Source: Arcobacteraceae bacterium
GTDB lineage: Bacteria > Campylobacterota > Campylobacteria > Campylobacterales > Arcobacteraceae
DNA length: 64,000 bases
NCBI GenBank assembly: GCA_965140475.1
Contig: OZ223243.1
Coordinates: 29,642 to 93,641, forward strand
Reading direction: 5' to 3'
Shown here one piece after another: positions 1 through 64,000 of this stretch (positions are counted from its first letter, which is position 1; each line of letters starts with the position of its first letter). The position numbers and the translations under genes were made by a program. The notes under the pieces were generated by a model, which worked only from the letters and a program-made list of their open reading frames with translations, was not told where the DNA came from and searched no databases.

Positions 1-661
1 CAGGATTAATTATTTTTTGATCATCTAATACAATTGCATTATCTAAACTTCCACCTTGTGCTAAACCGATACTTCTTAAATATTGTACTTCATGTAAAAA
101 TCCAAATGTTCTAGCTCGGCTAATATTCTCTTTATACTCTTCAACAGAATAATCAAAATTAAAATGTTGCTCCCCAATTGCAGGGTGATCAAAATCTATA
201 GAGAAATCATATATAATATGATTTGATGGTTTTAGTTTTACAAATTTATTATCAATTTGAACCTCTACCTCTTTTTTCACACGAATCGCTTTTTTACTTT
301 TCTCTTGCTCTTTAATCCCAACTTCATCTAGTAGCATACAAAAACCACTACTACTTCCATCTAGTATTGGTATCTCATCATTATCTAATACCACTCGTAA
401 ATTATCAATACCATAGGCATAAATTGCAGATAAAAGATGTTCAATTGTTGAGATAACAACATTATCTTTTCCTATAACAGTTGCCATTTTTGTGTCTATT
501 ACATTTTCAGGTTTTAGTTCAATTGATACAGCCTCATCAGATCTATAAAAAACTATACCCATATCATCACCTAAAGGTTCAAGTCGCATCTTTACAGGCA
601 CCCCTTTATGAAGTCCTATACCTACAATTTCAACCTCTTTTTTTATAGTTCTTTGTTTCAT
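1..661 (-). CDS. lpxC: UDP-3-O-acyl-N-acetylglucosamine deacetylase, N-terminal ~220 aa (3' end beyond window edge)
   Basis: The minus frame is open to the window edge. The ATG at 659-661 overlaps the TAA of the upstream gene (TAATG). My translation starts [30 protein letters not shown], which resembles the LpxC N-terminus. Confidence 0.9.
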
Positions 662-2040
662 TATTTACCATCTATTAGTTTTTTGGCACTTGATAATACA
701 TCTGTAATTCGCACTTTAATCCAGTGTTTATCCATCCACTCTATTGGATTTACCTCAACCCCTTGTACTAGTGTACCAAAATGAAGATGGTCTCCAAAAA
801 CAGCACCAGTGGCACCTGTATTTGCAATTTTTTGATTTGTAACTACCTGATCACCTAATTTTACACTTTGTGAACTAGTATGTGCATAAAGTGTAGCTAA
901 TCCCATACCATGATCAATAATTATTGTATTTCCATACAATCCTAAATAACCATTAAAAATAACTGTTCCATCATTTGAAACTCTTACGGGTGCTTTTTTA
1001 ACACTTGCCCAGTCTATCCCTAAATGCCATGCTTCATTTATCTTTTCACCATCTAAGTAATAATGTCTTCTCTCCCCATAACCAGCAACAGTTTTTGAAC
1101 CTCTTAACCTATCAAAAGAATTTATTGAATATTTTTCTATAAATTGATTATTCATATATTTATCAACTGTTTGCTCTATAGTTTGTATGTTTTTAGCTCT
1201 TAAGTCTTTATTTGAGTATAAGAAAATATCTTTTGCGCTAGAAGGAACTTCTTCAAAACTTTGTTCTAGTACACTTGCACTTATATTTTTTATGAAATTT
1301 TCACTTAAAGTAATATTATCAACTCTGATTTTTTTCTTTTGTATATACAGAGGTACTTTTGTAATTGTTTTATTATCTGCTTTATCCACTGCAATTAAAT
1401 TCACACGACTAAACTCTTCAAAATCTATAGGCCACGCTATAAGTGATACATAATAATCCTCTTTATAATAAGGGATAAGTTTAAATCTTTTTTCATCATT
1501 AAATGAGATATATGCCTCTTTTAAATTTGCATCTTTTACCTTCACAACAACTACAGCACTTCCACCTCTTTGTATATATCTTGAATTATCAATTACATTT
1601 GCAACAGGTTTTAATGTATCAATTTTTATATCTATAATTTTAACTGCTTTATTTCCCTCTAATAAATTCCATTTACTATTATCAACTACTTCAATCTCTA
1701 AAGTCGTATCAACACCTTTATAAAACATATCTAGTTTAGGAGGTAAAACTTCTATTGATAAGTTTTTTTCAACCTTTTTTAATACCTCTTGATTTAATAC
1801 TATACTTTTTTGACCATCTCTAAAAATAACTTTATAATATTTAATTCCACTCTCATCTTTTAAATCTATTTTTATTGGTGATTTTAAATTCCAATATATA
1901 TTATCCTCAGAGATTATTTGTGGTTTATTTTGTTCAAAAGCAGGTGAAAAATATACATATCCAGCTCCAACTAATAAAATAACAAATAATAATCCAAATA
2001 TAATACCAAATGGACCTCTTTTTTTCTTTCTAAATTCCAA
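661..2040 (-). CDS. M23/LytM family metallopeptidase, N-terminal membrane anchor (Csd3/HdpA-like architecture)
   Basis: 459-aa ORF with an N-terminal TM segment. The C-terminal LytM motifs HLGIDWA and DHLHFG are present. TTG start preceded by AAGGAA. Confidence 0.85.
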
Positions 2041-2088
2041 CTCTATTCCTTTATAATTTATAATATTTAATTGATTTTACCATAATAA

Positions 2089-3516
2089 TCATTTAGACTT
2101 TATATAGTGTAATTGTTTGTACCCATCTTTTCTTTTTTTATAGCTACTTAAGGCAAAAGGATTTTGTATATCGAGTATATCTATTGCTAAACAATCACTC
2201 CCTCCTCTTCCTATTCTTCCTAAATATTGAACCAATCTCCCATAATAAGATATTGGAGTTGCAAATATTATAGTATTTAGATGAGGAAAATCTATCCCTT
2301 CTCCAAAATAAGAAGTTGTTGCTATTACTAAAGAGGCATTATTTACTTTTTCCATATTTATCTTTTGATCATTTTTATTTAAACTTCCATGAATCGCAAC
2401 ATGCGGTATTTGTTGAGATTTTAATATCAATTCTAAATTATCAATATGCTCTATTCTATCAGTTAAAAGTAAAATTTTTCTATCTTTGTATTGGATAATT
2501 TGTTCTATGATTACATTATTTCTCTTCTCATCGTTTATCATCTCATTTACTAAGTCTGCAAAATTATCCACATTACTTACAAAATCAGTTTCTACTATTT
2601 TTAATTTATTTGTAAATACTTTTTTACTTTTTACCTCATATGCTATTGAACCTAACTGTTGATAGATAAGTGGTTCCATCCCATCTTTTCTATTTGGTGT
2701 TGCACTCAGTCCTAAGATATATTTTCCACAAAATTGCTTTATAATTTTTTCAAAAGTGAGTGCTGGTATATGGTGACACTCATCAACAATAACAAATGAA
2801 TACTTTTTGATTAATTCTAGATTATTTTTCAAGCTTTGCATAGTTGCCACATCAAGAGAGTTGTTTAATTTATTTTTCCCTTTTCCTAAATATCCAATAT
2901 CTTTTTTTGAATATCCAAAGTAGTTTACAAATCTTTCAATCCATTGATCTAGTAACATATTTTTATTGACAATTACCAGTGTATTTACATTTCTTACCTC
3001 TATCATTTTAGCACCTAAAAGTGTTTTTCCAAAACCTGGAGGTGCAACACATAAAGAGAAATCTTTTTTTGATATTTGCTCTATAGCCTTTTTTTGTTCT
3101 GGTCGTAATTGATAAGTTATTTTAGGAAACACAACCTCTTTATAAAATCTTTTATCAACATAAGTTGTATCAAGGTTATTTTGGGAAAAAAGTTCAATTA
3201 CCCCTCTCATTAAACCTCGCGGAAGAGTTAATGTACCATTTTTATTTTCATAACTTTTAAGATATCTAGGGGTATTATAAATTGGTTTTCGTAAAGCTTG
3301 TAAAGTTTTTATTTGAGGATTTTCAAAGGTTGCTAATTGTTCCAAAGATTCAATTAGCTTTTTTGATAAATGGGATGTTTCTATATATATAGCATCATTT
3401 AATACTATATAACTTTTTATGCTAGATTGTTTTTTATTTTCTAAAAACTCAATTTGCTTCTCTAGCTGTTGTTTTTGTTCATATAAAGTTTTTAGTTCTT
3501 TATCAATATTTTCCAT
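2089..3516 (-). CDS. Superfamily-2 DEAD/DEAH (ResIII-type) helicase with N-terminal coiled coil
   Basis: Walker A APPGFGKT, motif II DECH, SAT motif LSATP, and C-terminal helicase motifs GEGIDFP and QYLGRIGR. Its ATG directly abuts the bactofilin stop (TAGATG). Confidence 0.85.
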   Translation of the reverse strand: MENIDKELKTLYEQKQQLEKQIEFLENKKQSSIKSYIVLNDAIYIETSHLSKKLIESLEQLATFENPQIKTLQALRKPIYNTPRYLKSYENKNGTLTLPRGLMRGVIELFSQNNLDTTYVDKRFYKEVVFPKITYQLRPEQKKAIEQISKKDFSLCVAPPGFGKTLLGAKMIEVRNVNTLVIVNKNMLLDQWIERFVNYFGYSKKDIGYLGKGKNKLNNSLDVATMQSLKNNLELIKKYSFVIVDECHHIPALTFEKIIKQFCGKYILGLSATPNRKDGMEPLIYQQLGSIAYEVKSKKVFTNKLKIVETDFVSNVDNFADLVNEMINDEKRNNVIIEQIIQYKDRKILLLTDRIEHIDNLELILKSQQIPHVAIHGSLNKNDQKINMEKVNNASLVIATTSYFGEGIDFPHLNTIIFATPISYYGRLVQYLGRIGRGGSDCLAIDILDIQNPFALSSYKKRKDGYKQLHYIKSK

Positions 3517-3927
3517 CTATTGTGTAATATGATGTTCGTTAATCTCCAACTTATTATATTTACTTGTCAAAGTAGAGTTTCTCTTTTTACCTTCACCCTC
3601 AAATACACCATTTTGTTCTATTAATAGCTCATCATATTGCATCTTCCCTATTACTTTTCCAAAACCTAAAATATTTACTTGCTCAACATCAAATAAACCA
3701 TCAATAAGACCATTTACTGTTAATACTTTTGATCTAATTTCACCTAAAACTTCACCATTTTTTCCAATTGTAACATCTTGTGTTGCTACAATTATACCTT
3801 CAAATCTACCATCAATAAAAATAGACCCCTTTGTATCAATCATACCTTTAAATGATGTACCACTGTTGATTACTGTTGTGCCATCTTGTTGCTCTGATCG
3901 CTTACTAGCTTTACTAAAGATTCCCAA
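3517..3927 (-). CDS. ccmA: Bactofilin (polymer-forming cytoskeletal protein, CcmA-like)
   Basis: 136 aa with a beta-helical bactofilin-like repeat pattern (GTSFKGMIDTKGSIFIDGRFEG..VTIGKNGEVLGEI). TTG start at 3927 with SD AGGAGG 5 nt upstream. Sits downstream of an M23 peptidase as in the H. pylori csd1-ccmA arrangement. Confidence 0.8.
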   Translation of the reverse strand: MGIFSKASKRSEQQDGTTVINSGTSFKGMIDTKGSIFIDGRFEGIIVATQDVTIGKNGEVLGEIRSKVLTVNGLIDGLFDVEQVNILGFGKVIGKMQYDELLIEQNGVFEGEGKKRNSTLTSKYNKLEINEHHITQ

Positions 3928-4745
3928 TTTACCCTCCTTTGTTTTTCAAATATTTCCTCATAGTTTTTCATATCCCAATCTATAAAATGTTTTGGATCTA
4001 AAACTTTACTTGCATGGATAACTTCGTAGTGTAGATGTGGTCCATTACTTCTTCCACTATTTCCACTTCGTCCTATCACTTGCCCTTTTTTTACAACATC
4101 TCCCACTTTCACATCAGCAAATCGCAAGTGTCCGTATACAGTTTCAAATCCAAAGTTATGAGATACAATTATAACTCTACCAAAAGTACCTTTATTTTTA
4201 TCTTCTACATATCTTATAACCCCATCTGCTGTTACATGGACAGGAGTTCTTCTGGCAGCTCTTAAATCTATACCTTTATGGTATTGTTTTTCATTTGTAA
4301 CAGGATTTGTTCTCCATCCAAACTTTGAAGTTGTTGTACATACTTCCAATGGACATTTATTTGGTATTGTTTGTAACATATAACTTTTTTCAGCAGAAGT
4401 TAACTTTGCCAAGGTTGCTCTTTGTATTAAGTCTGTTGTATCATCAACATTTATACCGATAATATCTTCTATTTTTTGTAGCTCATCACCTAACTCTTGT
4501 ATTTGTGTCACTTTTGCTTCAATTTGATCACTATATAAACTATTCTCTTTTGTTAATGCATCTCTCTCTTTTGAAAGGTCATTTACACTTGTTGCTAATT
4601 GTGATATTGTAAAAAAACTTAAACTTACTATTCCTAATGTTACCAAAATTATCCATAAAATAATTTTCTTTATAATTTTATTAACATTATACGAGCGCGA
4701 CTTATCTACATCAGATATTGTTATGACTAATCTGTCTCTTTTCAT
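3870..4745 (-). CDS. M23/LytM metallopeptidase with TM anchor and coiled coil (Csd1/Csd2/EnvC-like)
   Basis: HKGIDLRA and GPHLHYEV motifs, plus an N-terminal TM segment and coiled coil. ATGA overlap with the folC stop. Confidence 0.85.
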   Translation of the reverse strand: MKRDRLVITISDVDKSRSYNVNKIIKKIILWIILVTLGIVSLSFFTISQLATSVNDLSKERDALTKENSLYSDQIEAKVTQIQELGDELQKIEDIIGINVDDTTDLIQRATLAKLTSAEKSYMLQTIPNKCPLEVCTTTSKFGWRTNPVTNEKQYHKGIDLRAARRTPVHVTADGVIRYVEDKNKGTFGRVIIVSHNFGFETVYGHLRFADVKVGDVVKKGQVIGRSGNSGRSNGPHLHYEVIHASKVLDPKHFIDWDMKNYEEIFEKQRRVNWESLVKLVSDQSNKMAQQ

Positions 4746-5872
4746 AAACTATTAAATTCCTTTAAAAAATTTTCAACCACAATAAATGAACCAAATACTA
4801 AATAATGATTATCTCTTCTTATATTCATTATATCAAAATATTTTATATTTAAGCATAAACTCTTTATAAAGCACTCTAATTCTTTTATATTGAGCATTCT
4901 TTTATCATCACATTGTATAATTTGTATCTCTTTTATAAATGGTTGTAATATTCTCAAAACCTCTTTATAATCCTTGTCTTGGTAACTATTATATATCAAA
5001 ATAACCTTTTCATCTGATTTTTTTAGCTCTTGAACGATTACTTTTGCGGCAAGAGGATTATGTCCAACATCAATAGTAATATTATCTGCTATTTTTTGAA
5101 ATCTTCCAAAAAGTTTAGGTATTATATAGTTATTGCAATCAATTTTTAAATACTCCAACACACTTAAAGCTACTTGCAAATTATTTTGTAAATATTGTGG
5201 TAAATTATTAGCTTCCAAAGAGAGTGGATATTTTTTCAGCTCAATCTCTTTTTTATCTTTTAAAAGTAGATTTTTTATCTCATACACTTCATCATTTATC
5301 TGAGAAGATATTATAAAAGCGTTATCACAACTTCTTAGTTTTGTACTGGCTATTTTTTCTATAGTATCACCTAAAAATGCTTGATGGTCAAGATCAATTG
5401 TTGTGATAACTGTTAAATCATTTCTAACAACATTTGTTGCATCAAACTCTCCACCAAGACCAGCTTCTAAAACTAAAAATTCTAAATTATTACTAAGATA
5501 TAATCCAAGAAGTGTAGTATATTCGAAATATGTAAGTTTTTCTATCAAGTTTATAGGTAGTAGTTCTTGAAGCTTTTTGTGGGCAAAATTTAACTGATCA
5601 TCACTGCTATTAGTTCCATTTATCCAGATTCTTTCATTAAATTCAATTATATGTGGAGAACTATAGTGAAGCACTGTTTTATTTTGTTGCTCTAAAAATG
5701 ATGCGATAAATCTTCCTGTAGAGCCTTTACCATTTGTCCCTATTATATGTATTACATAAGGTAGTTTTATATATTTAGCTAAAATCTCCCAAGATTGTTT
5801 GATAATATTATAATCTATCTTGTCATAAAAAAGAGTTTTTGTATCTAAAAACTCTAATAAACTATTTGCTAT
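4742..5872 (-). CDS. folC: Folylpolyglutamate synthase / dihydrofolate synthase; start extended beyond the ORF-track GTG
   Basis: The track ORF (4742-5674) lacks the P-loop. The same frame stays open upstream to 5881 and encodes IANSLLEFLDTK...HIIGTNGKGSTGRF. There is no ATG, GTG or TTG in that stretch. AAGGAG lies 5 nt before ATA at 5870-5872. Confidence 0.75.
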   Translation of the reverse strand: MANSLLEFLDTKTLFYDKIDYNIIKQSWEILAKYIKLPYVIHIIGTNGKGSTGRFIASFLEQQNKTVLHYSSPHIIEFNERIWINGTNSSDDQLNFAHKKLQELLPINLIEKLTYFEYTTLLGLYLSNNLEFLVLEAGLGGEFDATNVVRNDLTVITTIDLDHQAFLGDTIEKIASTKLRSCDNAFIISSQINDEVYEIKNLLLKDKKEIELKKYPLSLEANNLPQYLQNNLQVALSVLEYLKIDCNNYIIPKLFGRFQKIADNITIDVGHNPLAAKVIVQELKKSDEKVILIYNSYQDKDYKEVLRILQPFIKEIQIIQCDDKRMLNIKELECFIKSLCLNIKYFDIMNIRRDNHYLVFGSFIVVENFLKEFNSL

Positions 5873-5874
5873 GA

Positions 5875-6399
5875 CTACTCCTTAAAACTATTCACTGCAA
5901 TTTTAGAAAAAAGATCTCCTAAAGCTTTTGTTGCAGCATTTTTTACAGCTTCTTGTTTTTGTTGGTCTGATACAAGAGAGTTAGCCTCTACATTATAATC
6001 ATAATAGTTTGATACAGAAATATTTTTCTTCTCTTGATCTCTTTTTTGATATATTACAGAGATAGTTACATTTGCTCTATATGTTTTTGCATACCCTTCA
6101 TTATCTGAGGCCATTACACTATGTGATACACTTGCAAGTTTTACAAATACTTGAGTATCTGCTTCCTCTTTGTTTTGTGTTAATTGTGCATTAAATCTAC
6201 TTAAAACCATCTCATTCATTGCATCTTTTACTAAAACAGAATTTTGTGAGTTTTCAATATCCATCGCAAGGTCAACATATACTTTCCCACTAATCTCATT
6301 TTTTGCATAATATGAAGATGGTTTATATCCACAACCACTTAACATAAAGAGTGAATAGTTAAGAATTACAAATGAGATTATAATAGATTTAAAATTCAC
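5875..6399 (-). CDS. lptE: LPS-assembly lipoprotein LptE-like
   Basis: Lipobox LSGCGY. Size and position immediately downstream of leuS match the conserved leuS-lptE pairing. Confidence 0.7.
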   Translation of the reverse strand: MNFKSIIISFVILNYSLFMLSGCGYKPSSYYAKNEISGKVYVDLAMDIENSQNSVLVKDAMNEMVLSRFNAQLTQNKEEADTQVFVKLASVSHSVMASDNEGYAKTYRANVTISVIYQKRDQEKKNISVSNYYDYNVEANSLVSDQQKQEAVKNAATKALGDLFSKIAVNSFKE

Positions 6400-6401
6400 A
6401 A

Positions 6402-8873
6402 TTACCCTTTAACTACTAGATTAACTAATTTTTTTGGTACAACTATCTCTTTTATTATCTCTTTACCATCAATCCATTTTTTTGTATTTTCATTTTCTTT
6501 TGCTAGTGATAAGACTTCCTCTTTAGAAGCTTCAGGTGACACTTCTATTTCACCTCTTTTTTTACCATTTACAGTGATTGCTAGAGTAATAGTATCTTGT
6601 ACAAATACCTCTTGCTTTATTTCAATCACTTTATCAAAATTGCTTCTTGCAAATAACATATCACTTAATTCCCAACAGGTGTGAGGAATAATTGGCTCTA
6701 AGATATTTGTTAATATATAATACCCCTCTAACCAAATAGTAGAGTTTTCTTGTTTATTTAAAGCATTTAAAGCTTCCATTGCTGCTGCAATTAGAGTGTT
6801 AAAAGCATAAGTTTTATTCATAACCTCATCAGCTTTTTGTAAAGCTTCATATACTTTTTTTCTAGCTTCTTTTTCATCTTTTGATAAAGTGCTATGTTCA
6901 ATTCTCTCAATCAATGAAGCATTAGCACCTTCACATTTACCTACAGATTCATAAAATCTTCGTATAAATCTAAATGCTCCCTCAACTGCACTATCATTCC
7001 ACTCCAACTCTTTAGTTGGGGGTGCAGCAAACATCATAAATAGTCTTGCTGTATCAGCTCCATATTTTGATACTATCGCATCTGGGTCTACAACATTTCC
7101 TTTTGATTTTGACATCTTTGCACCATCTTTTAAAACCATCCCTTGTGTAAGTAGATTTTTAAATGGTTCAACACTATTTGTATATCCTAATTGATTTAAA
7201 GCTTTTGTAAAAAATCTCGCATATAAAAGGTGTAAAATAGCATGTTCAATCCCACCAATATATTGATCAACATCCATCCAATAATTTGAATTTTCTTTAT
7301 CAATACCAACTTCATTCCATTTTGATGGATTTGTTGCATATCGTAAGAAGTACCAAGAAGATTGCACAAAAGTATCTAAAGTATCTGTTTCTCTTCTTGC
7401 ATCTTTACCACATTTTGGACAAGAACAATTTTTCCATGTTGGGTGATTTTCCAGAGGGTTTCCCTCTCCTGTTATCTCAACATCTTCAGGTAATGCTATT
7501 GGTAAGTTTTCAATTTTTTCAGGAACAATTCCACAATCATCACAATGAACAAATGGAATTGGTGCACCCCAATATCTTTGTCGTGAAACTCCCCAATCTC
7601 TAAGTTTAAAATTAACTTTTTCTCTACCTAAATTATTTTTCTCAAAATGTTCAATAATAGCTTTTTTAGCAGTCACATTAGGCATATCTGTAAAATCATC
7701 ACTATCTACTAAAATTCCCTCTTCTGTGAAAGCCTCTTCAAGATTGATAATACCCATTTTTGTATCTATCACTATTTTGATATCAAGTTTATATTTACTA
7801 GCAAACTCAAAATCTCTTTGGTCATGAGCTGGAACTGCCATAACAGCTCCTCCACCATAACTCGCTAAGACAAAATTTGCAACCCATACTGGAATCTCTT
7901 TGCCAGTTAATGGATGGATTACAGTTATCTCTAAATCTAATCCTTCCTTTTCTTGCGTTGCTCTATCTCTCTCTGTTACTTTTTGCATAGCCTCTATTTG
8001 TGCTATTTTTTCATCACTTAAAAGTTTGTTTTCAACTATATATTTTACTATTGCATGTTCTGGTGCTAAAGCTGTGTAAGTTACCCCATAGATAGTATCT
8101 GGTCTTGTTGTAAATACTTCATATTTTTCAAAATTATTGTTTAATTTCTTTTTTGTATCATCACTTAAATTAAATTCAAACTCTAACCCTGTGCTTCTTC
8201 CTATCCAATTTTCTTGCATAGTTAAAACTTGTGATGGCCATTTTCCCTCTAAAGTTTTAAGGTCATCTAAAAGAGTTTGTGCATATTTTGTAATAGCCAC
8301 ATAATACCCAGGCATCTCTTTTTGTTCAACTGGTGTATCACATCTCCAACAACACCCCTCTTCAACTTGCTCATTTGCTAAAACAGTATGACAAGGTTCA
8401 CACCAGTTTACTGTTGAAGATTTTTGGTATAGAAGTCCCTCTTCGTACATTTTGATTATAAACTCTTGTTCCCATTTTGTATAGAGTTCATCACTAGTTG
8501 CGAACTCTCTTGTTTTAGAAAAAGACAATCCAAGACCTTCAAGTTCTTGTCTCATATAATCAATATTTTCATAAGTCCATTTTTTTGGATGGAGTTTATG
8601 TTTTATCGCTGCATTTTCTGCAGGCATCCCAAAGCTATCCCAACCAATTGGGTGTAATACATTAAAACCATTTTTTCTAAAATGTCTAGCAAAAGTATCA
8701 CCTAAACAATAGTTTCTAACATGTCCCATATGGATTCTTCCACTTGGATATGGGAACATACTTAATATATATTTTTTCTCTTTACCGCAATCTTCATCTA
8801 ATGGTTCAAAACTATTATTAGTAGCCCAAAACTCTTGCCACTTTTTCTCAATATTCTGTGGATTATAATCCAT
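6402..8873 (-). CDS. leuS: Leucine--tRNA ligase
   Basis: 823 aa with the HMGH-type motif ([10 protein letters not shown]) and KMSKS, and typical LeuRS length. Confidence 0.97.
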
Positions 8874-9217
8874 TAATAATCATCCTTCTCTGTACTTTTT
8901 GCACTCTCTATTAATGCTAATGCTACTGCAAATAGATTTGCCACAACTGCACCAATTGCTAATGCTACTGCTAGTTCTACATTGTTTGTAAATGTGTATA
9001 CGATAAATGCAGGTATAAGGTGTAAGTCTGCTACTAAAGAACTAGCTAATAACTCAGCAGATAGTAAATTTCTCACCCCAATTTTTAATATTGTTGATAT
9101 TACATTTACCCCAGCTGCTATAAATAGCGCTACTGCATTATGGTCATATAAAAAACCAGCCGTTGTTGTCAAACTCATCAATGAAAAGAAAATATAAACT
9201 ACCTTGCCCCAATCCAT
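8873..9217 (-). CDS. Small integral membrane protein, unknown function
   Basis: 114 aa with 3-4 hydrophobic helices. Its stop overlaps the leuS ATG (TAATG). Confidence 0.55.
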
Positions 9218-9289
9218 ATAATACTCCTAAAGTTACAAATCTTAAATAATCCACGATTATAGTCAAAACTTAGTTACAGATGGTTTAAA

Positions 9290-10861
9290 TTATAATAATT
9301 CTTTAAACATCAAATTAAATTTCACTTCACCTCTAAATTCATTTTTAGATATATTTGCAGTAAAACTTATCTTTTGACCAACTGCAACCTCATCAAAATC
9401 TATAAAAACAACCACCTCTATAGAGATATTTCCATTTGATACTTCTAATTTTGTATACTCTTTATTTTTCCCTATTTTGGTTGCATTTAAAACTTCCATA
9501 TTTGAAAAAGTAAATATTGGATAGGGATTGGTAATACCATATGGTCTGTAAGATTCTATAATATTATAAATATTTTCACCAACTTCGCTGATACAAAACT
9601 CACCTAAAGAGTTATTCTCAACATCCTCTTCTAGAACTATTTGTTGTTCTATATTTATATTTAACATCTCTTTAAATTGTGTTATTTTACTTTTATGCAA
9701 GCTAAGCCCTGCTGCTTGTTTATGTCCACCAAAACCATCTAAAACTTCACTACAGCTAGCAATGAGTTCATATAAATTAACTTGAGCTGTACTTCTAGCA
9801 CTGGCTTTTGCTTTTGTCTCATTGACACTAAAAACAATTGATGGTTTTTTGTATTTTTCACATAATTTTGAAGCAACTATCCCTATAATACCCTCATTCC
9901 AACTCTCACTTGCGACTACTACAACTTTATCATTTTCATCTACTTGTTCTTTTGCTTCATTGAAAATTTGGAGTTGTTCTTGTTTTCTCATCTCATTTAA
10001 TTCTATAAGATAATCTAATTGCCTATTTGCTTCAATCTCATCAAAAGAAAGTAAAAACTCTAAAGCAATTGAGGGGTCAGACATTCTCCCTGCACAATTT
10101 ATAAGAGGAGCTATTTTAAATCCAATATCCTCCTCTGTTACAACATCAAGTCCATATCTTTTTCTTAAAGCAACCATACAAGGTCTTTGAGAGTTTTGGA
10201 TACTTTTTAACCCCGCTTTTACCATTGTTTGATTTAAACTTTTCATAGGCATAATATCTGCAACAATTGCTAAAGAGAGTAAGTCAAAAAGTTCCATAAG
10301 GTTGTATTTAAAATTAAGACCATTTTTTATACTTGCACACAAATACCAAGCAACTTGTGCCCCACAAATATCTTTAAATGGGAAGGTACAATCACTTTGT
10401 TTCGGATTTACAATAGCATATGCATCAGGAAGTTCTAACCCAACAGTGTGATGATCTGTTATGATTAAATCCAATCCTCTTTGCTTACAAATATTTGCAG
10501 CTTCAACTGCACTAATTCCATTATCAACGGTGATAATGATCCCATCATAAATCTCTTCTAGTATATTTGGGCTCAATCCATAACCATGTTCAAATCTATT
10601 AGGGATAATATAGTTTATCTCAACCCCTAAAGCTGTAAAAAAATTTACCATAATAGCTGTTGAAGTAACCCCATCCACATCGTAATCTCCAACCACATTG
10701 ATTGTCTCATTATTGTGTATCGCTTTTATGATTCTAGTAGTTGCTTTTTGCATATCTTTAAAACTATCAGGAGTTGGTAAACTCTTAAGTGTCTTAAATT
10801 GATCATCCTTTACTCTACTGTGTAAAATCTCTTCTATATCATTTATTGTTAATCTTTTCAT
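9290..10861 (-). CDS. recJ: Single-stranded-DNA-specific exonuclease RecJ
   Basis: DHH family motifs GDYDVDGVTS, VDNG, TDHH and GGH. Confidence 0.92.
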   Translation of the reverse strand: MKRLTINDIEEILHSRVKDDQFKTLKSLPTPDSFKDMQKATTRIIKAIHNNETINVVGDYDVDGVTSTAIMVNFFTALGVEINYIIPNRFEHGYGLSPNILEEIYDGIIITVDNGISAVEAANICKQRGLDLIITDHHTVGLELPDAYAIVNPKQSDCTFPFKDICGAQVAWYLCASIKNGLNFKYNLMELFDLLSLAIVADIMPMKSLNQTMVKAGLKSIQNSQRPCMVALRKRYGLDVVTEEDIGFKIAPLINCAGRMSDPSIALEFLLSFDEIEANRQLDYLIELNEMRKQEQLQIFNEAKEQVDENDKVVVVASESWNEGIIGIVASKLCEKYKKPSIVFSVNETKAKASARSTAQVNLYELIASCSEVLDGFGGHKQAAGLSLHKSKITQFKEMLNINIEQQIVLEEDVENNSLGEFCISEVGENIYNIIESYRPYGITNPYPIFTFSNMEVLNATKIGKNKEYTKLEVSNGNISIEVVVFIDFDEVAVGQKISFTANISKNEFRGEVKFNLMFKELL

Positions 10862-10937
10862 ATTTTTATTATATCGTTTTTAAACTATTTTTAGATAAAA
10901 TAATTGCTATTTAATTAATTGAATTTAGGATTTATAA

Positions 10938-11858
10938 ATGGATAAAGCAAAATATATATGGATGGATGGTGAACTCACCCCTTGGGATGAAGCAAAGGTA
11001 CATGTTCTTACACATACACTACACTATGGAAATGGTGCAATTGAAGGTACAAAAGCATACAAAACAGTTGATGGTAGATGTGCTATTTTTAAACTAACAG
11101 AACACACACAAAGACTTATTAACTCTTCAAAAATGACACTTATGGATGTACCATACAGTGTAGAAGAATTAAATAATGCACAAGTAAAACTGTTACAAGA
11201 AAATGAACTTTTTGAAGGTGCTTATATAAGACCACTTGTATATCTTGGATATGGTGTTATGGGATTGTATCACAAAGATGCCCCTGTAAATGTATCAATT
11301 AGTGCATGGAAATGGGGAGCATATCTTGGTGATGAAGGTTTAAAAAAAGGTATTAGACTTAAAATTGCTTCAATGACTAGAACACCAAATACTTCAAGCA
11401 TGGGAAAAGCAAAAGCAGTTGCAAACTATTTAAATTCACAAATGGCAAAATATGAAGCTGTGGAAGCTGGATATGATGAAGCACTTTTAAGAGATGATCA
11501 AGGGTATATTGCAGAAGCTAGTGGAGCTGCATTTTTCATGGTTGAAAATGGTGTTTTAGTAACACCTCCAAGTGACAATGCTCTAAAATCAATTACACAA
11601 TCTACTATTATAGATTTAGCTAATGATATGGGTATTAAAGTTGAGAGAAGAAGAATCACAAGAGAAGAGATATATATTTGTGATGAGTGTTTCTTAACTG
11701 GAACTGCTGCTGAAGTTACACCTGTAAGAGATGTTGATGCTAGAACTATCGGTTGTGGTAGTAGAGGACCAATCACAGAAAAGCTCCAAAGAGCATATTT
11801 TGATGTGGTTGCAGGGAAAAATGAAAAATATAACAAATATTTAACATACATTAACTAA
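10938..11858 (+). CDS. ilvE: Branched-chain amino acid aminotransferase
   Basis: 306 aa of the class IV aminotransferase pattern (GNGAIEGTKAY, EASGAAFF, LTGTAAEVTPV). Confidence 0.92.
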   Translation: MDKAKYIWMDGELTPWDEAKVHVLTHTLHYGNGAIEGTKAYKTVDGRCAIFKLTEHTQRLINSSKMTLMDVPYSVEELNNAQVKLLQENELFEGAYIRPLVYLGYGVMGLYHKDAPVNVSISAWKWGAYLGDEGLKKGIRLKIASMTRTPNTSSMGKAKAVANYLNSQMAKYEAVEAGYDEALLRDDQGYIAEASGAAFFMVENGVLVTPPSDNALKSITQSTIIDLANDMGIKVERRRITREEIYICDECFLTGTAAEVTPVRDVDARTIGCGSRGPITEKLQRAYFDVVAGKNEKYNKYLTYIN

Positions 11859-11931
11859 TATAATTAAGTGAAGATAAAGTGGATTTTAATATTATAGCAA
11901 TCCATTTACAAAAAAAAGAGGAATATAAATA

Positions 11932-13050
11932 ATGCCAATAGATAATGACTATTTTAAAAATAGACAAAAACAACAAAGTGGTTCTACAAACAATAGTAGT
12001 AACGATAATAAAAACAACAATAATAGTGGTGGAAACGGTGGAGGTGGTTATGAACCTCCATTTCAAGCTCCTGATTTATTTAAAAACTTCAATAAACAAT
12101 CAGGTATCATCTATGGAATTATAATACTTGCTGTATTGTTATTTTTCACAAAACCTTTTGTTATTATTAACTCAGGGGAAGTTGGTATAAAAGTAACAAC
12201 AGGTAAGTATGAAACTGAGCCATTACAACCAGGTTTTCACCTTTATATCCCAGTTATCCAAAAAGTTATAACTGTTGATACAAAAGTAAGACTTATAAAC
12301 TATATGACAGTTGAGCAAATGAGTGGATTTGATAGCGGTATCAAAGTAAACCCTGCTATTAATATTCTTGATGCAAGAGGGTTACCTGTTTCTATTGAAC
12401 TTACTGTACAGTACAAACTTTTACCATCAGGTGCTCCTATGACTATAGCTACGTGGGGTCTAAGCTGGGAAGATAAAATTGTAAATCCAGTTGTTAGAAA
12501 TATCGTAAGAAATGTTGTAGGTGAATTTAATGCAGAACAACTTCCAACAAAAAGAAATGAGATAGCTGTATTAATTGAAAATGGTATAAGATCGCAAATT
12601 GAAGCACTAGAAGGAAGACCTGTATCTATTGAGTCTGTTCAATTAAGAGAGATTGTACTTCCAGTTAAAATTAAAGAGCAAATTGAAAGAGTACAAATAG
12701 CAAACCAAGAATCTGAGCGAGTAAAATATGAAGTTTTAAGAGCGAAGCAAGAAGCTGAAAAGAAAGCGGCTCTAGCAAAAGGGGAAGCTGATAAAAACAG
12801 AATTGAAGCACAAGGTAGAGCAGATGCTGTTACTATTGAAGCTGCTGCACAATCAAAAGCAAATAAATTGGTTGCAGAGTCTTTAACTTCAAAACTTTTA
12901 CATATGCAACAAATTGAAGTACAAGGAAGATTTAATGATGCACTTAGAGAAAACAAAGATGCAAAAATTTTCTTAACTCCTGGTGGTTCTACTCCAAATA
13001 TTTGGGTAGATACAAAAGATACACAAAGAGCTACTGCTGTTAGCAATTAG
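11932..13050 (+). CDS. SPFH/band-7 (prohibitin/HflK-like) membrane protein with low-complexity N-terminus
   Basis: N/G-rich leader, one TM segment, an SPFH core (GEVGIKVTTGKYE...) and a coiled-coil tail. Confidence 0.8.
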   Translation: MPIDNDYFKNRQKQQSGSTNNSSNDNKNNNNSGGNGGGGYEPPFQAPDLFKNFNKQSGIIYGIIILAVLLFFTKPFVIINSGEVGIKVTTGKYETEPLQPGFHLYIPVIQKVITVDTKVRLINYMTVEQMSGFDSGIKVNPAINILDARGLPVSIELTVQYKLLPSGAPMTIATWGLSWEDKIVNPVVRNIVRNVVGEFNAEQLPTKRNEIAVLIENGIRSQIEALEGRPVSIESVQLREIVLPVKIKEQIERVQIANQESERVKYEVLRAKQEAEKKAALAKGEADKNRIEAQGRADAVTIEAAAQSKANKLVAESLTSKLLHMQQIEVQGRFNDALRENKDAKIFLTPGGSTPNIWVDTKDTQRATAVSN

Positions 13051-13056
13051 TTTTAA

Positions 13057-13078
13057 AAAGAGAGATTTTTCTCTCTTT
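13057..13078 (+). terminator. Hairpin terminator after SPFH gene
   Basis: AAAGAGAGA-TTTT-TCTCTCTTT: 9-bp stem and 4-nt loop with a T-rich 3' side. Confidence 0.5.
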
Positions 13079-13086
13079 ATTATATA

Positions 13087-13467
13087 ATGCAAAAAATAAA
13101 ATATATAATCATCCTTATCTTAGCCTTAGCATTGGTATTTCTATATATCCAATTAACTGACTATGATAAAATATCAAATTCACTTCTACAACAAAACTCA
13201 TCTTCAAGTAAAAAAATTGAAAACTTAGAGAGCCAAATTTCCACTTTAAAAGCAGAAAATCAAGTACTCCAAGATACTATTGCAACACAAAAGCAAAAGA
13301 TATTTTTACTTGAAGAGGAGTTAGTATTGATAAAATATGATAGAGGTGATACCAACACCACAAATATTGATACTAATACTACAATAAACGACACAAATAC
13401 TACTATAGAAAACCAAGAGATTCAAAAAGAAGAAAAATCAATTTTTGATAAAATTTTTAACAACTAA
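13087..13467 (+). CDS. Membrane-anchored coiled-coil protein, unknown function
   Basis: 126 aa with an N-terminal TM segment, heptad-like LENLESQISTLKAEN and a DTNTT repeat tail. Confidence 0.5.
   Translation: MQKIKYIIILILALALVFLYIQLTDYDKISNSLLQQNSSSSKKIENLESQISTLKAENQVLQDTIATQKQKIFLLEEELVLIKYDRGDTNTTNIDTNTTINDTNTTIENQEIQKEEKSIFDKIFNN
13348..13410 (+). repeat. Three imperfect 21-nt tandem units inside the CDS (DTNTTNI/DTNTTIN/DTNTTIE)
   Basis: Read directly from the translation and from nucleotides 13348-13410. Confidence 0.6.
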
Positions 13468-13477
13468 GAGGAAATAG

Positions 13478-14161
13478 ATGGCAAACATCATAGATACAAT
13501 AGATTTTGAAAAACAAGATGGAATTATTCCCGTTATCACCCAAGACAACCAAACAAATGAAGTGCTAATGCTTGCATATATGAATAAAGAAGCATTAGAA
13601 TTAACACTTCAAACAAATTTTGCTCACTATTTTAGTAGAAGCAAACAAAGACTTTGGAAGAAAGGTGAAAGTTCAAATCATACTCAAGAGGTGGTAACTA
13701 TAAGCCTAGATTGTGACAATGACACAATCCTTTTAAAAGTAAATCAAGCAGGAGTTGCTTGTCATACAGGGAGAAAATCTTGCTTTTTTACAGACTTAAA
13801 AACAGGAGAGACTACAAGTGAAGTTGAAGTTGACACAACTGCTGCTTATGGTATAGTAGATACTCTATACCACACAATCCTTGAAAAGAAAAATGATGAC
13901 CCAACAAAATCATATACAGCAAAACTTCTCCAAGGAAAACAAAACTCTATGTTAAAAAAAATAGTAGAGGAAGCTGGAGAATTTACCTTTGCAGTAAAAG
14001 ACAACGACACAGAAGAGATCATCTACGAAGGTGCTGACCTACTTTATCATTGTTTAGTAGCACTAGCAAGTCAAAATGTAAGTCCAGATAGAATCAAACA
14101 AGAGATTGCTAGAAGATTTGGACTAAGTGGTATTGAGGAGAAAAATTCAAGAAGTGAGTAG
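13478..14161 (+). CDS. hisIE: Bifunctional phosphoribosyl-AMP cyclohydrolase / phosphoribosyl-ATP pyrophosphatase
   Basis: HisI motif (CDNDTILLKVNQAGVACHTGRKSCF) followed by a HisE helical domain (KKIVEEAGE...ADLLYH). Confidence 0.9.
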   Translation: MANIIDTIDFEKQDGIIPVITQDNQTNEVLMLAYMNKEALELTLQTNFAHYFSRSKQRLWKKGESSNHTQEVVTISLDCDNDTILLKVNQAGVACHTGRKSCFFTDLKTGETTSEVEVDTTAAYGIVDTLYHTILEKKNDDPTKSYTAKLLQGKQNSMLKKIVEEAGEFTFAVKDNDTEEIIYEGADLLYHCLVALASQNVSPDRIKQEIARRFGLSGIEEKNSRSE

Positions 14162-14325
14162 TATAAAACTATCCGCTTCTCATACACTTTTTATTAACTT
14201 AATGTACCATTCATCTCAATCAAATTATTAATATTTTAGAGAATTAGGCAAATATTAAAGAGAAATCATCTAACACTTAACTTCTATAATTTGTTACTCT
14301 ACTATTAAAATATAGGAGACCCACT

Positions 14326-14672
14326 ATGAAAATAGAATTGATTACAGGAGCAAGTAGAGGATTAGGTAGAGGTATGGCTTTGCATTTAGCACAAAAACTC
14401 TTACCGTTTATAAAAGATGGTGGTACTATAATTAATATTTTAACAGGTTTTAGTGCTTATGCTATGATGAAAGGAGCAATAGAAACTGATTTTGGCAATG
14501 GTACAGTTAGAAAGAATAAACAAGTTAATAACTTCATATCTTCACAAACTGCACTTGGTCGAGCAGGTTATGCTGATGATATAGGTGCTGCATTGGCTAA
14601 CATTGTATCAGAAGAATGCCATTCGATTAATGCCCAAAGAGAATAGAAATCTCAGGAGGTATGTTTTTATAA
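14326..14672 (+). pseudogene. Short-chain dehydrogenase/reductase remnant with internal deletions and a terminal frameshift
   Basis: Begins with the Rossmann motif TGASRGLG, then jumps directly to C-terminal SDR segments (SAYAMMKGAIE, TDFG, QTALGRAG). The expected tail RIEISGGMFL* is readable only in another frame, ending at TAA 14670-14672. Confidence 0.75.
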
Positions 14673-15544
14673 ATGGATAATCTATTTGAAAACTTATTAC
14701 ATTTAATTCAAATGCAGTCTTTAAAAGAAGGGATTAATCATACACTAATTCCTTCTGTAAATATTTTTAAATCATCAAATACAACTCAAACTCTACAAAC
14801 TATTTATGAACCTTCATTATTTATAATTATTCAAGGAAAAAAGCTCGTTACAATTAATAATCAAACAATAGAATATGATTCTTCCTCCTATCTTATTTCA
14901 TCTTCTTTTTTACCCGTATCTGGTAAAATTACTCAAGCAAGTGAAAATAAACCTTTTTTATCCCTGCAAATTACTTTTAATTTAAAACAAATATTTGAAA
15001 CTATTGAACAATTCTCTATTAAAGCTAAAAAAACTTCTCATACAAAATTAACCATATTTTCATATAATATAGCGGAAAATTTATTGGATGCGACTTATCG
15101 TTTAGTTAACTCATTAAAAAACCCAGAAGATATAAATGCACTTAGCAATTTATATCTAAAGGAAATTTTGTATAGATTACTTATCTCAAATAATAATACA
15201 GAACTTAAACAACTTGCATTTGTAGAAGGGAATGCTTATAAAGTTTATCAAACTATACTCTATATAAATGATAATTTATTTGATTTAATTTTTATTGAAG
15301 ATTTTGCAAAGTCTGTAAATATGAGTATTTCATCTTTTCATAAACATTTTAAAACAAAAACTCTGTTAGTATAAAGATTCAAAGACTACAAAAAGCAAAA
15401 AGCTTGATGGTGTCAGAGAATATGGATATTACAGGAGCTTCTTTTTCTGTTGGATATCAAAGCTCTTCTCAATTTAGTAGGGAGTACACAAGCTATTTTG
15501 GGATTAGCCCAAGTTTAGATATTAAAAATATTAAACAACAATAG
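14673..15544 (+). pseudogene. AraC-family regulator, frameshifted within the HTH domain
   Basis: The N-terminal AraC ligand-binding-like domain ORF stops at 15374 just after SISSFHKHFK. The second HTH (KIQRLQKAKSLM...GYQSSSQFSREYTSYFGISP) continues in a different frame to TAG 15542-15544. Confidence 0.75.
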
Positions 15545-15659
15545 ATAAAATATTAAATATTACAATATTAAGTAGATTTATTTAACATATATTAGATATT
15601 ATAAACAAATAATTATTAAAAGAGATATTTATATTTAAAAAAAATTTACAAGTTGGCTA

Positions 15660-15953
15660 ATGATGAATAAAAAAACTACTTATCTATTTTATACAATAAT
15701 TTCATTGCTTACTTTATTTTTCATACAAATTATTTATTTACAAAACAACAACTCTATGACAAAAGAGATGAAAGAGGCAAAAATAGAGTTTGTACAACTA
15801 GTGCAACTTCCTGATCTTGCAATCTCTACGGAGGCTACTTATATAAGACATAGAAGTTTAGCTGATATATTTAGTATCTATAAAGATGATGGAAATTTAA
15901 GAGAGTACTTCCCCTCAACATTCACATATTCACATTCACAAGGATACAAATGA
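15660..15953 (+). CDS. Small signal-anchored protein, unknown function; first gene of the ABC operon
   Basis: 97 aa with one N-terminal TM segment. ATGA overlap with the next gene. Confidence 0.5.
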   Translation: MMNKKTTYLFYTIISLLTLFFIQIIYLQNNNSMTKEMKEAKIEFVQLVQLPDLAISTEATYIRHRSLADIFSIYKDDGNLREYFPSTFTYSHSQGYK

Positions 15954-17143
15954 TAAAAGAAAAAATAAATTTATATTTAATTCAATATGCAATAAATGCA
16001 ATATTAAGACAAAAAAGTAAGAATTTTTTTATTCTAAATATTTTTATACTTTTAACTTTTTTATTAACTTCAATTTTTTTTATATCCAATTCTATTAAAT
16101 ATGAATTAAACTCTACTGTTGAAGCCTTACCACAAATCACAGTACAAAAAATAAAAGCTGGAAAATCATACGATATAGATACAAGTGTTGTTGATAATAT
16201 CTTGACCATCACTGGGGTTACTGATGCGGTTGCCAGAGTTTGGGGATATTATTATTTTGAAAATGTAGGAGTAAATTTTACTATTGTTGGATTAGATGCT
16301 TATGAGAATCAGTATAAAAAAAGCTTTGAGAATATTGTAAAAAAATTTGATCTAAATGAGTTAAGTGAAAATTCCTCCATGATAGTTGGACAAGGAGTAT
16401 TTGAATCTCTAAAAAAAGGATATTATTTACAAAATTACTTTAACTTTATTAAACCAGATGGCTCAATCAAAAAGCTTACAATCGCAGGAACATTTAATAG
16501 TGATATACAATTAGAATCAAATGATGTGATAATAATGTCAAAAGAAAATGCAAGAGAAATATTTGATATAAATGAAGATAAAACTACAGATATAGTTGTA
16601 AAAGTAGCAAACCCTGAAGAGATCAGTACAATATCACAAAAAATAAAATTGATGTATCCAGATACTAGAGTTGTAACTTCTGAAGATTTTAAAGTAAGTT
16701 ATCAAAATATTTTTAACTACAAAAGTGGAATATTTTTAACTATATTTATTATCTCATTATTTACTTTTTTTATGATTATTTATGATAAATCAAGTGGCTT
16801 AAGTAGTGAAGAAAAAAGAGAAATAGGAATACTTAAAGCAATAGGATGGACAGTAGATGATGTTTTAAAAGAAAAATTCTATGAAAGTTTTATTATCTCA
16901 TTTTTAGCTTATATGATAGGAATTATATCTGCATTTGCATTTGTTTATTTATTTCAAGCTCCACTTTTAAGAGATGTATTTGTTGGATATAGTGAATTAA
17001 AAACAACTTTTGAGTTGCCTTTTGTATTTGATTTTCAGACTTTATTTTTAGTATTTTTCCTAAGTGTTCCTATTTATATAGCAGCAACTATTATCCCTTC
17101 TTGGAGAACAGCAACACTTGAAACAGACGAGGTTATAAGATGA
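15950..17143 (+). CDS. FtsX/MacB-type ABC transporter permease (4 TM plus large periplasmic domain)
   Basis: 397 aa: TM1, a periplasmic domain of about 220 aa, then three C-terminal TMs containing the EIGILKAIGW motif typical of the FtsX family. Confidence 0.8.
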   Translation: MIKEKINLYLIQYAINAILRQKSKNFFILNIFILLTFLLTSIFFISNSIKYELNSTVEALPQITVQKIKAGKSYDIDTSVVDNILTITGVTDAVARVWGYYYFENVGVNFTIVGLDAYENQYKKSFENIVKKFDLNELSENSSMIVGQGVFESLKKGYYLQNYFNFIKPDGSIKKLTIAGTFNSDIQLESNDVIIMSKENAREIFDINEDKTTDIVVKVANPEEISTISQKIKLMYPDTRVVTSEDFKVSYQNIFNYKSGIFLTIFIISLFTFFMIIYDKSSGLSSEEKREIGILKAIGWTVDDVLKEKFYESFIISFLAYMIGIISAFAFVYLFQAPLLRDVFVGYSELKTTFELPFVFDFQTLFLVFFLSVPIYIAATIIPSWRTATLETDEVIR

Positions 17144-17820
17144 TAAAATTAGAAAATGTCACAAAAATATATGAGATAAATAATGACCATAAAGTAACTG
17201 CATTAGAAAATATAAACTTAGAGTTCAAAGAGGGTGAATTAATAGTACTAAAAGGAGCTAGTGGTAGTGGAAAAAGTACAATTTTATCACTTATTGCTGC
17301 TTTAAGTAAACCAACTACAGGGGAAGTAATAGTTGATAATAATCGAATATCAAAACTTCCAGATAATTTTGCGGCTCTTTATAGAAGAAAAAATATTGGT
17401 TTTATATTCCAAAAATATAATTTGATTCCAACACTAAGTGTAAAAGACAATATACTTTTACCCCTAGTACCAACAAATCCAGATGAAAAAGAAGCACTTA
17501 ATAAATTAAATCAAGTGATGGAAAAATTTGATATAAGCCATAAACAAAATATGATTGTAAGAAATTTATCAGGAGGTGAGCAACAAAGAGTTGCAATAGC
17601 AAGAGCCCATATAAATGATCCAAAAATTATAATTGCAGATGAGCCAACTGCAAATCTTGATGAAAAACTTTCACTTAATTTTATAGAAATTTTACGAAAA
17701 CTAAAACAATCAAATAAAACAATTATTGTAGCTACTCACGATCCATTGTTTTTTAATCTTGATTTTGTAGATAAAATTATAGAGATAAAAAATGGAACTA
17801 TTGGAGATATAGACGAATGA
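17140..17820 (+). CDS. ABC transporter ATP-binding protein (MacB/LolD-like)
   Basis: Walker A GASGSGKST, signature LSGGEQQR, Walker B IIIADEPT. ATGA overlaps on both sides. Confidence 0.92.
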   Translation: MIKLENVTKIYEINNDHKVTALENINLEFKEGELIVLKGASGSGKSTILSLIAALSKPTTGEVIVDNNRISKLPDNFAALYRRKNIGFIFQKYNLIPTLSVKDNILLPLVPTNPDEKEALNKLNQVMEKFDISHKQNMIVRNLSGGEQQRVAIARAHINDPKIIIADEPTANLDEKLSLNFIEILRKLKQSNKTIIVATHDPLFFNLDFVDKIIEIKNGTIGDIDE

Positions 17821-18773
17821 TGTTAGTTCCTGAAGTAATAGCGATATTAATACTTAATCTTATATTTGCTTTTTTTAGCTTAATAGCATTTGTATTAGCT
17901 TTAAGAATATTTTTTAAATGGGATTTAAATGCAACTACAAAACTTCAATATTCACTTGAAAAACAAAGTTTTTTAACAGCAACTATTATTAAATATATCT
18001 TTGCAATCAAATTGCCACTATTTTTATTTTTTATATTTACATTAGATAATATTTCAGATTTACTTACAGGAGCTATGTGTGCAGCAGGAGTAGTTGATGC
18101 AACAGAATATGGAACATATCTTTTTATACTTAAAATTATTAATATTTATCTTTTTGGATTTTGGTTAGTTTTACACTATTTAGATATAAAAAATAAAGAG
18201 TTAAAATATACTAGAATAAAATTTGGATTTTTTATTATTATTTTTTTACTATTTTTAACAGAAATTATATTTGAAGGTATTATGTTTAGTGCAATAGATA
18301 TTGACAAAATGGTAAGTTGTTGTGGTACTTTATATTCAAGTAGTGCTACTTCTTATATATCAAATATCTTTTTGATACAAACTCCTATATTATTATCTTT
18401 GTTTTATGGAAACTTTTTACTAATAGTAATATTTTACTATTTAAGACAAAAAGAGTTTTTTTCATTGGCAAATTTATTCTTCATAATTATCTCAATTATT
18501 AGTCTTATCTCATATTTTGGTACCTATATTTATGAACTACCTACACATCATTGTCCATTTTGTTTTTTACAAAAAGATTATTATTATGTTGGTTATTTCA
18601 TTTATACTCTACTTTTTGTAGGTACTTTTAATGGATTGACTGTTGGATTTATTCATGATAATACAAGAATAAAAAAAGCATATAAACTATCTCTTGTATT
18701 CAATCTTTTATTTTTACTTTTAGTAAGTAGTTACCCTTTAATATATTATATAAAAAATGGTGTTTGGTTATAA
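17817..18773 (+). CDS. Polytopic (about 8 TM) membrane protein with clustered Cys/His motifs, family not recognised
   Basis: 318 aa. Motifs GAMCAAG, VSCCG and THHCPFC all lie in loops opposite the K/R-rich loops, so they are predicted to be periplasmic. Confidence 0.6.
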   Translation: MMLVPEVIAILILNLIFAFFSLIAFVLALRIFFKWDLNATTKLQYSLEKQSFLTATIIKYIFAIKLPLFLFFIFTLDNISDLLTGAMCAAGVVDATEYGTYLFILKIINIYLFGFWLVLHYLDIKNKELKYTRIKFGFFIIIFLLFLTEIIFEGIMFSAIDIDKMVSCCGTLYSSSATSYISNIFLIQTPILLSLFYGNFLLIVIFYYLRQKEFFSLANLFFIIISIISLISYFGTYIYELPTHHCPFCFLQKDYYYVGYFIYTLLFVGTFNGLTVGFIHDNTRIKKAYKLSLVFNLLFLLLVSSYPLIYYIKNGVWL

Positions 18774-18774
18774 T

Positions 18775-18816
18775 TTGATGTTTGTCAATATTTTTATTTT
18801 TATAAAATGGTACAAT
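18775..18816 (+). promoter_or_regulatory. Crp/Fnr-type box TTGATGTTTGTCAA plus -10 TACAAT (class II spacing)
   Basis: Perfect TTGAT-N4-GTCAA at 18775-18788, exactly 22 nt, then TACAAT at 18811-18816. The architecture is identical to the two nos boxes. Confidence 0.65.
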
Positions 18817-18842
18817 ATTAAAAAATAATTGGAGTGTATATA

Positions 18843-19328
18843 ATGCATATTTTAAGTTCTAAGTTTCGTAAAAAATTTGGTTTGTTTATTTTATTGACAG
18901 TATCGGTTAGTTCTTTGTTTGCTAATGATTTAGAAGTGAAACAACAAGATGTATCTCCCGAACAGTTACAGTCTCAAAATGTAGAAATAGCTAAATATGT
19001 TGCAATAGAATTATCAAAAGATTTGCCAAAGGTTGTAGATAAATATACAAAATTTACTTCAATTAAATCTGATAAAACAACACTTATATATACATTTGAA
19101 ATAAATATAGGTTCAAAGAGTGATGAAGCTGTAAAAAAAGAAGATCACAAAAGAATGGAAAAAGCTGTAGTACATGGAGTATGTAGTACTTCTAAAAGAT
19201 TTTTAGAAGCACAAATTGTCATAATTTATAATTATGTTAGTGCAAAATCTAAAGCCAAATTATTTCAATTTGAGATTGACCAAAATAAATGTTTTTTACT
19301 AGAAAAAATGGCATTTGCTAATGATTAG
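18843..19328 (+). CDS. Secreted protein, unknown function (start moved to ATG 18843)
   Basis: GGAG lies 9 nt upstream of ATG 18843. Signal peptide ends ...SVSSLFAND. The mature part has two Cys. No family recognised. Confidence 0.55.
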   Translation: MHILSSKFRKKFGLFILLTVSVSSLFANDLEVKQQDVSPEQLQSQNVEIAKYVAIELSKDLPKVVDKYTKFTSIKSDKTTLIYTFEINIGSKSDEAVKKEDHKRMEKAVVHGVCSTSKRFLEAQIVIIYNYVSAKSKAKLFQFEIDQNKCFLLEKMAFAND

Positions 19329-19779
19329 AAATATTCAATTTAATTTAATATTTTTATTGCTTTTTACTCTTCCTTTGTTATTCATTGGTTGTGAAAAAAA
19401 AGTAGATGATGGTATTACCAAAGTACACTGGGATAGAGATATGTGTGCAAGATGTGTTATGGTTGTTAGTGATAGAAAGAATACAGTTCAAATCAAAAAT
19501 CCCAATACAGGGAAAACATATATGTTTGATGATATTGGCTGCACTATTTTATGGTTTAATGAGGAAGAAATTATGTGGAAAGATAAAGCAGTTATTTGGA
19601 TTACTGATGTTAATAATGGCGAATGGATAGATGCTCGAACTGCATTTTATGATACTGAAAATATAACCCCTATGGCTTACGGATTTTCAGCACATAAAAC
19701 AAAAGATACAATCAAACAAAATCAAGAAATAATTAATTTTGAGGAAGTTTCAAGAAGAGTTTTACTAATCGGGAAATAA
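19315..19779 (+). CDS. NosL-family copper-chaperone-like lipoprotein (paralogue 1)
   Basis: Lipobox LFIGC, CARCVM (CxxCxM) followed by FDDIGC, and a C-terminal AYGFSAH. Clear paralogue of the 21691-22143 product. Confidence 0.75.
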   Translation: MLMIRNIQFNLIFLLLFTLPLLFIGCEKKVDDGITKVHWDRDMCARCVMVVSDRKNTVQIKNPNTGKTYMFDDIGCTILWFNEEEIMWKDKAVIWITDVNNGEWIDARTAFYDTENITPMAYGFSAHKTKDTIKQNQEIINFEEVSRRVLLIGK

Positions 19780-19800
19780 CTCTTCTTGTAAAATTAAGAA

Positions 19801-20328
19801 TTAATAAAACTTATGAATTTCTTCCATAATATTACTAAATTCTATATCTTCACCTTTTTCTTTCAAAAAGTTTATGAGGTATTTTTCACTTGCATCTATA
19901 CCCTCTTCTTGTTCAATTTTTAAAAGTTCTTTATACAATTCAGATATAACTTCAATTACATGTTTTGATATACTTTTCCTTGAAGCTGTATATCCTATAA
20001 TTTCATGAGTATCTGTATCTCGTCTTGATTCAAATTCTGTAAATATCCAATAATATCTTCCATCTTTTGCTAAGTTTTTTACTACTGCATTTATATTTTT
20101 ACCTGTAGATATAGTTTGCCATAATAATTTAAATACAATTTTTGGCATATCTGGATGTCTAATTATATTATGAGGTTGCCCAAGAAGTTCCTCTTTGCTA
20201 TACCCACATATTTCTATAAAATAATCATTACAAAATGTAATTCTACCTTTTGCATCAGTTTCGCTAACTATATATCTTTTTGGGTCTAATTGAATCTCTT
20301 CATCTAGTACTAGTTTATTATTTTTCAT
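19801..20328 (-). CDS. Stand-alone PAS domain protein, Aer/CetB-like (FAD-type PAS)
   Basis: GRITFCNDYFIEICGYSKEELLGQPHNIIRHPDMPK...KNLAKDGRYYW closely mirrors the Aer PAS signature (NIVRHPDMP). No TM segment or output domain. Confidence 0.8.
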   Translation of the reverse strand: MKNNKLVLDEEIQLDPKRYIVSETDAKGRITFCNDYFIEICGYSKEELLGQPHNIIRHPDMPKIVFKLLWQTISTGKNINAVVKNLAKDGRYYWIFTEFESRRDTDTHEIIGYTASRKSISKHVIEVISELYKELLKIEQEEGIDASEKYLINFLKEKGEDIEFSNIMEEIHKFY

Positions 20329-20379
20329 TATATTCTCCCATTTATAAGTCTAATCAGTGCATCTGAAACTTCATTAAAT

Positions 20380-20832
20380 CTAAATACTCTTTTTACCATT
20401 ATATTTTTTAGAAAAATTTATTGCATCTTCTTCATTTTCAATAGCTACTAAATCATCGCCTGATGGTGAAATTGCACGACTTCCATAAATATAAAAAGCC
20501 TCTCTAGCATTTATTAATTTCATTGTCACATAATCAGTTACAATGATATCTTTTAAATCTTTTTCACTTTTTACACCAATATCAAACCACTTTCCAGGTC
20601 TATGATAAAACTCTATTAAAGATTTCGGACTTGAAAAAAAGATTTTTTTACCATTATTTAGTTCTATTTTGGCTGCCCATTGTGGATCTTTATAGATAAA
20701 AAAGTTTCTCACTAAACACCTAGTTTCCTTAGTGTAGTCCATTTGATAATTCATTGGAGCTTTCACTAGCAATGAATTTGAGCTATAAGCAACTGATATG
20801 AATATAAATATACCTATTAATAATTTGAACAT
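20380..20832 (-). CDS. nosL: NosL-family periplasmic protein with degenerate metal motif (paralogue 3, terminal gene of nos operon)
   Basis: Sec signal peptide without a lipobox. RCLVRNFFIYKDPQWAAKIE...FFSSPKSLIEFY aligns by eye with the CPVCGMF..YPKWAAQI...F motif I recall for epsilonproteobacterial NosL. Confidence 0.6.
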   Translation of the reverse strand: MFKLLIGIFIFISVAYSSNSLLVKAPMNYQMDYTKETRCLVRNFFIYKDPQWAAKIELNNGKKIFFSSPKSLIEFYHRPGKWFDIGVKSEKDLKDIIVTDYVTMKLINAREAFYIYGSRAISPSGDDLVAIENEEDAINFSKKYNGKKSI

Positions 20833-20860
20833 TTTATTTTCCTTTTTGTTAAATTTATTA

Positions 20861-21688
20861 TTAAACTAAATCTTTTCTTTTAAAAATTTTAAATCCAAGA
20901 AAAGAAAAAACTAAACCTAATACAACAGGATACACAATAGAAAGAACTACAAAAGTTGTTTGCTTCATTGAATCTAAAATATAAAAGGCAACAGGTCCCA
21001 TAACTGTTAACTCAGGATCAAACAATGAGATAGCAGCAACTCTGAATATTTCCATAGGATTTATCATAGCAATAAATATAATCAATTGATCATCGAATCT
21101 TTGGCTCATCATTAAAGATATCAACGCAATATCTATAAATGCTAATAAAATTATCCAAACAAAAAAAGCAATCCCAAGTGCAACTTCACTTGATTTTACA
21201 AATGAAGAGATGAAAAAGGCAATTCCTAAAAAGACACTAGACATAGCAAATAAAAGTCCAGTATATAAAAAGAATATATCCCACGGTATACTAGCACCTT
21301 TAATTATTCCATATATTATAGCAACAACCATAGCAAATAATACAGGCAAATAAACAGTGATAAATCTTCCAATTATTTTACCCCAATAATATTGCTTAAG
21401 TGAAATAGGGAAAGATAACATATACTCTAAAATATGATTATCTCTATCTCCTGAAATTGACCGCACTGTGGTTATAAGTATAAATATAGGTAAAATTACA
21501 ATTGTAATTTGAATATACATAAGTAATAATCTACTTAATCCACTAAAGCCCATTACTTGTGACTCAGTCACTCCTGCTATAAAAAATATAGCTATCAATC
21601 CACCAAATACTAGTGAATAAATTAAAAACCATTTTGCTCTGATTGATTCTTTCAAATCTAAATATGCGATTAAGTATAAATTTTTCAT
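20861..21688 (-). CDS. nosY: Nitrous-oxide reductase maturation ABC-2 permease NosY
   Basis: 275 aa with 6 TM segments, an ABC-2 type permease located within the nos operon. Confidence 0.8.
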   Translation of the reverse strand: MKNLYLIAYLDLKESIRAKWFLIYSLVFGGLIAIFFIAGVTESQVMGFSGLSRLLLMYIQITIVILPIFILITTVRSISGDRDNHILEYMLSFPISLKQYYWGKIIGRFITVYLPVLFAMVVAIIYGIIKGASIPWDIFFLYTGLLFAMSSVFLGIAFFISSFVKSSEVALGIAFFVWIILLAFIDIALISLMMSQRFDDQLIIFIAMINPMEIFRVAAISLFDPELTVMGPVAFYILDSMKQTTFVVLSIVYPVVLGLVFSFLGFKIFKRKDLV

Positions 21689-21690
21689 TT

Positions 21691-22143
21691 TTAATATCCT
21701 AATATTTGTTTTCTAATTTTTGGATTTGCCATATGCTCACCCCTTAACATTCTCGTTATAACTTCTTCAAACTTAATACACTCACTACACTCATTTTCAT
21801 GGGCAGAAAAACCATACAACATTGGTGTTTTTGCATCTATTGCAAAATTTGCTCTAAAAGGATCTATATATTTTTTTGTATCATTTGAAAAAATTCTAGT
21901 TTCTGTTTTTTTTAAATCTATTTTTTCTTTTTTAGCCCATAAGATCATACACCCTATATCATCAAAATATACTATCTCATCATCGTATTTCATATCAGCC
22001 GTGTGTATATTTGTATCTGGTAATTTCATATTACATTGTGGGCAAATTCTTACTTGCTTCTTATTTTGATTACTATTTGCATTGCATCCAATATATAAAA
22101 ATACAAATAATACAATTAAAAATAAATTAGATAATAGTTTCAT
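21691..22143 (-). CDS. NosL-family copper-chaperone-like lipoprotein (paralogue 2), inserted between nosF and nosY
   Basis: Lipobox LYIGC, CPQCNM followed by FDDIGC, and LYGFSAH. Overlaps the nosF 3' end by 17 nt and ends 2 nt before nosY. Confidence 0.75.
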   Translation of the reverse strand: MKLLSNLFLIVLFVFLYIGCNANSNQNKKQVRICPQCNMKLPDTNIHTADMKYDDEIVYFDDIGCMILWAKKEKIDLKKTETRIFSNDTKKYIDPFRANFAIDAKTPMLYGFSAHENECSECIKFEEVITRMLRGEHMANPKIRKQILGY

Positions 22144-22768
22144 CTGAAATAATTTTTCCCATATCCATATAAATTTGTCTATTTACAATCTCTTCAACTT
22201 CTTCCAGCCTATGCGTTACAAATAATAATACTTTGTCATCTTCATTTTGTTTTAAAAGTCTATAAAAATCCTCCCTTGCTTTTGGATCAAGATTTGCTGT
22301 TGGTTCATCATAAATAATAATAGCACTTTTTTTTGCTAAACTAATAGCAATAAGAAGTTTTTGTTTCATACCACCACTTAGTTTAAAAAAGGATTTATTC
22401 ATATTCTCATTTATATCTAGTTTCATCTCATTTGCATAATGTCGTATCAACTCTTTATCTACTTGTGCACTTACACTAATATACTGAATTAATTCCGCAA
22501 TACTTAGTTTAATAGGTGGTGGTAATTGAGGAATAAAACTAATATTTTCCAAAACTTTAACTCTTTGTTTTATTGGATCTAAACCATTGATTAAAACATT
22601 TCCATTATCAGGATGATAATATCCTAAAATAGATCGAATAAGTGTAGTTTTACCCGCACCATTTGCACCCATAAGTGCTATATAATCATTTTTTTTAAAT
22701 TCACAACTAATATTATTTAATGATATATGTTGTCCAAACTTTTTTGTAAGATTTTTAACTTTTATCAT
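22127..22768 (-). CDS. nosF: Nitrous-oxide reductase maturation ABC ATPase NosF
   Basis: Walker A GANGAGKTT, signature LSGGMKQK, Walker B IIIYDEPT, in nos operon context. Confidence 0.88.
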   Translation of the reverse strand: MIKVKNLTKKFGQHISLNNISCEFKKNDYIALMGANGAGKTTLIRSILGYYHPDNGNVLINGLDPIKQRVKVLENISFIPQLPPPIKLSIAELIQYISVSAQVDKELIRHYANEMKLDINENMNKSFFKLSGGMKQKLLIAISLAKKSAIIIYDEPTANLDPKAREDFYRLLKQNEDDKVLLFVTHRLEEVEEIVNRQIYMDMGKIISDETII

Positions 22769-22770
22769 AA

Positions 22771-23676
22771 TTATACTAATCCTTTTAATCTAAAACCAAA
22801 ACTAAGAGCATCTTCATGACATACATCTATACACCTACCACATAAAGTACAATCAGCACCTGTAATATACTCTTTAGTTATATTTTTTTCTTCTCTTTGT
22901 TTATCATATTTAGCTTTTGTAATCTCTAATACCTGATTTTCAAAACATACATCATGACATACCATACAATGATCACAGTTGTCATTCCACTCTATTCTGA
23001 GTGCGGAAACTTTACCCACATATCCATAAGTAGTCCCTATTGGGCAGATATAAGTACACCATGCTCTTCTTGAAAAAAACACTTCCATTGCAAATACAAC
23101 TACAACCCAAATAAGTGCTACACTCCAACCATAAGCTACCATTCTACTTAATATTCCAACTACATTAAAAGTTTCAAATACTAAATAACCACTTGTAAAG
23201 GATAATAATAAAAATATAACCCAAAAAATATATCTTACTCTATGGTCAAATTTTCTATTTTTAATTATTTTTTTTGATACCAGTGTGTTATGCCATTTTT
23301 CACCAATTTCGCTCAGTATTCCATACGGGCAAACCCAAGCACAGTAACTTCTTCCACCAAGAAGTAAATATACTATCAAAATTGTTACCGTACCTATTAT
23401 CATATTTATAGGCAAATGATAAGTTGCCAAAAACATTTGTATCGTCATAAAAGGATCAATCATATGAAATCCTAAAAATCTTGAACCACTTAGTGTCCCT
23501 TCTAGCATTTGTAAATCTATAAAAAATGACAAGAAAAAGAAAAGGTGAATTGAAATTACTAAAACCCATCTTTTCATTCTATAACTAAATATAGATTTAC
23601 CCTCTTTTGTTTTATCAAAAAAAGTTGACCAAAAAGTTGTTTTCCCTATCGTTTCTCTGTTGTTATACTTATCCAT
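22771..23676 (-). CDS. nosH: NapH-like membrane-bound 4Fe-4S protein NosH
   Basis: 4 TM segments plus CAWVCPYG, CTYICPIG, CDHCMVCHDVC and CTLCGRCIDVC. Position matches the Wolinella-type cluster. Confidence 0.85.
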   Translation of the reverse strand: MDKYNNRETIGKTTFWSTFFDKTKEGKSIFSYRMKRWVLVISIHLFFFLSFFIDLQMLEGTLSGSRFLGFHMIDPFMTIQMFLATYHLPINMIIGTVTILIVYLLLGGRSYCAWVCPYGILSEIGEKWHNTLVSKKIIKNRKFDHRVRYIFWVIFLLLSFTSGYLVFETFNVVGILSRMVAYGWSVALIWVVVVFAMEVFFSRRAWCTYICPIGTTYGYVGKVSALRIEWNDNCDHCMVCHDVCFENQVLEITKAKYDKQREEKNITKEYITGADCTLCGRCIDVCHEDALSFGFRLKGLV

Positions 23677-23708
23677 AAAAAAACTCCATTTATATTTGGC
23701 TAAAAAAT

Positions 23709-24215
23709 CTATTTAGCATTATTTAATGCTTTAGCTCGTGCTGGAAATTCACCTATCTCTTTTGCTAATTCTCTTAAATCTTCTTTCTCAAGTGACATTA
23801 AAAGTCCTTTCATAACAACATTTTCTTTTCGTCCTGCTTTAAAATCAATTAAGTCTTTAAAAAGTTTTTCTTCTGTTTGTCCTATAAGTTTAGGTCCCAT
23901 CATTGGTTTACCATTTTGAAAACCAGAACCATTTACTCCATGACAAGAAGCACATTTACTTTTATATTTGTTACTAACTTTAAATGCACCTGCATTTCCA
24001 GCTTTATCTCTTAATGCAGTTAAAGCATCCATCTCTTTTTCTCTATCATCTTTCTCTAGAGGGTTTTTTGTAGTTTCAGAATTTTGCATTGTGTCACCAA
24101 AATCTTTAATAATTTTACCATGTTCACCACCATGATATGCTCTACCATTTGATGCTGTATATATCATAAGTCCTATAACTATTAATGTCGCTAAACCTGC
24201 TATTATATTTTTCAT
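23709..24215 (-). CDS. nosC2: Monohaem cytochrome c NosC2
   Basis: N-terminal anchor or signal, single CASCH haem motif, ATGA-type overlap with nosC1. Confidence 0.8.
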   Translation of the reverse strand: MKNIIAGLATLIVIGLMIYTASNGRAYHGGEHGKIIKDFGDTMQNSETTKNPLEKDDREKEMDALTALRDKAGNAGAFKVSNKYKSKCASCHGVNGSGFQNGKPMMGPKLIGQTEEKLFKDLIDFKAGRKENVVMKGLLMSLEKEDLRELAKEIGEFPARAKALNNAK

Positions 24216-24820
24216 TGTCTTGCTCCTAATTCTTCTATCTTTTTATTGAATAAAAATATCTCAGTAGATATATCTTTAATATCTTTATCTGTCATTTGTT
24301 TAATTAAATCTACCATCAAAGGATTTGATTTGGTTCCATTTTTAAAATCATTAATTGATTTATAAATAAATTCAGCATCTTTACCCAAAAGAGATGGTCC
24401 AATAACACCATTTGCATAGTCATCATGACATGCACTACATTTTAATTTAAAATTTGTACTTAACTGTTTAACGATTAACGATATTTGAACTCTTTCATAC
24501 GGACTTCTTATATGCATATTTGCATCTAATACTGTTCTTGGTTTTACACGAACTGAAGCATCTTTGTTTGCAGGTCTTGAATTTTCATCATAAGAACTTT
24601 TCACATTATAATCATAATAATATGCTTTTCCATCTTTTGTTTTTATTTCTGTTTTTTCTTTTTCTTCAACTTTTATTGCTTTTGGATTTGCATTTGTTAC
24701 AACTTCAATTTGAGGAGTAGTAGTTTTAATATTTTGATCAGTACTCTCTTCTTTTGTTTTATCTCCACACCCAATAAATACAAATAGTGTAATCAATAAT
24801 AGTGTTATATTATTTTTCAT
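24212..24820 (-). CDS. nosC1: Monohaem cytochrome c lipoprotein NosC1
   Basis: Lipobox FIGC and a single CSACH motif. Overlaps the nosG stop. Confidence 0.8.
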   Translation of the reverse strand: MKNNITLLLITLFVFIGCGDKTKEESTDQNIKTTTPQIEVVTNANPKAIKVEEKEKTEIKTKDGKAYYYDYNVKSSYDENSRPANKDASVRVKPRTVLDANMHIRSPYERVQISLIVKQLSTNFKLKCSACHDDYANGVIGPSLLGKDAEFIYKSINDFKNGTKSNPLMVDLIKQMTDKDIKDISTEIFLFNKKIEELGARQ

Positions 24821-25563
24821 ATTCTCATTCCTTTAATATAATAATCTTCATAAGATAATCGTGGTTTAATGATAATAGATGGTTGTGCAGTAGGACAAAC
24901 TTCTTGACATACACCACATCCTGTACAACCATCATAAATCTCTGGCTTGTTTATCCCTGCTTTATTTCTAACCATTGCAATTGCGCTAAGAGGATTTGGC
25001 ATAGGACACATATCTGCACATAAGGTACAAGGTTTCCCTTCATAACCATCAAATTTTTCTAATACTTTCTTTTCATATTCTGTTATATTTGTTTGATTTT
25101 TTATGAACTCTTTCATCTTATTATCATAACCTGCAGGTACAGGTTCATTTCTAACAGCTAAACAAGTTCTTTTATGTTCTAAAACTGCTATTCCCATTTT
25201 AATATCAGTTGCTTTTTCTGTATCATGATCCAAAGCACCACTAGGACAGGCCAATACACAAGGTACTGCCTCACAGGCATAACATCCTCTTTTATTTGCA
25301 TCTATAAAAGGAGTTCCAACACCATGTCCTTTTCCAAAATCTGATAACTCAATAGAATGATATGGACAAACTTGAAGACATTGACCACATTTTATACATA
25401 ACGCTAAAAACTCTTTTTCAGCAACTGCACCTGGTGGTCTTAATCTATTTTCAGCTTTTACACCCATAGGACTAAAAACCATTCCTCCACCACCAACAAG
25501 TGCTAATATACCTATTGTTGAGTATTTAATAAAATCTCTTCTATCCGTCTTTACTGTTGCCAT
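24817..25563 (-). CDS. nosG: NapG-like periplasmic poly-ferredoxin NosG (Tat signal)
   Basis: Twin-arginine RRDFIKYS and four Cys clusters including CIKCGQCLQVCP and CTGCGVCQEVCP. Confidence 0.88.
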   Translation of the reverse strand: MATVKTDRRDFIKYSTIGILALVGGGGMVFSPMGVKAENRLRPPGAVAEKEFLALCIKCGQCLQVCPYHSIELSDFGKGHGVGTPFIDANKRGCYACEAVPCVLACPSGALDHDTEKATDIKMGIAVLEHKRTCLAVRNEPVPAGYDNKMKEFIKNQTNITEYEKKVLEKFDGYEGKPCTLCADMCPMPNPLSAIAMVRNKAGINKPEIYDGCTGCGVCQEVCPTAQPSIIIKPRLSYEDYYIKGMRI

Positions 25564-25565
25564 TT

Positions 25566-26786
25566 TTAATCCTTTATCCTAACTTTTGGTTTTTCATCTT
25601 CCATTAAAAATACTGGAGTAGAAAAAGGAGCTAGTTTTGCTAGAAAATTTAATATTGAAATTACAGGAGAACCATAAAAGAATTTTACATTTGGATTGTA
25701 TATCCATAATTGATCTGCATATTGATAAACTTTATGAGGAGTATCCCCTATATTATCATCATTCCTATCAAATCCTGTATAATTATCCCAATAATTTCCA
25801 ACTATTTCATTTTCATTTGTTTTAGAACCCCTACTATCATTGACCACATCTTCAATATTTCCCATAATCACATTTTCTTTAATAACATTATTCTCACTTA
25901 AAGAGTGAAAATGTATAGCCTCACTGTTATATAATATTTTATTATTAGTTATCCAATTATTTGTACCTGGTTCAAAAGGTGATCTATCTACATATAAACC
26001 TTGAGCACAATATATTATAGTATTATCTTCAATTCGAAAATTTGACACATCTTTAAGTCCAATCCCCATACCTGTAGCCCCTAAAGAACTTTTTACAATA
26101 TTTCCAGTAGCAATTGTATCTTGTGAATACATAAAAAAAATACCAACAGAATTATATTTATATGTATTATTTCGTACATAATTCTTTCCTGCATACATAA
26201 AATGTAAAGAATATCTACCATATTCTCCATAATTTTCTTCTATTATATTTCCATGAGAATACCAAATAACCATATCCCTTGATTTTATCAAAGAATTTTT
26301 TTTGATAATATTATCATTACTATACCAAAGTCTTAAACCATCACCTCTAAGTCCTAAATCATAATCTTTTGATGTGATTGTATTATTTGAAATTATTGAG
26401 TTAGAAATTTGCTGAGCATCTATCCCAAATAAACAATCATCAATGATACAATCACTTACTTCACACTGTTTACCATTGCTTAAAGTAATTGCAGCATCTA
26501 ATTGATGATGTAAATTACCGCTATTAATTACTTTTAAATTTTTAAGTGTTACAAAAGAACTATTAACTTTTATAACAGTTCCAACTCCTTGCCCATCTAT
26601 AATAACACCCTCTTCTTTACCTATAATTGTTATAGGTTTATTTATTACAATATTTCCTTTATATACTCCTGCATTAAGTTGCAAAATAGAACCCTCAGGA
26701 ACATTATCAATTGCCTCTTGCAAAATATTTGTCCCCGCAAATAACGAAAGAGATAATAAGCAAATAGTAATAAATATTTTTAGCAT
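25566..26786 (-). CDS. nosD: Periplasmic beta-helix copper-maturation protein NosD
   Basis: Signal peptide and repeated right-handed beta-helix N/G/I-rich units. Position between nosB and nosG. Confidence 0.85.
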   Translation of the reverse strand: MLKIFITICLLSLSLFAGTNILQEAIDNVPEGSILQLNAGVYKGNIVINKPITIIGKEEGVIIDGQGVGTVIKVNSSFVTLKNLKVINSGNLHHQLDAAITLSNGKQCEVSDCIIDDCLFGIDAQQISNSIISNNTITSKDYDLGLRGDGLRLWYSNDNIIKKNSLIKSRDMVIWYSHGNIIEENYGEYGRYSLHFMYAGKNYVRNNTYKYNSVGIFFMYSQDTIATGNIVKSSLGATGMGIGLKDVSNFRIEDNTIIYCAQGLYVDRSPFEPGTNNWITNNKILYNSEAIHFHSLSENNVIKENVIMGNIEDVVNDSRGSKTNENEIVGNYWDNYTGFDRNDDNIGDTPHKVYQYADQLWIYNPNVKFFYGSPVISILNFLAKLAPFSTPVFLMEDEKPKVRIKD

Positions 26787-26801
26787 AATAATTACATTAC
26801 C

Positions 26802-27584
26802 TTATTTACTAGTTTCATTCATTGCTTTTTGTTTGGCAAAAAAAGCTAATAAACTCAATAAACTAATACCAATAATCATATAAAAACCAATTGTAGGATA
26901 TGAATGAGTTATAAACTGTGCAATCTTACCATCACCAAAAACTGTTGGCATAAAAGGTTTAATCTTAAATGCTCCCCAATCATGTAAATTATGTCCAAAC
27001 CAATATAACCAATATGAGTAATCCGCTATAAAAAGAATTGGCAATGATGCAGGTATAAGCATTAAATAATTTAATATTCTATTGTTATATAAAATAAAGT
27101 AAACCATACCTAAAGACAATGCAAGTAATGCATATATTCCTATCTCTCTTTCTATAGTTCCACCTACCCACATAGGATCCATACCAACATAGTGATTAAT
27201 TGTATTCATCTCATGAACTTCTCCACTATACCCATCAAAGTGAAAAAACACAGGGATACCTTCAGGAAATGCTTCTTTTGGGTAATTTGGTGCTTCCAGT
27301 GAAACAGCCCAAATAGGAAGTGAGGCTACCCCTAATTCTGACTGTGTTTCGATCATTTTTTCTAAATTGTTATGAGCTTCCTTATCTACAGTGACACTTT
27401 TGTATCTACCTTGATTATAAAAATTCCAAACCGCTTTACTAAAAGAAGATACTTCATCTCCTTTATTTTCGTGAACTTTGTTTAAAACTCCATGAAAAGA
27501 AATCATTGGAAACGTAAATGAGACTGTTAAAATAATAAGAGCCAATAAGGCAAATACTTTTGCTTTGTTAAAACTTGAATGCAT
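26802..27584 (-). CDS. nosB: Membrane protein NosB (start moved to ATG 27584)
   Basis: Polytopic membrane protein directly after nosZ, as in clade II clusters. AAGGAA lies 5 nt before ATG 27584, whereas the track start at 27629 has no SD. Confidence 0.75.
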   Translation of the reverse strand: MHSSFNKAKVFALLALIILTVSFTFPMISFHGVLNKVHENKGDEVSSFSKAVWNFYNQGRYKSVTVDKEAHNNLEKMIETQSELGVASLPIWAVSLEAPNYPKEAFPEGIPVFFHFDGYSGEVHEMNTINHYVGMDPMWVGGTIEREIGIYALLALSLGMVYFILYNNRILNYLMLIPASLPILFIADYSYWLYWFGHNLHDWGAFKIKPFMPTVFGDGKIAQFITHSYPTIGFYMIIGISLLSLLAFFAKQKAMNETSK

Positions 27585-27670
27585 GTTCTTCCTTTTTAAT
27601 TTAAATAAATATAAATTTATTAAAATCATACTTATTTAAATTATAATTTTTTAAATAGTATATATAAATG

Positions 27671-27720
27671 ACTATAACTAATTTCGAGAGAATATAACTT
27701 GACAATAATCAAGTTATATT
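27671..27720 (-). promoter_or_regulatory. Crp/Fnr-type box TTGATTATTGTCAA inside a perfect 12-bp-arm palindrome, plus -10 TATAGT
   Basis: The minus strand reads TTGAT-TATT-GTCAA (27712-27699), then 22 nt, then TATAGT (27676-27671). The palindrome AATATAACTTGA/TCAAGTTATATT spans 27691-27720. Confidence 0.6.
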
Positions 27721-27746
27721 CATTTTATTAAACAAAATTCTATATT

Positions 27747-30344
27747 TTAAAATAAGTTAGCATTTTTATCTATCCATTTAAAATATTCAATAATGTCGTC
27801 TGTTTCTTTCTCACTCATATGTTGATTTGGCATTCTAAGATTAAAATAGTTAATCATACCATCAACATATGGATCTTTATACATTTTTTCTGGGTTAAGA
27901 ATAAAACTTTTTACCCATTTTTCAGCATTTTCATGTCTTTGTAAAACACCCGTTAAATCAGGACCTGAAGATACTTTTCCAACAACATGACATCCAGAAC
28001 AACCACCCTCATTAAATGCTCTTTCACCTCTTTGAGCAGCAGGACTTTGCTTAGTTGCTATTATTCTTACCAGTGCATCTTTGGCTCTAATACCAACATC
28101 CGCTGTTTTAACCATTAATTGCCAAATCATATTTTCAAATAAAATAGCTTTTTCTATATCCCCATCTTTTAAGGCTTCATTAGCTAGTTTTTTCTGAGCA
28201 GGAATTTGTCCATATTGGTCAAAAGCATCAGTTACAAGAGCTGCTACAACTTTATGATCACCGAATTTATTTTCTTTTAAAAACTTAACAACAGATTGAA
28301 TAACTGCATCTGTAGCATCATTAACTGCAACTGTTTTATCATATTCTGCTTTTAATTCTTCAGTAGTCATTGTTTTCATTTTAAGTTTTTGAGCTGATGT
28401 ATATTTTTTATTTGGATCTTTAACCATTAAGTATCCCATCATCTCTAAATGAAGTGCTGAACAAAATTCTGTACAATAGTATGGGAAAACACCTTCTATA
28501 TCAGCTTCAAATTTAATAGATGCAGTTTCACCTGGCTCTAAAGAGGCATGAACATTATAATGATCTACTGTAAAACCATGAGTTTCATCTTGAGCTCTTT
28601 CAAGATTAGTTAAATGCATAGTAACTATATCACCTTTATTAACTGTAATTCTTTCTGGGTTAATATGAGATCTAACCATAGTAGCAAAAACTGTTACTTT
28701 GTTCCCATCTCTTTCAATCCTTTCTTGACCAGCTAAAGTTTTACCAATATGTTGTTCACCTGTTGTAACATTTGTACCCATTGGATATCTTACATGTGGG
28801 TGCAATTTAGTAGCTCTAATTGCAACAGCTTGATGTGGTTCACCTAAAGGTAAAGGCATATCTACAAGTAGATCCATTGTTTTACCACTAATATCAATTA
28901 ACTGATGATTTTGTGGGTGAAGTGGACCAACATTTTGAAATCTATCAATAGCAAGTTTATTTAAAGAGATAATATACTTACCTTGTGGGTCAGCAGATTT
29001 ACCCTCCATACCACATAAATGTCCAACATTATAATGAACATTTTCTTTATCCAAAACTTTAAGATCTTTATAGTTCCATTTTACGATTTGTGAATCAACA
29101 TAAAGTGAAGTATAAATTTCACCATCAACATTTGAATATTGATTATGTAATGGTCCAAGACCTAATTCAACTTGACCATGTAAAGATTTTTTCATATCTA
29201 AAATAGGAATACCATATGGATCTTTTCCAATATATTCTTTAGCATCAATTAATTTTTTAATTTTACTCCATTTATATACTGAAGCATGTGTATCTAATTT
29301 TCCACAAACTGTAATATATTCACCATCAGGTGAAACATCTACACCGTGAGGTGATTTAGGTTCAGGAATTAAAAATAAAGCATTATTTTTAACAGCAATA
29401 TCCATAGGTATAATTCTATGATTATTAACAACTTTTACATTTTTTGGATCTTTCGCAAGTTTTGCTAATTTTTCCCAGTTATATACATGTAAAAAATCAG
29501 TATCGAATCTACTCATACCAGCTTCATTTGGTGGCATACCAACTTCAATTCCACCAGTGTACATTTCTGTGTTAAATGAATTTGTAAATCCCCAACCATC
29601 AGATACACCTTTACCAGAATCTGATAAATCTTGCATATATGGAGGCATCTCTATTGTAAATGAAGCTTTTTCATCAATTCGACCTTTTTCAGAATCAAAT
29701 TTCCACATTGTAGCTCCACCTCTATAAGTTTCTTTATAGTCTTCAATTGGGTGATAGTCATTGTCAAATGGTGCAGCATATTGTGCAGCTTCTATTATAT
29801 ACTCAGAATTTTGAGTAAAAAAAGCTCCACCATGAGCTGATTTAAAAACAGGGTTAACTACAATTTGTCTAGTTTCAAAATCTGCTAAATCAATAATTGC
29901 AATTCTCGGGTTGGCTTTATCATTAATCGCTAACCATTTTCCATCATATTTTCCATCAACTTCTGAAAGTGCTGGGTGATGTGTATCTCCCCAATTTATC
30001 TCTCTTCCTCTAATATTCCCTTGTCTAAGAATTTTTTTAGAACCTTCATCAAACCCATATCCTTGCCATGGTTCTGGCGTAAATACTGCGATATACTTTA
30101 AAATTCTCATAGATGGAACACTGTAAACAATCATTTGTCCAGATTGACCACCAGAACTAAACACTACAAATTCATCTCTACCACCTGTCGGTAAATATGT
30201 TTTTGCAGCACGAATAACATCATTCTCTGTTAAGCCTCTTTTTTTCATTATCTTATCTAGCTCTCCCGTACTTGCTGTTGCAACGGTTGCAGCAATAGTT
30301 GTACCTAAAACTAAAGTTGATAATTTACTAAAAATCCTACTCAT
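27747..30344 (-). CDS. nosZ: Clade II nitrous-oxide reductase with C-terminal cytochrome c domain (cNosZ)
   Basis: 865 aa with a Sec-type signal (no RR), GDTHHP, CuA motif CTEFCSALHLEM and C-terminal CSGCH. Confidence 0.95.
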   Translation of the reverse strand: MSRIFSKLSTLVLGTTIAATVATASTGELDKIMKKRGLTENDVIRAAKTYLPTGGRDEFVVFSSGGQSGQMIVYSVPSMRILKYIAVFTPEPWQGYGFDEGSKKILRQGNIRGREINWGDTHHPALSEVDGKYDGKWLAINDKANPRIAIIDLADFETRQIVVNPVFKSAHGGAFFTQNSEYIIEAAQYAAPFDNDYHPIEDYKETYRGGATMWKFDSEKGRIDEKASFTIEMPPYMQDLSDSGKGVSDGWGFTNSFNTEMYTGGIEVGMPPNEAGMSRFDTDFLHVYNWEKLAKLAKDPKNVKVVNNHRIIPMDIAVKNNALFLIPEPKSPHGVDVSPDGEYITVCGKLDTHASVYKWSKIKKLIDAKEYIGKDPYGIPILDMKKSLHGQVELGLGPLHNQYSNVDGEIYTSLYVDSQIVKWNYKDLKVLDKENVHYNVGHLCGMEGKSADPQGKYIISLNKLAIDRFQNVGPLHPQNHQLIDISGKTMDLLVDMPLPLGEPHQAVAIRATKLHPHVRYPMGTNVTTGEQHIGKTLAGQERIERDGNKVTVFATMVRSHINPERITVNKGDIVTMHLTNLERAQDETHGFTVDHYNVHASLEPGETASIKFEADIEGVFPYYCTEFCSALHLEMMGYLMVKDPNKKYTSAQKLKMKTMTTEELKAEYDKTVAVNDATDAVIQSVVKFLKENKFGDHKVVAALVTDAFDQYGQIPAQKKLANEALKDGDIEKAILFENMIWQLMVKTADVGIRAKDALVRIIATKQSPAAQRGERAFNEGGCSGCHVVGKVSSGPDLTGVLQRHENAEKWVKSFILNPEKMYKDPYVDGMINYFNLRMPNQHMSEKETDDIIEYFKWIDKNANLF

Positions 30345-30406
30345 ACTTTCTCCTTTTCTCCCTTATATTTCATTTGAATAAAGATTAAAATTCAAGTGAT
30401 TGTAAA

Positions 30407-30448
30407 ATGATATATGAAAAAATAAGAAAATAATTTGACTTAGGGCAA
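30407..30448 (-). promoter_or_regulatory. Candidate Crp/Fnr-dependent nosZ promoter: TTGCCCTAAGTCAA plus -10 TATCAT
   Basis: The minus strand has a half-perfect box at 30448-30435 (right half GTCAA exact, left half TTGCC), then 22 nt, then TATCAT (30412-30407). The AGGAG SD lies 5 nt before the nosZ ATG. Confidence 0.5.
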
Positions 30449-30470
30449 ATTATTGTAAAAAAAGTAGTTT

Positions 30471-31433
30471 TTATTTTTTATGTTGTATTAAGTCCTTTAA
30501 TTTAGATTGTAAATCTTGTAATTTTGAAGCAATATTCATTAATTCTTCTAAAGATTGAATAACGGCATCTTCTTTTTTTGCCATATCAATATCAATCTTT
30601 TTTTTATCATTCATTTCATTTAAAAGTATTAAAAACACCTCAATATTATTTTCAATATTTTCTAAAGAATTTGAAGTATAATCTATTGCAGTATATCCTT
30701 GTTCAATAGAACTATTAATGTTTTGTACCAAACTATTGAAATTGTTTGCTACATTTTGAATATCTTTATTATGAACTTTTATATTAATTGGTTCTAACTC
30801 GCTAATTGTATTCTTTTGGATAATATTATTTGCAGAACTCATAAATTTTTGTATAAAAGAAAGAAGGGGTTTTACTTGTAAAAAAAGATACATAAGAAGA
30901 CTACTTATGAGAATAAATAAAATATATTGAATAATTTTGTATTCTCTTAATGACTCATTAAAATAATCTTTATGTAATTTAATTAAACTATCAAATTCAG
31001 CTGTTAAAGACATATTACTTATATATACTCTTGTGATTGTTTCCTCTAATAATATATTTGTATAAGGCATAATAACTTTTATTTGATTTTTAAATAATAT
31101 AACTTCTGAATGATATTGCTTCCAAAATTCAAATATTTTTTGACTTTGTTTTTTGATTTTTTCAGATTTAATATTCATTAGTATTCTATCTTTTTTATTA
31201 AGATTATTAGTAAAATTTTCCACTGCTTTATCTAGTTGAATACTAGGATGATTTGGGTTTCTATAAATATAAAAAATATTTTTTGATATCTCTTGCGTAT
31301 AATCTTTTTGTTGATTAATTAGTGTTAAGATATTGCTTTTTTGTTTATTCTGTTTATCGATATAATTTACAATTACAACCAATAATAATGATAATAAAAA
31401 AATCATTATCCCAAGTATTTTTATTTTATTCAT
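30471..31433 (-). CDS. Membrane sensor-like protein: TM, periplasmic helical domain, TM, HAMP, short coiled coil, no output domain
   Basis: Two TM segments. HAMP signature after TM2 (KPLL...NKDIQNVANNFNSLV). The periplasmic INQQKDYTQEISK resembles the PilJ/NarX-type N-terminal sensor motif. No H-box, ATPase or MCP hairpin. Confidence 0.6.
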   Translation of the reverse strand: MNKIKILGIMIFLLSLLLVVIVNYIDKQNKQKSNILTLINQQKDYTQEISKNIFYIYRNPNHPSIQLDKAVENFTNNLNKKDRILMNIKSEKIKKQSQKIFEFWKQYHSEVILFKNQIKVIMPYTNILLEETITRVYISNMSLTAEFDSLIKLHKDYFNESLREYKIIQYILFILISSLLMYLFLQVKPLLSFIQKFMSSANNIIQKNTISELEPINIKVHNKDIQNVANNFNSLVQNINSSIEQGYTAIDYTSNSLENIENNIEVFLILLNEMNDKKKIDIDMAKKEDAVIQSLEELMNIASKLQDLQSKLKDLIQHKK

Positions 31434-31444
31434 ATTATATCCCC

Positions 31445-32116
31445 TTAAATTTCTTTATAAATTAAATCTAAATTATACTGATCTGTAATAAAAACCTTGC
31501 CATGATCAATATCTATAACTTCTCTTCGTTTTAAATTATTTAAAACTCTTGATAATGTTGAGGGTCGAATATGTAGCATAAGAGAAATATCTGATCTTTT
31601 TAATTCATTAAATATTTCTAAATCAGTACTTATCATTTTGGCAACTTTAGATACTGCATCATATATAAATTCTCTATTAATAAGCGATTGTAATTTTATA
31701 GATTGTAAAACAATTTGATTAGTAAACTCAGAATTAAGAATATTTTGTTCTAAAAACTCATGTTTGAAGCCTTTATAATCAACAATTAATACTTTTGAAT
31801 CTTTTATAAAAGATATATTTGAAAAAAATTCCAATTCATCATTATTAGTATCTAATATTTCTGAAATCATATTATTTTGATAAATATGAAATAAAAAAAT
31901 TTCATTTTCATATTTATCAATTTTATAGGCTTTTGCTAAACCTTCAACTAAAAAAAACAATTTATTTATTTTAGTTTTTTCATAAGATAAGATATACTCT
32001 CTCTCATAACTTTCAATAGTGGATATTTCACTTAATCTATTAATTTGTTTTTCATTCAAGCTATGAAAAAAATCTAATTTTTGTATTACATTCTTTAAAG
32101 AGAAAGTGTTATCCAT
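31445..32116 (-). CDS. Crp/Fnr-family transcriptional regulator (cysteine-free; Nss/Dnr-like rather than Fe-S FNR)
   Basis: 223 aa with a cNMP-binding-like beta-roll and a C-terminal HTH (RSDISLMLHIRPSTLSRVLNNLKR). The translation contains no Cys. Starts 8 nt after the mnmG stop. Confidence 0.8.
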   Translation of the reverse strand: MDNTFSLKNVIQKLDFFHSLNEKQINRLSEISTIESYEREYILSYEKTKINKLFFLVEGLAKAYKIDKYENEIFLFHIYQNNMISEILDTNNDELEFFSNISFIKDSKVLIVDYKGFKHEFLEQNILNSEFTNQIVLQSIKLQSLINREFIYDAVSKVAKMISTDLEIFNELKRSDISLMLHIRPSTLSRVLNNLKRREVIDIDHGKVFITDQYNLDLIYKEI

Positions 32117-32124
32117 ATTGTTTA

Positions 32125-34041
32125 TTATACAGTAACTTTTTTATTTTTCATATCTATATGAAGATGGATAATATCCACTGCACTTGGGGTAATCCCGCTT
32201 ATTTGCGAAGCATTAAAAAGTGTTGGTGGTTTGAACTTTTTAAGCTTCTCTATAACTTCTGATGAAAGTCCAGGTAAGTTATCGTAGATGAAATCTTCTG
32301 GTATTTTTAGATTTAACATCTTTTTCATTTTTTCTATCTGTTTTTGTTGCTTATCTACATATCTATAATATTTTGCTTCAACTATCACTTGCTCTTTTAA
32401 GTAGTCATCAAGATGTGCAAGAGTTGGAACTAGTCTATCAAATTTTTCTTTAGTGATAGTGTTTCTTCCTACTAAATCTACAAGTAAAATTTGGTCTGAT
32501 ATCTTATCTTCCCCTAACTCTTCAAGAAGTGCTAGATTTTCTTTTTTTGATGTGAACCACTCATTTTCCATAAACTCTATAGCATCTTTGATAGTTTGTT
32601 TTTTATGAGTCATTGTATTATAAGTATCATCATCAATAAGTCCAAAATCATGCCCATAACCCATAAGTCGCATATCGGCACTCTCTTCTCTTAAAAGAAG
32701 TCTGTATTCAGCTCTACTTGTGAACATTCTATATGGTTCATTTGTCCCTTTTGTTACTAGGTCATCTATAAGAACACCTATATAACTCTCATCTCTTCTT
32801 AATACAAAGGGCTCTTTTTCATCAATAGCCAAACTTGCATTTATCCCAGCCATTAACCCTTGCGCTGCTGCTTCTTCATATCCAGTTGTTGCGTTGATTT
32901 GCCCTGCTAGATACAGATTTTTTATCTTTTTTGTTTCAAGCGTGTGTTGTAACTCTGTTGGGTCTATGTAGTCATACTCTATAGCATACGCATATCGTAC
33001 CACTTTTGCATTTTCTAGCCCTTTTATAGAGTGAATTTTTTGTTTTTGTACATCTATTGGTAAACTTGAACTTAAACCATTGATATAGTATTCTTCGGCT
33101 CTTATAGTTTGTGGCTCTAAAAATAGTTGGTGTCTATCTCTTTCACTAAATCTATTTACCTTATCTTCAATACTTGGACAATATCGTGGACCTGTCCCCT
33201 CAATTTGCCCTGTAAAAAGTGGAGCTCTATCAAAGTTTGTTCGGATGATATCGTGAGTATCTACATTTGTATATGTGATATAACAAGGCAGTTGTGTAGG
33301 ATGAAACTCCTCTTTATTTGTTCTAAAACTAAAAGGATGTGGCTCTTCATCTCCACCGTGTGCTTCCATTTGTGAGAAGTCTATTGAGTTTACATTGATT
33401 CTTGCAGGGGTTCCTGTTTTAAGTCTTCCTACATTTAGTCCTAATATTTTTAGTTGATCAGAAAGTGTAGTTGATGGCAGCTCCCAAGCTCGACCTGCTG
33501 GGTATTGATTAACGCCAATATGGATAAGTCCCTTCATAAAAGTACCAGTAGTTAAAATAACTTTTTTTGCTTCAAAAGTTTCCCCAAGTTTTGTTTCAAT
33601 ACCAAATACCTCTAAATGATCCTCTTGAGCTTCAACTTTTAAAGCACTCACTTCATCTTGATACACATCTAAATTTGGTGTATTTAAAGTGACATTTCTC
33701 ATATACTCTCTATATGCATCCATATCAATCTGAGCTCGACTCCCTTGAACAGCTGCACCTTTAGAGGCATTTAAAATTCTAAACTGAATACCTGTAGCAT
33801 CGGTACACAATCCCATCTCACCACCAAGTGCATCTATCTCTCGAACTAAATGACCTTTTGCAAGTCCACCAATAGCAGGATTACAACTAGCAGCTCCTAT
33901 TTGTTCTACTAACATAGTTACGAGTAAAGTTTTTTTACCCATTCTTGCAGCTGCTAGACTTGCTTCTATACCTGCATGTCCACCACCAACTACTATAACA
34001 TCATATTGTGCTGATGATTGCTCTTGTGTTTGTTTTGTCAT
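32125..34041 (-). CDS. mnmG: tRNA uridine 5-carboxymethylaminomethyl modification enzyme MnmG
   Basis: 638 aa with the FAD motif [11 protein letters not shown] and a conserved GidA core ([11 protein letters not shown]). Confidence 0.96.
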
Positions 34042-34121
34042 TGCTAACCTTGCTCTTTTTATATGGTATTATACCAAATCTAAGTATAATTTCGTTAAAT
34101 TCTTTTTATTGAATTTCTAAA

Positions 34122-35222
34122 GTGGGTTATAACAAAGTGAATACTATATTTAAAATATCTGGTGATTGGGAGTATGATACGATAGAACACCATATAAAAG
34201 ATATGGATAAATTCTACTTAGATAATAAAACAAACCAGATAACTTTTGATTTTTCACACCTTAAAAAAATAGATTCTTCAGGGATGATTGTCATTATACG
34301 ATATATCAATCTTTTTAAAAAACAAAATATTACCCCAACATTATTAAATATTTCAACAAAACATCAAAATATGTTAACACTTTATACAAGTAACTATACC
34401 CATAAAGATGATCTTCCAACTGTTGCAACGACAAACTTTTTTGAAGATATTGGAGATACAGCACACTCTACTTTTATAAATTTTAAACATTTTTTATATT
34501 TTATAGGGAGAATCTTGGTTATCTTTTTATATACCTTACGACATCCTTCTCAAATCAAAATAAAAGCAACCATAAACCAAATGGATATAGCAGCTATTTA
34601 TATACTTCCTATTATAGGGTTGTCACTTTTTTTAGTTGGTTTTGTTACTGCGTATCAAGGTGCAGACCAGCTAGGAAGATTTGGAGCTTCAATTATAGTT
34701 GTTGAGATGTCTACGATGTCTATGTTTAGAGAGATAGCACCTTTTTTAGCAGCGGTTATAGTAGCGGGGAGAAGTGCTTCCTCTTTTACAGCACAAATAG
34801 GAACTATGAAAATAACAGAAGAGATAAGTGCTATGAAAACTATGGGGCTTGATGTGGATAGGTTTTTAATCATCCCTAGAATTGTAGCTTTAGTTATTGT
34901 TATGCCTTTGATTGTATTTTTTGCTGATATGGCAGCTATGGCTGGGGAGATGGTGATAGTGAAATACCACCTAGGTATCCCATATACACAATTTATAGAT
35001 AGAATTTATGAGTATGTAGAGCTTAGACATATTATGCTGGGACTTTGTAAAGCACCACTTTTTGGGATACTCATAGCTATCATTGGATGTTATAGAGGGC
35101 TACAAGTACAAAAAGGGACTGATATTGGAAGATATACTACAAAGTCTGTTGTTGATGCAATTTTTTGGTTGATTATTGTAAATGCTTTAATTTCACTTTT
35201 ATCAATAGAGTTAGGATTTTAA
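34122..35222 (+). CDS. MlaE-family lipid ABC permease with N-terminal STAS (MlaB-like) domain
   Basis: GTG start. The first ~100 aa are STAS-like (FDFSHLKKIDSSGM). The remainder is the MlaE permease core (REIAPFLAAVIVAGRSASSFTAQIGTMK). Confidence 0.82.
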   Translation: MGYNKVNTIFKISGDWEYDTIEHHIKDMDKFYLDNKTNQITFDFSHLKKIDSSGMIVIIRYINLFKKQNITPTLLNISTKHQNMLTLYTSNYTHKDDLPTVATTNFFEDIGDTAHSTFINFKHFLYFIGRILVIFLYTLRHPSQIKIKATINQMDIAAIYILPIIGLSLFLVGFVTAYQGADQLGRFGASIIVVEMSTMSMFREIAPFLAAVIVAGRSASSFTAQIGTMKITEEISAMKTMGLDVDRFLIIPRIVALVIVMPLIVFFADMAAMAGEMVIVKYHLGIPYTQFIDRIYEYVELRHIMLGLCKAPLFGILIAIIGCYRGLQVQKGTDIGRYTTKSVVDAIFWLIIVNALISLLSIELGF

Positions 35223-35223
35223 G

Positions 35224-35958
35224 ATGATAAAAGTTGAAAATATCTCTACCTCTTTTTATGGGAAATATGTACATAAAAATATCTCTCTAGATATTCATGA
35301 GGGGGAGATATTTGGACTTTTAGGTGGAAGTGGGAGTGGAAAAACAACTCTTTTACGACAAATGATAATGTTAGATGAGATTCAAAAAGGTTCTATAGAA
35401 ATTTTTGGACATAAACTTACAAAATTAAAACCTATACATAGAAACTATATAAAAAGAAACTGGGGTGTTTTATTTCAATTTGGGGCACTATTTTCCTCAT
35501 TAAATGTTATTGAAAATATTGGGATTATGTTAAAAGAAAATACAAAACTCCCACAAGATATTATCAATGATATAGCCTATACCAAACTCAAAATGGTAGG
35601 ACTTGATGCAGATGTTGGGAAACTTTATCCAGAGGAACTTAGTGGTGGTATGAAAAAAAGGGTTGCAATAGCTAGAAGTTTAGCACTTGACCCAAAGATA
35701 CTTTTTCTTGATGAGCCAACCTCTGGACTTGATCCATATAGTGCAAAAGCTTTTGATGAACTTATTTTAGAACTTCGAGATATGTTAGGTTTAACTGTTG
35801 TTATTATCACCCATGAGCTAGATACTATAGAAAATGTATTAGATAGATTTACTATTATCTCAGAAGCAAATCTTGTGTTTACAGGCACTTATGACGAAGC
35901 ATTAAAAGAAAATAATGGTACAATAAATAAATTTTTGAACCAAAACAGAAAAGGGTAA
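35224..35958 (+). CDS. MlaF-like ABC ATP-binding protein
   Basis: Walker A GGSGSGKTT, signature LSGGMKKR, Walker B ILFLDEPT. Confidence 0.9.
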   Translation: MIKVENISTSFYGKYVHKNISLDIHEGEIFGLLGGSGSGKTTLLRQMIMLDEIQKGSIEIFGHKLTKLKPIHRNYIKRNWGVLFQFGALFSSLNVIENIGIMLKENTKLPQDIINDIAYTKLKMVGLDADVGKLYPEELSGGMKKRVAIARSLALDPKILFLDEPTSGLDPYSAKAFDELILELRDMLGLTVVIITHELDTIENVLDRFTIISEANLVFTGTYDEALKENNGTINKFLNQNRKG

Positions 35959-35962
35959 TATT

Positions 35963-36853
35963 TTGGAAAATAAAGCTAGATACACTTTAGTTGGTCTATT
36001 TATAATTGTTTTTTTAGTCTCTTTAGTGGCATTTATATTATGGCAAACAAAATATAATTTTAAAGATGCACAATCTTATGAATATAGACTCTATACACAA
36101 ACTTCCGTTGCAGGACTCAATAAAAACTCCTTTGTTGAATATAAGGGACTGAATATTGGTATTGTAAAAGAGATTAGAATAGATCCAGAAAACTTACAAC
36201 AAATAGAGATAGTTTTAAAAATAGACAACCCAACTATGATAAAAGAAAATAGCTTTGCAACTATCCAATCACAAGGTATAACTGGAAATAAAAATATAGA
36301 GATTGGTGGGGGAACTGCTGATGCAAAAGATTTACTTCCAGCAAAAGGTAGCTTTGAGAAACTCCCATTAGAACAATCATTTTTTGACAATCTAACAGCA
36401 AGTGCTCAAGATATAACACAAAATATTAATCTCACTTTATATCAAATAAATAAACTTCTAAAAGATAGTAATATAAAGCATATAGATAGCCTACTCTCTA
36501 ACTTAGAAAAAAATTCAAACAATTTCAATACAACTCTTGATAAGCTCAATACTATTTTGGATACAAATGCACCAAATACTTTAGCAAATATTGATACACT
36601 TACTAAAGAGTGGAGTGGATTATCACAAGATATTAAAGAGTTTATAAATGATGATATAGGTGAACTTGTAAAAAAAGCAAATGTAACTTTAGATAGTACT
36701 TCAAATTTAGAAGATATCTTTTTAAATATTGACAATACTATTGAAAAAATTGATGAAACTCTAGATAATATCAATGAAAATGGTGGTGATATTATTTTCA
36801 AAACAAGAGATATTAAATATGGACCACAGGAGATGCAAAATGAAAATAAATAG
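35963..36853 (+). CDS. MlaD/MCE-domain periplasmic protein with long helical tail
   Basis: TTG start, TM anchor, MCE core (VAGLNKNSFVEYKGLNIGIVKEI) and a coiled C-terminus. Confidence 0.82.
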   Translation: MENKARYTLVGLFIIVFLVSLVAFILWQTKYNFKDAQSYEYRLYTQTSVAGLNKNSFVEYKGLNIGIVKEIRIDPENLQQIEIVLKIDNPTMIKENSFATIQSQGITGNKNIEIGGGTADAKDLLPAKGSFEKLPLEQSFFDNLTASAQDITQNINLTLYQINKLLKDSNIKHIDSLLSNLEKNSNNFNTTLDKLNTILDTNAPNTLANIDTLTKEWSGLSQDIKEFINDDIGELVKKANVTLDSTSNLEDIFLNIDNTIEKIDETLDNINENGGDIIFKTRDIKYGPQEMQNENK

Positions 36854-37439
36854 TCTTATTCTAGTAGTGTTTGTTTTAACTTTTACTGGATGTATTAGCC
36901 TAACTAAAGAGGTACCTGCATACTCTACATATACTCTTAATGTAGATAATAGTAAACAAATCAATGACAATGGTACAAATATTAAACTTGAGATAAAAGA
37001 ACCCAAAGCACTCCATAGTATCAATTCTAAATATATATCATACTCTACAAAAAACTATACAAGTGAAAATTACGCATTAAGTAAATGGAGTGACAACCCA
37101 TCAAAAATGATCCAAACTCAAATGGTAAAATATCTCTCCTCGACATATAATTATGCTTTTGTAAATAACTCAAATATCAATGTAAGAAGTGACTGGCAAA
37201 TTTTAAGTGAAATAATAAACTTCCATCAAAGTTTTAAAAAAGAGGAAACTTTTGTAGAGTTTTCAATCAATATCTATCTAAAAAATAGAAAAGAGACTTT
37301 TTATAAAAACTTCACCTATACACAACCATGTGAACAAAACAATGCACTAGGGGCTGTAAAAGCTTTAAATATTGTTGTTAATAGTTTTGTAAAAGATTTA
37401 GATAAATGGGTTTTAGATAGTATTAAAACAAAACCATAA
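36840..37439 (+). CDS. ABC-type transport auxiliary lipoprotein (PqiC/YmbA-like); start moved to ATG 36840
   Basis: MKINSLILVVFVLTFTGC lipobox at the internal Met. The track start at 36774 would overlap the MCE gene by 80 nt. Confidence 0.65.
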   Translation: MKINSLILVVFVLTFTGCISLTKEVPAYSTYTLNVDNSKQINDNGTNIKLEIKEPKALHSINSKYISYSTKNYTSENYALSKWSDNPSKMIQTQMVKYLSSTYNYAFVNNSNINVRSDWQILSEIINFHQSFKKEETFVEFSINIYLKNRKETFYKNFTYTQPCEQNNALGAVKALNIVVNSFVKDLDKWVLDSIKTKP

Positions 37440-37472
37440 TGTAAAAAAACAATTCAAAAAGTGAGGTTTTAG

Positions 37473-37796
37473 ATGGAACATAACTCAATATTATTAGAAT
37501 TTTCAATGTTTCCAACAGATGTTGGAGAGAGTAAAAGTGAATATGTATCCTCAGTTGTTAAATGTGTAAGAGAAAGTGGTTATGACTATCAACTAACCCC
37601 TATGGCAACAATAGTAGAGTTTCCAAGTATGTCAGAAGCATTGAGTCTTGTCAAAGAGTGTTATGAGATCCTAGAAGCTAAAAAATGTAATAGAATATAC
37701 TCTGTACTTAAATTTGATATAAGAGCAAACTCAAAAGATAGAATGAGTTCAAAAATAAAATCAATAGAAGATAAAATAGGTGAGGTTAATAAATAA
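37473..37796 (+). CDS. MTH1187/YkoF-family (DUF77) thiamine-binding-like protein
   Basis: 107 aa with the ferredoxin-like pattern SMFPTD...YQLTPMATIVE typical of the family. Confidence 0.65.
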   Translation: MEHNSILLEFSMFPTDVGESKSEYVSSVVKCVRESGYDYQLTPMATIVEFPSMSEALSLVKECYEILEAKKCNRIYSVLKFDIRANSKDRMSSKIKSIEDKIGEVNK

Positions 37797-37797
37797 T

Positions 37798-38253
37798 TTA
37801 ATTTAATAATTCATCTATTCTTGTTTCATCAAAAATAGTTATACCACATTTTTTTAAAAGATTTGTTGTGACGCCAAAACCAAATATTGTAATTCCACTA
37901 AATGTTCCGTCATAAATAGTCTCACTAGAACATGATGGTGAATTAGCTTTTAAAAGAGCTTTTTTTATATTTTCTTTTTTACACAAATCAAGAGCTTTGT
38001 TTGCACCTACTAAAAAGTATTGTGTTTTATCTTCATAATTTTTATTTACTACTTGTATAGGATCAGTTGAGATTATTTCACAAGGAACTCTTGGAATCTC
38101 CATACCACTCTCAACTTCAGGACAAAATGGATAAAGCTCATATTTTTCTTCTAACTGTATAAGTAGATCCTCATCTATTAAATTATGACCACCATTATAC
38201 TTTACTAACTCACCCAATAAACAAGAACTAACCATTAGTTTTTCTTTTTTCAT
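37798..38253 (-). CDS. DUF523 family protein
   Basis: MVSSCLLGELVKYNGGHN N-terminus characteristic of DUF523. Confidence 0.65.
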   Translation of the reverse strand: MKKEKLMVSSCLLGELVKYNGGHNLIDEDLLIQLEEKYELYPFCPEVESGMEIPRVPCEIISTDPIQVVNKNYEDKTQYFLVGANKALDLCKKENIKKALLKANSPSCSSETIYDGTFSGITIFGFGVTTNLLKKCGITIFDETRIDELLN

Positions 38254-38262
38254 AAATCTCCT

Positions 38263-38292
38263 AAAACAAAAAACCCCGACTTACTGCCGAGG
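38263..38292 (-). terminator. Candidate rho-independent terminator downstream of the por operon
   Basis: Minus-strand RNA reads CCUCGG-CAGUAAG-UCGGGG (4 GC and 2 GU pairs, minus strand only) followed by UUUUUUGUUUU. It abuts the RBS of the DUF523 gene. Confidence 0.45.
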
Positions 38293-38424
38293 TTAAATTT
38301 TTAAAAAACAATCTTCCCAGTTTCTCTCAAGAATCAAGAGAAAAGTGTTTTCTTACGAAAGGAGTTTACTACTAGTAAATGACTGAAGTAAAAAACTCTT
38401 TTATCGCAATATTATTGAGAGAAA

Positions 38425-39402
38425 CTATACGCGAGCTTCCTCTCGTCTCTGTAGATATTCCCAATCTTTATCTACTCTTTTTTGCCACTCATCAATCAAG
38501 TATTCATACTCTGGTTTAAATAAGTGTTTAAATCTTGGTTGTACCCCTAAGTAATCTCTTACTGGTACAATATTTTTTGGTCTATATGTGATATTTAACT
38601 CTCTACCATCAATAATCTCATATAATGGGAATACTAATGAATCTGTAGCCATATCAGATACTTCTATTGTTTGGTGAATTGGAAATTTCCACTCTGTTGT
38701 ACAAGCTGACATTGCATTGATATAGACAGGTCCATTTGCATCAAATCCTTTTTGGATTTTTTTCACCATATCTTTCCATTTGTTTGGAGCAACTTGAGCA
38801 ACATAAGGAGCACCATGTGCTGCCATAATTTGCATCATATCTTTTTTGTGTTGTTTCTCACCATAAGAGTGACTTCCAGCTGGTGTAGTTGTTGCACTTG
38901 CACCAATAGGTGTAGAAGAACTTCTTTGTCCCCCTGTGTTTGCATAAACTTCATTGTCTAAACAAACATACATCATATTGTGTCCTCTTTCAAAACATCC
39001 AGAGATCCATTGGAAACCGATATCATAAGTAGCACCATCTCCACCAAAAGCGATAAATTTAGGCTCTGGTGTATTTGGATCAATTCTCCCTTTTCTTCTC
39101 AATGCCATATTTGCTCTCTCAGCACCTGCAATAGCAGTTGAAGAGTTTTCAAATCCAATATGAATCCATGAACAATCCCATGAAGTATGAGGATAAATTG
39201 CTGTACAAACTTCTAAACAACCTGTTGAAGCACTTACTACTAAGTTGTCATTAGTTGCATTTAAAATCTCTCTTACAATAATTGAGTGAGCACATCCTGG
39301 ACATAGAACATGAGCACCCTCAAATCTTTCTGCTGCTGTTGAGAAAGATTTTAAGTTTTTAATCTCTTTATTTCCTTGTGGTTTACCTAATAAAGTACTC
39401 AT
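38425..39402 (-). CDS. porB: Pyruvate:ferredoxin/flavodoxin oxidoreductase beta subunit (TPP-binding)
   Basis: GCAH, GGDGATYDIG (TPP motif) and the gene order gamma-delta-alpha-beta. Confidence 0.9.
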   Translation of the reverse strand: MSTLLGKPQGNKEIKNLKSFSTAAERFEGAHVLCPGCAHSIIVREILNATNDNLVVSASTGCLEVCTAIYPHTSWDCSWIHIGFENSSTAIAGAERANMALRRKGRIDPNTPEPKFIAFGGDGATYDIGFQWISGCFERGHNMMYVCLDNEVYANTGGQRSSSTPIGASATTTPAGSHSYGEKQHKKDMMQIMAAHGAPYVAQVAPNKWKDMVKKIQKGFDANGPVYINAMSACTTEWKFPIHQTIEVSDMATDSLVFPLYEIIDGRELNITYRPKNIVPVRDYLGVQPRFKHLFKPEYEYLIDEWQKRVDKDWEYLQRREEARV

Positions 39403-39405
39403 TTT

Positions 39406-40656
39406 CTATCCTTCTACACTATAATATTTTAATTCTGGACCTCTAACACCAATCCATTTTTGAATTGCGCTATCAAGTTTTCCAGCTTCAACTTCTGCTT
39501 GAGCATCTTTAAATATTGTACTTAAATGTCCAATATTAATATCTCTACCACCTAGTCCATAGATTTTATTACTTACTAATGGTCTATAAGGTGTGTTAAA
39601 TAAAGCAGCTGTAACATCGTTATAAAGTAACCCTGTTTGACCACCTGGTGCACTTCTATCCATACACACAACTGCTTTTGCATTTTTAAGAGTTTCTACA
39701 AGTTTATCCATTTGAGTTGGTCTAAAAACTCTTGGCATTACAACACCAGCTTTGATACCCTCTTCTCTCATTTTATCAGCTGCAACTTGTGCTGTTTGGT
39801 AAGTAGTACCCATACATACAACGATTACATCAGCATCATCTGCTTTATATGATTCAATCATGTTATACTTTCTACCACTAATTTTTGCATATTCTTCAAA
39901 TACTTCTTCTATAACAGTTGAAGAATCCATCATTGCTTTATTTTGTTTTGCTTTATGTTCAAAATGCCAATCAGATTCAGTTTGTACACCATGAGTTACT
40001 GGTTTATCAAAGTTTAACATTGAATTAACTTCTTTATAATCACCAACAAAATCATAAGCATCTTTATCAGACAATGGTCTTACATTTTGTGCTTTGTGTG
40101 ATGTTAAAAACCCATCTTGATTTACAATAACAGGAAGTCTTACATCAAGATGTTCACCAATTCTAAATGCACATAATACTAAATCATATGACTCCTCTGG
40201 TGTACATGCATCAATTGATATCCAACCTGATTGATTTGCTAAATACATATCTGAATGGTCACCATTTACATTTAATGGTGCTGCTAATGCTCTATTAATC
40301 ATACATAATACAATTGGTAATCTCATACCTGATGCTTGATATAAAGTCTCAACCATAAGTGCTAAACCTTGAGAAGAAGTTGCAGTTGCAGCTCTTGCTC
40401 CTGCAGCTGCAGCTCCAATACATCCAGACATTGCTGCATGCTCAGACTCAGTCATAATCATTTCACCATCTACATAACCATTTGCATTATGTGATGCATA
40501 AGCTTCAACTGTACCAGTTGATGGTGTAATAGGATATGCAGAAACAACATCAACGCTTGCTTGTCTTAAAGCATGTGAGTTTGCAACATTTCCATCCCAA
40601 ACTTCAACTTCATTTAATTCCATACTTCTTTTATTTCTATACATCTTCTTATTCAC
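39406..40656 (-). CDS. porA: Pyruvate:ferredoxin/flavodoxin oxidoreductase alpha subunit
   Basis: 416 aa with a conserved YPITPST motif, within the operon context. Confidence 0.9.
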   Translation of the reverse strand: MNKKMYRNKRSMELNEVEVWDGNVANSHALRQASVDVVSAYPITPSTGTVEAYASHNANGYVDGEMIMTESEHAAMSGCIGAAAAGARAATATSSQGLALMVETLYQASGMRLPIVLCMINRALAAPLNVNGDHSDMYLANQSGWISIDACTPEESYDLVLCAFRIGEHLDVRLPVIVNQDGFLTSHKAQNVRPLSDKDAYDFVGDYKEVNSMLNFDKPVTHGVQTESDWHFEHKAKQNKAMMDSSTVIEEVFEEYAKISGRKYNMIESYKADDADVIVVCMGTTYQTAQVAADKMREEGIKAGVVMPRVFRPTQMDKLVETLKNAKAVVCMDRSAPGGQTGLLYNDVTAALFNTPYRPLVSNKIYGLGGRDINIGHLSTIFKDAQAEVEAGKLDSAIQKWIGVRGPELKYYSVEG

Positions 40657-41110
40657 CTTTCTTTGTCTTCTCTGGCCATTGTGTCAGAGCATCTTCATTT
40701 TTTGTATGTTCATCAAACATTACTAAAGATTTTGGATTTGTAGGACAAACTTCCGAACAGATTCCACACCCTTTACAGTGATCATAATCAATTCCAACCA
40801 TCTCTTTATCTCTTGATATGATAGAACTATCTGGACAGTATAACCAACAATTTTGACAATCTATACAAAGGTCAACATTCCATACTGGTTTTACAACTCT
40901 CCAATCTCCAACATATTTGTTAATTGAGTTTGTTTCTGCTGTATTTCTATCTTCTGGATGAACATCTACTACAGTATGATCTATTTCACCTTCAAATGAA
41001 AAACATGCAGCTCCAGGAACTAATTCGTCCCATCCCATATCCCAAATTGAATTTTCAAAATGGTCTTTATTCTTATATAAATTATTTACTAAATCTTTAT
41101 GTTGTGCCAT
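40649..41110 (-). CDS. porD: Pyruvate:ferredoxin/flavodoxin oxidoreductase delta subunit (2x[4Fe-4S])
   Basis: CIDCQNCWLYCP and CKGCGICSEVCP. Confidence 0.88.
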   Translation of the reverse strand: MAQHKDLVNNLYKNKDHFENSIWDMGWDELVPGAACFSFEGEIDHTVVDVHPEDRNTAETNSINKYVGDWRVVKPVWNVDLCIDCQNCWLYCPDSSIISRDKEMVGIDYDHCKGCGICSEVCPTNPKSLVMFDEHTKNEDALTQWPEKTKKGE

Positions 41111-41119
41111 TACCTACTC

Positions 41120-41683
41120 CTATTTCACTTCATCATATGCTCGCTGAATAGCCAACATATTTGCATCAATAATTTTTTCAGGAAGTTTTCCAAGTACTTT
41201 TTTCATTGCAATTTTAAAATCTTCAATAGGGAACATTCCACTAATTTTCATAAATGCTCCAAGTACAGGTGTATTTGGTATTGGTCGCCCAATAGTTTCT
41301 TGTGCTATTTTTAGACAATCTACAGTGTAAACACTATCCTCTTTTCCATGCAGTGCAGGGATAAGTGATATTAATTCACTTTTTTCAAGATGTGTTGTAA
41401 TAATATATTTTGTATTTTCATCACAATCTTCAGTTATATTATCTGAAAAAGCTAATCCTGGATCTATAACAAATACAAAGTTTGGACACATATATCTTTC
41501 ATGGTTTAATAATTCGTTATCATCGACTCTGTTATAAGCAGTCATAGCTGCACCTCTTTTTGCAGAACCATAAAATGAGAACGCTTGCACTTGCTTACCA
41601 GTAGCTGCCAAAACAGAGGCTAATCCTTTAGCTCCTGTAACCGCTCCTTGCCCAGCACGACTGTGCCATCTAATCTCTAGCAT
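41120..41683 (-). CDS. porC: Pyruvate:ferredoxin/flavodoxin oxidoreductase gamma subunit
   Basis: 187 aa starting MLEIRWHSRAGQGAVT, typical of the gamma subunit. First gene of a porCDAB-type operon. Confidence 0.88.
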   Translation of the reverse strand: MLEIRWHSRAGQGAVTGAKGLASVLAATGKQVQAFSFYGSAKRGAAMTAYNRVDDNELLNHERYMCPNFVFVIDPGLAFSDNITEDCDENTKYIITTHLEKSELISLIPALHGKEDSVYTVDCLKIAQETIGRPIPNTPVLGAFMKISGMFPIEDFKIAMKKVLGKLPEKIIDANMLAIQRAYDEVK

Positions 41684-41765
41684 TTTAACTCCTATACTTG
41701 TTTATTTTTTTAATATTAACTAAACTATAATTTCTTAGCCCAATTTTAAGCAATTACAACTTACA

Positions 41766-42431
41766 TTATGCTTTAGAAATGGTGCTTTTAATTAAATTTA
41801 CCGCTTCTAAAGCATTGGTGGTTACAAGAGGTGTGTAGCAACATAACTCTTTCTTATAACCATATCCGCACAATACCCCACAACTACTAATATTAGCGCG
41901 ATTTGCTGCAATCAAATCTAACTTTGTATCTCCAATCATAAAAACCTCTCTAGAAGGCTTTATCCCCATACTTTTTAGTGCAACTTCAATCGGTTCTGGG
42001 TCAGGTTTTGGATTTTTTACCTCTTGGCGACCAATTATTGTCTCAAAATATTCAAAAATACCTAAATTTTTCAATAATGGAATACTATACTGTGTAGTCT
42101 TTGTAGTAACCACTCCAAGTCTTGCAAATTTTGCCGCTTCTTGGACTGATTCCTTTGCAAATTCTAATAAAAGTGTCTTCTCTTCTGAAATTTCTCTATA
42201 ATTTTCTTTATAGCTCTCAACAAAATCCATAACTCTATTTTGCTCAACTCCTAGATTAGCAAACATGATATCTAATGGATACCCTATATGACTTTTTATC
42301 TCCTCATCATCTCCACTAAAATTAAAATCTTGTTTTGTAAAAGCATAATGAAATGATTCTAATATCGCTTCTGTACTATCTATTAAAGTACCATCTAAAT
42401 CAAATAGTATTGTTATATTTTTCTTATTCAC
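41766..42431 (-). CDS. HAD-superfamily hydrolase (phosphoglycolate phosphatase-like)
   Basis: Motif I FDLDGTLIDS, motif II VVTTK, motif IV GDTKLD. Confidence 0.8.
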   Translation of the reverse strand: MNKKNITILFDLDGTLIDSTEAILESFHYAFTKQDFNFSGDDEEIKSHIGYPLDIMFANLGVEQNRVMDFVESYKENYREISEEKTLLLEFAKESVQEAAKFARLGVVTTKTTQYSIPLLKNLGIFEYFETIIGRQEVKNPKPDPEPIEVALKSMGIKPSREVFMIGDTKLDLIAANRANISSCGVLCGYGYKKELCCYTPLVTTNALEAVNLIKSTISKA

Positions 42432-43926
42432 TTTTTATCCACTCCTCTTGATTATGTGTAATACCTATAAGTGCTGGTGATACATTTTTTATATTTTTAT
42501 TAACACTTGTAATGCTATTAGGTACAAATAAAAAAAGATACGGTAAATCATCACTTATATATTTATAAATTTTTTTATAAATTTTACCAAACTCTTTTCT
42601 ATCTATGGTTCTTTCTGCTTGTTCTATAAGTTTATCTACTTCACTATTTCTATACCCCACAAAATTAAATCCACCCTTTTTATCACTAGAACTATGCCAA
42701 ATAGATCTAGCATCAGGTGTTAAAGATAAATTCCATCCTAAAATTACAGCTTCAAAATTTCTTGGATGAACCACTGTATTTAGAAAAGCTTGCCACTCCA
42801 TCACTCGTATTTTCATCTCTACACCAATCTGTTTTAGTTGATGTTGCATTATTTGAGCTACATTAACCCCTGTTGAACTACCAGCACTTGTAATAACTGT
42901 AAATGAAAAAGGATTTTCTTTCGTATATCCAGCTTCTTCTAATAGTTGTTTTGCTTTTAGTTTATTTTGTACAATAGGTTTCACATCTTCATTATATGCA
43001 ATACTTCCTTTTAAAAAAGGTCCAGTACAAACAGAAGCATGACCAAAATACAAGATATCTGCCATCTGTTGTCTATCGATAGCTAAACTAATCGCTTCTC
43101 TTACTTTCAAATCTTTAAACTTGTCACTTTTTAAATTTAAACCCACATAAGAGTAACCAAAACTTTGTTTTTCATAAATGTTAAAATTTGATTTAAATTG
43201 TTCATCAATCTGTCTATCAACTTGAATTGGAGTTAATCCACCTAAATCCAATTGTTTTTGTTTTAACATATAAAATGAAGTTGTAGGGTCTGGGACAAAT
43301 TTATATAATATTTTTTCAATATATGGCACTTTTTCAAAATAGTTTTTATTTACTTCTAAAACAATATCACTTGAAAGTTTTAATTCATTGAGTGTGTAAG
43401 GTCCTGTTCCTATTGGCTTTTTATTAAATGATGCAGTCATAATATTTTCTTCATCTTTTAAAATATGGGAAGGGAGCATCCCCATCATCCAAATCTCTAA
43501 AGCTTTAAAATATGGTTCTTTATAATCAATTTGTATTGTATATTTATCTATAATTTTTACAGCTTTTACTTTTGAATAATTTGAGGTGTATGGTGAGAAT
43601 AATTTTGGGTTTATTATTGTATTGTATGTAAAAAGTACATCTTGTGATGTAAACTCTTTTCCATCATGCCACCGCACATTTTGTTTCAGTTTTACTATTA
43701 AAGTAATTTTATCTTTGAAATAATATGATTGTGCCAAATCTTCAACAACATTTCCATCTTTGTCATACTTAAATAGTCCATTAAAAACCCAATCTGCAAT
43801 TTCAGCACTTGCAGAGTCTGATGCTAAAATAGGATTAATTCTACTAGGATTTGATGATAAACTTAAATTTAAAGTTGATGCAAATAAAAAAGTATTAATT
43901 AGAAGTAGATATATTAGATTTTTCAT
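42424..43926 (-). CDS. ABC transporter substrate-binding protein, family 5 (peptide/nickel type); start moved to ATG 43926
   Basis: The internal Met gives the signal peptide MKNLIYLLLINTFLFAS. The track N-terminus would run through the rpsI terminators and into rpsI. Confidence 0.8.
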   Translation of the reverse strand: MKNLIYLLLINTFLFASTLNLSLSSNPSRINPILASDSASAEIADWVFNGLFKYDKDGNVVEDLAQSYYFKDKITLIVKLKQNVRWHDGKEFTSQDVLFTYNTIINPKLFSPYTSNYSKVKAVKIIDKYTIQIDYKEPYFKALEIWMMGMLPSHILKDEENIMTASFNKKPIGTGPYTLNELKLSSDIVLEVNKNYFEKVPYIEKILYKFVPDPTTSFYMLKQKQLDLGGLTPIQVDRQIDEQFKSNFNIYEKQSFGYSYVGLNLKSDKFKDLKVREAISLAIDRQQMADILYFGHASVCTGPFLKGSIAYNEDVKPIVQNKLKAKQLLEEAGYTKENPFSFTVITSAGSSTGVNVAQIMQHQLKQIGVEMKIRVMEWQAFLNTVVHPRNFEAVILGWNLSLTPDARSIWHSSSDKKGGFNFVGYRNSEVDKLIEQAERTIDRKEFGKIYKKIYKYISDDLPYLFLFVPNSITSVNKNIKNVSPALIGITHNQEEWIKSE

Positions 43927-43940
43927 AATGAATTGTACAT

Positions 43941-43999
43941 AAAAAAAGCCAAAAAGAAAATCCTTTTTGGCTTTTGAAAAAAATTGGTAAAAATACCAA
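43941..43999 (-). terminator. Two tandem rho-independent terminators after rpsI
   Basis: On the minus strand: TTGGTA-TTTT-TACCAA plus T7, then AGCCAAAAAG-GATTTT-CTTTTTGGCT plus T7. Confidence 0.8.
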
Positions 44000-44389
44000 T
44001 TATCTTTTTGAGAACTGAGGAGATCTTCTCGCTTTTCTTTTCCCTGGCTTTTTTCTTTCAACAGATCTTGAATCTCTTGTAAGTAAACCGTGTGGTTTAA
44101 GAATTGTTCTGAATTGCTCATCATAAGCAACTAATGCTCTTGAGATACCATGTCTTAAAGCATCAGCTTGTGCAGAGTAACCACCACCTAAAGTTTTTGC
44201 TACTATGTTTACTGATTCTAATTGTTTAGATACTTCTAGTGGTTGTCTAACTCTTTTTTTAAGAGCTTCGTGTCCACCTAGCCAAACATTTAATGCTACA
44301 CCATTTACAGTGATTTCACCTTTTCCAACTTCTAACCACACTTTTGCGATTGCAGTTTTTCTTCTTCCTGTTGCGTATACTTTTGCCAT
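44000..44389 (-). CDS. rpsI: 30S ribosomal protein S9
   Basis: 129 aa ending in the [11 protein letters not shown] tail. Confidence 0.97.
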
Positions 44390-44394
44390 CTATA

Positions 44395-44814
44395 TTATCC
44401 TTGTACCTGTGCTGTATGTGGGTGTTCTGCACCTTCATAAACTTTTAAGTTTTTAAGTATTTTTGCACCTAATTTTGTTTTTGGTAACATACCTCTAGTA
44501 GCTAATCTAAATAGCTTCTCTGGGTTGTTTTCTAACATATCTGACATTTTGTGAGTTTTTGTACTACCAAAATAACCAGAGTGTGTGAAGTAATTTTTAT
44601 CTGCTAATTTAGCACCAGTAAATTTAACTTTACCAGCATTGATAATAATAACATTATCTCCACAATCAATATTTGGTGTGAAAGATGGTTTGTTTTTCCC
44701 TCTTAAAATTGTTGCAACTTCTGTAATTAGTCTACCGAAAATTCTATCTGTAGCATCAATTACAATCCAGTCTTTTTTAACATCTACTTGATGTGTACTT
44801 TGTGTAAATTTCAT
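44395..44814 (-). CDS. rplM: 50S ribosomal protein L13
   Basis: 139 aa containing WIVIDATD..GRL, in the rplM-rpsI pairing. Confidence 0.97.
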   Translation of the reverse strand: MKFTQSTHQVDVKKDWIVIDATDRIFGRLITEVATILRGKNKPSFTPNIDCGDNVIIINAGKVKFTGAKLADKNYFTHSGYFGSTKTHKMSDMLENNPEKLFRLATRGMLPKTKLGAKILKNLKVYEGAEHPHTAQVQG

Positions 44815-44982
44815 CTGAAATATATCCTTTCTTGAAAATAAGTTCGGAATAATATCGATATTTACTTAAACAAAGCTGAATTTCAGTTTCTTATAAGATT
44901 TATTTTTAAATTCTTTTTTATTCGTATTGATTTTAGTTAGATTAGAATATAATTATATCAATATTATCATAAAGAGAATATC

Positions 44983-46077
44983 ATGAACTACTATACAAAA
45001 GAATTATCAGCTATCAAAAAATCTAATAGATTTAGAAAAAGAAAAATTTACAATCCCACTTTAAAAGATATGGCATCAAATGATTATCTGGGACTTGCGT
45101 CTAATAAACAAACATTTACAAAAGCATATAAAAGAGTTTCACAAGAAAGATCAGTGGCTCCAAAAGCTTCACTAATAGTAAATGGTTACTCAAATATTCA
45201 TAAAAAATTTGAAAAAAAACTTTGTAAAATTAATGGCTTTAAAGCAGGGATTGTAGTAGGAAGTGGTTTTTTAGCAAATATCTCACTTATTGAAAGTATG
45301 GCTCGAAAAAAAGATATTATTTTTATAGATGAAGAATATCATGCAAGTGGTATCTTAGCTTCAAAGTTAACTCAAGGGGAAGTTGTATTTTTCAAGCACA
45401 ATGATTTTGAAGATTTAGAAACTAAAATAAAATCTAGTCAAAACTACAACAGAATTCTTATAGCCATAGAGGGTGTTTACTCAATGGGTGGAGATATAGC
45501 TCCAAAAGAGTTTTATGATATTTCAAATAGATACAATGCTCTATTAATAGTTGATGAAGCTCATAGTTCTGGTGTTATTGGGGAAAATCTACTTGGCTGG
45601 TTTGATTATCATAAAATAAAACCAAAAAACAATCATATAAAAATGGGAACTCTAGGAAAAGCATATGGAAGCTATGGAGCTTATATCTTAGCTTCAAAAG
45701 AGATAATATCATTTTTAGAAAATAGAGCTAAACCTATTATCTATAGTACAGCACCTTCACTTTTTGATATAGCTTTAGGATATGAAAACCTCAAATTTAT
45801 AATAAAATACAAACAAGATATAACAGAAAAGATTTCAGAGTATCAACAAATTGTAAAAGAAAAATTAGGTATCACTACAAACTCAATGATAGTTCCTATA
45901 GTGATAGATGATAATAAAAAAGTATTAGAGATACAAAATCAACTTTTAGAAGCTGGATATATAGTAGGTGCCATACGGCAACCAACTGTAAAAACAGCTA
46001 TCATACGACTTATAATCAAACTCGATATTACAAAAAGAGATTTAGAACATATTTGTGAACTTATAAAAAAATATTAA
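44983..46077 (+). CDS. bioF: 8-amino-7-oxononanoate synthase-like PLP-dependent acyltransferase
   Basis: 364 aa of the alpha-oxoamine synthase pattern (SNDYLGL, DEAHS, GTLGKA PLP-lysine). Confidence 0.78.
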   Translation: MNYYTKELSAIKKSNRFRKRKIYNPTLKDMASNDYLGLASNKQTFTKAYKRVSQERSVAPKASLIVNGYSNIHKKFEKKLCKINGFKAGIVVGSGFLANISLIESMARKKDIIFIDEEYHASGILASKLTQGEVVFFKHNDFEDLETKIKSSQNYNRILIAIEGVYSMGGDIAPKEFYDISNRYNALLIVDEAHSSGVIGENLLGWFDYHKIKPKNNHIKMGTLGKAYGSYGAYILASKEIISFLENRAKPIIYSTAPSLFDIALGYENLKFIIKYKQDITEKISEYQQIVKEKLGITTNSMIVPIVIDDNKKVLEIQNQLLEAGYIVGAIRQPTVKTAIIRLIIKLDITKRDLEHICELIKKY

Positions 46078-46190
46078 AATAATGACTCTAGGTATAATAA
46101 TATGTTAGTATAAATTAAAAAATAATTTACTATTTTAGACTTTAATTCTATTATGATATAATCAATAAGCAATTTTATACTGGATAGTTG

Positions 46191-48095
46191 ATGAAAATTA
46201 CTAACAAAAAAACTTTTTTATATAATATATTTAGAATATTTATTCTCTTAATGTTTTCACTAAACCTTTTTGGTAATAGTGACCTAGCAAATACTCAAGT
46301 ACAAACACCTATTGAAGAAACTATGCCCGATGAAGTAAGTCCATATGACCTTGGACTTATAATTAATCTCATTCATAATCAAGATATTAAAATAGATGAT
46401 AGTAGGCATATTGAAAAAATAGATAATGAAATGGAAAAGATTGTCAAAAATATTAATAGTGAAACTCTTTATATTTTTGATGAAAATGAGTATGAAAAAA
46501 AGATTACTTTTCTCAATAGTAAAATAAATATTAATTCCAAGTACAAAAATACCTTAGCTGTTTCAAGAGATATGCTAAAAATTGCTATTTTAGAAAATAA
46601 AAAGAATTATGCACAAATTATTAATTCTATTATCAATGGGAAAAATTCTTTCAAAGATAGAAAATATTTTATCACTTTATTTGACAAAGCGATAGAGGCA
46701 TTAAATAAGATAGATTTAACTCAATATAAAAAAAGTGCTTTACTAATATCTGCCAATCAAGACACTATTTCTAATGACTTTAAAACTGCTTTGACTACTT
46801 TAGATGATCAAATAAAAGCGTATATGTTTGTATTTAATTATTTAAAATCTAATATCCAAGAGTATAGACCAAGTAATTTTATTTTAGATGAATTAAGTTT
46901 AAAGTATATTATTAAAAAAATAGATTCAAATAGTTATATACAAAATGTATCTGAAATTTTTAACTATTATTTACATATTTCAATAGGTAAGATTGTAGTT
47001 TTAATCTCTATACTCGCACTATTTTTTTTAATAAATAAAAAAGTGTTGCCTTTTTTTACAAAATTAGCCACTAAAAAATTATCCAAAAAAATTGAAGTAT
47101 TAAATATCTCTTTTTTAGAAATATTACCTCCTAGTTTTAGTTTTGCAATCTCTATCATTATATATATTTTTGCATTACAATTATCACTATTTTTACTTAT
47201 TGAAAAAGCAAGTACTTTAAATCAATTAGTACCTTGGTTTAATACAGTTTATCTTGCGCTTATTACCTATATGTTTTATAGAATTTTAAGTAATTACATT
47301 AACTTATCATCAGATAAAATATTTAGTGACCATCCAAATATGAGAAAGGAGATGGTAGATTTTGTATTAAGGATTTTAAAAGTAATTATTTTTATTTTTA
47401 TACTACTATTTTTATTGCTACAATTAAATTTTGATATCAAAGCTATTATTGCATCTCTTGGTATTGGAGGTATTGCTATAGCCCTTGCAGCTAAAGATAC
47501 CCTTTCCAATTTTTTTGGTTCTTTAAATATTATTACTGATAACTCATTTTCACAAGGAGATTGGATTGAAGCTGGAAATGTAGAGGGAACTGTTGTTGAT
47601 ATAAGAATGAGAACTACAAGAATCCGAACCTTTGCAAATGCTATGATTACTGTACCAAATGCTCAATTAGCCAATATGTCAATACTTAATTGGTCAAAAA
47701 GAGTTATAGGTAGAAGAATCAAAATGTCTATAGGGATAACTTACGGAAGTAAAATGAGTGATATTGAAAATCTTGTTCTTGATATTAGAAATATGTTACA
47801 CGAACACCCATCAATTGCCAGTTCAAAGTTAAATATAGATAAAAAACCCTATTTATTAAAAAGAGAAGATTTGGTTGGTATAAAAAATACTACCTTAGTT
47901 TATATTGATGAATACGCTAATAGCTCAATCAATATATTAGTATATTGTTTTAGTAAAAGTCCAGATTGGGAAGATTGGTTAGCTACCAAACAAGATGTAA
48001 TGATACAAATTTCGCAGCTAGTAAATAAAAACAACTGCTCATTTGCTTTCCCTACACAAACTATTCACTTGGAAAAAAGCGATTCAAAACTATAA
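46191..48095 (+). CDS. Mechanosensitive ion channel (MscS family, extended N-terminal periplasmic/TM region)
   Basis: Signal peptide, multiple TM segments and an MscS core (GIGGIAIALAAKDTLSNFFGS..GDWIE..G.VVDI). ATG at 46191 lies just after the track TTG. Confidence 0.85.
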   Translation: MKITNKKTFLYNIFRIFILLMFSLNLFGNSDLANTQVQTPIEETMPDEVSPYDLGLIINLIHNQDIKIDDSRHIEKIDNEMEKIVKNINSETLYIFDENEYEKKITFLNSKININSKYKNTLAVSRDMLKIAILENKKNYAQIINSIINGKNSFKDRKYFITLFDKAIEALNKIDLTQYKKSALLISANQDTISNDFKTALTTLDDQIKAYMFVFNYLKSNIQEYRPSNFILDELSLKYIIKKIDSNSYIQNVSEIFNYYLHISIGKIVVLISILALFFLINKKVLPFFTKLATKKLSKKIEVLNISFLEILPPSFSFAISIIIYIFALQLSLFLLIEKASTLNQLVPWFNTVYLALITYMFYRILSNYINLSSDKIFSDHPNMRKEMVDFVLRILKVIIFIFILLFLLLQLNFDIKAIIASLGIGGIAIALAAKDTLSNFFGSLNIITDNSFSQGDWIEAGNVEGTVVDIRMRTTRIRTFANAMITVPNAQLANMSILNWSKRVIGRRIKMSIGITYGSKMSDIENLVLDIRNMLHEHPSIASSKLNIDKKPYLLKREDLVGIKNTTLVYIDEYANSSINILVYCFSKSPDWEDWLATKQDVMIQISQLVNKNNCSFAFPTQTIHLEKSDSKL

Positions 48096-48168
48096 AATAT
48101 TGTTCTACAATTATTAATTAAAGTTATCTTTGCTATGATTTTTAAATAAATCTTACAAGGATATTCAA

Positions 48169-48822
48169 ATGACCCCATCACAACTCTATAGAGAAGAAAC
48201 TCAAAATGGTAAATTAAAAGTTGCAATAAAAGAGATGCTTGCATCAAAAGCTCTTAGTAGATATGAAGCAGAAGAACTAATACAGTTAAATGTACTCAAC
48301 GAGATAGAACGACCTAGAAAAATACACTCATCAGAAATCAAAAAGTTACAAGAAAATCATAATATGAGTTCAAAAGAGAAATTAGATACTATCGCTCATC
48401 TTTATACAAATAATGGATTTGAGGTAGTAGATAGGGATAGATTAGAGATAAAACTATTTAAAAAGAAAAAGTTTTCTTATCTTAGTGCATTTTTTTGGTT
48501 TTTACTGCTTGGGGTTGGACTAGTTATTTATATTTTATATTATCTTTTAAAAAGGGATGATACTGTTACTATAACTGTTGAAGATAATTATAAAGTAAAA
48601 CCAGATCTGATAGAAGAAGAGATACTTGACGCTGAACTTTTAGAAGATAATATACAAGAAGATATTGAAGAGTTAGATGAAATAGTAGAAATACCAGATG
48701 AAGAACAAACTCACAAAGAAGTAACTGAAAATATTGAAGAGAACTCAACTCAAGAGTTAGAAGAGTCTATCAATGAAACCGAAAAAACAGAGGAGCAACT
48801 CCAAACAACTAAAACTTTATAA
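48169..48822 (+). CDS. Hypothetical single-TM protein with strongly acidic C-terminal tail
   Basis: 217 aa with a central TM segment (FFWFLLLGVGLVIYILYYLL) and an E/D-rich tail. No family recognised. Confidence 0.5.
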   Translation: MTPSQLYREETQNGKLKVAIKEMLASKALSRYEAEELIQLNVLNEIERPRKIHSSEIKKLQENHNMSSKEKLDTIAHLYTNNGFEVVDRDRLEIKLFKKKKFSYLSAFFWFLLLGVGLVIYILYYLLKRDDTVTITVEDNYKVKPDLIEEEILDAELLEDNIQEDIEELDEIVEIPDEEQTHKEVTENIEENSTQELEESINETEKTEEQLQTTKTL

Positions 48823-48831
48823 TAAGTTTTC

Positions 48832-48863
48832 AGATAAAAGCTAGAAGTTCCTAGCTTTTATCT
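48832..48863. terminator. Bidirectional hairpin between convergent genes
   Basis: Perfect 13-bp stem AGATAAAAGCTAG/CTAGCTTTTATCT with a 6-nt loop. Confidence 0.7.
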
Positions 48864-48867
48864 AATA

Positions 48868-49380
48868 TTAATAAACTGTTATAGTTTTTTTAATATTCAA
48901 ATACTCAATTGGTTCTTTGGTTTGTTTACAATATTTTACACCATCAACATAAGCACAATTGTTGTATCCAATTGTTTTTTGTACTGTTCTATACTCATAT
49001 TTTGGTTCACATCTTGTAACTGTTTCATACGATTTACATGTTTTTCCAGCTCTCATATTGTTAGCTGTATATGCTCCACCAAGACCACCTACAACTTTTG
49101 CCACATCTCTACCATTTCCACCACCGATTTGATTTCCAATAGCTACACCAATAACTGCACCAACTAAAGTATCTACACCTATTGAATTTGTATCAGTGCT
49201 TCCACATCTTACATTTACCTCAACAGTATCTTCATAACACTGTTCACCAACTTTTACTTTCTCTGTAAAAGGTTTTGTTATAAGTGTTGACTCTGTTACT
49301 TTAACCATCTCTGCTTGTAAGCTAGATGCTAACACACCAATAGCTATAATATATTTTAAACTTTTCATATTTTTCTCCAT
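48868..49380 (-). CDS. Secreted glycine-zipper protein (17-kDa-antigen-like)
   Basis: Signal peptide and glycine zipper GAVIGVAIGNQIGGGNGRDVAKVVGGLGGA. Confidence 0.6.
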   Translation of the reverse strand: MEKNMKSLKYIIAIGVLASSLQAEMVKVTESTLITKPFTEKVKVGEQCYEDTVEVNVRCGSTDTNSIGVDTLVGAVIGVAIGNQIGGGNGRDVAKVVGGLGGAYTANNMRAGKTCKSYETVTRCEPKYEYRTVQKTIGYNNCAYVDGVKYCKQTKEPIEYLNIKKTITVY

Positions 49381-49414
49381 ATTATCTATATATTGTGATT
49401 ATATCATTAACTAT

Positions 49415-50173
49415 TTATATTAAAAATAAAATACTCATAATAGTTTCTATCCCTAATTCTTCAGGTTCAACATTTAATAAAATAAGACTATGTTCTAAAT
49501 ATAACAACATTTTAGATGTGATAACTTCAAAACTATTATTTGATGGATCTAACACTGATTCTTGCTTTGATTTTATATAATATAAATCAGCTAATTTAAT
49601 AGTATCTATAGCCTGAGTATTTAATTTTTTTTCTAGTTCAATTTGCCAATTATTTTGCCATGTTAAAAAAAGATACTTACCACTATTATCTTTATTAAAC
49701 TTAATTCTCCACTGAATAATTTGTAAGTTTTTATACGCTTTTTGCAGTTTATCAACATCATAACTTAAAGCTGTCATCTTATATTTAGAATCCATATCAA
49801 ATGCTTCATAAAACATTTTATACATACCAATTACTAAATAATCACTTCTATAACTCACATCTGTTTTTTTGTCAAAAGCATGGTTAAGATAATCTTGATA
49901 ATGTTTCAATGGAATACTATTGTCTACATAGAGATTTATCTCGTCTGTATTCTCATTGATATTCTTTCTCAACAAATTGTTAAGCTGTGAACTATAAGCT
50001 TTTGGATTTCTTTTATCTAATTTTACTTTATACTCTAAAAGTAATTCTACTAAAGCTTTGTAATTATTTCTTATATGTTTTGCATTTTCTGTTTGAACAC
50101 TGTTTCTAAGCTTATCTTGTACATTATTACAACCTGCGAATACCAATAAAATTAATATCAACAGGTATTTCAT
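49415..50173 (-). CDS. Lipoprotein, unknown function
   Basis: Lipobox LVFAGC. 252 aa, no family recognised. Confidence 0.55.
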   Translation of the reverse strand: MKYLLILILLVFAGCNNVQDKLRNSVQTENAKHIRNNYKALVELLLEYKVKLDKRNPKAYSSQLNNLLRKNINENTDEINLYVDNSIPLKHYQDYLNHAFDKKTDVSYRSDYLVIGMYKMFYEAFDMDSKYKMTALSYDVDKLQKAYKNLQIIQWRIKFNKDNSGKYLFLTWQNNWQIELEKKLNTQAIDTIKLADLYYIKSKQESVLDPSNNSFEVITSKMLLYLEHSLILLNVEPEELGIETIMSILFLI

Positions 50174-50180
50174 ATTTAGA

Positions 50181-51473
50181 TTATCCTAACTCTATATCAT
50201 TTTCAAACTGTGTTTCAACTCTTAGCATAGTCATATATGGTAACTTTCCTGGTAGTTTTATAGGGTTTGTATTTCCACTATGAACTGACTCTAACTCTTT
50301 CTCAGACTCAGTAATAATTTTTTTGAAACTAATATAGTATTTTCCATTCTCTTTTTTATAGATAGATCCTATTTCGTTATCTACTTCAACTATAGTACTA
50401 TTTAGTGGTGCAAATATTTCCGTTTCTTCATTTGGATATGTTTTGTATTTACATAAAAAATACTCTTCGTTTTCTAGGACAAGACCACTTACTTCATAAC
50501 TTCCAGCACTGAGTGCATAATCATGGTTTTGTGTATCATTTTTTTCAAACGGTTTATGGATAAGATACGCATCTGTAAAACCACGATTTTTTGTTGTGTT
50601 TAATTCATCTTGATATTTTTGTGCTTCAAACTTATCACTATAACAATCTTCAAGTGCCATTCTATAAGCATATGCAGTTACTGCACAATAGTATGGTGAC
50701 TTAGTTCGCCCTTCAATTTTAATACTATCAACAGCCCCACTATCAACTATCTCTTTCACATGACTAGCGAGATTCATATCTTTTGCATTAAAAATATATG
50801 TTCCTATCTCTGGTTGCTCTTCCAGTCTAAAAAGTGTTCCATGTTCATCATTTCCTGCATATAATGTATACTCAAATCTACAATCATTCGCACAACTTCC
50901 ACGATTTGGAACTCTTCCCATTTGCACAGCACTTACTAAACAACGACCTGAATATGCAAAACACATACTTCCATGAACAAAAACTTCTATCTCCAAATCT
51001 GGAAGCATCTTTTTTATCTCTTGTACATCTTTTAAACTTATCTCACGCGCAGCTATAATTCTTCGCACCCCCATATCATAATACACTTTTGCATCAAGAT
51101 AGTTCATCACATTTGCTTGTGTTGAAAGATGTATAGGTATTCCTGGAGCTAATTCATTACAAAGTTGTACAACCCCTGGAGTTGCTACTATAAGTGCATC
51201 AGGTTCTAGTGCAGCTATATTTTTTATATGAGATTTCAAGAGCTCTATTTGAGAATTAAATGGGAATCCATTTATCGTTACATATACTTTTTTCCCTAAA
51301 GAGTGTGCATAATCAATCCCCTCTTTAAAACTCTCCATCGTGAACTCTTTTCCACTTCTAATTCTTAAAGAGAAGTGACTCACTCCTCCATATACAGCAT
51401 CTGCACCATATGCAAATGCTATTTTTAATTTTTCTAAATTACCTGCTGGAGATAATAGTTCTACTTTCTTCAT
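50181..51473 (-). CDS. U32 family peptidase-like protein
   Basis: 430 aa with the U32 signature region (E.FVHGSMCFAYSGRCL). Confidence 0.85.
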   Translation of the reverse strand: MKKVELLSPAGNLEKLKIAFAYGADAVYGGVSHFSLRIRSGKEFTMESFKEGIDYAHSLGKKVYVTINGFPFNSQIELLKSHIKNIAALEPDALIVATPGVVQLCNELAPGIPIHLSTQANVMNYLDAKVYYDMGVRRIIAAREISLKDVQEIKKMLPDLEIEVFVHGSMCFAYSGRCLVSAVQMGRVPNRGSCANDCRFEYTLYAGNDEHGTLFRLEEQPEIGTYIFNAKDMNLASHVKEIVDSGAVDSIKIEGRTKSPYYCAVTAYAYRMALEDCYSDKFEAQKYQDELNTTKNRGFTDAYLIHKPFEKNDTQNHDYALSAGSYEVSGLVLENEEYFLCKYKTYPNEETEIFAPLNSTIVEVDNEIGSIYKKENGKYYISFKKIITESEKELESVHSGNTNPIKLPGKLPYMTMLRVETQFENDIELG

Positions 51474-51483
51474 CTATATTTTC

Positions 51484-52470
51484 CTATTTTAATAAAAATC
51501 TTTCTAAATTTTGTGTGATATTTGCATCCATTGGTTCAATTGTTTCATTATTGTCCATTTCAAATTGAGGTATTGGTAAATCTTTATTGATAATTCGTAC
51601 ACATCGAACCCGTCCATCTTTAAACTCTTGAACTGATTTTATTATCTCACCATCTTCTATATTTAAACCTTTTGCATACTGCCAAATATTGTTTTTTCCA
51701 GACTCTGTATCGTTTGACCAGTAAAACACTCCACCGTAACCATTATATATCTCATCTTTATGATTTTTATGAAGATTATCTAGCTGAGCGATAGTTGGAA
51801 GCTGCCAATCTTCAAATTCACCTATTCGTAAATTTTTACAATACTTTTTTGCTTTTTCCCACTCAATTGGTGTATTTGTAGCAGTTTTTGTATCTTCCCA
51901 CATCTCATTACCAATAGTTTGAGTATAAAGTCTTATATCAAGAGGTATTGTTATGAGTTTATATGATAATTCATTAAAACTATCGGCATAAATATCTTTA
52001 TAAAAAACAACCTCTTTATATCCATTTCTAATTCTAAATTCCATATTAGTATCTGCATCTACTTCAAATACTCGATTTCTAGCATGAAGTACTTTTTCAA
52101 ACTTACCATTTAGGTACAAATCACCATCTTCACCCACTAAAAAAACTTTTGCTTTTGCTCTTTCGAACTTTAAATATATAGTTGGAATTGTGGTTACTCT
52201 TATATTGATAGTTTTTGCAATATCATCTTTAAAAAACTTTTTATTTGCAAAAGCATAAAGATAATTATCTTTATTTGGAGTTATTTTGTATCTTTTAATT
52301 GGTGTTTTTCCAAGATAATCTCCATTAAGATATACTTGCGTTCCTATAACATTGGAAACAATATTTACATATGCTGGTTTGACAAGAGTTTGCGGTTTTG
52401 TTGTATTTGTATCTGCCCCATTTAACAAACTAAAACATACTATTAATAATATTATAAATCTACCATACAT
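51484..52470 (-). CDS. Secreted protein with PEGA-like N-terminal domain and DUF1566 (Lcl C-terminal-like) domain
   Basis: Signal peptide, VYLNGDYLGKTPI (PEGA-like), and a C-terminal FEDWQLPTIAQLDNL...YWSN pattern typical of DUF1566. Confidence 0.55.
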   Translation of the reverse strand: MYGRFIILLIVCFSLLNGADTNTTKPQTLVKPAYVNIVSNVIGTQVYLNGDYLGKTPIKRYKITPNKDNYLYAFANKKFFKDDIAKTINIRVTTIPTIYLKFERAKAKVFLVGEDGDLYLNGKFEKVLHARNRVFEVDADTNMEFRIRNGYKEVVFYKDIYADSFNELSYKLITIPLDIRLYTQTIGNEMWEDTKTATNTPIEWEKAKKYCKNLRIGEFEDWQLPTIAQLDNLHKNHKDEIYNGYGGVFYWSNDTESGKNNIWQYAKGLNIEDGEIIKSVQEFKDGRVRCVRIINKDLPIPQFEMDNNETIEPMDANITQNLERFLLK

Positions 52471-52485
52471 ATTTTTATCCCTTAT

Positions 52486-53253
52486 TTATACAAACCATAT
52501 AAGTAGTATTGTACCAAAAATTATCCTATAGATACCAAATGCTACAAAAGTAAAGTTCTCTAAAAACTTTAAAAAAAGTTTAATTGTAAGATATGCCACT
52601 ATAAATGCGGTCACAAACCCAACACCCAAAACAACTAAATTTGCATCACTAAAATCTTTATAATGTTTCAATAAATCATATCCAGTAGTTGCACACATAA
52701 CTGGAAATGCTAACAAAAAACTAAACTCTGCAGATGCTTTTCTATTTAGACCAACCAACATAGCTCCAATGATTGTACTTCCAGCGCGACTAGTCCCTGG
52801 GATTAAAGCTGCAATTTGAGCAACTCCTATCCATAAAGCTTGTTTATAACTTACTTTTTCAACATCATCTATAAAATGTTCTTTTTCTGTATAAAACTTC
52901 TCTACAATCAAAAATATAATCCCACCAACTATAAACATTATGGCTACTATTTTTACATCAAACATCGCTTTTATTTGTGATGAAAAAATAAAACCCACTG
53001 CTCCTATTGGTATAAAAGCCAAAATAAGTTTTTTCCAAAGTTCTATTTTTTTAATAGTAAATTTATCACTATAAGTTAATAACACAGCCAAAATAGCTGC
53101 AAACTGAATAATCACTTCATATGCTTTTGTTACATGGGTTTGATCGATACCTAAAGCTTGGCTTGCAACTATTAAATGTCCTGTTGAACTAATGGGTAAG
53201 AACTCTGTAAATCCCTCTATTATCCCTAAAAGTATTGATTCAAATATTCCCAA
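52486..53253 (-). CDS. uppP: Undecaprenyl-diphosphate phosphatase
   Basis: 255 aa with the BacA motifs [10 protein letters not shown] and [10 protein letters not shown]. Confidence 0.93.
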
Positions 53254-53254
53254 T

Positions 53255-53905
53255 CTACATATCCTTTGAAAGTCTTAAAAATAATTTTAAACTTTTTTTC
53301 TCTTTTTTCCCTAAATTGTAATTGATTTTTGTAAGATACTTTTGTATCTGTTTTTTTGAGATACCACTTCTTTTTGCATACTTTTCTAAGATATATTGTG
53401 GAATATATACTTTTGTTTTCAAAAAGTTTTTTGAAATCTGTTCGAGATATTTCTCATGTTTATTTACACAAAGTCTTGCAAATACAAAAGGGAGATTGTA
53501 TTTTTCTTTCCATTTTGTTGCTAAATCTATAAAATCTTCATCACTATTATGAAATCTATATAGTGCTTTATCTCCAATAACAACTTCACCCTCTATTTTC
53601 AAAACTTTTGCTAATGCATTTGAAGTATCTGATTGAAAATCTTTTTTGTAACTTCCGGGGATTACCAAAACAGAATCTACAACCCCATTTGCAACTATCC
53701 CCAAATCTAAACACTTTTTACATCTTCTAGAAGCTATAGAGCTTATAACAGCTGCATCTACTTTCCGTTTTTTGAATTTTTTATTTATAGATGAGGGATA
53801 AGACTTATGATATTCAATTATTTGTTTTGTTTGTGATGATAAATTTTTTTTAATAAAAACATGAAGTGGTAGAAGATTAATAAAATCTATTTTTGCAAAT
53901 ATCAT
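53255..53905 (-). CDS. mqnA: MqnA/MqnD-family (futalosine-pathway menaquinone biosynthesis) protein
   Basis: 216 aa: N-terminal [17 protein letters not shown] and PFVFARL resemble the VitK2_biosynth family. Assigned from memory of motifs only. Confidence 0.55.
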
Positions 53906-53984
53906 AACTAAATAAAATCCTTATTTTTAATAAGATATAATAACTAACTTATGGTAAGAATACGATTATTTTAGAGGATAGATT

Positions 53985-54206
53985 ATGATAACAATAGAAT
54001 TTTTAGGACCAATAAATAAAAAACCACTCCAAGTGGAGATAACAAACCTTAACGAGTTAAGTGAAATTTTAAAACAAGATGAAAGTTTAAAAAGTTGGTT
54101 AAATAATAGTGCCGTTGCTGTAAATGACACTTTAGTTAAAGATACAAACTATGTTTTAAACGATGGAGATAAAGTATCACTACTGCCTCCTGTTTGTGGT
54201 GGATGA
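53985..54206 (+). CDS. moaD: Molybdopterin synthase sulfur-carrier subunit
   Basis: 73 aa of the ThiS/MoaD type ending in GG, immediately upstream of moaE. Confidence 0.85.
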   Translation: MITIEFLGPINKKPLQVEITNLNELSEILKQDESLKSWLNNSAVAVNDTLVKDTNYVLNDGDKVSLLPPVCGG

Positions 54207-54207
54207 T

Positions 54208-54651
54208 ATGCAATATTTAGAATTGTATGATGGTAGTTTAGAAGTAGAAAAGATTACAAATAGATGGTATAACGATTTTAGACTTTCTAATTTTGGAGCC
54301 ATTATTACTTTTGTAGGGGTTGTCAGAGATGAAGATGGGATAGAGGGATTAAGTTTTGATATTTATGAACCTATCTTAAACTCATGGTTTGATTCTTGGC
54401 AACAAAAAGCAAAAGAGAACAATGCAATTGTCCTTATGGCACATAGTCGTGGTGATGTTTTAAATCATACTAGCTCTTATATAGCAGCTGTGTGTAGTCC
54501 AAAAAGGAGAGTTGCACTAGAGCTTATAGATGAATTTGTTGAAGATTTTAAAGCTAGTGCTCCTATTTGGAAATATGATATTATCAAAGGGAAAAGAGAA
54601 TATGCACTTGAAAGAAGTACTGCTATTTCAGGTGCTGGACTATTAAGCTAA
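54208..54651 (+). CDS. moaE: Molybdopterin synthase catalytic subunit (start moved to ATG 54208)
   Basis: MoaE-like core (GAIITFVGVVRD...APIWK). ATG 54208 follows the moaD stop, whereas the track start would overlap moaD by 44 nt. Confidence 0.82.
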   Translation: MQYLELYDGSLEVEKITNRWYNDFRLSNFGAIITFVGVVRDEDGIEGLSFDIYEPILNSWFDSWQQKAKENNAIVLMAHSRGDVLNHTSSYIAAVCSPKRRVALELIDEFVEDFKASAPIWKYDIIKGKREYALERSTAISGAGLLS

Positions 54652-54661
54652 AGGATACAAA

Positions 54662-55447
54662 ATGAGAGTTGATTTACATAACCACACAACATTGTGTAAC
54701 CATGCAGTGGGTTCAATGGATGAATATATTCAAAAAGCAATTGAACTTGGTATTGATATTTATGGTTTTAGTGAACATGCTCCAATGAAAAACTTTGAAG
54801 ATGGATATCGACTTGTTTTAGAGAAAAAAGAATTTTATGAGAATAGTGTTTTAGAGCTACAAAAAAAGTATCAAGATAAAATCCAAATAACTTTAGGATA
54901 TGAAGTAGACTATATGAATGGAGACTATATCCTCGATGAAATTAAAAATGCACATGTAGACTATCTAATAGGAAGTGTCCATTATCTAGATAAGTGGGGA
55001 TTTGATAATCCTGAGTTTATAGGTGTTTATAAAAGTAAAAATATAGACACTATCTGGGAAGAGTACTTTGAAGCTGTCAAAGCTATGGCAAAAACTGGTT
55101 ACTTTAATATTGTAGGACACCTTGATCTTATCAAAGTATTTAATTATTTACCATCAAAAGATATAAAATCTATTGCAATTGAGAGTTTAAAGCAGATTAA
55201 AAAATCAAATATGGCTATAGAGATAAATTGTTCAGGATTTAGAAAACCTATTGGGGAGCAATACCCCTCTTATGAACTTTTAGAGCTTGCCTTTGAACTT
55301 AATATTCCAATAACTTTTAGTAGTGATGCACATAGTGTTGATCATATCGGTTTTAAATATGAAGAGGCAAAAGAACTTGCTCGTAAAACTGGATATACCA
55401 CTTGTGTTTATTTTAAAGAAAAACAGATGATTCAAACAAAGTTCTAA
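54662..55447 (+). CDS. Histidinol-phosphatase, PHP (HisJ/HisK) family
   Basis: MRVDLHNHT..., internal GSVHY and C-terminal SSDAHS PHP motifs. Confidence 0.82.
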   Translation: MRVDLHNHTTLCNHAVGSMDEYIQKAIELGIDIYGFSEHAPMKNFEDGYRLVLEKKEFYENSVLELQKKYQDKIQITLGYEVDYMNGDYILDEIKNAHVDYLIGSVHYLDKWGFDNPEFIGVYKSKNIDTIWEEYFEAVKAMAKTGYFNIVGHLDLIKVFNYLPSKDIKSIAIESLKQIKKSNMAIEINCSGFRKPIGEQYPSYELLELAFELNIPITFSSDAHSVDHIGFKYEEAKELARKTGYTTCVYFKEKQMIQTKF

Positions 55448-55486
55448 ACTTAAAATAAACTAAAAACATACATCTTTTAAATAACA

Positions 55487-55510
55487 AAAATCCTTTAAAT
55501 AAAGGGTTTT
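55487..55510 (+). terminator. Hairpin terminator candidate after the PHP phosphatase gene
   Basis: AAAATCCTTT-AAAT-AAAGGGTTTT: 10-bp stem with one GU pair. Confidence 0.45.
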
Positions 55511-55585
55511 ACCATTTTACACTTAAGCTATATAAAAGTTTTAATTCACTATAATCCCAAACTTTAAAAAATTAGGAGTTCTATA

Positions 55586-56941
55586 GTGTTTGATACTTTA
55601 ACCAGTTCATTTAAATCTGTTGTTGGAAAAATTCGATACAAAGATGATGCCGCTGCCCTAAAAAGAGCATTAACAGAACTTAAAAAATCACTATTAAAAG
55701 CAGATGTACACCACAAAACGACAAAAGAACTCCTAACAAAAATAGAACTCGATACAAAAGCTAATGGAATCGGTCAAGATTCTTTCTTAAAAGCTTTAAA
55801 AGATGCCCTTACACAAATACTTACAACTACTGGAAATCAAGGATTTGTTTACAGTAATAAATCTTCACTAACTACTATTTTAATGACTGGTCTTCAAGGA
55901 AGTGGTAAAACAACTACAACGGGAAAACTTGCAAATTATCTTAAAACAAGAAACAAAAAAGTTTTAGTTGCAGCTGCCGATTTACAAAGACTAGCAGCGG
56001 TTGAGCAACTTAAACAAATAGGTGCTCAAATTGAAGTTGATGTATATTTTGAAGAAAATGAAACAAATCCAGTTACAATAGCTCAAAATGCAAAGAAGAA
56101 AGCAATAGATGGACTTTATGATGTTCTTTTTATAGATACAGCTGGTCGACTTGCTATTGATGAAGCTTTAATGGATGAACTTAAAAATGTGAAAGATGCA
56201 GTTCAACCTGATGAAATATTTTATGTTGCAGATTCATTAACAGGGCACGATGCAACAAAAACTGCAACTACTTTTAAAGAAAAAATCGGAATCGATGGAG
56301 TAATCTTATCAAAATATGATGGAGATACTAAAGGTGGTGTGGCTATCTCTATTGCACATCAAGTTGAGGTTCCATTAAGATTTGTTGGTATTGGTGAAAA
56401 GATGCCAGATATTGAACCATTTATCCCAGATAGAATTGTATCAAGACTTATGGGTGCTGGAGATGTTGAAGGTTTAAGCGAAAAAGCAGCAGCTGTAATT
56501 GATGAGAAAAAAGCAAAAGAGGTTACTAAAAAGATCAGAAAAGGTGAATTTAACTTTAATGACTTTTTAGAACAACTTGATATGATGAAAAAACTAGGAA
56601 GCATGAAGTCTATTATGGGAATGATTCCAGGGATGTCTGGTATGGCAAATCAACTAAAAGATATGGATTTAGAAAGTTCAGGAGAGATTGTCCGAATTAA
56701 AGCATTGATATCTTCTATGACTCCAAATGAGAGAGAAACTCCAAGTATTATCAATCCATCAAGAAAGAAAAGGCTCTCAAGAGGTGCTGGACTTTCTGAA
56801 GTACAAGTAAATAAAATACTCAAACAGTTCAAAAATGCAGCAAAAATGGCAAAAAAAATGTCAGGAAAAGGTGGCATGAAAGATATGCAAAAAATGATGT
56901 CTCAAATGGGACAAGGTGGAATGCCAAACTTACCTAGATAG
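55586..56941 (+). CDS. ffh: Signal recognition particle protein Ffh
   Basis: GTG start 7 nt after AGGAG. GLQGSGKTTT, DTAGR, and a Met-rich M domain. Confidence 0.96.
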   Translation: MFDTLTSSFKSVVGKIRYKDDAAALKRALTELKKSLLKADVHHKTTKELLTKIELDTKANGIGQDSFLKALKDALTQILTTTGNQGFVYSNKSSLTTILMTGLQGSGKTTTTGKLANYLKTRNKKVLVAAADLQRLAAVEQLKQIGAQIEVDVYFEENETNPVTIAQNAKKKAIDGLYDVLFIDTAGRLAIDEALMDELKNVKDAVQPDEIFYVADSLTGHDATKTATTFKEKIGIDGVILSKYDGDTKGGVAISIAHQVEVPLRFVGIGEKMPDIEPFIPDRIVSRLMGAGDVEGLSEKAAAVIDEKKAKEVTKKIRKGEFNFNDFLEQLDMMKKLGSMKSIMGMIPGMSGMANQLKDMDLESSGEIVRIKALISSMTPNERETPSIINPSRKKRLSRGAGLSEVQVNKILKQFKNAAKMAKKMSGKGGMKDMQKMMSQMGQGGMPNLPR

Positions 56942-56954
56942 GTAAAACTTAAGT

Positions 56955-56993
56955 GTTAAGTGCTAAGATGAAGTTTTCATTTTAGCACTTAAC
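56955..56993 (+). other. Long imperfect hairpin between ffh and rpsP
   Basis: 12-bp stem GTTAAGTGCTAA/TTAGCACTTAAC enclosing a second 5-bp stem ATGAA/TTCAT. No U-tract follows. Confidence 0.6.
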
Positions 56994-57029
56994 ATCAAAG
57001 TTAATAAACAAGAAAAAAAGGAAAAGAAA

Positions 57030-57260
57030 ATGACAGTAATTAGATTAACAAGAATGGGTAGAAACAAAAAACCATTTTACAGAATCGTTGTAACAGATAG
57101 CAGAAAAAGAAGAGATTCAGGTTGGATTGAATCAATTGGTTACTACAACCCAGTATCAGAGCCAAAAGAATTAAAATTTGATCAAGAAAGACTTGATTAT
57201 TGGCTAAGTGTTGGTGCACAACCATCAGAAAAAGTAGCAAAATTAACAGCTAAAAAATAG
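57030..57260 (+). CDS. rpsP: 30S ribosomal protein S16
   Basis: [21 protein letters not shown]. Confidence 0.97.
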
Positions 57261-57265
57261 TTCTT

Positions 57266-57505
57266 ATGACAGCTGAATTTGTTTCCACTTATACAAAGAT
57301 GATTGTTAGTTATCCTGAAGATATTCAGGTTGAAACAAAAGAGATAAATGATTCTTTTTTTGAGATAACAATCATTGCAAATAGTGCAGATATAGGGAAA
57401 CTTATTGGAAAAAATGGAAATATGATCAACGCTATGAAAACTATTTTAAATGGTTGTAAAGCGAAAGATGGAATCTCCTATAAAATACAAGTAGTATCAA
57501 AATAA
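57266..57505 (+). CDS. KH-domain RNA-binding protein (YlqC/UPF0109)
   Basis: 79 aa with GKLIGKNG (the GxxG KH loop), in the conserved rpsP-KH-rimM context. Confidence 0.85.
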   Translation: MTAEFVSTYTKMIVSYPEDIQVETKEINDSFFEITIIANSADIGKLIGKNGNMINAMKTILNGCKAKDGISYKIQVVSK

Positions 57506-57544
57506 TTTGAGACTACTTGTAAATAATATTTATTAAGGTTTACT

Positions 57545-58069
57545 ATGGAAAAAATTTATGTAGCGAAACTTGGTAAAACAGTTGGCTTAAAAGGGCAACA
57601 AAAACTTCACATTGATTCAGACTTTCCTGAACAATTCAAAAAAAATGCAAAATTTATTACAGATAAAAAACAAGAACTTACTATAGAGTCATATAATGAT
57701 ACAAATAGTGTCGTAAAGTTTATCGGTATCGATACTATAGAAGATGCAAAAAAACTAACAAATAGACAACTTTTCACCTCAATAGAAGATACAAAAGAGC
57801 TTTGTCAACTAAAAGACAAAGAGTATTTTTGGTTTGATATGATTGATTGTCTTATTATTGAAGAGGATGTAGTTTTAGGGAAAGTTGTAGATATACAAAG
57901 AATGCCTTTATCAGATTATCTTTTAATAGAAACAGCAAAAGAGCTTGTTGACAAAAAACTTTCAAATCAATTTTTAATACCATATCTTGATGATTATATT
58001 ATCAATGTTGATATAAATAACAAAAAAATAACTACAAAAAATAGTTACCTCATATTAGAAAATAGCTAG
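57545..58069 (+). CDS. rimM: 16S rRNA processing protein RimM
   Basis: 174 aa starting VAKLGKTVGLKGQQKL, with a PRC-barrel tail, in operon context. Confidence 0.88.
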   Translation: MEKIYVAKLGKTVGLKGQQKLHIDSDFPEQFKKNAKFITDKKQELTIESYNDTNSVVKFIGIDTIEDAKKLTNRQLFTSIEDTKELCQLKDKEYFWFDMIDCLIIEEDVVLGKVVDIQRMPLSDYLLIETAKELVDKKLSNQFLIPYLDDYIINVDINNKKITTKNSYLILENS

Positions 58070-58179
58070 TTCTAATACTTTTTTGGTACTTAAATCATAA
58101 GTAACTTAATAATTTTCTCCATTTATAATAATTTTTTTGCTATAATAAGTACAATTTAGTTAATTAGGAATATTAAAAA

Positions 58180-59193
58180 ATGAAAAGTATTGAGATAAAT
58201 AGCCCATACGATATGCATCTACATTTACGAGATAATGATATGTTAAAACTTGTTGCACCGTTGAGTTCAAAAAGTTTTAGTGGAGCTATTGTTATGCCAA
58301 ATCTTGTCCCACCAGTAGATACAAAAGAAGCTGTAATCTCATACAAAAATAGAATATTAGATGCCATAGAGGCAGATGACAACTTCACACCTTTTATGAC
58401 ACTATTTTTTAAACCTTACACAAAAGAATTTTTAGAAGATATTAAAGATGAGATAACTGCGATTAAACTTTATCCAGCAGGAATCACTACAAATAGTGAA
58501 GGTGGAGTTGAATCAATTGATACAGTTGCCCTTGCGCCTACACTAAACGCTATGGCTGAACTTGATATTCCTCTTTGTGTTCATGGAGAAACTAATGGTT
58601 TTGTTATGGATAGAGAAAAGGAGTTTATGAGTGTCTATGAAGCACTTGCTATAGCCTTTCCAAAACTAAAAATAATTATGGAACATATAACAACAAAAGA
58701 TGCCGTAGATCTATTAAAAAAATATGATAATCTTTATGCAACAATTACCTTACACCACCTTTTAATTACCCTTGATGATGTAGCTGGTGGAATGTTACAA
58801 CCTCATCTTTTTTGTAAACCAATAGCCAAAACACCTATTGATAGAGATGCTTTATTAGAAATAGCATTAAGTGGCAATCCTAAAGTGATGTTCGGAAGTG
58901 ACAGTGCACCACATCCACAAGAGGCAAAAGAGAGTTGTGGATGTGCTGCAGGAGTATTTACTGCACCTATAGCTCTGCAAGTGTTAGCACAGATTTTTGA
59001 TGAAAATGGAAAGATAGATAATTTAGAAGCATTTGTAAGTAGCAATGCTTCTAAAATTTATAATTTAAACCCATCGTCAAAATCAATTAAATTAATTCAA
59101 AAAGAGTTTCTTGTACCTACAGCTTATGAAAATAATGGGCTTAAAGTTATCCCAATGTTTAGTGGACAAATAATAAAATGGAGTACTGAATGA
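58180..59193 (+). CDS. pyrC: Dihydroorotase (E. coli-type class II)
   Basis: DMHLHLRD, the carboxylated-Lys region AIKLYPAG, and GSDSAPH. Confidence 0.9.
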   Translation: MKSIEINSPYDMHLHLRDNDMLKLVAPLSSKSFSGAIVMPNLVPPVDTKEAVISYKNRILDAIEADDNFTPFMTLFFKPYTKEFLEDIKDEITAIKLYPAGITTNSEGGVESIDTVALAPTLNAMAELDIPLCVHGETNGFVMDREKEFMSVYEALAIAFPKLKIIMEHITTKDAVDLLKKYDNLYATITLHHLLITLDDVAGGMLQPHLFCKPIAKTPIDRDALLEIALSGNPKVMFGSDSAPHPQEAKESCGCAAGVFTAPIALQVLAQIFDENGKIDNLEAFVSSNASKIYNLNPSSKSIKLIQKEFLVPTAYENNGLKVIPMFSGQIIKWSTE

Positions 59194-61145
59194 TTAAAAA
59201 ACTTTTTAAAAAAGAACATTCAAATGAAACATTTGGACTAGAACTTACTAAAAAAAAGTTTGATGAAAATTGGCTATTAGAGGGGCTAAAATCAGACTAT
59301 ATAGATATAAACCATAAAGATAAAAATGGTGATACTTATTTAACAAAAGCTGTTAAAGAGGGAAAATATAATGCTGCAGAGTGGCTTATAAAAAATGGTG
59401 CTGATATAAATCTTAGAGATAACCAAGGAAAAAATGCTCTTGAAATTGCAGTTGAGAAAAACAATCTTCCTATTGTTAAAGGATTACTAGATTTAGGCAA
59501 AATTGATGTAAATCAAAAGGATATGTCTGGAAGAAGTTTACTTCAAAATGTTGTTGTTTGGGGAAATCATCAAATGGCAAAAGTACTTCTAAAATATGGT
59601 GCAGATGTTAATAGTGTTGATAATTATGGAAGGATTGTTTTATATGATGCCTTAGCTTATGGAGATCAAGGTTTTTTAAGATACTTATTGTCTCTTGACA
59701 AACTAAATATTAATCATATTGATGATGAGGGTAACTCTTTAATGCAATATCCAGAAGTTACAAAAAATGATTCCATTGCAAAAGATATACTTGTAGCTGG
59801 GATAGATTCAACTATCACGAAAAAAGATGAAGAGTCATTTTTATATAAAACTATGTTAAGAGATGACAAAGACTCTCAATCTGTTTTTGATGTAGCCCTA
59901 GAGCATAAAGCAAATGTGAATGAAAGAGCACTTAATGGAAACACTCTTTTAGTAGAGCTTATCTATATAGCTTCAATGTTACCTAAAAATGAAAAAGCAA
60001 AAAGAGCGTTATATCTTGAGAGAGCTAAAGAAATGATAGCACATCATGGAGATTTAAACCTCTTAGATCCAAATGGAGAAACTATACTATTTCATGCTGT
60101 AAGACTTATGGATATGGAACTTATTAACTTTCTTCTTACTTATGGAATTGACCCAAATATACAAGACGCAACAGGAAAACCAGCTTTAGAGTATGCTATC
60201 TATTATGGTCTTGAAGAAATTGATTTAATTTTATTACTTATAAATCATGGAGCAAATCCAAAACTAAAAAATAAACATGGAAAATGTATCTATGAAGTAC
60301 TCAATGATATTATTCTTCATCAGTATGGAACAAAAACTATTGATGAAAAAGATGTGGTTGCAAAAATAGAAAAAAATGGACAATATATAGAAATAGTTAA
60401 AAAACTTCTTGAGATTAATAACTCAGCTGAGCATGTGGAAAAAATTGATTATCTTGATTCAACAGGCGATCCCCTGTTCTTCAAACCTTTAATTTACGAC
60501 CACTTTATACTTTTTAAAGTCTATATCAAGTTTGGTTTTAATATTCATGCAAAAAATAAAGCAAATCATAATATCTTTTTTGAATATGTTTTAAAAGTAT
60601 TTGAAAAAAATGACAACTCGTTAAAAGCCTGTGAAAACTTTCAACACAACCTAACCAATCTCATTAGTAGTAAAATAGATAAAAATTATCAAGATGCTTT
60701 AGGGTGGACTATTTTACATAAAGTTGTGGGAACAGCTTGTGATGAAAAACTTTTTGATATATTAACAAAAGTTGTCCCTTTTGACTACACAATAGTTGAT
60801 AAATTAGGGAGAAGCGTTATACATAATGCAGTTTGGGGAAATAAGAAAAATATTATTAAAAAAATTGCAACTCACTCAAAAGAGAGTATCAATATAGAAG
60901 ACAATTATAATATCCTACCAATGGTTTATGCTGCTCTTTTAGGAAATAAAGAGATTGTATTAGAATTTTTAAGGTTAGGTTCTTTTATTCATTCTAAGAA
61001 AAAAATAGAAGCAAAAGCGATTAAAAAATTTAGCCCTATGTTAAAAAACTTAGAAAAATTAACACAAGATGTAGAAGATTTGTCTGACTTGAAAAACTTG
61101 AAAACTGTTGCTGACCAAGTAAAAAAAGACTTTGGTGTTCTTTAA
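59190..61145 (+). CDS. Ankyrin-repeat protein, 651 aa, no signal peptide
   Basis: Roughly 12-15 ANK-like 33-residue units by eye (e.g. NGDTYLTKAVKEGKYNAAEWLIKNGADINLRD, SGRSLLQNVVVWGNHQMAKVLLKYGADVNSVD). ATGA overlap with the pyrC stop. Confidence 0.85.
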   Translation: MIKKLFKKEHSNETFGLELTKKKFDENWLLEGLKSDYIDINHKDKNGDTYLTKAVKEGKYNAAEWLIKNGADINLRDNQGKNALEIAVEKNNLPIVKGLLDLGKIDVNQKDMSGRSLLQNVVVWGNHQMAKVLLKYGADVNSVDNYGRIVLYDALAYGDQGFLRYLLSLDKLNINHIDDEGNSLMQYPEVTKNDSIAKDILVAGIDSTITKKDEESFLYKTMLRDDKDSQSVFDVALEHKANVNERALNGNTLLVELIYIASMLPKNEKAKRALYLERAKEMIAHHGDLNLLDPNGETILFHAVRLMDMELINFLLTYGIDPNIQDATGKPALEYAIYYGLEEIDLILLLINHGANPKLKNKHGKCIYEVLNDIILHQYGTKTIDEKDVVAKIEKNGQYIEIVKKLLEINNSAEHVEKIDYLDSTGDPLFFKPLIYDHFILFKVYIKFGFNIHAKNKANHNIFFEYVLKVFEKNDNSLKACENFQHNLTNLISSKIDKNYQDALGWTILHKVVGTACDEKLFDILTKVVPFDYTIVDKLGRSVIHNAVWGNKKNIIKKIATHSKESINIEDNYNILPMVYAALLGNKEIVLEFLRLGSFIHSKKKIEAKAIKKFSPMLKNLEKLTQDVEDLSDLKNLKTVADQVKKDFGVL

Positions 61146-61175
61146 AAAGACTCTTCTATAATTTAAAACTACTCT

Positions 61176-61211
61176 AAAGTATATATCAACTAATAAGTTT
61201 TTATATACTTT
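61176..61211. terminator. Hairpin between the convergent ankyrin gene and ilvD
   Basis: 10-bp stem AAAGTATATA/TATATACTTT with a 16-nt loop. Confidence 0.5.
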
Positions 61212-61225
61212 AATGAGAATTTTAT

Positions 61226-62920
61226 TTAGAATAATTCTGTATTCAAAACTGCCCCACTACTAGCATTTGTTACTAATGCTCTATATTGTTTTAACCAGCT
61301 TGAATTTAACTCTTTTTTAATAGGTACAAAATGGTCGCGTCTTTCAGCAAGCTCTTCAAATGATAAATCAACACTTAAAATGTATTTATCAACATCAATA
61401 TGTATAACATCACCATCTTTTAGTAAACCAATAACACCACCTTCAGCTGCTTCTGGAGATACATGCCCAATACTTGCTCCTCTTGTAGCCCCAGAAAATC
61501 TTCCATCAGTAATAAGTGCAACCTTATCTCCAAGTCCCATACCCATAATTAAACTTGTAGGTGCTAACATCTCTTGCATACCAGGACCACCTTTTGGACC
61601 TTCATATCGAATAACTACAACATTTCCAGCTTTTACTTTATGGTCTATAATACCAGCTATTGCTTCATCTTGAGAGTTAAAACAAACAGCAGTTCCTGTA
61701 AATACTCTCTCTCCTGTAATTCCAGCAGTTTTGATAACTGCCCCTTGCTCTGCTAAGTTCCCATATAATATCGCTAGTCCACCAACTTCACTATACGGAT
61801 TATCAATAGTGTGAATAATATTTGTATCTGTTATATGAGCGTCTTTGATTCGCTCTTTAATAGTTTCACCTGTTACAGTTAAGTTATCTGCTAAGATATC
61901 CTCCCCTCGCTTACTCATCTCTGCCATAACTGCACTTACACCACCAGCTTTATCAATATCTTGCATATGTACTGTACTTAAACTAGGACTTATTTTTGCT
62001 ATATGAGAAACTCTTTTTGAGATAGTATTGATATCTTTTAACTCAAAGTTTACACCTGCTTCTTTTGCAATAGCTAACATATGTAAAACTGTATTTGAAC
62101 TTCCTCCCATAGCCATATCAACTGCAAATGCATTTCTTACTGCATTTTCATTTAAAATATTTTTAATGTTATATTTCTTTTTTTGCTCTAAGTCAAGTTT
62201 TGCTAACTCACAAACTCTTCGTGCAGCTTTTCTGTATAACTCTTCTCTCTCTTTAGTTAAAGCTAAGATAGTTCCATTACCTGGTAGTGCAATACCCATA
62301 GCTTCCATAAGTGTATTCATAGAGTTTGCTGTAAACATTCCTGAACAACTTCCCCCACTTGGACAGGCATTACACTCAATATCTTTTAACTCATCTGCTG
62401 TGATATCACCATTTTCATATTTTCCAACTGCTTCAAATGCTGTCGCTAAATCTATAGGTGTACCATCTTTTGTGTACCCTTTTGCCATAGGTCCACCTGA
62501 TACAAATACTGTAGGTACATTTACTCTCAATGCTCCCATAATCATCCCTGGAACTATCTTATCACAGTTAGGTATAGCAATCATTGCATCAAGCTTATGT
62601 GCATTCATAACTGTTTCTATACTATTTGCAATAATCTCACGACTAGGAAGCGAGAAAAGCATACCATCATGCCCCATAGCAATACCATCATCAACTCCAA
62701 TAGTATTAAACTCAAAAGGTACACAACCATTTGCTCTTATCTCTTTTTTAATAATAGCACTTACTTTATCAAGAAAAAAATGTCCAGGTATTATCTCTAT
62801 AAACGAATTTGCAACACCTATAAATGGTTTGTCAAAATCCTCATCTTTTAATCCTGTAGCTCGAAACAAACTTCTATGTGGGGCTCTTGAATGCCCTTTT
62901 TTTACCTCATCACTTCTCAT
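61226..62920 (-). CDS. ilvD: Dihydroxy-acid dehydratase
   Basis: 564 aa with [22 protein letters not shown] and TDGRFSG motifs. Confidence 0.97.
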
Positions 62921-63022
62921 AATATCTATCCTTAAAAATTTCTCTTTTATTTGTTCGTATTATAGTTTAATTTTCATTAATATCAAAAAAATTATAAATT
63001 TTTAAATTTATTCAAAAAACTC

Positions 63023-63051
63023 TTGACTTATAAAAAAGAAAGCGCTATAAT
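63023..63051 (+). promoter_or_regulatory. Consensus sigma-70 promoter for the tRNA cluster
   Basis: TTGACT (63023-28), 17-nt spacer, TATAAT (63046-51), about 70 nt upstream of tRNA-Leu. Confidence 0.75.
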
Positions 63052-63121
63052 TCCAGTCCAATTTAAGAGTAAAGCTTTTAAGTTAGGATTAATATACCTT
63101 GATAGTAATATCAAAATACAT

Positions 63122-63208
63122 GCGAGTGTGGCGGAATAGGTAGACGCGTTGGACTTAAAATCCAATTCCGGTTTCGGAGTATCGGTTCAATTCCGATCAT
63201 TCGCACCA
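63122..63208 (+). tRNA. tRNA-Leu (anticodon UAA), encoded CCA
   Basis: Acceptor stem GCGAGTG/CATTCGC, anticodon loop CTTAAAA, long variable arm, T-loop GGTTCAATTCC. Confidence 0.9.
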
Positions 63209-63258
63209 TAACTTTAAAAATGATACTTAAGGTATCTTTTTTTTTGCATCATTAATGT

Positions 63259-63347
63259 GGAGAGTTGGCTGAGTTGGTCGAAAGCACCGGTTTTGAAAAC
63301 CGGCGAGGGTTATACCTCCGGGGGTTCGAATCCCCCACTCTCCTCCA
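63259..63347 (+). tRNA. tRNA-Ser (anticodon UGA), encoded CCA
   Basis: Acceptor stem GGAGAGT/ACTCTCC, anticodon stem CCGGT/ACCGG with loop TTTGAAA, long variable arm, T-loop GGTTCGAATCC. Confidence 0.9.
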
Positions 63348-63382
63348 TTATTCATATCAATTAGCCAATTAATAACATACCT

Positions 63383-63459
63383 GTCAGGGTAGCTCAGCTG
63401 GCTAGAGCGCTGGTCTCATAAGCCGGAGGTCGGGAGTTCAAGTCTCCCTCCTGACACCA
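63383..63459 (+). tRNA. tRNA with CAU anticodon (elongator Met or lysidine-modified Ile2), encoded CCA
   Basis: 77 nt with acceptor stem GTCAGGG/TCCTGAC, loop CTCATAA and T-loop GAGTTCAAGTCTC. It lacks initiator features. Confidence 0.85.
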
Positions 63460-63549
63460 TCTACAAACACTTAAACTATCAAAGATAAAAAAAATTAACA
63501 AAATGCAATATTTTTGACCTAAAAAAAAATTCTATGATATTATTCAACT

Positions 63550-63864
63550 ATGGAAAAATCAATTAAGATATTAGAAGATATTAGTCAAAAATGTTATAGT
63601 GATAGTACAGTATATCAATTCAGTAAAAACTTGGATGTGAGTGACAAATACAGAAAAGGAAGAGTCGATGCATCTAATTGGGTTAATGATATGGTGTACT
63701 ATTATGTACAAAAAGAAAAAAACTTTTTAAATGAATTCAAACAACATCTACAAGATCAAAAAGATATTATTTCAGTAATAAATAGTGGTGATTATAAAAA
63801 TGGACTTTATGATCAATTACAAGAAGTGGAGGTAAGTATCAATGCTAGAATTATTACTCATTAG
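63550..63864 (+). CDS. Hypothetical protein, 104 aa
   Basis: ORF only. No family recognised. First gene after the tRNA cluster. Confidence 0.4.
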   Translation: MEKSIKILEDISQKCYSDSTVYQFSKNLDVSDKYRKGRVDASNWVNDMVYYYVQKEKNFLNEFKQHLQDQKDIISVINSGDYKNGLYDQLQEVEVSINARIITH

Positions 63865-63969
63865 CCTTTTTTCAGTAGTTACTTTATATGTAGTATTTGA
63901 ATACTTTAAGGAAAAAATAATAGAAAAAGAGAAAACACCATTTCATGAAAGATTGAGAATAGATAAATA
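63841..63969 (+). CDS. Possible 42-aa single-TM peptide overlapping the previous ORF end
   Basis: My translation from ATG 63841: MLELLLISLFSVVTLYVVFEYFKEKIIEKEKTPFHERLRIDK*. It is not in the ORF track because it is too short. Confidence 0.25.
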
Positions 63970-64000
63970 AATCAATATTCTTAAACCAAAAAAGCCCTAC

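Follow-up and report, generated by a model that had tools for sequence, protein, structure and literature searches.

The four genes between positions 15660 and 18773 of the window (the complete stretch of 64,000 nucleotides of Arcobacteraceae DNA analyzed here) probably encode an undescribed type VII ABC module for copper trafficking in the cell envelope, the mechanism of which we infer. There is about an even chance that these genes are the central part of a conserved cassette of the cell envelope, which comprises a NosL-type chaperone, a small anchored protein, FtsX, ABC and TM8 and traffics Cu(I). The established features of this cassette are its gene order, coupling and conservation, the charge-bias topology of TM8, the lack of known homologues, and the copper-gene context. 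The module consists of the following genes:

15660..15953, + strand: 97-aa protein (ORF1; ORF list)
15950..17143, + strand: FtsX/MacB-type permease of 397 aa (ORF2; ORF list, PF02687)
17140..17820, + strand: ABC ATPase of 226 aa, partner of the FtsX permease (ORF3; PF00005)
17817..18773, + strand: TM8, an 8-helix inner-membrane protein of 318 aa from an unnamed family (ORF list, family alignment)

The ORFs are translationally coupled. ATGA overlaps at 15950, 17140 and 17817, as described in an earlier sequence-only reading of this DNA, were found in the sequence and join all four. The same reading had noted the lack of a terminator after the operon, and no terminator-like site was detected on the + strand between 15300 and 20400. 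The order small protein-FtsX-ABC-TM8 is kept across 80 Campylobacterota loci. In 66 of 68 Campylobacterota loci the ABC gene is located directly upstream of TM8, ftsX is part of the cassette in 60 and the gene for the 97-aa protein (p97) lies just upstream of ftsX in 57. An identical order was found in loci of Desulfobulbaceae, Geobacteraceae, Nitrospirota and unclassified relatives. In some genomes (e.g., locus L047), ABC and TM8 occur with neither ftsX nor p97 nearby. The carriers, among them Sulfurimonas, Sulfurovum, Arcobacteraceae, Desulfobulbaceae, Geobacteraceae and Nitrospirota, come mainly from sulfidic or anoxic habitats. Full-text literature searches returned no published description of the cassette; the matches for NosL together with Geobacter concerned only the structural homology of MerB and NosL.

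ORF2 and ORF3 constitute a split FtsX/MacB-type (type VII) ABC pair, in agreement with the initial assignment. ORF2 matches PF02687, the four-helix domain at the FtsX C-terminus, with 54.1 bits (gathering score 25.5). Against MacB_PCD, the model of the large periplasmic core located between TM1 and TM2, its residues 37-233 reach 23.9 bits, just below the cut-off of 27; unmarked MacB_PCD matches were obtained for the orthologues at loci L087 and L088. A single match was found among the PDB sequences (S. pneumoniae 5xu1_M, E=7e-4). The translation of ORF2 contains neither Cys nor His, which fits a purely mechanical role of the FtsX subunit. ORF3, which shares a 4-nt overlap with ftsX, matches ABC_tran (PF00005) with E=2.7e-36, and its best NCBIfam models are FtsE, LolD, DevA and MacB-NBD, all under their cut-offs. 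An identity with FtsEX was rejected, since ORF3 does not reach the FtsE equivalog score (TIGR02673; 199.9 bits, cut-off 264.85). LolCDE was rejected likewise because LolD (TIGR02211; 194.3 bits, cut-off 307.75) and lolCE (TIGR02212), the best NCBIfam model of ORF2 with 53 bits, far below the cut-off of 362.45, are both missed.

The 97-aa protein is free of Cys. Its N-terminal membrane anchor is followed by a C-terminal domain in which roughly 60 aa are conserved. Judging from the N-terminal KK, the anchor is presumably oriented N-in, with the C-terminal domain in the periplasm. The conserved motif is L-x-D-L-A-x-x-T-E-A-x-Y-x-R-H ... E-[YH]-F-P-[ST]. No match to this protein was found in Pfam, NCBIfam or the PDB sequences, whereas BLASTP identified homologues in Desulfobulbaceae, Nitrospirota and at locus L087.

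TM8 is a large orphan family with neither a named family nor a solved-fold match. It comprises 898 clusters at 50% identity and is distributed over Campylobacterota, Desulfobulbaceae, Geobacteraceae and Nitrospirota. As a single sequence it matched no Pfam or NCBIfam family; like the 97-aa protein, it had been unrecognizable to the sequence-only reading. Scanning 24 diverse members at E<=1 resulted in nine unrelated single matches, and the TM8 profile found nothing among the PDB sequences at E<=10. The predicted model has a pLDDT of 88.3, and its Foldseek search against the PDB returned no significant relative (best match CcmF, E=0.24, TM-score 0.28); an earlier, weaker model (pLDDT 74.5) also gave nothing significant. 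The Cys/His loops are the least confident part of the model, with means of 54-84 for blocks of 10 residues. In both the HMM and the Foldseek comparisons, TM8 thus matched no well-characterized family.

The Cys and His residues of TM8 lie in the motifs GAMCAAG (at residue 85), VSCCG (166) and THHCPFC (243), with five Cys in this genome (88, 168, 169, 246 and 249). Across 50 family members, G-A-M-C88 (with M87), C168-C169, H244 and C246-P-F are invariant. Position 245 is either His or Arg, and position 249 is Cys in 25 and Asp in the other 25 members. The invariant residues M87, C88, C168, C169, H244 and C246 are thiophilic and form a candidate metal site. In the same 50 members, the loops TM1-2, 3-4, 5-6 and 7-8 contain a mean of 10.5 K+R, whereas only 3.3 occur in the two termini and the three Cys loops taken together, although these segments are longer. 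Because of this bias, the positive-inside rule places the Cys loops in the periplasm. The predicted topology is N-out and C-out, with M87-C88, C168-C169, H244, C246 and C/D249 carried by three periplasm-facing loops. The original proposal that all five Cys and the HH pair face the periplasm was therefore retained for the location of the loops, but the site itself had to be redrawn and now comprises M87, H244 and four Cys, together with the Cys/Asp position.

The C-P-F-[C/D] motif presumably resembles the CPC/CPx Cu(I) motif of P1B-type ATPases. NosL combines Cys, Met and Asp ligands (PMC8457098), comparable to the C-P-F-[C/D] with Met, Cys and His of TM8. These similarities are confined to motifs; PDB profile, family scans and Foldseek revealed no homology in sequence or fold.

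The alternation of Cys and Asp at position 249 is typical of a residue that binds metal, and an obligatory redox CxxC could not tolerate it. It bears on the improbable case that TM8 is a thiol-disulfide oxidoreductase of the DsbB/VKOR/CcdA kind, setting the Cys redox state of NosL and other chaperones while the ABC pair works separately. CPFC is indeed a CxxC in half of the TM8 family, TlpA-like redoxins and DsbD_2 often adjoin the cassette, and 1 of the 24 scanned members showed a weak match to VKOR (E=0.015). However, with Asp in 25 of 50 members a CxxC disulfide is not the conserved function, and hhalign of TM8 against a neighboring DsbD_2 protein detected no relation (probability 0.1%). 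DsbB, VKOR and DsbD were absent from the Foldseek matches at E<=10, and the DsbB/VKOR/CcdA families are not known for a conserved translational coupling to an ATPase.

Downstream of TM8, the following features were identified:

18775..18788, unstranded: Crp/Fnr-like palindrome TTGATGTTTGTCAA, after the TM8 stop codon and about 22 nt upstream of TACAAT
18834..19328, + strand: 164-aa secreted protein (ORF list; the likelier start is ATG 18843, after GGAG)
19315..19779, + strand: 154-aa NosL-type lipoprotein (subthreshold Pfam NosL match, lipobox FIGC, ligand motifs)
nosL at 20380 to nosZ at 27747-30344, - strand: clade II nos cluster, on which the module converges
20861-26786, - strand: nosDFY set with genuine nosD, nosF and nosY, apart from the cassette

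The palindrome is a possible internal promoter for the two genes that follow. A loose Crp/Fnr pattern has 8 matches in the window where 3.85 would be expected, and 5 of 100 shuffles reached 8 matches, so that the palindrome is weak evidence. The Crp/Fnr-box promoter proposed earlier is present as a palindrome of little statistical weight, and it was discarded as a strong argument. The 164-aa protein matches no Pfam or NCBIfam family, and its homologues are limited to seven ORFs, all in Arcobacteraceae-type loci; it appears to be a lineage-specific accessory.

The 154-aa lipoprotein contains the lipobox FIGC and the motifs C44-x2-C47-x-M49, D72-D-x-G-C76 and T-P-M120. In the alignment of NosL-like proteins (A5), C26, C44, C47, M49, D72/D73, C76 and M120 are invariant. 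The profile of this alignment matched P. stutzeri NosL (7osf_H) with E=0.11 and brought both the lipobox and CxxCxM into register; the single sequence gave no match among the PDB sequences. The ligands agree with those described for NosL of S. denitrificans, and a Cys/Asp swap has been noted in clade II (PMC8457098). The earlier designation as a NosL-type lipoprotein is supported by the lipobox and the metal-ligand residues but not by the gathering score of Pfam NosL (PF05573; E=4.2e-4, 21.1 bits, cut-off 24). Of 74 loci, 32 have a NosL-like gene of this type on the downstream side of TM8.

Since lipoboxes are present in both the 154-aa and the 150-aa NosL-like proteins, and lolCE and LolD are among the best models of the permease and the ATPase, a Lol-like type VII machine can be considered that extracts or positions NosL-type lipoproteins, with TM8 as the membrane receptor. 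We regard this as very unlikely: the lolCE score of 53 bits against a cut-off of 362 reflects general FtsX similarity only, and such a machine would leave both the invariant Met/Cys/His site of TM8 and the associations with PCuAC and SCO1 unexplained.

The convergence of the module on the nos cluster was confirmed, as the clade II nos genes (nosL at 20380, nosZ at 27747-30344) are read in the opposite direction. Membership in the nos operon proper was rejected, because the two are convergent, a PAS gene lies between them and the module occurs elsewhere without nos.

In other genomes, the first gene of the cassette nearly always encodes a NosL-type Cu(I) chaperone. A NosL-domain gene is found upstream in 49 of 62 Campylobacterota loci, and a Pfam-positive NosL gene is directly upstream in 8 of 9 loci outside this phylum. 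The encoded NosL-domain proteins carry a CPxCGM motif, which corresponds to Cu/Zn ligands of crystallized NosL (PMC8457098). The upstream NosL gene is missing in the lineage of this window. The Nitrospirota locus L086 is without NosL as well and adjoins a DtxR/FeoA-type regulator. Further neighbors are TlpA-like redoxins with CxxC (at several loci), DsbD_2 proteins, a Cu-oxidase_2 match, a P-type ATPase accompanied by a Fer4_5 protein, a NosL-Fer4_5 fusion together with a TonB receptor and, in Geobacteraceae, CusA/CusB-YHS-like genes of an RND pump. At one locus a second FtsX-ABC unit is joined to PCuAC (PF04314), and one TM8 family member (P0272) is fused to a SCO1/SenC domain. Across three phyla, the gene neighborhoods thus link the cassette to the handling of copper and thiols in the periplasm.

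The link to N2O respiration is lineage-specific and not defining. In Campylobacterota loci with at least 9 kb on both sides, nos genes are located within 10 kb of the cassette in 12 of 32 cases; in Desulfobulbaceae, Geobacteraceae, Nitrospirota and relatives they were found near none of the 9 annotated loci. Within these flanking regions, the block is thus common away from nos, which goes part of the way toward refuting the N2O link by the standard that the sequence-only reading had itself set. From the suggestion of an undescribed copper- or thiol-handling machine linked to N2O respiration, the copper/thiol context and the absence of a published description stand, whereas the N2O link as a defining trait had to be given up. 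The same counts weigh on the idea that sulfide or persulfide bound to the Cys of TM8 is delivered for the [4Cu:2S] CuZ center of NosZ. It could draw on the nos genes adjoining the cassette in many Campylobacterota, on the sulfur-cycling carriers and on the cysteine-rich TM8. It is nevertheless highly improbable, as nos is absent nearby from all 9 loci outside Campylobacterota and from most well-flanked loci within, and the gene that constantly accompanies the cassette encodes a copper chaperone rather than a sulfurtransferase.

The RND pump of the Geobacteraceae raises the question of detoxification, i.e., of a MacB-like exporter that clears the inner membrane or the periplasm of surplus thiophilic metal (Cu, Ag, Hg or Cd) or of a metal-ligand complex, with TM8 capturing the metal and NosL serving as periplasmic sink. 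The vicinal CC pair of TM8, which we take to be reminiscent of the mercury transporters MerT/MerF, can be counted in favor. MerT, MerC and MerF are short proteins of 2-4 TM with vicinal or CxxC Cys pairs, encoded inside mer operons; no mer genes were found in any cassette context examined. Exporters are known among MacB-type systems, the CusA/CusB-YHS-like RND pump directly adjoins the Geobacteraceae cassette, and a metallophore is exported by PA4064/4065 (PMC11481552). The CusB-like gene at locus L085 is part of this adjacent pump and lies outside the cassette. We nonetheless consider detoxification unlikely. Neither a membrane-fusion nor an outer-membrane component belongs to the cassette in any annotated context, and the partners are mostly cuproenzyme biogenesis factors (NosL, TlpA-like redoxin, PCuAC, SCO1, nos cluster). 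The lack of a membrane-fusion gene of the MacA/HlyD type inside the cassette (0 of 11 Pfam-annotated contexts) argues against a tripartite efflux pump of the MacAB-TolC type.

The NosDFY-NosL system of P. stutzeri (PDB 7osf-7osj), which delivers copper during the maturation of N2O reductase, is similar to the proposed cassette machine in that an ATP-driven inner-membrane ABC complex works with a periplasmic NosL-type Cu(I) lipoprotein. However, NosY is an ABC-2 type permease, compared to the FtsX/MacB-type permease found here, and copper is accepted by the periplasmic beta-helix protein NosD, whereas the candidate metal site of the cassette resides in an 8-TM protein of a novel kind. Cassettes are also found with no nos genes in their vicinity. 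An identity with NosDFY was rejected because both the NosD beta-helix protein and an ABC-2 NosY are missing. From the type VII mechanotransducers MacB, LolCDE, FtsEX and HrtBA it differs in scoring far under the cut-offs of their specific equivalog models, in lacking a MacA-like adaptor, an EnvC-like partner and LolA, and in that the 97-aa protein and TM8 are conserved partners unique to it. PA4063-PA4066/ZrgABCDE shares the separate ATPase and FtsX permease, the periplasmic metal-binding proteins and the context of metal homeostasis (PMC11481552). This Zur-regulated system is, in contrast, linked to zinc/cobalt and has neither a polytopic Cys-rich membrane subunit nor NosL. The function of PA4063-4066, the one comparable split MacB system under metal control, is debated. 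Its reinterpretation as an exporter of pyochelin (PMC11481552) counts against a copper-trafficking role of the cassette.

For the copper-trafficking cassette, copper is the most likely metal, by guilt by association entirely; the physical complex of its proteins and the direction of transfer are likewise what we infer. TM8 would bind Cu(I) through soft ligands (Met, 3-4 Cys, His, and Cys or Asp) contributed by its three periplasm-facing loops, while the FtsX/ABC pair would act as a type VII mechanotransducer without metal ligands of its own. Cytoplasmic ATP hydrolysis would move the periplasmic domain of FtsX, possibly together with the 97-aa partner, and this motion could power the transfer of Cu(I), which is tightly bound, between TM8 and chaperones of the NosL type. 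TlpA-like redoxins or the DsbD_2 neighbors may keep the thiolates reduced. The most plausible direction is copper supply to periplasmic cuproenzyme maturation. In this genome, copper might go to the 154-aa NosL-like lipoprotein and to the neighboring Nos system of clade II, and in other lineages to other cuproenzymes. To our knowledge, the handling of bare metal ions has not been described for type VII ABC systems. The absence of the upstream NosL in this lineage, the locus L086 without NosL and the locus L047 without ftsX and p97 count against this reading.

In a more specific and tentative form, the cassette may represent an unrecognized ATP-driven Cu(I) loading of NosL-type (and PCuAC/Sco-type) chaperones in anaerobes and microaerobes of sulfidic habitats, with TM8 as a membrane metallochaperone or channel of new fold that is driven by the type VII ABC mechanotransducer. 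If this is true, the cassette would be the upstream copper source for NosL. The copper source of NosL and other periplasmic chaperones was left unexplained (PMC8457098), and for sulfidic waters, where sulfide precipitates copper, a preprint of 2025 on N2O reduction asks for studies of the molecular mechanism by which copper is acquired. The cassette, an ATP-powered FtsX-type machine with a new membrane family of approximately 900 clusters at 50% identity, is a concrete and testable candidate. Confirmation would bring metal trafficking into the range of type VII ABC mechanotransduction, assign a function to the large orphan family TM8 and point to a step at which N2O reduction may be controlled where copper is scarce.

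The four-gene module lies in a low-GC (about 28%) Arcobacteraceae genome and converges on the nos cluster. The window features discussed here are:

15660–15953, plus strand: ORF1 (p97), small anchored protein of 97 aa, no match in Pfam or NCBIfam
15950–17143, plus strand: ORF2, FtsX-type permease (PF02687, 54.1 bits; MacB_PCD, 23.9, slightly below cut-off)
17140–17820, plus strand: ORF3, ABC ATPase partner of ORF2 (Pfam scan)
17817–18773, plus strand: ORF4 (TM8), eight-helix membrane protein of 318 aa, no match in Pfam or NCBIfam
19315–19779, plus strand: 154-aa NosL-like lipoprotein, full NosL ligand set, slightly under the Pfam NosL cut-off
20380–20832, minus strand: NosL-scoring gene of the nos cluster (Pfam NosL, E=6.9e-14)
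21691–22143, minus strand: 150-aa lipoprotein between nosF and nosY, paralogue of the 154-aa protein, full NosL ligand set

The ATGA overlaps joining the four ORFs were found exactly where the sequence-only reading had placed them, and its FtsX/MacB-type (type VII) ABC pair was recovered in ORF2 and ORF3. Both scored far under the curated cut-offs of the NCBIfam LolCE, LolD, FtsE and MacB models, which by sequence places the pair in the type VII superfamily but outside its named systems. p97 represents a conserved family in its own right, spanning Campylobacterota and the other cassette-bearing phyla. Immediately upstream, the frame of an AraC-family regulator (14673–15545, plus strand) is broken by a stop at 15372–15374 and the HTH portion resumes in a different frame; the orthologue in L002, a 97%-identical relative, is intact (about 304 aa). 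The gene is either a pseudogene or affected by an assembly error. A 106-aa short-chain dehydrogenase remnant (14326–14646, plus strand), with an N-terminal GASRGLG motif fused to a C-terminal fragment, looks like an internal deletion.

For TM8, more than 1,800 close homologues were found, all unnamed and without Pfam domains; the TM8 of MAG JAIOSF010000004.1 is 97% identical. An exhaustive profile search (E≤1e-3) yielded 898 clusters at 50% identity, and scanning species-representative genomes with a motif gave at least 574 stretches that encode a relative. Further searches identified subfamilies in Desulfobulbaceae, Nitrospirota and Geobacteraceae. The family profile had no sequence match in the PDB at a threshold as loose as E≤10, and 24 diverse members gave only isolated single Pfam matches at E≤1. 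Comparison with a neighbouring DsbD_2 protein revealed no relation. One family member is fused with a SCO1/SenC domain.

An alignment of 50 TM8 sequences drawn from across these groups, with 27–80% identity to the window protein, shows as invariant, among others, W35, Q44, E48, G85-A-M-C88, G91, W116, D123, K135, C168-C169, Y237, Y239, P242, H244 and C246-P-F248. Of the five Cys and the HH pair originally proposed, four Cys and one His are thus invariant, as is a Met; position 245 is His or Arg, and position 249 is Cys in 25 and Asp in 25 sequences. This exchange would be tolerable for a metal ligand but not for a redox CxxC, which counts against the cassette acting as a redox relay.

AlphaFold2 on the same alignment gave a confident eight-helix model (pLDDT 88.3, pTM 0.85) with the conserved motifs in the TM2-3, TM4-5 and TM6-7 loops. 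The family average of K+R was 10.5 in the four other loops and 3.3 in the motif loops and both termini, in agreement with the predicted periplasmic facing of the Cys loops. No significant structural neighbour was found in the PDB (top match CcmF, E=0.24, TM-score 0.28).

Gene order was analyzed at 80 Campylobacterota loci. The ABC gene lies directly 5′ of TM8 in 66 of the 68 that have enough flank; the FtsX gene was found in 60 and the p97 homologue in 57 of the 68. At L047 (9333–10960), in a Sulfurimonas MAG, the ABC ATPase and TM8 genes stand as a pair flanked by gpmI/fab genes and mraY; ftsX and p97 are both missing within 9 kb, which marks ATPase and TM8 as the tightest-linked cassette pair. 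Upstream of the cassette, 49 of 62 loci have a NosL-domain gene, which the sub-lineage of the window (L002, L003) lacks; 3′ of TM8, 32 of 74 encode a homologue of the 154-aa lipoprotein.

Relatives repeatedly carry insertions at the ftsX–abc junction (1–4.5 kb in 8/66 loci), which in the window is a 4-nt overlap at 17140; the loci concerned are L006, L017, L021, L028, L030, L038, L043, L056 and L091. The inserted genes often resemble those of defence systems or mobile elements: MmeI-type restriction-modification with Abi_2 (L017), DNA methylase (L030), RhuM (L021), ORF6N (L091) and AAA_14/DUF4143 (L056). Elsewhere the insertion contains PAS genes, or metK together with a response regulator. 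At L001 (1–7813; TM8 80% identical), a larger putative metal-acquisition island precedes the cassette, comprising a 918-aa NosL-Fer4_5-DUF4198 fusion, a pair of DsbD_2 proteins, one TonB-dependent receptor, a two-component system and a double-NosL protein of 381 aa. Another copy of nosD is found downstream.

Outside Campylobacterota the cassette order repeats (small proteins are numbered by length):

Desulfobulbaceae: redoxin (with CxxC motif)-NosL-p93-FtsX-ABC-TM8
Geobacteraceae: NosL-p92-FtsX-ABC-TM8, adjoining a redoxin, a CusA/CusB-YHS-like RND pump and a protein with a Cu-oxidase_2 match
L086 (Nitrospirota): p89-FtsX-ABC-TM8, then a DtxR-like regulator; no NosL
L087: FtsX-ABC unit joined to a PCuAC-family (PF04314) protein, then NosL-p101-FtsX-ABC-TM8
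L088: NosL-p105-FtsX-ABC-TM8
L089: P-type ATPase, Fer4_5 protein, DsbD_2, NosL, p104, FtsX, ABC, TM8
L090: redoxin-NosL-NosL-p87-FtsX-ABC-TM8

The upstream NosL proteins carry a CPxCGM motif, the counterpart of the Cys-x2-Cys-x-Met site that binds Zn/Cu in the NosL crystal structure (PMC8457098). The suggested link of a copper- or thiol-handling machine to N2O respiration holds in part: copper and thiol partners recur, but nos genes occur in the flanks of only 12 of 32 Campylobacterota loci whose flanks are 9 kb or longer on both sides (20 of 52 where the downstream flank is 5 kb or longer) and near none of the loci listed outside this phylum. The association is frequent, not obligatory, and a CuZ-specific role, such as supplying sulfur for CuZ, is made less likely by the contexts that lack nos.

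Downstream of TM8, the expected NosL-type lipoprotein is the 154-aa protein. Its orthologues and the 150-aa paralogue all keep the NosL ligand residues without variation. The 154-aa and 150-aa lipoproteins score at or under the Pfam threshold, and the profile of the 154-aa protein matches P. stutzeri NosL weakly with the motifs in register. The NosL-scoring gene at 20380–20832 lacks a lipobox, keeps one Cys and reads RCLVRNF where its relatives have CPxCGM. Judged by these ligand sets, the assignment of the functional, Cu-binding "NosL" in this clade II cluster may be wrong. The 164-aa secreted protein was found only in Arcobacteraceae-type loci. Of the proposed Crp/Fnr-box promoter, the palindrome is present 3′ of the TM8 stop codon, but TTGA-N6-TCAA palindromes are only marginally enriched in the window (8 versus 3.85 expected). 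Others lie at 27699–27712 and 59503–59516, one of the two (TTGACAATAATCAA) being in the nosZ–nosB intergenic region.

From gene context, the cassette is best read as a copper-trafficking type VII ABC module, since copper chaperones and proteins of thiol maintenance are its constant partners, the residues invariant in TM8 are periplasm-exposed soft ligands, the FtsX subunit contains neither Cys nor His, and no membrane-fusion adaptor is encoded within the cassette. ATP would drive movement of the FtsX periplasmic domain, and this would help Cu(I) to pass between TM8 and chaperones of the NosL type. Less well supported are a function in efflux or detoxification and a Lol-like handling of the NosL lipoproteins.

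The closest functional analogue of the proposed copper-trafficking module is NosDFY-NosL, which likewise combines an ABC machine with NosL but differs in permease class and in acceptor. The closest architectural analogues are PA4063-4066/Zrg, split MacB-type systems of unsettled role encoded with periplasmic metal-binding proteins. Full-text literature searches found no description of the NosL-FtsX-TM8 cassette. In this genome, judged by context, the cassette's probable recipient is the clade II Nos system next to it. What is new for a type VII ABC system is the membrane partner and the task, which is probably metal-related.

Follow-up and report, generated by a model that had tools for sequence, protein, structure and literature searches.

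A predicted class II Crp/Fnr-type promoter in front of a nos-linked secreted protein and NosL-like lipoprotein gene pair in an Arcobacteraceae genome

The window analyzed here, a 64-kb stretch of Arcobacteraceae DNA with a G+C content of 29.5%, carries a clade II cytochrome-c NosZ cluster in the order nosZ-B-D-G-C1-C2-H-F-Y-L and, separate from it, a two-gene unit that we designate sec161-NosL2 (Table 1). The product of sec161 has a Sec signal peptide (...SSLFA/ND, cleavage between A and ND) and two invariant cysteines, and belongs to a conserved, nos-linked family of the Campylobacterota for which no Pfam entry exists. Profile searches of sec161 against Pfam, NCBIfam and PDB returned nothing significant, and the best score to the Pfam family QSregVF was E = 0.13, reached by one member of the sec161 family. 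At the level of predicted structure (model pLDDT 84.5), residues ~40 to 160 match PA3611/AspS-like proteins with Foldseek E values of 1.7e-8 to 1.4e-5 and target-normalised TM scores of 0.75 to 0.83, at a sequence identity of 12 to 15%. The model hence suggests a small secreted alpha/beta fold in common with PA3611 (PDB 3npd, QSregVF family) and the pilotins AspS and EpsS (4ftf, 6i2v). However, these pilotins are lipoproteins of type II secretion, and sec161 has no lipobox cysteine and a nos context.

Table 1. Features at the sec161-NosL2 promoter and at the nos-related sites of the window
Feature	Position	Strand	Description
mem318	17817..18773	+	318-aa membrane protein; last gene of the sm97-FtsX-ABC-mem318 operon
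Crp/Fnr-type box	18775..18788	+	TTGATGTTTGTCAA, 14 bp; centre 18781.5; exact TTGA-N6-TCAA match
Spacer	18789..18810	+	22 nt, AT-rich; ends in TGg
-10 hexamer	18811..18816	+	TACAAT; exactly 22 nt after the box
Predicted transcription start	18822..18824	+	Inferred from geometry
Ribosome-binding site	18831..18834	+	GGAG; 8 nt before the ATG at 18843
sec161	18843..19328	+	161-aa predicted periplasmic protein
NosL2	19321..19779	+	NosL-like CxxC lipoprotein; lipobox LFIGC
nosB box	27699..27712	-	TTGATTATTGTCAA, perfect; in the nosZ-nosB spacer; N22, then TATAGT at 27676-27671
nosZ box	30435..30448	-	TTGCCCTAAGTCAA; N22, then TATCAT at 30412-30407
o320	30471..31433	-	Two-TM membrane protein; always accompanies the regulator upstream of nosZ
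Crp223	31445..32116	-	Crp/Fnr-family regulator (HTH_Crp_2); next to nosZ

The start codon of NosL2 overlaps the stop codon of sec161 (ATGATTAG), which indicates that the two genes form an operon. The ORF at 21691-22143, which lies between nosF and nosY, is a clear paralogue of NosL2 (35% identity, E = 2e-18). The original prediction, made from the DNA sequence, had named this second gene NosL, a label that is weakly supported: the score against Pfam NosL (PF05573) is 21.1 bits, below the cut-off of 24. The match to the true NosL of the nos cluster has a BLASTP E value of 0.002. Some sources name NosL2 homologues NosL, and one such homologue has a recorded PF05573 match.

The same prediction had described a TTGAT-N4-GTCAA box that starts 2 nt past the end of the ABC-type operon and is followed by N22 and TACAAT. 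All of these elements were recovered on inspection of the sequence, with the TAA stop of the preceding ORF at 18771-18773. The box agrees with TTGAT-N4-ATCAA at nine of ten positions and has GTCAA as its right half-site. A start at 18823 (an A), 7 nt past the hexamer, would put the box centre at -41.5, in line with the distance originally proposed, and no -35-like hexamer is present 16 to 18 nt upstream of TACAAT. The N22 distance to the -10, the missing -35 element and a centre near the predicted -41.5 together correspond to the geometry of a class II site. In addition, a TG at 18808-18809 turns the hexamer into a canonical extended -10 (TGgTACAAT), a feature that the original prediction did not contain. 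Extended -10 elements are typical of Campylobacterota promoters. As a counterpoint, a promoter with an extended -10 can fire without an activator.

Since the box begins 2 nt after the operon stop codon and is followed by tatttttattttt, the inverted repeat and T-rich run could also serve to end the ABC-type operon, either by intrinsic termination or as a roadblock of bound protein. However, the stem would have just four A/T-rich pairs, a terminator scan of 18760-18830 was empty, and the predicted RNA fold of 18755-18825 (-5.7 kcal/mol, z = +0.62) is no better than that of shuffled sequences. Moreover, in other genomes the box goes with sec161 and not with mem318. On the basis of the empty scan and the fold, this reading was rejected; we regard it as exceedingly improbable. 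As the scan found no terminator between mem318 and the box, read-through from the ABC-type operon could also express sec161-NosL2.

Two comparable sites lie on the minus strand of the window. The arrangement upstream of nosB (27712-27671) agrees with the original prediction, with a perfect box and TATAGT at N22. At the nosZ site (30448-30407), the predicted N22 geometry is present as well, but the match to TTGAT-N4-RTCAA is not: TTGCCCTAAGTCAA departs from TTGAT at two positions and from TTGA-N6-TCAA at one, with the deviation in its left half, and represents a distinct sub-type. An alternative TACAAT is found at N30. The nosZ box of the window corresponds to a TTGACCTTAGTCAA-type box with N22 upstream of nosZ in 22 loci, and a distant relative (L057) carries an identical box followed by N22 and TATTAT. 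Of 17 loci inspected for the nosZ-nosB spacer, 7 have a comparable box in it. The sec161 and nosB boxes of the window are hybrids that combine a TTGAT left half with a GTCAA right half, the latter being common to the nosZ box.

A box of this kind could be a chance palindrome in AT-rich DNA, in which case read-through out of the ABC-type operon or a constitutive -10 would account for expression of the gene pair, and random occurrence had already been named as an objection in the original prediction. At the scale of the window, the objection applies to the bare box and not to the composite arrangement. The bare box gave four strand-matches at three sites against 1.07 expected, a count reached by 8 of 100 shuffles. 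The composite box-N22-TAnnnT is present twice, compared to a mean of 0.0455 in 2,000 dinucleotide shuffles (P(>=2) = 0.0015). As the bare box alone is not significant, the case had to rest on the composite and on conservation. An intergenic filter was then applied that allowed one mismatch to TTGAY-N4-RTCAA and required a -10 at N21-23 as well as a gene start no more than 110 nt away. Only three sites passed in the ~5 kb of intergenic DNA of the window, namely the 18775, nosB and nosZ sites, which are exactly those named in the original prediction and all of which flank nos-related units. The remaining perfect box, at 59503, is located within an ORF and is without the -10 geometry.

Homologues of sec161 were found in 56 loci, none of them from Wolinella, and most of these loci show physical linkage of the homologue to a nos cluster. 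In 23 loci, mostly from Sulfurimonas, the homologue lies immediately upstream of, and co-oriented with, orthologues of Crp223 and o320 and nosZ, heading the gene order sec161-crp-o320-nosZ. A box with at most one mismatch and a -10 at N21-23 precedes the sec161 homologue in 23 of 55 related Campylobacterota loci, where ~0.8 would be expected; relative to a background of 0.014 per 200 nt for this geometry, the enrichment at orthologous promoters is roughly 30-fold. The boxes lie 58 to 179 nt before the start codon of the homologue, with 19 of the 23 at -58 to -84. They are followed at 21 to 23 nt, mostly 22, by TAyAAT or TAAAAT, and the sequence of the spacer diverges. The TG before the -10 is conserved in the aligned promoters as well, though it was no selection criterion. 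From the information-content profile of these promoters, only the unselected TG and the low conservation of the spacer were used, since the sites had been chosen by their box and -10, which makes these columns of the profile partly circular. The genes upstream of boxed homologues vary and include mem318, ftsZ, a 96-aa ORF, a putative GGDEF/EAL gene, so called for the look of its C-terminal sequence, and a divergent NosL-like gene. Conservation of the box and -10 upstream of sec161 homologues is independent of the identity of this neighbor.

The sec161-NosL2 pair is kept in ten loci, eight of which have the box. Two Arcobacteraceae loci (L003 and L004) retain the pair with no box in its 160-nt divergent spacer, and in total 32 of the 55 homologous loci are without a box. 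Among them are 13 Sulfurimonas loci in which a plausible TGTATAAT is present before the sec161 homologue, indicating that the box is not obligatory for expression of the sec161 family. These box-less loci are compatible with a chance palindrome, as are the bare-box count and the missing upstream terminator. However, the 701 kb of locus sequence contain 46 perfect TTGAY-N4-RTCAA boxes, and 42 of them fall at three nos-related promoter positions, with 13 before sec161, 23 before nosZ and 6 in the nosZ-nosB spacer. In addition, the enrichment holds despite differing flanks and spacers, the composite is rare by chance within the window, and locus L002 has an unchanged box and -10 around a spacer with substitutions. 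Taken together, this makes a chance origin very unlikely.

A TTGAT-N4-ATCAA repeat at -41.5 is the pattern of class II FNR/CRP, Anr/Dnr, FnrP/NNR and FixK2 promoters. Like these, including the FNR/CRP promoters of E. coli, the 18775 site has a 14-bp inverted repeat at a predicted -41.5 that replaces the -35 and is located 22 nt from the -10. It differs from class II FNR/CRP promoters in its GTCAA right half-site, its extended -10 and the cysteine-free regulator encoded nearby. Within the Campylobacterota, Wolinella succinogenes up-regulates Nap, Nrf and cNos through the Crp/Fnr-family proteins NssA, NssB and NssC (Kern and Simon 2016, summarised in PMC6682613 and PMC8139620). In Nitrosophilus labii, exact TTGA-N6-TCAA boxes begin 48 to 49 nt upstream of the mapped napA, norE and nosB starts (PMC11539149), a distance that equals N22 to the -10 and puts the box centre at -41.5 or -42.5. 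The window shares its phylum and the type and gene order of its nos cluster with both organisms. With N. labii, it also shares the TTGA-N6-TCAA consensus, the 48- to 49-nt distance to the start (predicted here) and separate boxes before nosZ and nosB. In contrast, the sec161-NosL2 target pair lies outside the nos units described for Wolinella and N. labii.

The position of the box could alternatively mark an operator, where a Crp/Fnr protein bound over the -35 region blocks polymerase at a constitutive extended -10 and represses the pair. In favor of this, TGgTACAAT could work without an activator, the box-less homologues still have TGTATAAT promoters, and the N. labii time course was taken to show that one Crp/Fnr gene stands in a negative causal relation to nosZ (PMC11539149). 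We nevertheless consider repression unlikely, as Nss proteins mediate up-regulation in Wolinella and the strict distance of 21 to 23 nt fits face-of-helix contacts with polymerase, which simple occlusion would not need. Moreover, a centre at -41.5 with an exact N22 is the classical activating position for FNR, CRP, Anr/Dnr, NNR and FixK2. Repressing Crp/Fnr sites are usually found across the -10 or the start, or at a greater distance upstream.

The Crp/Fnr-family regulator that the original prediction had reported at 31445-32116, here Crp223, was confirmed by an HTH_Crp_2 match of 29.2 bits (cut-off 27). Its cNMP_binding match is weak (17.2 bits), and this domain is recorded for most Crp223 homologues. 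Crp223 is the only Crp/Fnr gene in the 64-kb window, 12.6 kb from the 18775 box. No box was found before the gene itself, which begins 8 nt after mnmG and has TGTATAAT 7 nt before its ATG. The recognition helix IRPSTLSRVLNNLKR follows the pattern P-S-T-L-S-R (PxTLSR), unlike the E--SR helix of the Dnr type, and has Ser at the position of FNR Glu209, where S, A and E vary across the family. The protein contains zero cysteines and so has no FNR-type [4Fe-4S] O2 sensor; it shows neither the N-terminal Cys cluster and central Cys nor the E--SR helix of FNR proper. As its helix is without the FNR Glu, we regard Crp223 as no more than a candidate for the factor that reads the 18775 box. The adjacent o320 product is a possible sensor partner of Crp223.

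The closest solved structure to Crp223 is CprK of Desulfitobacterium (PDB 3e5u/2h6b, E = 5.5e-4), whose helix VTVSRVL aligns with STLSRVL of Crp223. NssR reads TTAAC-N4-GTTAA and CprK reads TTAAT-N4-ATTAA; unlike the sites of these two regulators, every box here keeps the G of TTGA. That CprK reads TTAAT rather than TTGAT counts against the promoter reading favored below. In lacking the FNR cysteine cluster, Crp223 resembles both CprK and NssR of Campylobacter jejuni (Elvers et al. 2005, as cited in PMC8139620), which are likewise members of the Crp/Fnr family.

The 18775 site could therefore be functional and yet be read by another protein, a Dnr-type Nss paralogue with an E--SR helix that is encoded outside the 64-kb window. 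Crp223 and o320 would then serve the TTGAC/TTGCC-type nosZ box, and the TTGAT-type sec161 and nosB boxes would be part of a wider regulon for N-oxides or anoxia. Several observations point in this direction. Crp223 has no counterpart of the Glu through which FNR contacts the G:C pair of TTGA, and the position is variable in its family. The box sub-types are promoter specific in many genomes, with TTGAC(C)..GTCAA before nosZ in 23 loci; within Sulfurimonas, the difference between TTGAC...GTCAA before nosZ and TTGAT...ATCAA before sec161 is systematic, which hints at more than one regulator. Of the three Nss paralogues in Wolinella, NssA and NssB are described as Dnr-type. In the related genome L025, the gene for a second Crp/Fnr protein, with the helix PETFSR, is located 3.7 kb away from the sec161 homologue. 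On the other hand, the hybrid sec161 and nosB boxes of the window have their right half-site in common with the nosZ box, and Sulfurovum homologues of sec161 are preceded by the nosZ-type cTGACCTTGGTCAA. Crp223 is also the sole Crp/Fnr gene in the window, and sec161 stands in one gene string with its orthologue in 23 loci. Weighing these points, a distant paralogue as the reader of the box is quite plausible, though not the outcome that we would expect.

Irrespective of which paralogue binds, the 18775 site is likely a class II, activator-dependent promoter of the Nss/Dnr type that places sec161-NosL2 in the nos regulon. The membership of the 18843-19779 unit in this regulon, as originally proposed, is supported by comparative sequence evidence: the linkage to nos, the 23 boxed loci among 55, the distribution of perfect boxes (42 of 46) and the spacing mapped in N. 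labii. Under the proposed mechanism, a dimeric Crp/Fnr-superfamily regulator of the Nss/Dnr type would bind the repeat at 18775-18788. Positioned ~41.5 bp upstream of the start, the dimer would recruit RNA polymerase in a class II manner at TGgTACAAT. Transcription from near 18823, the start suggested by the geometry, would yield a short-leadered bicistronic mRNA for periplasmic sec161 and a translationally coupled NosL-like CxxC lipoprotein. As nosZ and nosB are preceded by sites of the same type, with equal spacing to a -10, the pair would switch on together with the N2O-reductase genes. The regulator presumably activates rather than represses, N-oxides or anoxia would be the inducing signal, and the binding paralogue may be Crp223 or an Nss protein of the Dnr type whose gene lies beyond the window.

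The greenhouse gas N2O has a single known biological sink, N2O reductase. Campylobacterota that carry clade II NosZ consume N2O efficiently in sulfidic and hydrothermal environments, and the sensing of N2O and the accessory needs of their cytochrome-c NosZ are only partly known, mostly from Wolinella. In this context, the 18775 box itself adds little, because an Nss/Dnr-type site was to be expected. Its conservation, however, nominates the sec161 and NosL-like lipoprotein genes as members of the nos regulon. The box sub-type at the nosZ promoter is distinct and strongly conserved, and its neighbors are the genes for a cysteine-free regulator and a membrane protein; this arrangement offers a handle on the question of N2O sensing.

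A more far-reaching and tentative reading, which we think rather doubtful in its joint form, combines an accessory nos module with a division of labor between two regulators. In this scenario, sec161 and NosL2 would be co-induced with nosZ and form a previously unrecognised module of clade II NosZ in Campylobacterota other than Wolinella. The PA3611/AspS-fold protein and the CxxC lipoprotein, possibly with the adjacent operon for FtsX, ABC and Cys-rich membrane proteins, would be needed for copper-centre assembly or enzyme stability. The two regulators would be split by box sub-type, with TTGAT..ATCAA before sec161 and nosB and with TTGAC(C)..GTCAA or TTGCC..GTCAA before nosZ. One of them would be Crp223 with o320, acting as a dedicated sensor of N2O or a related signal, and the other a Dnr-type Nss paralogue.

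As for the neighboring ABC-type operon, no box was seen in the region preceding it (15544-15660), so that it is not obviously part of the regulon in this genome. An antisense promoter driven from the 18775 box was considered and set aside, as the nearest minus-strand TATAAT lies at N24, outside the conserved range of 21 to 23 nt. In locus L012, a single box between the homologous ABC-type operon and sec161 faces both ways, with a -10 at N22 on either strand. A similar two-way box is located beside a divergent gene in L025.

Transcription of sec161, which encodes a 161-aa periplasmic protein and is followed by a NosL-like gene (NosL2), appears to depend on a Crp/Fnr-type 14-bp inverted repeat (box) and a -10 hexamer downstream of it. 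The box starts 2 nt past the TAA (18771-18773) of mem318, a 318-aa membrane-protein ORF, and box, 22-nt spacing (N22) and hexamer are all as claimed in the original prediction. In addition, TGg directly precedes TACAAT, yielding a canonical extended -10 element that the original prediction had not mentioned, and no -35-like hexamer was found 16 to 18 nt upstream of TACAAT. A predicted start at 18823 (an A, 7 nt past the hexamer) would put the box centre (18781.5) at -41.5, in agreement with the geometry first proposed. A dimer site in place of the -35 element is the class II arrangement of FNR, CRP, Anr/Dnr, NNR and FixK2. The mechanical ORF list starts sec161 at GTG 18834, but ATG 18843 is favoured because the closest homologues start MHIL. 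As a terminator, the box was rejected (no hairpin; fold z = +0.62).

Boxes and associated promoter elements in the window
Feature	Sequence	Position	Strand	Remarks
sec161 box	TTGATGTTTGTCAA	18775-18788	+	Crp/Fnr type, read from the sequence
sec161 -10 hexamer	TACAAT	18811-18816	+	Exactly 22 nt past the box
Motif ahead of sec161	GGAG	18831-18834	+	8 nt ahead of ATG 18843
nosB box	TTGATTATTGTCAA	27712-27699	-	Followed by N22 and TATAGT
nosZ box	TTGCCCTAAGTCAA	30448-30435	-	Followed by N22 and TATCAT (30412-30407)
Third box site	TTGATGTAAATCAA	59503-59516		Inside ORF 59190-61145; only fully palindromic box

At a window G+C content of 29.5%, the bare 14-mer gives four strand matches at three sites (1.07 expected), a count equalled in 8 of 100 shuffles; the box alone is thus not rare. 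Two copies of box-N22-TAnnnT are present, compared with a mean of 0.0455 over 2,000 dinucleotide-preserving shuffles (P[≥2] = 0.0015; P = 0.0125 when N21-23 is allowed). A scan of the roughly 5 kb of intergenic DNA in the window required no more than one mismatch to TTGAY-N4-RTCAA, a -10 spaced N21-23 from the box and, within 110 nt, the start of a co-oriented gene; exactly three sites passed: 18775(+), 27699(-) and 30435(-). The third bare-box site lacks a -10 at that spacing and probably arose by chance; the ORF around it looks, from its translation, like an ankyrin-repeat protein.

Scanning one genome per species for the 161-aa protein recovered 56 loci, one of which (L001) shows 98% protein identity to the window, itself from an Arcobacteraceae metagenome-assembled genome. 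All family members recovered belong to Campylobacterota, chiefly to Arcobacteraceae, Sulfurimonas and Sulfurovum. At 10 loci, a NosL-like gene comes next after the sec161 homologue, as in the window, usually beside nosL-nosY-nosF. At 23 loci, mostly Sulfurimonas, the homologue lies directly upstream of, and co-oriented with, orthologues of the Crp/Fnr-family gene Crp223 and the two-TM protein gene o320, followed by nosZ-nosB-nosD; at one locus, it stands directly ahead of nosZ. The gene is therefore linked to nos in two different arrangements.

In 23/55 loci, the homologue is preceded by a box that departs from TTGAY-N4-RTCAA at one position at most and is followed at 21 to 23 nt, mostly 22, by TAnnnT. 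Across the loci, the background rate of 0.014 per 200 nt corresponds to approximately 0.8 loci expected; together with the composite P value from the window, this led us to reject chance as the origin of the box. Box starts lie 58 to 179 nt ahead of the start codon, between -58 and -84 in 19 of the 23 loci, with outliers in L012 (-179) and in L028, L029 and L037 (-114). The box-aligned spacers are unrelated between lineages, and the TG just ahead of the -10 is conserved among the aligned promoters, though it was no selection criterion. Upstream of the box, the window and its two close relatives have mem318; other loci have ftsZ (Pfam-confirmed in L006), a 96-aa ORF or a divergent NosL-like gene there; judging by terminal sequences, further neighbours resemble a GGDEF/EAL protein and mnmA. 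Since these neighbours vary by lineage, the box goes with sec161 rather than with the ABC-type operon's 3' end. It is present in 8/10 loci that keep the sec161-NosL-like pair, the exceptions being L003 and L004, and absent from 13 Sulfurimonas loci with the homologue after ftsZ, which have the extended -10 only. The box is thus frequent, not universal, in the family.

The 701 kb of loci hold 46 perfect TTGAY-N4-RTCAA boxes, 42 of them before sec161 (13), before nosZ (23) or in the nosZ-nosB spacer (6), with 4 elsewhere. Along with the nos linkage and the conserved boxes, this distribution supports the proposal that the 18843-19779 unit belongs to the nos regulon. In both L012 (2969-2982) and L025 (7885-7898), -10-like hexamers flank one box at N22, one on each strand, which suggests one dimer site common to two divergent class II promoters; in L012, the hexamers point towards the sec161 homologue and, in the other direction, a divergent NosL-like/ABC operon. 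Separately, a conserved one-mismatch box, TTGATAAAGATTAA, with N23 and TATGAT lies on the (-) strand of L006 (3539), L027 (3589) and L030 (3807), 42 to 73 nt before a gene. In L006, the gene encodes a class-III aminotransferase and resembles hemL; it may be another member of the regulon, tied to haem supply.

The same box-N22-hexamer geometry had been proposed for nosB and nosZ. It is exact at nosB and real at nosZ, where, however, the box is a distinct sub-type with a left half departing from TTGAT. A TTGACCTTAGTCAA-type box, N22 and TAnnAT were found in 22/22 loci whose nosZ upstream region was inspected. The Arcobacteraceae relative L057, whose regulator is just 60% identical, carries the identical TTGCCCTAAGTCAA (7468-7481) with N22 and TATTAT, so the deviant left half is a conserved variant and not decay. 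The nosZ box is TTGACCTTAGTCAA in Sulfurimonas, with its central bases also conserved, and TTGCCCTAAGTCAA in two Arcobacteraceae; both sub-types are unlike the TTGAT..ATCAA boxes that precede the sec161 homologue within the same genomes. In Sulfurimonas loci (e.g., L009, L010 and L020), the nosZ -10 is followed, about 5 to 20 nt on, by a conserved ATCATTTGAGTAT-like element, which could be a leader or second operator; the window has tatcattttacaatcacttgaa at this position.

In Nitrosophilus labii, where starts were mapped by RNA-seq coverage, exact TTGA-N6-TCAA boxes begin 48 to 49 nt upstream of the napA, norE and nosB starts (PMC11539149). The window shares this box-to-start geometry (18775 + 48 = 18823). 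For Wolinella, two reports describe the Crp/Fnr-family proteins NssA, NssB and NssC as mediating Nap, Nrf and cNos up-regulation, with nitrate, NO and N2O as the respective signals (PMC6682613, PMC8139620). Given the class II geometry and both precedents, activator-dependent transcription of the bicistronic unit, coordinated with nos, is the best explanation and in our judgement a probable one. N22 would set the dimer site where it stands in for the -35 element, and the activator would drive sec161 and the NosL-like gene in step with nos. We infer the start site, direction of regulation and signal of this promoter. The box could also be a repressor site, since an extended -10 can work activator-independently and there were hints of a negative relation in N. 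labii (PMC11539149), but activation is favoured by the Wolinella genetics and by conservation of the -41.5 geometry. Read-through from the upstream ABC-type operon is likewise possible and compatible with an extra regulated internal promoter. Sites of this type and geometry, and their occurrence ahead of nosZ and nosB in Campylobacterota, have already been described; new are one more probable regulon member and an uncharacterised family, tightly tied to nos and frequently preceded by the box, which is useful rather than surprising to a specialist. A more novel reading is possible, though less likely than not: the pair would form part of a so far unrecognised accessory module of cNosZ, and each of two regulators would serve its own box sub-type.

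As predicted, ORF 31445-32116 (Crp223) encodes a Crp/Fnr-family protein, with HTH_Crp_2 above threshold and a weak cNMP_binding match; it is the sole such protein encoded in the window, and its gene is flanked by mnmG and o320, which precedes nosZ. Its sequence contains no cysteine, and it is therefore no FNR-type oxygen sensor. The recognition helix reads I-R-P-S-T-L-S-R-V-L; across 22 homologues, its P, T, L, S and R do not vary, and the position equivalent to FNR Glu209 is S, A or E; the closest solved structure is CprK (E = 5.5e-4). If the 18775 site is functional, a Crp/Fnr paralogue encoded outside the window may read it instead, a reading we hold to be somewhat less probable than its converse. 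It draws on the systematic difference in Sulfurimonas between TTGAC..GTCAA before nosZ and TTGAT..ATCAA before the sec161 homologue, and on L025, where a second Crp/Fnr protein (3509-4216, -) with a Dnr/FNR-like P-E-T-F-S-R helix (LTPETFSRV) is encoded 3.7 kb from the homologue, between genes that look like sirohaem/precorrin biosynthesis genes. However, the window's three boxes have the GTCAA half-site in common, and a nosZ-type box precedes the homologue in Sulfurovum. No box was found upstream of Crp223; TGTATAAT lies at 32114-32121 (-), inside the mnmG 3' end and just 7 nt ahead of the Crp223 ATG. The Crp223 transcript may be nearly leaderless, or the gene may be co-transcribed with mnmG. 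The 320-aa product of o320 (30471-31433, -) has two TM segments, a periplasmic helical domain of about 140 aa and a cytoplasmic coiled coil, and matches no Pfam family. Its gene always lies between a Crp223-type regulator and nosZ (window, 23 sec161-crp loci, L057 and L059), making it a candidate membrane sensor partner of the cysteine-free regulator.

A Sec signal peptide (SSLFA|NDLEV) and two invariant cysteines, but no lipobox, are present in the sec161 product, which matched no Pfam or NCBIfam family. Its AlphaFold2 model (21 sequences; pLDDT 84.5, >90 for residues ~40-155) resembles PA3611 (PDB 3npd; Foldseek E 1.7e-8, target-normalised TM 0.82) and the type II secretion pilotins EpsS (6i2v; 1.3e-6, 0.83) and AspS (4ftf; 1.4e-5, 0.75); as sequence identity is just 12 to 15%, the likeness is one of fold, not of family membership. 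For the second gene, the most likely start is ATG 19321, which overlaps the sec161 stop (ATGATTAG). It encodes a lipoprotein (lipobox LFIGC) with motifs MCARCVM and DDIGC that scores 21.1 bits against Pfam NosL, below the cut-off of 24, and bears only a faint resemblance to the true NosL of the cluster (E = 0.002). Clearly paralogous to it (35% identity, E = 2e-18) is the product of the 150-aa ORF located between nosF and nosY (21691-22143, -); C-x-x-C-x-M and FDDIGC motifs occur in both lipoproteins, whose relationship to canonical NosL is faint. The family of the second gene is large and well conserved, with members called NosL in some sources.

Upstream, mem318 ends a run of four overlapping genes (15660-18773, +) encoding a 97-aa ORF, an FtsX-type (FtsX/MacB-like) permease, an ABC ATPase and the 318-aa membrane protein, which has HHCPFC and CCG motifs and no Pfam match. 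This operon is also nos-linked in L003, L004, L012, L014 and L035, often with NosL-like genes at its head, and may be a second nos accessory transport system. An AraC-family gene (14673-15543, +) seems split: its ORF ends at 15374, and the C-terminal HTH (VGYQSSSQFSREYTSYFGISPS) runs on in another frame to 15543, consistent with a frameshift, pseudogene or assembly error. At the nos cluster end beside nosL, a gene for a 175-aa stand-alone PAS-domain protein (19801-20328, -), conserved in L001, L002, L025 and L040, is oriented towards the box-driven unit, from which just 21 nt separate it.

What the first reader, a model, noticed from the sequence alone, without database searches (positions are those of the whole stretch)
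30471..32116. Cysteine-free Crp/Fnr regulator co-operonic with a sensor-HAMP membrane protein that has no output domain, directly upstream of nosZ
What the sequence shows: the 223-aa Crp/Fnr-family protein contains no cysteine, so it cannot be a [4Fe-4S] FNR. It starts 8 nt after the stop of the housekeeping gene mnmG. It ends 11 nt before a 320-aa protein with the layout TM, ~150-aa helical periplasmic domain, TM, HAMP (KPLL...DIQNVANNFNSLV), then ~90 aa of coiled coil. That protein has no histidine-kinase, MCP, GGDEF or other output module.

Established: in Wolinella succinogenes and Campylobacter, Crp/Fnr-type Nss regulators mediate responses to nitrate, NO and N2O. To my knowledge the signal-perception mechanism is unresolved.

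Inference: the membrane protein may perceive a periplasmic signal (N2O, nitrate or copper). It may transmit that signal to the soluble regulator by direct protein-protein contact or sequestration. That would be an unusual two-protein signalling design controlling the three boxes found in this window.
Basis: partly seen in the sequence, partly recalled or inferred. Interest (0 to 1): 0.78.

Follow-up and report, generated by a model that had tools for sequence, protein, structure and literature searches.

The report
Kinase-less sensor paired with nosZ regulator
Directly upstream of the nitrous-oxide reductase gene sits a conserved gene pair, a Crp/Fnr-type activator and a NarX-like membrane sensor with no enzymatic output, which is an undescribed sister of a nitrate-sensing pair found at nitrate reductase genes and a concrete candidate for how these bacteria switch on N2O respiration.

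Summary
A Cys-free 223-aa Crp/Fnr protein (32116..31445, minus strand) is followed after 11 nt by a 320-aa protein (31433..30471). That protein is built TM, periplasmic four-helix bundle, TM, HAMP-like segment, helical hairpin, with no output domain. nosZ follows 126 nt downstream.

The regulator-sensor pair is adjacent in 73/74 genome loci and 75/79 metagenome loci. nosZ follows in 58/64 genome loci. A class II Crp/Fnr promoter (TTGAC-N4-GTCAA, 22 nt, TAnnnT) precedes nosZ in 62/62 loci.

The sensor is a diverged paralogue (27% identity, E 3e-30) of PilJ/NarX-domain proteins. Those paralogues are also kinase-less, also follow a Crp/Fnr gene, and mostly sit upstream of napA. They carry the published nitrate-binding N-box; the nos clade has replaced it (0/190).

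Homologues listed in a scan of 1.84 billion representatives show no kinase-, MCP- or Crp-sized fusion.

Two further parts turned up. A secreted PA3611/pilotin-fold protein is co-operonic in most genomes; here it lies at 18843..19328 with its own box. A small Aer-type PAS protein lies at 19801..20328.

Direct sensor-to-regulator contact and the identity of the ligand remain inferred. I found no description of the sensor partner in the searchable literature.

The parts
31445..32116 (-). Crp/Fnr-superfamily (Nss-like) transcription regulator. 223 aa, no Cys. Recognition helix RPSTLSR, where the nap-linked paralogues have QPETLSR.
   Evidence: ORF. Pfam HTH_Crp_2 29.2 bits, cNMP_binding E 0.005. 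Full-length PDB matches to CprK, DNR and FNR. 50% identical to the nap-linked regulator of Sulfurimonas gotlandica.
30471..31433 (-). Kinase-less transmembrane sensor, 320 aa: TM1, periplasmic four-helix bundle, TM2, HAMP-like segment, helical hairpin.
   Evidence: Full-length homology to PilJ-domain paralogue P0150 (27% identity, E 3e-30).
30936..31361 (-). Periplasmic four-helix-bundle domain (residues about 25-166), a diverged PilJ/NarX type.
   Evidence: AF2 helices. Foldseek: NarQ fragment, and 4k0d with TMt 0.85. Paralogue P0285 matches the McpN ligand-binding domain 6gcv (E 1.8e-5) and Pfam PilJ (2.4e-18).
31290..31328 (-). Position equivalent to the nitrate N-box (residues 36-48, LTLINQQKDYTQE). 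The family consensus is [LI]-[DNK]-x-I-N-x-Q-K-A-F-T-Q-E. The four nitrate-contacting residues A, G, R and M are replaced.
   Evidence: 0/190 nos-type sequences carry the N-box, against 91/120 nap-type. N-box definition from PMC6381276. Alignment.
30699..30869 (-). HAMP-like helix-loop-helix directly after TM2 (residues about 189-245).
   Evidence: AF2. Foldseek alignment to NarQ sensor-TM-HAMP. Weak NCBIfam match to PmrB positions 66-205. Pfam HAMP not detected. hhalign P about 0.015.
30486..30698 (-). C-terminal DHp-like helical hairpin (residues about 246-316) with no conserved His. It contains the family-invariant E288-D289-x-x-I292 motif (30540..30581), the proposed output and partner surface.
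   Evidence: E288, D289 and I292 are invariant even in paralogues of 17-25% identity.
30407..30448 (-). nosZ promoter: Crp/Fnr box TTGCCCTAAGTCAA (30448..30435), 22 nt, then -10 TATCAT (30412..30407).
   Evidence: Box present 65-117 nt (mostly 90-117) upstream of the nosZ ATG in 62/62 loci. Exact 22-nt spacing to TAnnnT in 62/62. Pattern occurs 4 times in the window against 0.63 expected.
27747..30344 (-). cNosZ (clade II, cytochrome c type), the controlled gene.
   Evidence: Found downstream of the pair in 58/64 loci.
27671..27712 (-). Second class II promoter (TTGATTATTGTCAA, 22 nt, TATAGT) in front of nosB and the accessory nos genes.
18775..18816 (+). Third class II promoter (TTGATGTTTGTCAA, 22 nt, TACAAT) in front of the secreted-protein gene.
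18843..19328 (+). Secreted 161-aa protein with a Sec signal peptide, two invariant Cys and a PA3611/AspS-pilotin-like fold. In most genomes it is the first gene of the operon, ahead of the regulator and the sensor. Candidate periplasmic co-sensor.
   Evidence: Homologue directly upstream of the regulator gene in 55/74 genome loci, with overlaps of -5 to +5 nt. Found in 25/28 nos-type metagenome loci and 0/43 N-box loci. AF2 pLDDT 86. Foldseek 3npd E 1.7e-7, 6i2v, 4ftf.
19801..20328 (-). Small soluble Aer-type (FAD-type) PAS protein at the distal end of the nos cluster. Possible cytoplasmic redox input acting on the HAMP-like segment.
   Evidence: Pfam PAS_3. PDB 8dik Aer PAS, E 1.7e-24. Homologues in nap clusters and next to the regulator gene.

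Best explanation
The two genes are the core of a dedicated signalling module that switches on N2O respiration.

**How I think it works**
- The 320-aa protein is a NarX/PilJ-type transmembrane receptor. It has lost the histidine-kinase catalytic domain and the phospho-accepting His, but keeps the sensor bundle, the TM helices, a HAMP-like relay and a DHp-like hairpin.
- It senses a periplasmic cue that is not nitrate. It probably does so together with the secreted PA3611-fold protein that is co-operonic with it in most genomes.
- The conformational signal passes through the membrane to the hairpin.
- The hairpin, with its invariant E-D-x-x-I motif, binds or releases the adjacent Cys-free Crp/Fnr (Nss-type) regulator.
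- The regulator then activates the class II promoters (TTGAC-N4-GTCAA centred near -41.5) of nosZ, of nosB and the following genes, and of the accessory gene.

**Origin.** The module arose by duplication of a nitrate-sensing [Crp/Fnr + kinase-less N-box sensor] module that sits at nap operons.

**Shown:** gene anatomy, absence of any output domain, the paralogy, conserved pairing and translational coupling, and promoter architecture.

**Inferred:** direct sensor-regulator contact, its sign (activation or sequestration), the role of the secreted protein, and the ligand.
For: **Pairing**
- The regulator gene lies immediately upstream of the sensor gene in 73/74 genome loci and 75/79 metagenome loci.
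- It also lies there in every distant subfamily locus inspected: L075, L077, L078, L079, L080, L081 and L082.
- The gap between the regulator stop and the sensor start is -8 to +5 nt in most of 70 pairs.

**No enzymatic route**
- No output domain was found by Pfam, NCBIfam or PDB searches.
- A scan of 1.84 billion representatives gave 207 relatives. All but one of the 150 listed are 463 aa or shorter, and none has the length of a kinase, MCP, GGDEF or Crp fusion.
- His is not conserved in the cytoplasmic part; 10 of 70 orthologues have none.

**Descent from a nitrate receptor**
- The sensor shows 27% full-length identity to PilJ-domain paralogues.
- Those paralogues match the nitrate-bound McpN domain 6gcv.
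- They carry the N-box in 91/120 cases and mostly lie upstream of napA.
- The nos clade has 0/190 N-boxes, but a different and strongly conserved motif in the same place.

**Output side conserved across paralogues**
- E288, D289 and I292 are invariant at 17-25% identity.
- The partner regulators of the two module types are 50% identical.

**Target**
- The box plus an exact 22-nt spacing to a -10 element occurs in 62/62 loci upstream of nosZ.
- The same box type lies between the sensor gene and napA.

**Co-evolution**
- r(regulator, sensor) is 0.82. The partial correlation controlling for nosZ is 0.72, with 0/2000 permutations reaching it.

**Accessory protein**
- It is co-operonic in 55/74 genome loci and 25/28 nos-type metagenome loci, and in 0/43 N-box loci.

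**Published context**
- In Wolinella succinogenes, Crp/Fnr-type Nss regulators mediate responses to nitrate, NO and N2O (PMC6682613).
- From my own memory of the abstract of Kern & Simon 2016 (paper not held): NssC is required for cNos production, and how N2O is perceived is unresolved.
Against: - No physical interaction was tested.
- The co-evolution signal can also arise simply from co-inheritance of linked genes.
- HAMP is not detected by Pfam.
- The periplasmic domain has no conserved metal or haem ligands, so how a gas such as N2O would be bound is unclear.
- In one locus (L033) a soluble PAS histidine kinase directly follows the sensor gene, hinting at another possible partner.
- Three loci have a near-N-box sensor in front of nosZ, so position does not define the ligand.
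- Crp/Fnr proteins normally sense through their own beta-barrel domain, which is retained here.
Confidence: 0.55

Rival explanations
1. The regulator perceives the signal itself, for example NO, N2O or redox state, through its beta-barrel domain as in DNR, NnrR or CooA. The membrane protein is only a tether or anti-activator with no periplasmic ligand input. It might report membrane or redox state through the Aer-type PAS protein instead.
For: The beta-barrel domain is retained and well conserved in the regulator. Aer-type PAS proteins recur in nos and nap clusters. A PAS-HAMP contact is the known mechanism in Aer and CetA/CetB (PMC2628428).
Against: The periplasmic domain is long and folded, and its helix-1 motif is among the most conserved parts of the protein. 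The nap-linked paralogues keep an intact nitrate N-box, which only makes sense if the periplasmic domain senses.
Confidence: 0.15
2. The kinase-less sensor signals to an unlinked or variably linked enzyme: a soluble PAS histidine kinase, or a GGDEF protein. The Crp/Fnr protein would then respond to phosphorylation-dependent factors or to a nucleotide second messenger such as c-di-GMP, not to direct contact.
For: L033 has a PAS histidine kinase overlapping the end of the sensor gene. A 4HB_MCP-GGDEF gene is divergent from the nap-linked pair in L075 and L077. Some Crp/Fnr proteins in other bacteria bind c-di-GMP (my own knowledge of Clp and Bcam1349).
Against: These enzymes are not conserved with the pair: 1 of 74 loci for the kinase, and none in the window. 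The only universally conserved neighbour is the Crp/Fnr gene.
Confidence: 0.12
3. The module works as in the best explanation, but the nos-clade receptor senses an oxyanion or another denitrification or sulfur intermediate, such as nitrite, sulfite or thiosulfate, and not N2O.
For: A conserved Lys replaces the nitrate-binding Arg. No metal or haem ligands are present. NarX also binds nitrite and sulfite (PMC6381276). The hosts are sulfur-oxidising denitrifiers.
Against: There is no direct evidence for any ligand. N2O-specific induction through an Nss regulator is reported in Wolinella (PMC6682613).
Confidence: 0.3
4. The adjacency reflects co-regulation only. The membrane protein would have a non-signalling role in Nos or Nap assembly or in the membrane.
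For: All three small proteins are annotated only as hypothetical. The secreted protein has a pilotin-like, assembly-factor-like fold.
Against: The protein is homologous to receptor domains and has the sensor-TM-HAMP architecture. The same pair occurs at two different enzyme systems, nap and nos. Some pairs are not next to any reductase genes (L078, L079 and L080).
Confidence: 0.05

Closest known systems
NarX/NarQ nitrate/nitrite sensor histidine kinases (E. coli) and the McpN PilJ-domain nitrate chemoreceptor (P. aeruginosa)
   Same: The same receptor front end: TM1, a periplasmic four-helix bundle of the PilJ/NarX family, TM2 and a HAMP-type relay. The nap-linked paralogues keep the nitrate N-box.
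   Different: No H-box His, no ATPase domain and no MCP signalling domain. The partner is a Crp/Fnr protein rather than NarL/NarP or CheA/CheW. In the nos clade the N-box is replaced.
Nss-type Crp/Fnr regulators of Campylobacterota (C. jejuni NssR; W. succinogenes NssA, NssB, NssC)
   Same: Crp/Fnr superfamily, TTGA-N6-TCAA boxes, and control of nap, nrf and nos. Nss-type genes have been noted upstream of nap clusters in mesophilic Campylobacteria (PMC7476070; PMC6682613).
   Different: None of the papers I could read or search mentions a membrane partner. Orthology of this regulator to NssC could not be tested, because no reference sequence was available. The recognition helix has Ser or Ala where the nap-type regulators have Glu.
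DNR/NnrR/FnrP plus NosR control of clade I nosZ
   Same: A Crp/Fnr activator drives nosZ from a class II FNR-type box.
   Different: Those regulators sense NO or O2 directly through haem or an [4Fe-4S] cluster. NosR is a flavin/FeS membrane protein unrelated to this sensor.
Bipartite Aer-like systems (C. jejuni CetA/CetB) and membrane-protein-controlled transcription factors (PtsG-Mlc, MalK-MalT, anti-sigma/sigma)
   Same: The signalling function is split between separate polypeptides that communicate by contact. In CetA/CetB a stand-alone Aer-type PAS protein acts on a HAMP protein. In the others a soluble transcription factor is controlled by a membrane protein.
   Different: Different protein families. 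None of them involves a NarX-like receptor or a Crp/Fnr factor. The analogy is functional only (own knowledge, plus PMC2628428 for CetA/CetB).
PA3611 (QSregVF-like secreted protein) and the T2SS pilotins AspS/EpsS
   Same: Same fold as the co-operonic secreted protein (Foldseek E 1.7e-7 to 1.4e-5, TMt 0.77-0.84).
   Different: No detectable sequence similarity. It is not a lipoprotein, no secretin is present, and it has two invariant Cys.

Membership tests
Crp/Fnr superfamily | C-terminal Crp-type winged HTH | tested here: met
   PF13545 scores 29.2 bits against a cut-off of 27.
Crp/Fnr superfamily | N-terminal cNMP-binding-like beta-barrel plus dimerisation helix, with full-length similarity to solved members | tested here: met
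   PF00027 E 0.005, below Pfam's cut-off. Full-length alignments to CprK (E 5.5e-4), DNR, FNR and CooA. Paralogous partner regulators carry precomputed PF00027 hits.
FNR proper (O2-sensing [4Fe-4S]) | Cluster-ligating cysteines | tested here: not met
   0 Cys in the window protein. Orthologues have a variable count of 0-5 (most 0-3).
Nss family (NssR, NssA, NssB, NssC) | Orthology to Cj0466 or to the W. succinogenes Nss proteins | not testable with these tools
Kern & Simon 2016 is not held.
Nss family (NssR, NssA, NssB, NssC) | TTGA-N6-TCAA target boxes in front of nap or nos genes | tested here: met
PilJ/NarX-type periplasmic sensor domain (PF13675) | Direct profile match | tested here: not met
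   No PF13675 hit in the window protein or in any of 20 nos-type members.
PilJ/NarX-type periplasmic sensor domain (PF13675) | Homology through intermediates, and fold | tested here: met
   27% identity and E 3e-30 over the full length to P0150 (PF13675). P0285 matches 6gcv. Foldseek matches NarQ and 4k0d.
Nitrate-binding PilJ domains | N-box [IVL]-[ND]-x-A-G-x-Q-R-M-L-[ST]-Q | tested here: not met
   0/190 nos-type sequences carry it, against 91/120 nap-type. The window has LTLINQQKDYTQE.
HAMP domain (PF00672) | Profile match, or helix-connector-helix after TM2 | tested here: inconclusive
   No Pfam hit. Faint in paralogue P0202 (E 0.017). hhalign finds the right register at P about 0.015. 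The AF2 topology and the NarQ-fragment match are consistent with HAMP.
Sensor histidine kinase | H-box His in the DHp, and an HATPase_c domain | tested here: not met
   No HisKA or HATPase hit. His is not conserved. The protein ends about 130 residues after TM2.
Methyl-accepting chemotaxis protein | MCPsignal domain | tested here: not met
   Only noise-level hits: 4 of 20 members, best E 0.023. The cytoplasmic part is far too short.

The most novel reading that the evidence does not exclude
The nos-linked clade, together with its secreted PA3611-fold partner, is the missing N2O-perception device of clade II N2O-respiring Campylobacterota. The [kinase-less NarX-like receptor + Crp/Fnr] pairs at nap and nos would then define a previously unrecognised class of transmembrane signalling. 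In it, a receptor controls a one-component-type transcription factor by direct contact, without phosphotransfer.
Probability: 0.12. Interest if true: 0.95.

Novelty: new variant of a known kind. Interest (0 to 1): 0.78.

Why it matters
N2O reductase is the only known biological sink for N2O. How clade II N2O reducers decide to express it is an open question. Genetics in Wolinella implicated Crp/Fnr-type Nss regulators and implied an unknown N2O-sensing route.

This locus supplies a specific, widely conserved candidate for the perception step, together with a natural control: the nitrate N-box paralogue at nap. That makes the question directly testable by binding assays, two-hybrid tests and reporter fusions.

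If the contact mechanism holds, it also adds a new wiring type to bacterial signal transduction. A NarX-like receptor that has shed its kinase would be driving a Crp/Fnr factor directly.

Tried and rejected
- **Complex prediction.** I tried AF2 on a paired, linker-joined alignment of the regulator and the sensor cytoplasmic part (A3). There is therefore no complex prediction.
- **HAMP by sequence.** Pfam found nothing. I keep the label "HAMP-like".
- **PDB profile search with the family.** It returned only coiled-coil noise.
- **Generic sigma-70 and terminator scan.** The number of hits was below the shuffled expectation in this AT-rich DNA, so it was uninformative. I replaced it with the box + 22 nt + TAnnnT analysis.
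- **Rosetta-stone fusions of sensor and Crp.** No listed relative has the length of such a fusion.
- **Autoregulation.** An exact box within 260 nt upstream of the regulator gene occurs in only 11/70 loci. A box upstream of the secreted-protein gene occurs in 15/52. Autoregulation is therefore not general.
- **Literature.** Searches on NssC, NssA/NssB, N2O sensing, locus tags, and PilJ/nap/Crp found no description of the sensor partner. Kern & Simon 2016 and the S. denitrificans genome paper are not held. I cannot exclude a mention there.
- **Orthology to Wolinella NssC, and whether Wolinella has such a sensor.** This could not be tested.
- **Copper-sensor idea.** Rejected, because no His, Cys or Met is conserved in the periplasmic domain.
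- **mnmG co-transcription as a conserved feature.** Rejected, because the adjacency occurs only in L001 and L002.
Full report
**1. What is in the window**

All the genes are on the minus strand.
- mnmG lies at 34041..32125.
- A 223-aa ORF lies at 32116..31445, starting 8 nt after the mnmG stop.
- A 320-aa ORF lies at 31433..30471, 11 nt further on.
- After 126 nt comes an 865-aa cytochrome c-type NosZ at 30344..27747. It has nos_propeller, cupredoxin and cytochrome c domains.
- nosB, nosD, nosG, nosH, nosF and nosY-like genes follow, down to about 19.8 kb.

The 223-aa protein has no cysteine. It passes Pfam HTH_Crp_2 and weakly matches cNMP_binding. It aligns end to end with CprK, DNR, FNR and CooA chains in PDB.

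**2. The membrane protein**

- It has exactly two hydrophobic segments, about residues 5-24 and 167-188.
- An AF2 model (pLDDT 83) gives TM1 continuing into a periplasmic four-helix bundle, then TM2 continuing as a helix to residue 207. A loop (208-222), a long helix (223-275), a turn and a last helix (282-316) follow.
- The best structural matches are the crystallised NarQ sensor-TM-HAMP fragment (5jef, 5jeq, 5iji) and a histidine-kinase periplasmic sensor domain (4k0d, TMt 0.85).
- Pfam, NCBIfam and a PDB profile search detect no kinase, MCP, GGDEF or any other output domain. This holds for this protein and for 20 relatives.
- An exhaustive HMM scan of 1.84 billion representative proteins finds only 207 relatives. 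Those listed are about 300-345 aa, or 420-463 aa with a doubled periplasmic domain. The one exception is a 2050-aa repetitive protein.
- Histidine is not conserved in the cytoplasmic part.

The "no output domain" claim therefore holds for the listed family members, not only for this copy. The HAMP label is weaker. Pfam does not see it, and a profile comparison finds the right register without significance. I call the segment HAMP-like, on position, motif and fold.

**3. Conservation**

A scan of species-representative genomes returned 74 loci. They come from Sulfurimonas, Sulfuricurvum, Sulfurovum, Arcobacteraceae and other Campylobacterales. L001 is the window's own MAG.
- The regulator gene lies directly upstream of the sensor gene in 73 of the 74. 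The remaining locus is cut by a contig end.
- The two genes usually overlap or lie within 5 nt of each other.
- nosZ starts within 700 nt downstream in 58 of the 64 loci that have enough flank.
- In some of the six exceptions the pair is still embedded among nos genes.
- mnmG is adjacent only in the two closest relatives, so that detail is incidental.
- An independent metagenome sample of 80 loci gives the same picture. The regulator gene is upstream in 75 of 79, and in 36 of 36 loci of the nos type.
- Pairwise divergence of regulator and sensor is correlated (r 0.82). The partial correlation controlling for NosZ is 0.72, and 0 of 2000 permutations reached it. Linked inheritance could also produce this.

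**4. The target promoter**

Between the sensor gene and nosZ every locus has a Crp/Fnr box, with consensus TTGACCTTAGTCAA (62 of 62). A TAnnnT -10 element follows after exactly 22 nt (62 of 62). This is a class II arrangement with the box centred near -41.5.

In the window the box is TTGCCCTAAGTCAA (30448..30435), with TATCAT at 30412..30407. The same composite pattern occurs in front of nosB (27712..27671) and in front of the gene at 18843 (18775..18816). There are four matches in the window against 0.63 expected. Three of them are these correctly oriented intergenic sites.

**5. Where the sensor comes from**

The distant relatives found carry the canonical motif INIAGKQRMLTQ and hit Pfam PilJ. 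One of them aligns to the window protein over its full length (27% identity, E 3e-30). Another matches the nitrate-bound ligand-binding domain of McpN (6gcv).

Martin-Mora et al. defined this motif as the nitrate-binding N-box (PMC6381276). R61 hydrogen-bonds nitrate, and G58, A59 and M62 contact it.

These paralogues are also kinase-less. They also lie immediately downstream of a Crp/Fnr gene, and in most cases they sit next to napAGHBFLD. They lie upstream and co-directional in S. gotlandica, in an uncultured Sulfurimonas and in CP041403, and divergent in L082. At least 22 metagenome loci show the same arrangement. The same TTGAC-N4-GTCAA box lies in front of napA. One of these genomes also carries the nos-type pair.

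The strict N-box is present in 91 of 120 nap-type proteins and in 0 of 190 nos-type proteins. The nos-type proteins instead have a conserved [LI]-[DNK]-x-I-N-x-Q-K-A-F-T-Q-E, in which all four nitrate-contacting residues are replaced.

The partner regulators of the two module types are 50% identical. They differ in the recognition helix: QPETLSR against Q/R-P-A/S-TLSR.

Across all sensor subfamilies, at 17-25% identity, the invariant cytoplasmic positions are E288, D289 and I292, at the start of the last helix.

The simplest reading is this. A nitrate-sensing [Crp/Fnr + kinase-less receptor] module was duplicated. One copy kept its output surface and its partner type, and changed its periplasmic specificity.

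**6. Additional parts**

*Secreted protein.* The gene at 18843..19328 encodes a secreted 161-aa protein with a Sec signal peptide, two invariant Cys and no Pfam match.
- Its homologue is the first gene of a tightly overlapping three-gene operon (secreted protein, regulator, sensor) in 55 of 74 genome loci.
- The same holds in 25 of 28 nos-type metagenome loci with flank, and in none of 43 N-box-type loci.
- In the window's lineage the gene has moved to the far end of the nos cluster and has its own class II box.
- Its AF2 model (pLDDT 86) has the fold of PA3611 and of the T2SS pilotins EpsS and AspS (E 1.7e-7 to 1.4e-5). In pilotins this fold clamps a partner helix (my own knowledge).
- Loss of the N-box together with gain of a periplasmic partner suggests indirect sensing through a co-receptor. 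This is inference.

*PAS protein.* The last gene of the nos cluster (19801..20328) is a stand-alone Aer-type PAS protein (8dik, E 1.7e-24). Homologous small PAS proteins occur inside nap clusters or next to the regulator gene. In Aer, and in the bipartite CetA/CetB system of C. jejuni, such a PAS domain acts on a HAMP domain (PMC2628428). A redox input onto the HAMP-like segment is therefore plausible, but it is untested.

**7. Mechanism and its limits**

With no catalytic domain anywhere in the family, the only invariant neighbour is a Crp/Fnr gene, and it is translationally coupled to the sensor gene. Direct control of the regulator by the receptor's DHp-like hairpin is therefore the most economical explanation (confidence about 0.55).

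It is not demonstrated.

The ligand is unknown.
- Nitrate is unlikely, because the N-box is gone.
- Copper or haem is unlikely, because no His, Cys or Met is conserved.
- N2O is attractive by analogy and because of the Wolinella genetics.
- The analogy is weakened by three loci in which a near-N-box sensor (INIVGKQRMLTQ) precedes a divergent nosZ.
- It is also weakened by the lack of any obvious gas-binding cofactor.

The rival explanations are:
- the regulator senses the signal itself and the membrane protein is a tether;
- signalling goes through a variably linked enzyme, such as the PAS histidine kinase after the sensor gene in L033 or the GGDEF gene next to nap-type pairs;
- the module senses a different anionic ligand;
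- the membrane protein has a non-signalling role.

**8. Comparison with what is known, and novelty**

The front end is NarX, NarQ and McpN-like, but the protein fails the defining tests for a histidine kinase and for an MCP. The regulator is a Crp/Fnr member of the kind called Nss in Campylobacterota. Orthology to NssC could not be tested.

Published work notes Nss-type regulator genes upstream of nap clusters in mesophilic Campylobacteria (PMC7476070). A review reports that W. succinogenes responds to nitrate, NO and N2O through NssA, NssB and NssC (PMC6682613). None of the papers I could read or search mentions the co-operonic sensor, the secreted protein or the pairing rule. Database names are "hypothetical protein" or [quoted passage not shown].

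I rate it a new variant of a known kind. The domains are known, but they are combined in an undescribed wiring.

**9. Verdict**

It is also more complex: a periplasmic accessory protein, and possibly a PAS input, belong to it.

Interest is 0.78.

Noticed in passing
window 18843-19328 (+), box at 18775-18788: A secreted 161-aa protein with a PA3611/AspS-pilotin-like fold and two invariant Cys. In most other genomes its gene is the first of a three-gene operon, ahead of the regulator and the sensor. Here it has been relocated to the far end of the nos cluster and has its own class II Crp/Fnr promoter.
   Followed up: yes
window 19801-20328 (-): A stand-alone Aer-type (FAD-type) PAS protein ends the nos cluster (8dik, E 1.7e-24). 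Homologous small PAS proteins sit in nap clusters (L077, L081) or next to the regulator gene (L079). It may be a CetB-like input onto the HAMP-like segment.
   Followed up: partly
L033 5944-7047: In one genome the sensor gene is overlapped at its end by a 367-aa soluble PAS histidine kinase (H-box AHQWRQPL, G2 box GTGLGL). This is the only locus where a kinase accompanies the pair.
   Followed up: partly
L117, L120, L126 (metagenome loci): A sensor with a near-intact N-box (INIVGKQRMLTQ), closest to the nap type, lies directly upstream of a divergent nosZ (68-70% identity to the window's). In some lineages, therefore, a nitrate-type receptor fronts nosZ.
   Followed up: partly
L075 5848-7104 and L077 5939-7180: A 4HB_MCP-GGDEF (diguanylate cyclase) gene is transcribed divergently from the nap-linked regulator-sensor pair in two Sulfurimonas genomes.
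   Followed up: no
window 32124-32151 (-): A TATAAT hexamer overlaps the mnmG stop codon and ends 7 nt before the regulator's ATG. This would imply a leaderless or nearly leaderless transcript if it is used. The generic promoter scan is not informative in this AT-rich DNA.
   Followed up: no
window 30001-32000: The regulator-sensor segment has the lowest G+C of the window (23%, against 28-34% in flanking genes).
   Followed up: no
window 19315-19779 (+) and 20380-20832 (-): Two small exported proteins next to the secreted-protein gene. The first is weakly NosL-like (E 4e-4). The second has no family match but is conserved in L033.
   Followed up: no
window 3679-3720 (+): A fourth match to the box + 22 nt + TAnnnT pattern, outside the nos locus. 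It is probably a chance match and its gene context was not examined.
   Followed up: no
L078 1590-2977; L079 and L080: Some distant family members are flanked by two Crp/Fnr genes: a tandem pair upstream in L078, and one on each side in L079 and L080. The extra copies are only 25-30% identical to the paired type.
   Followed up: no
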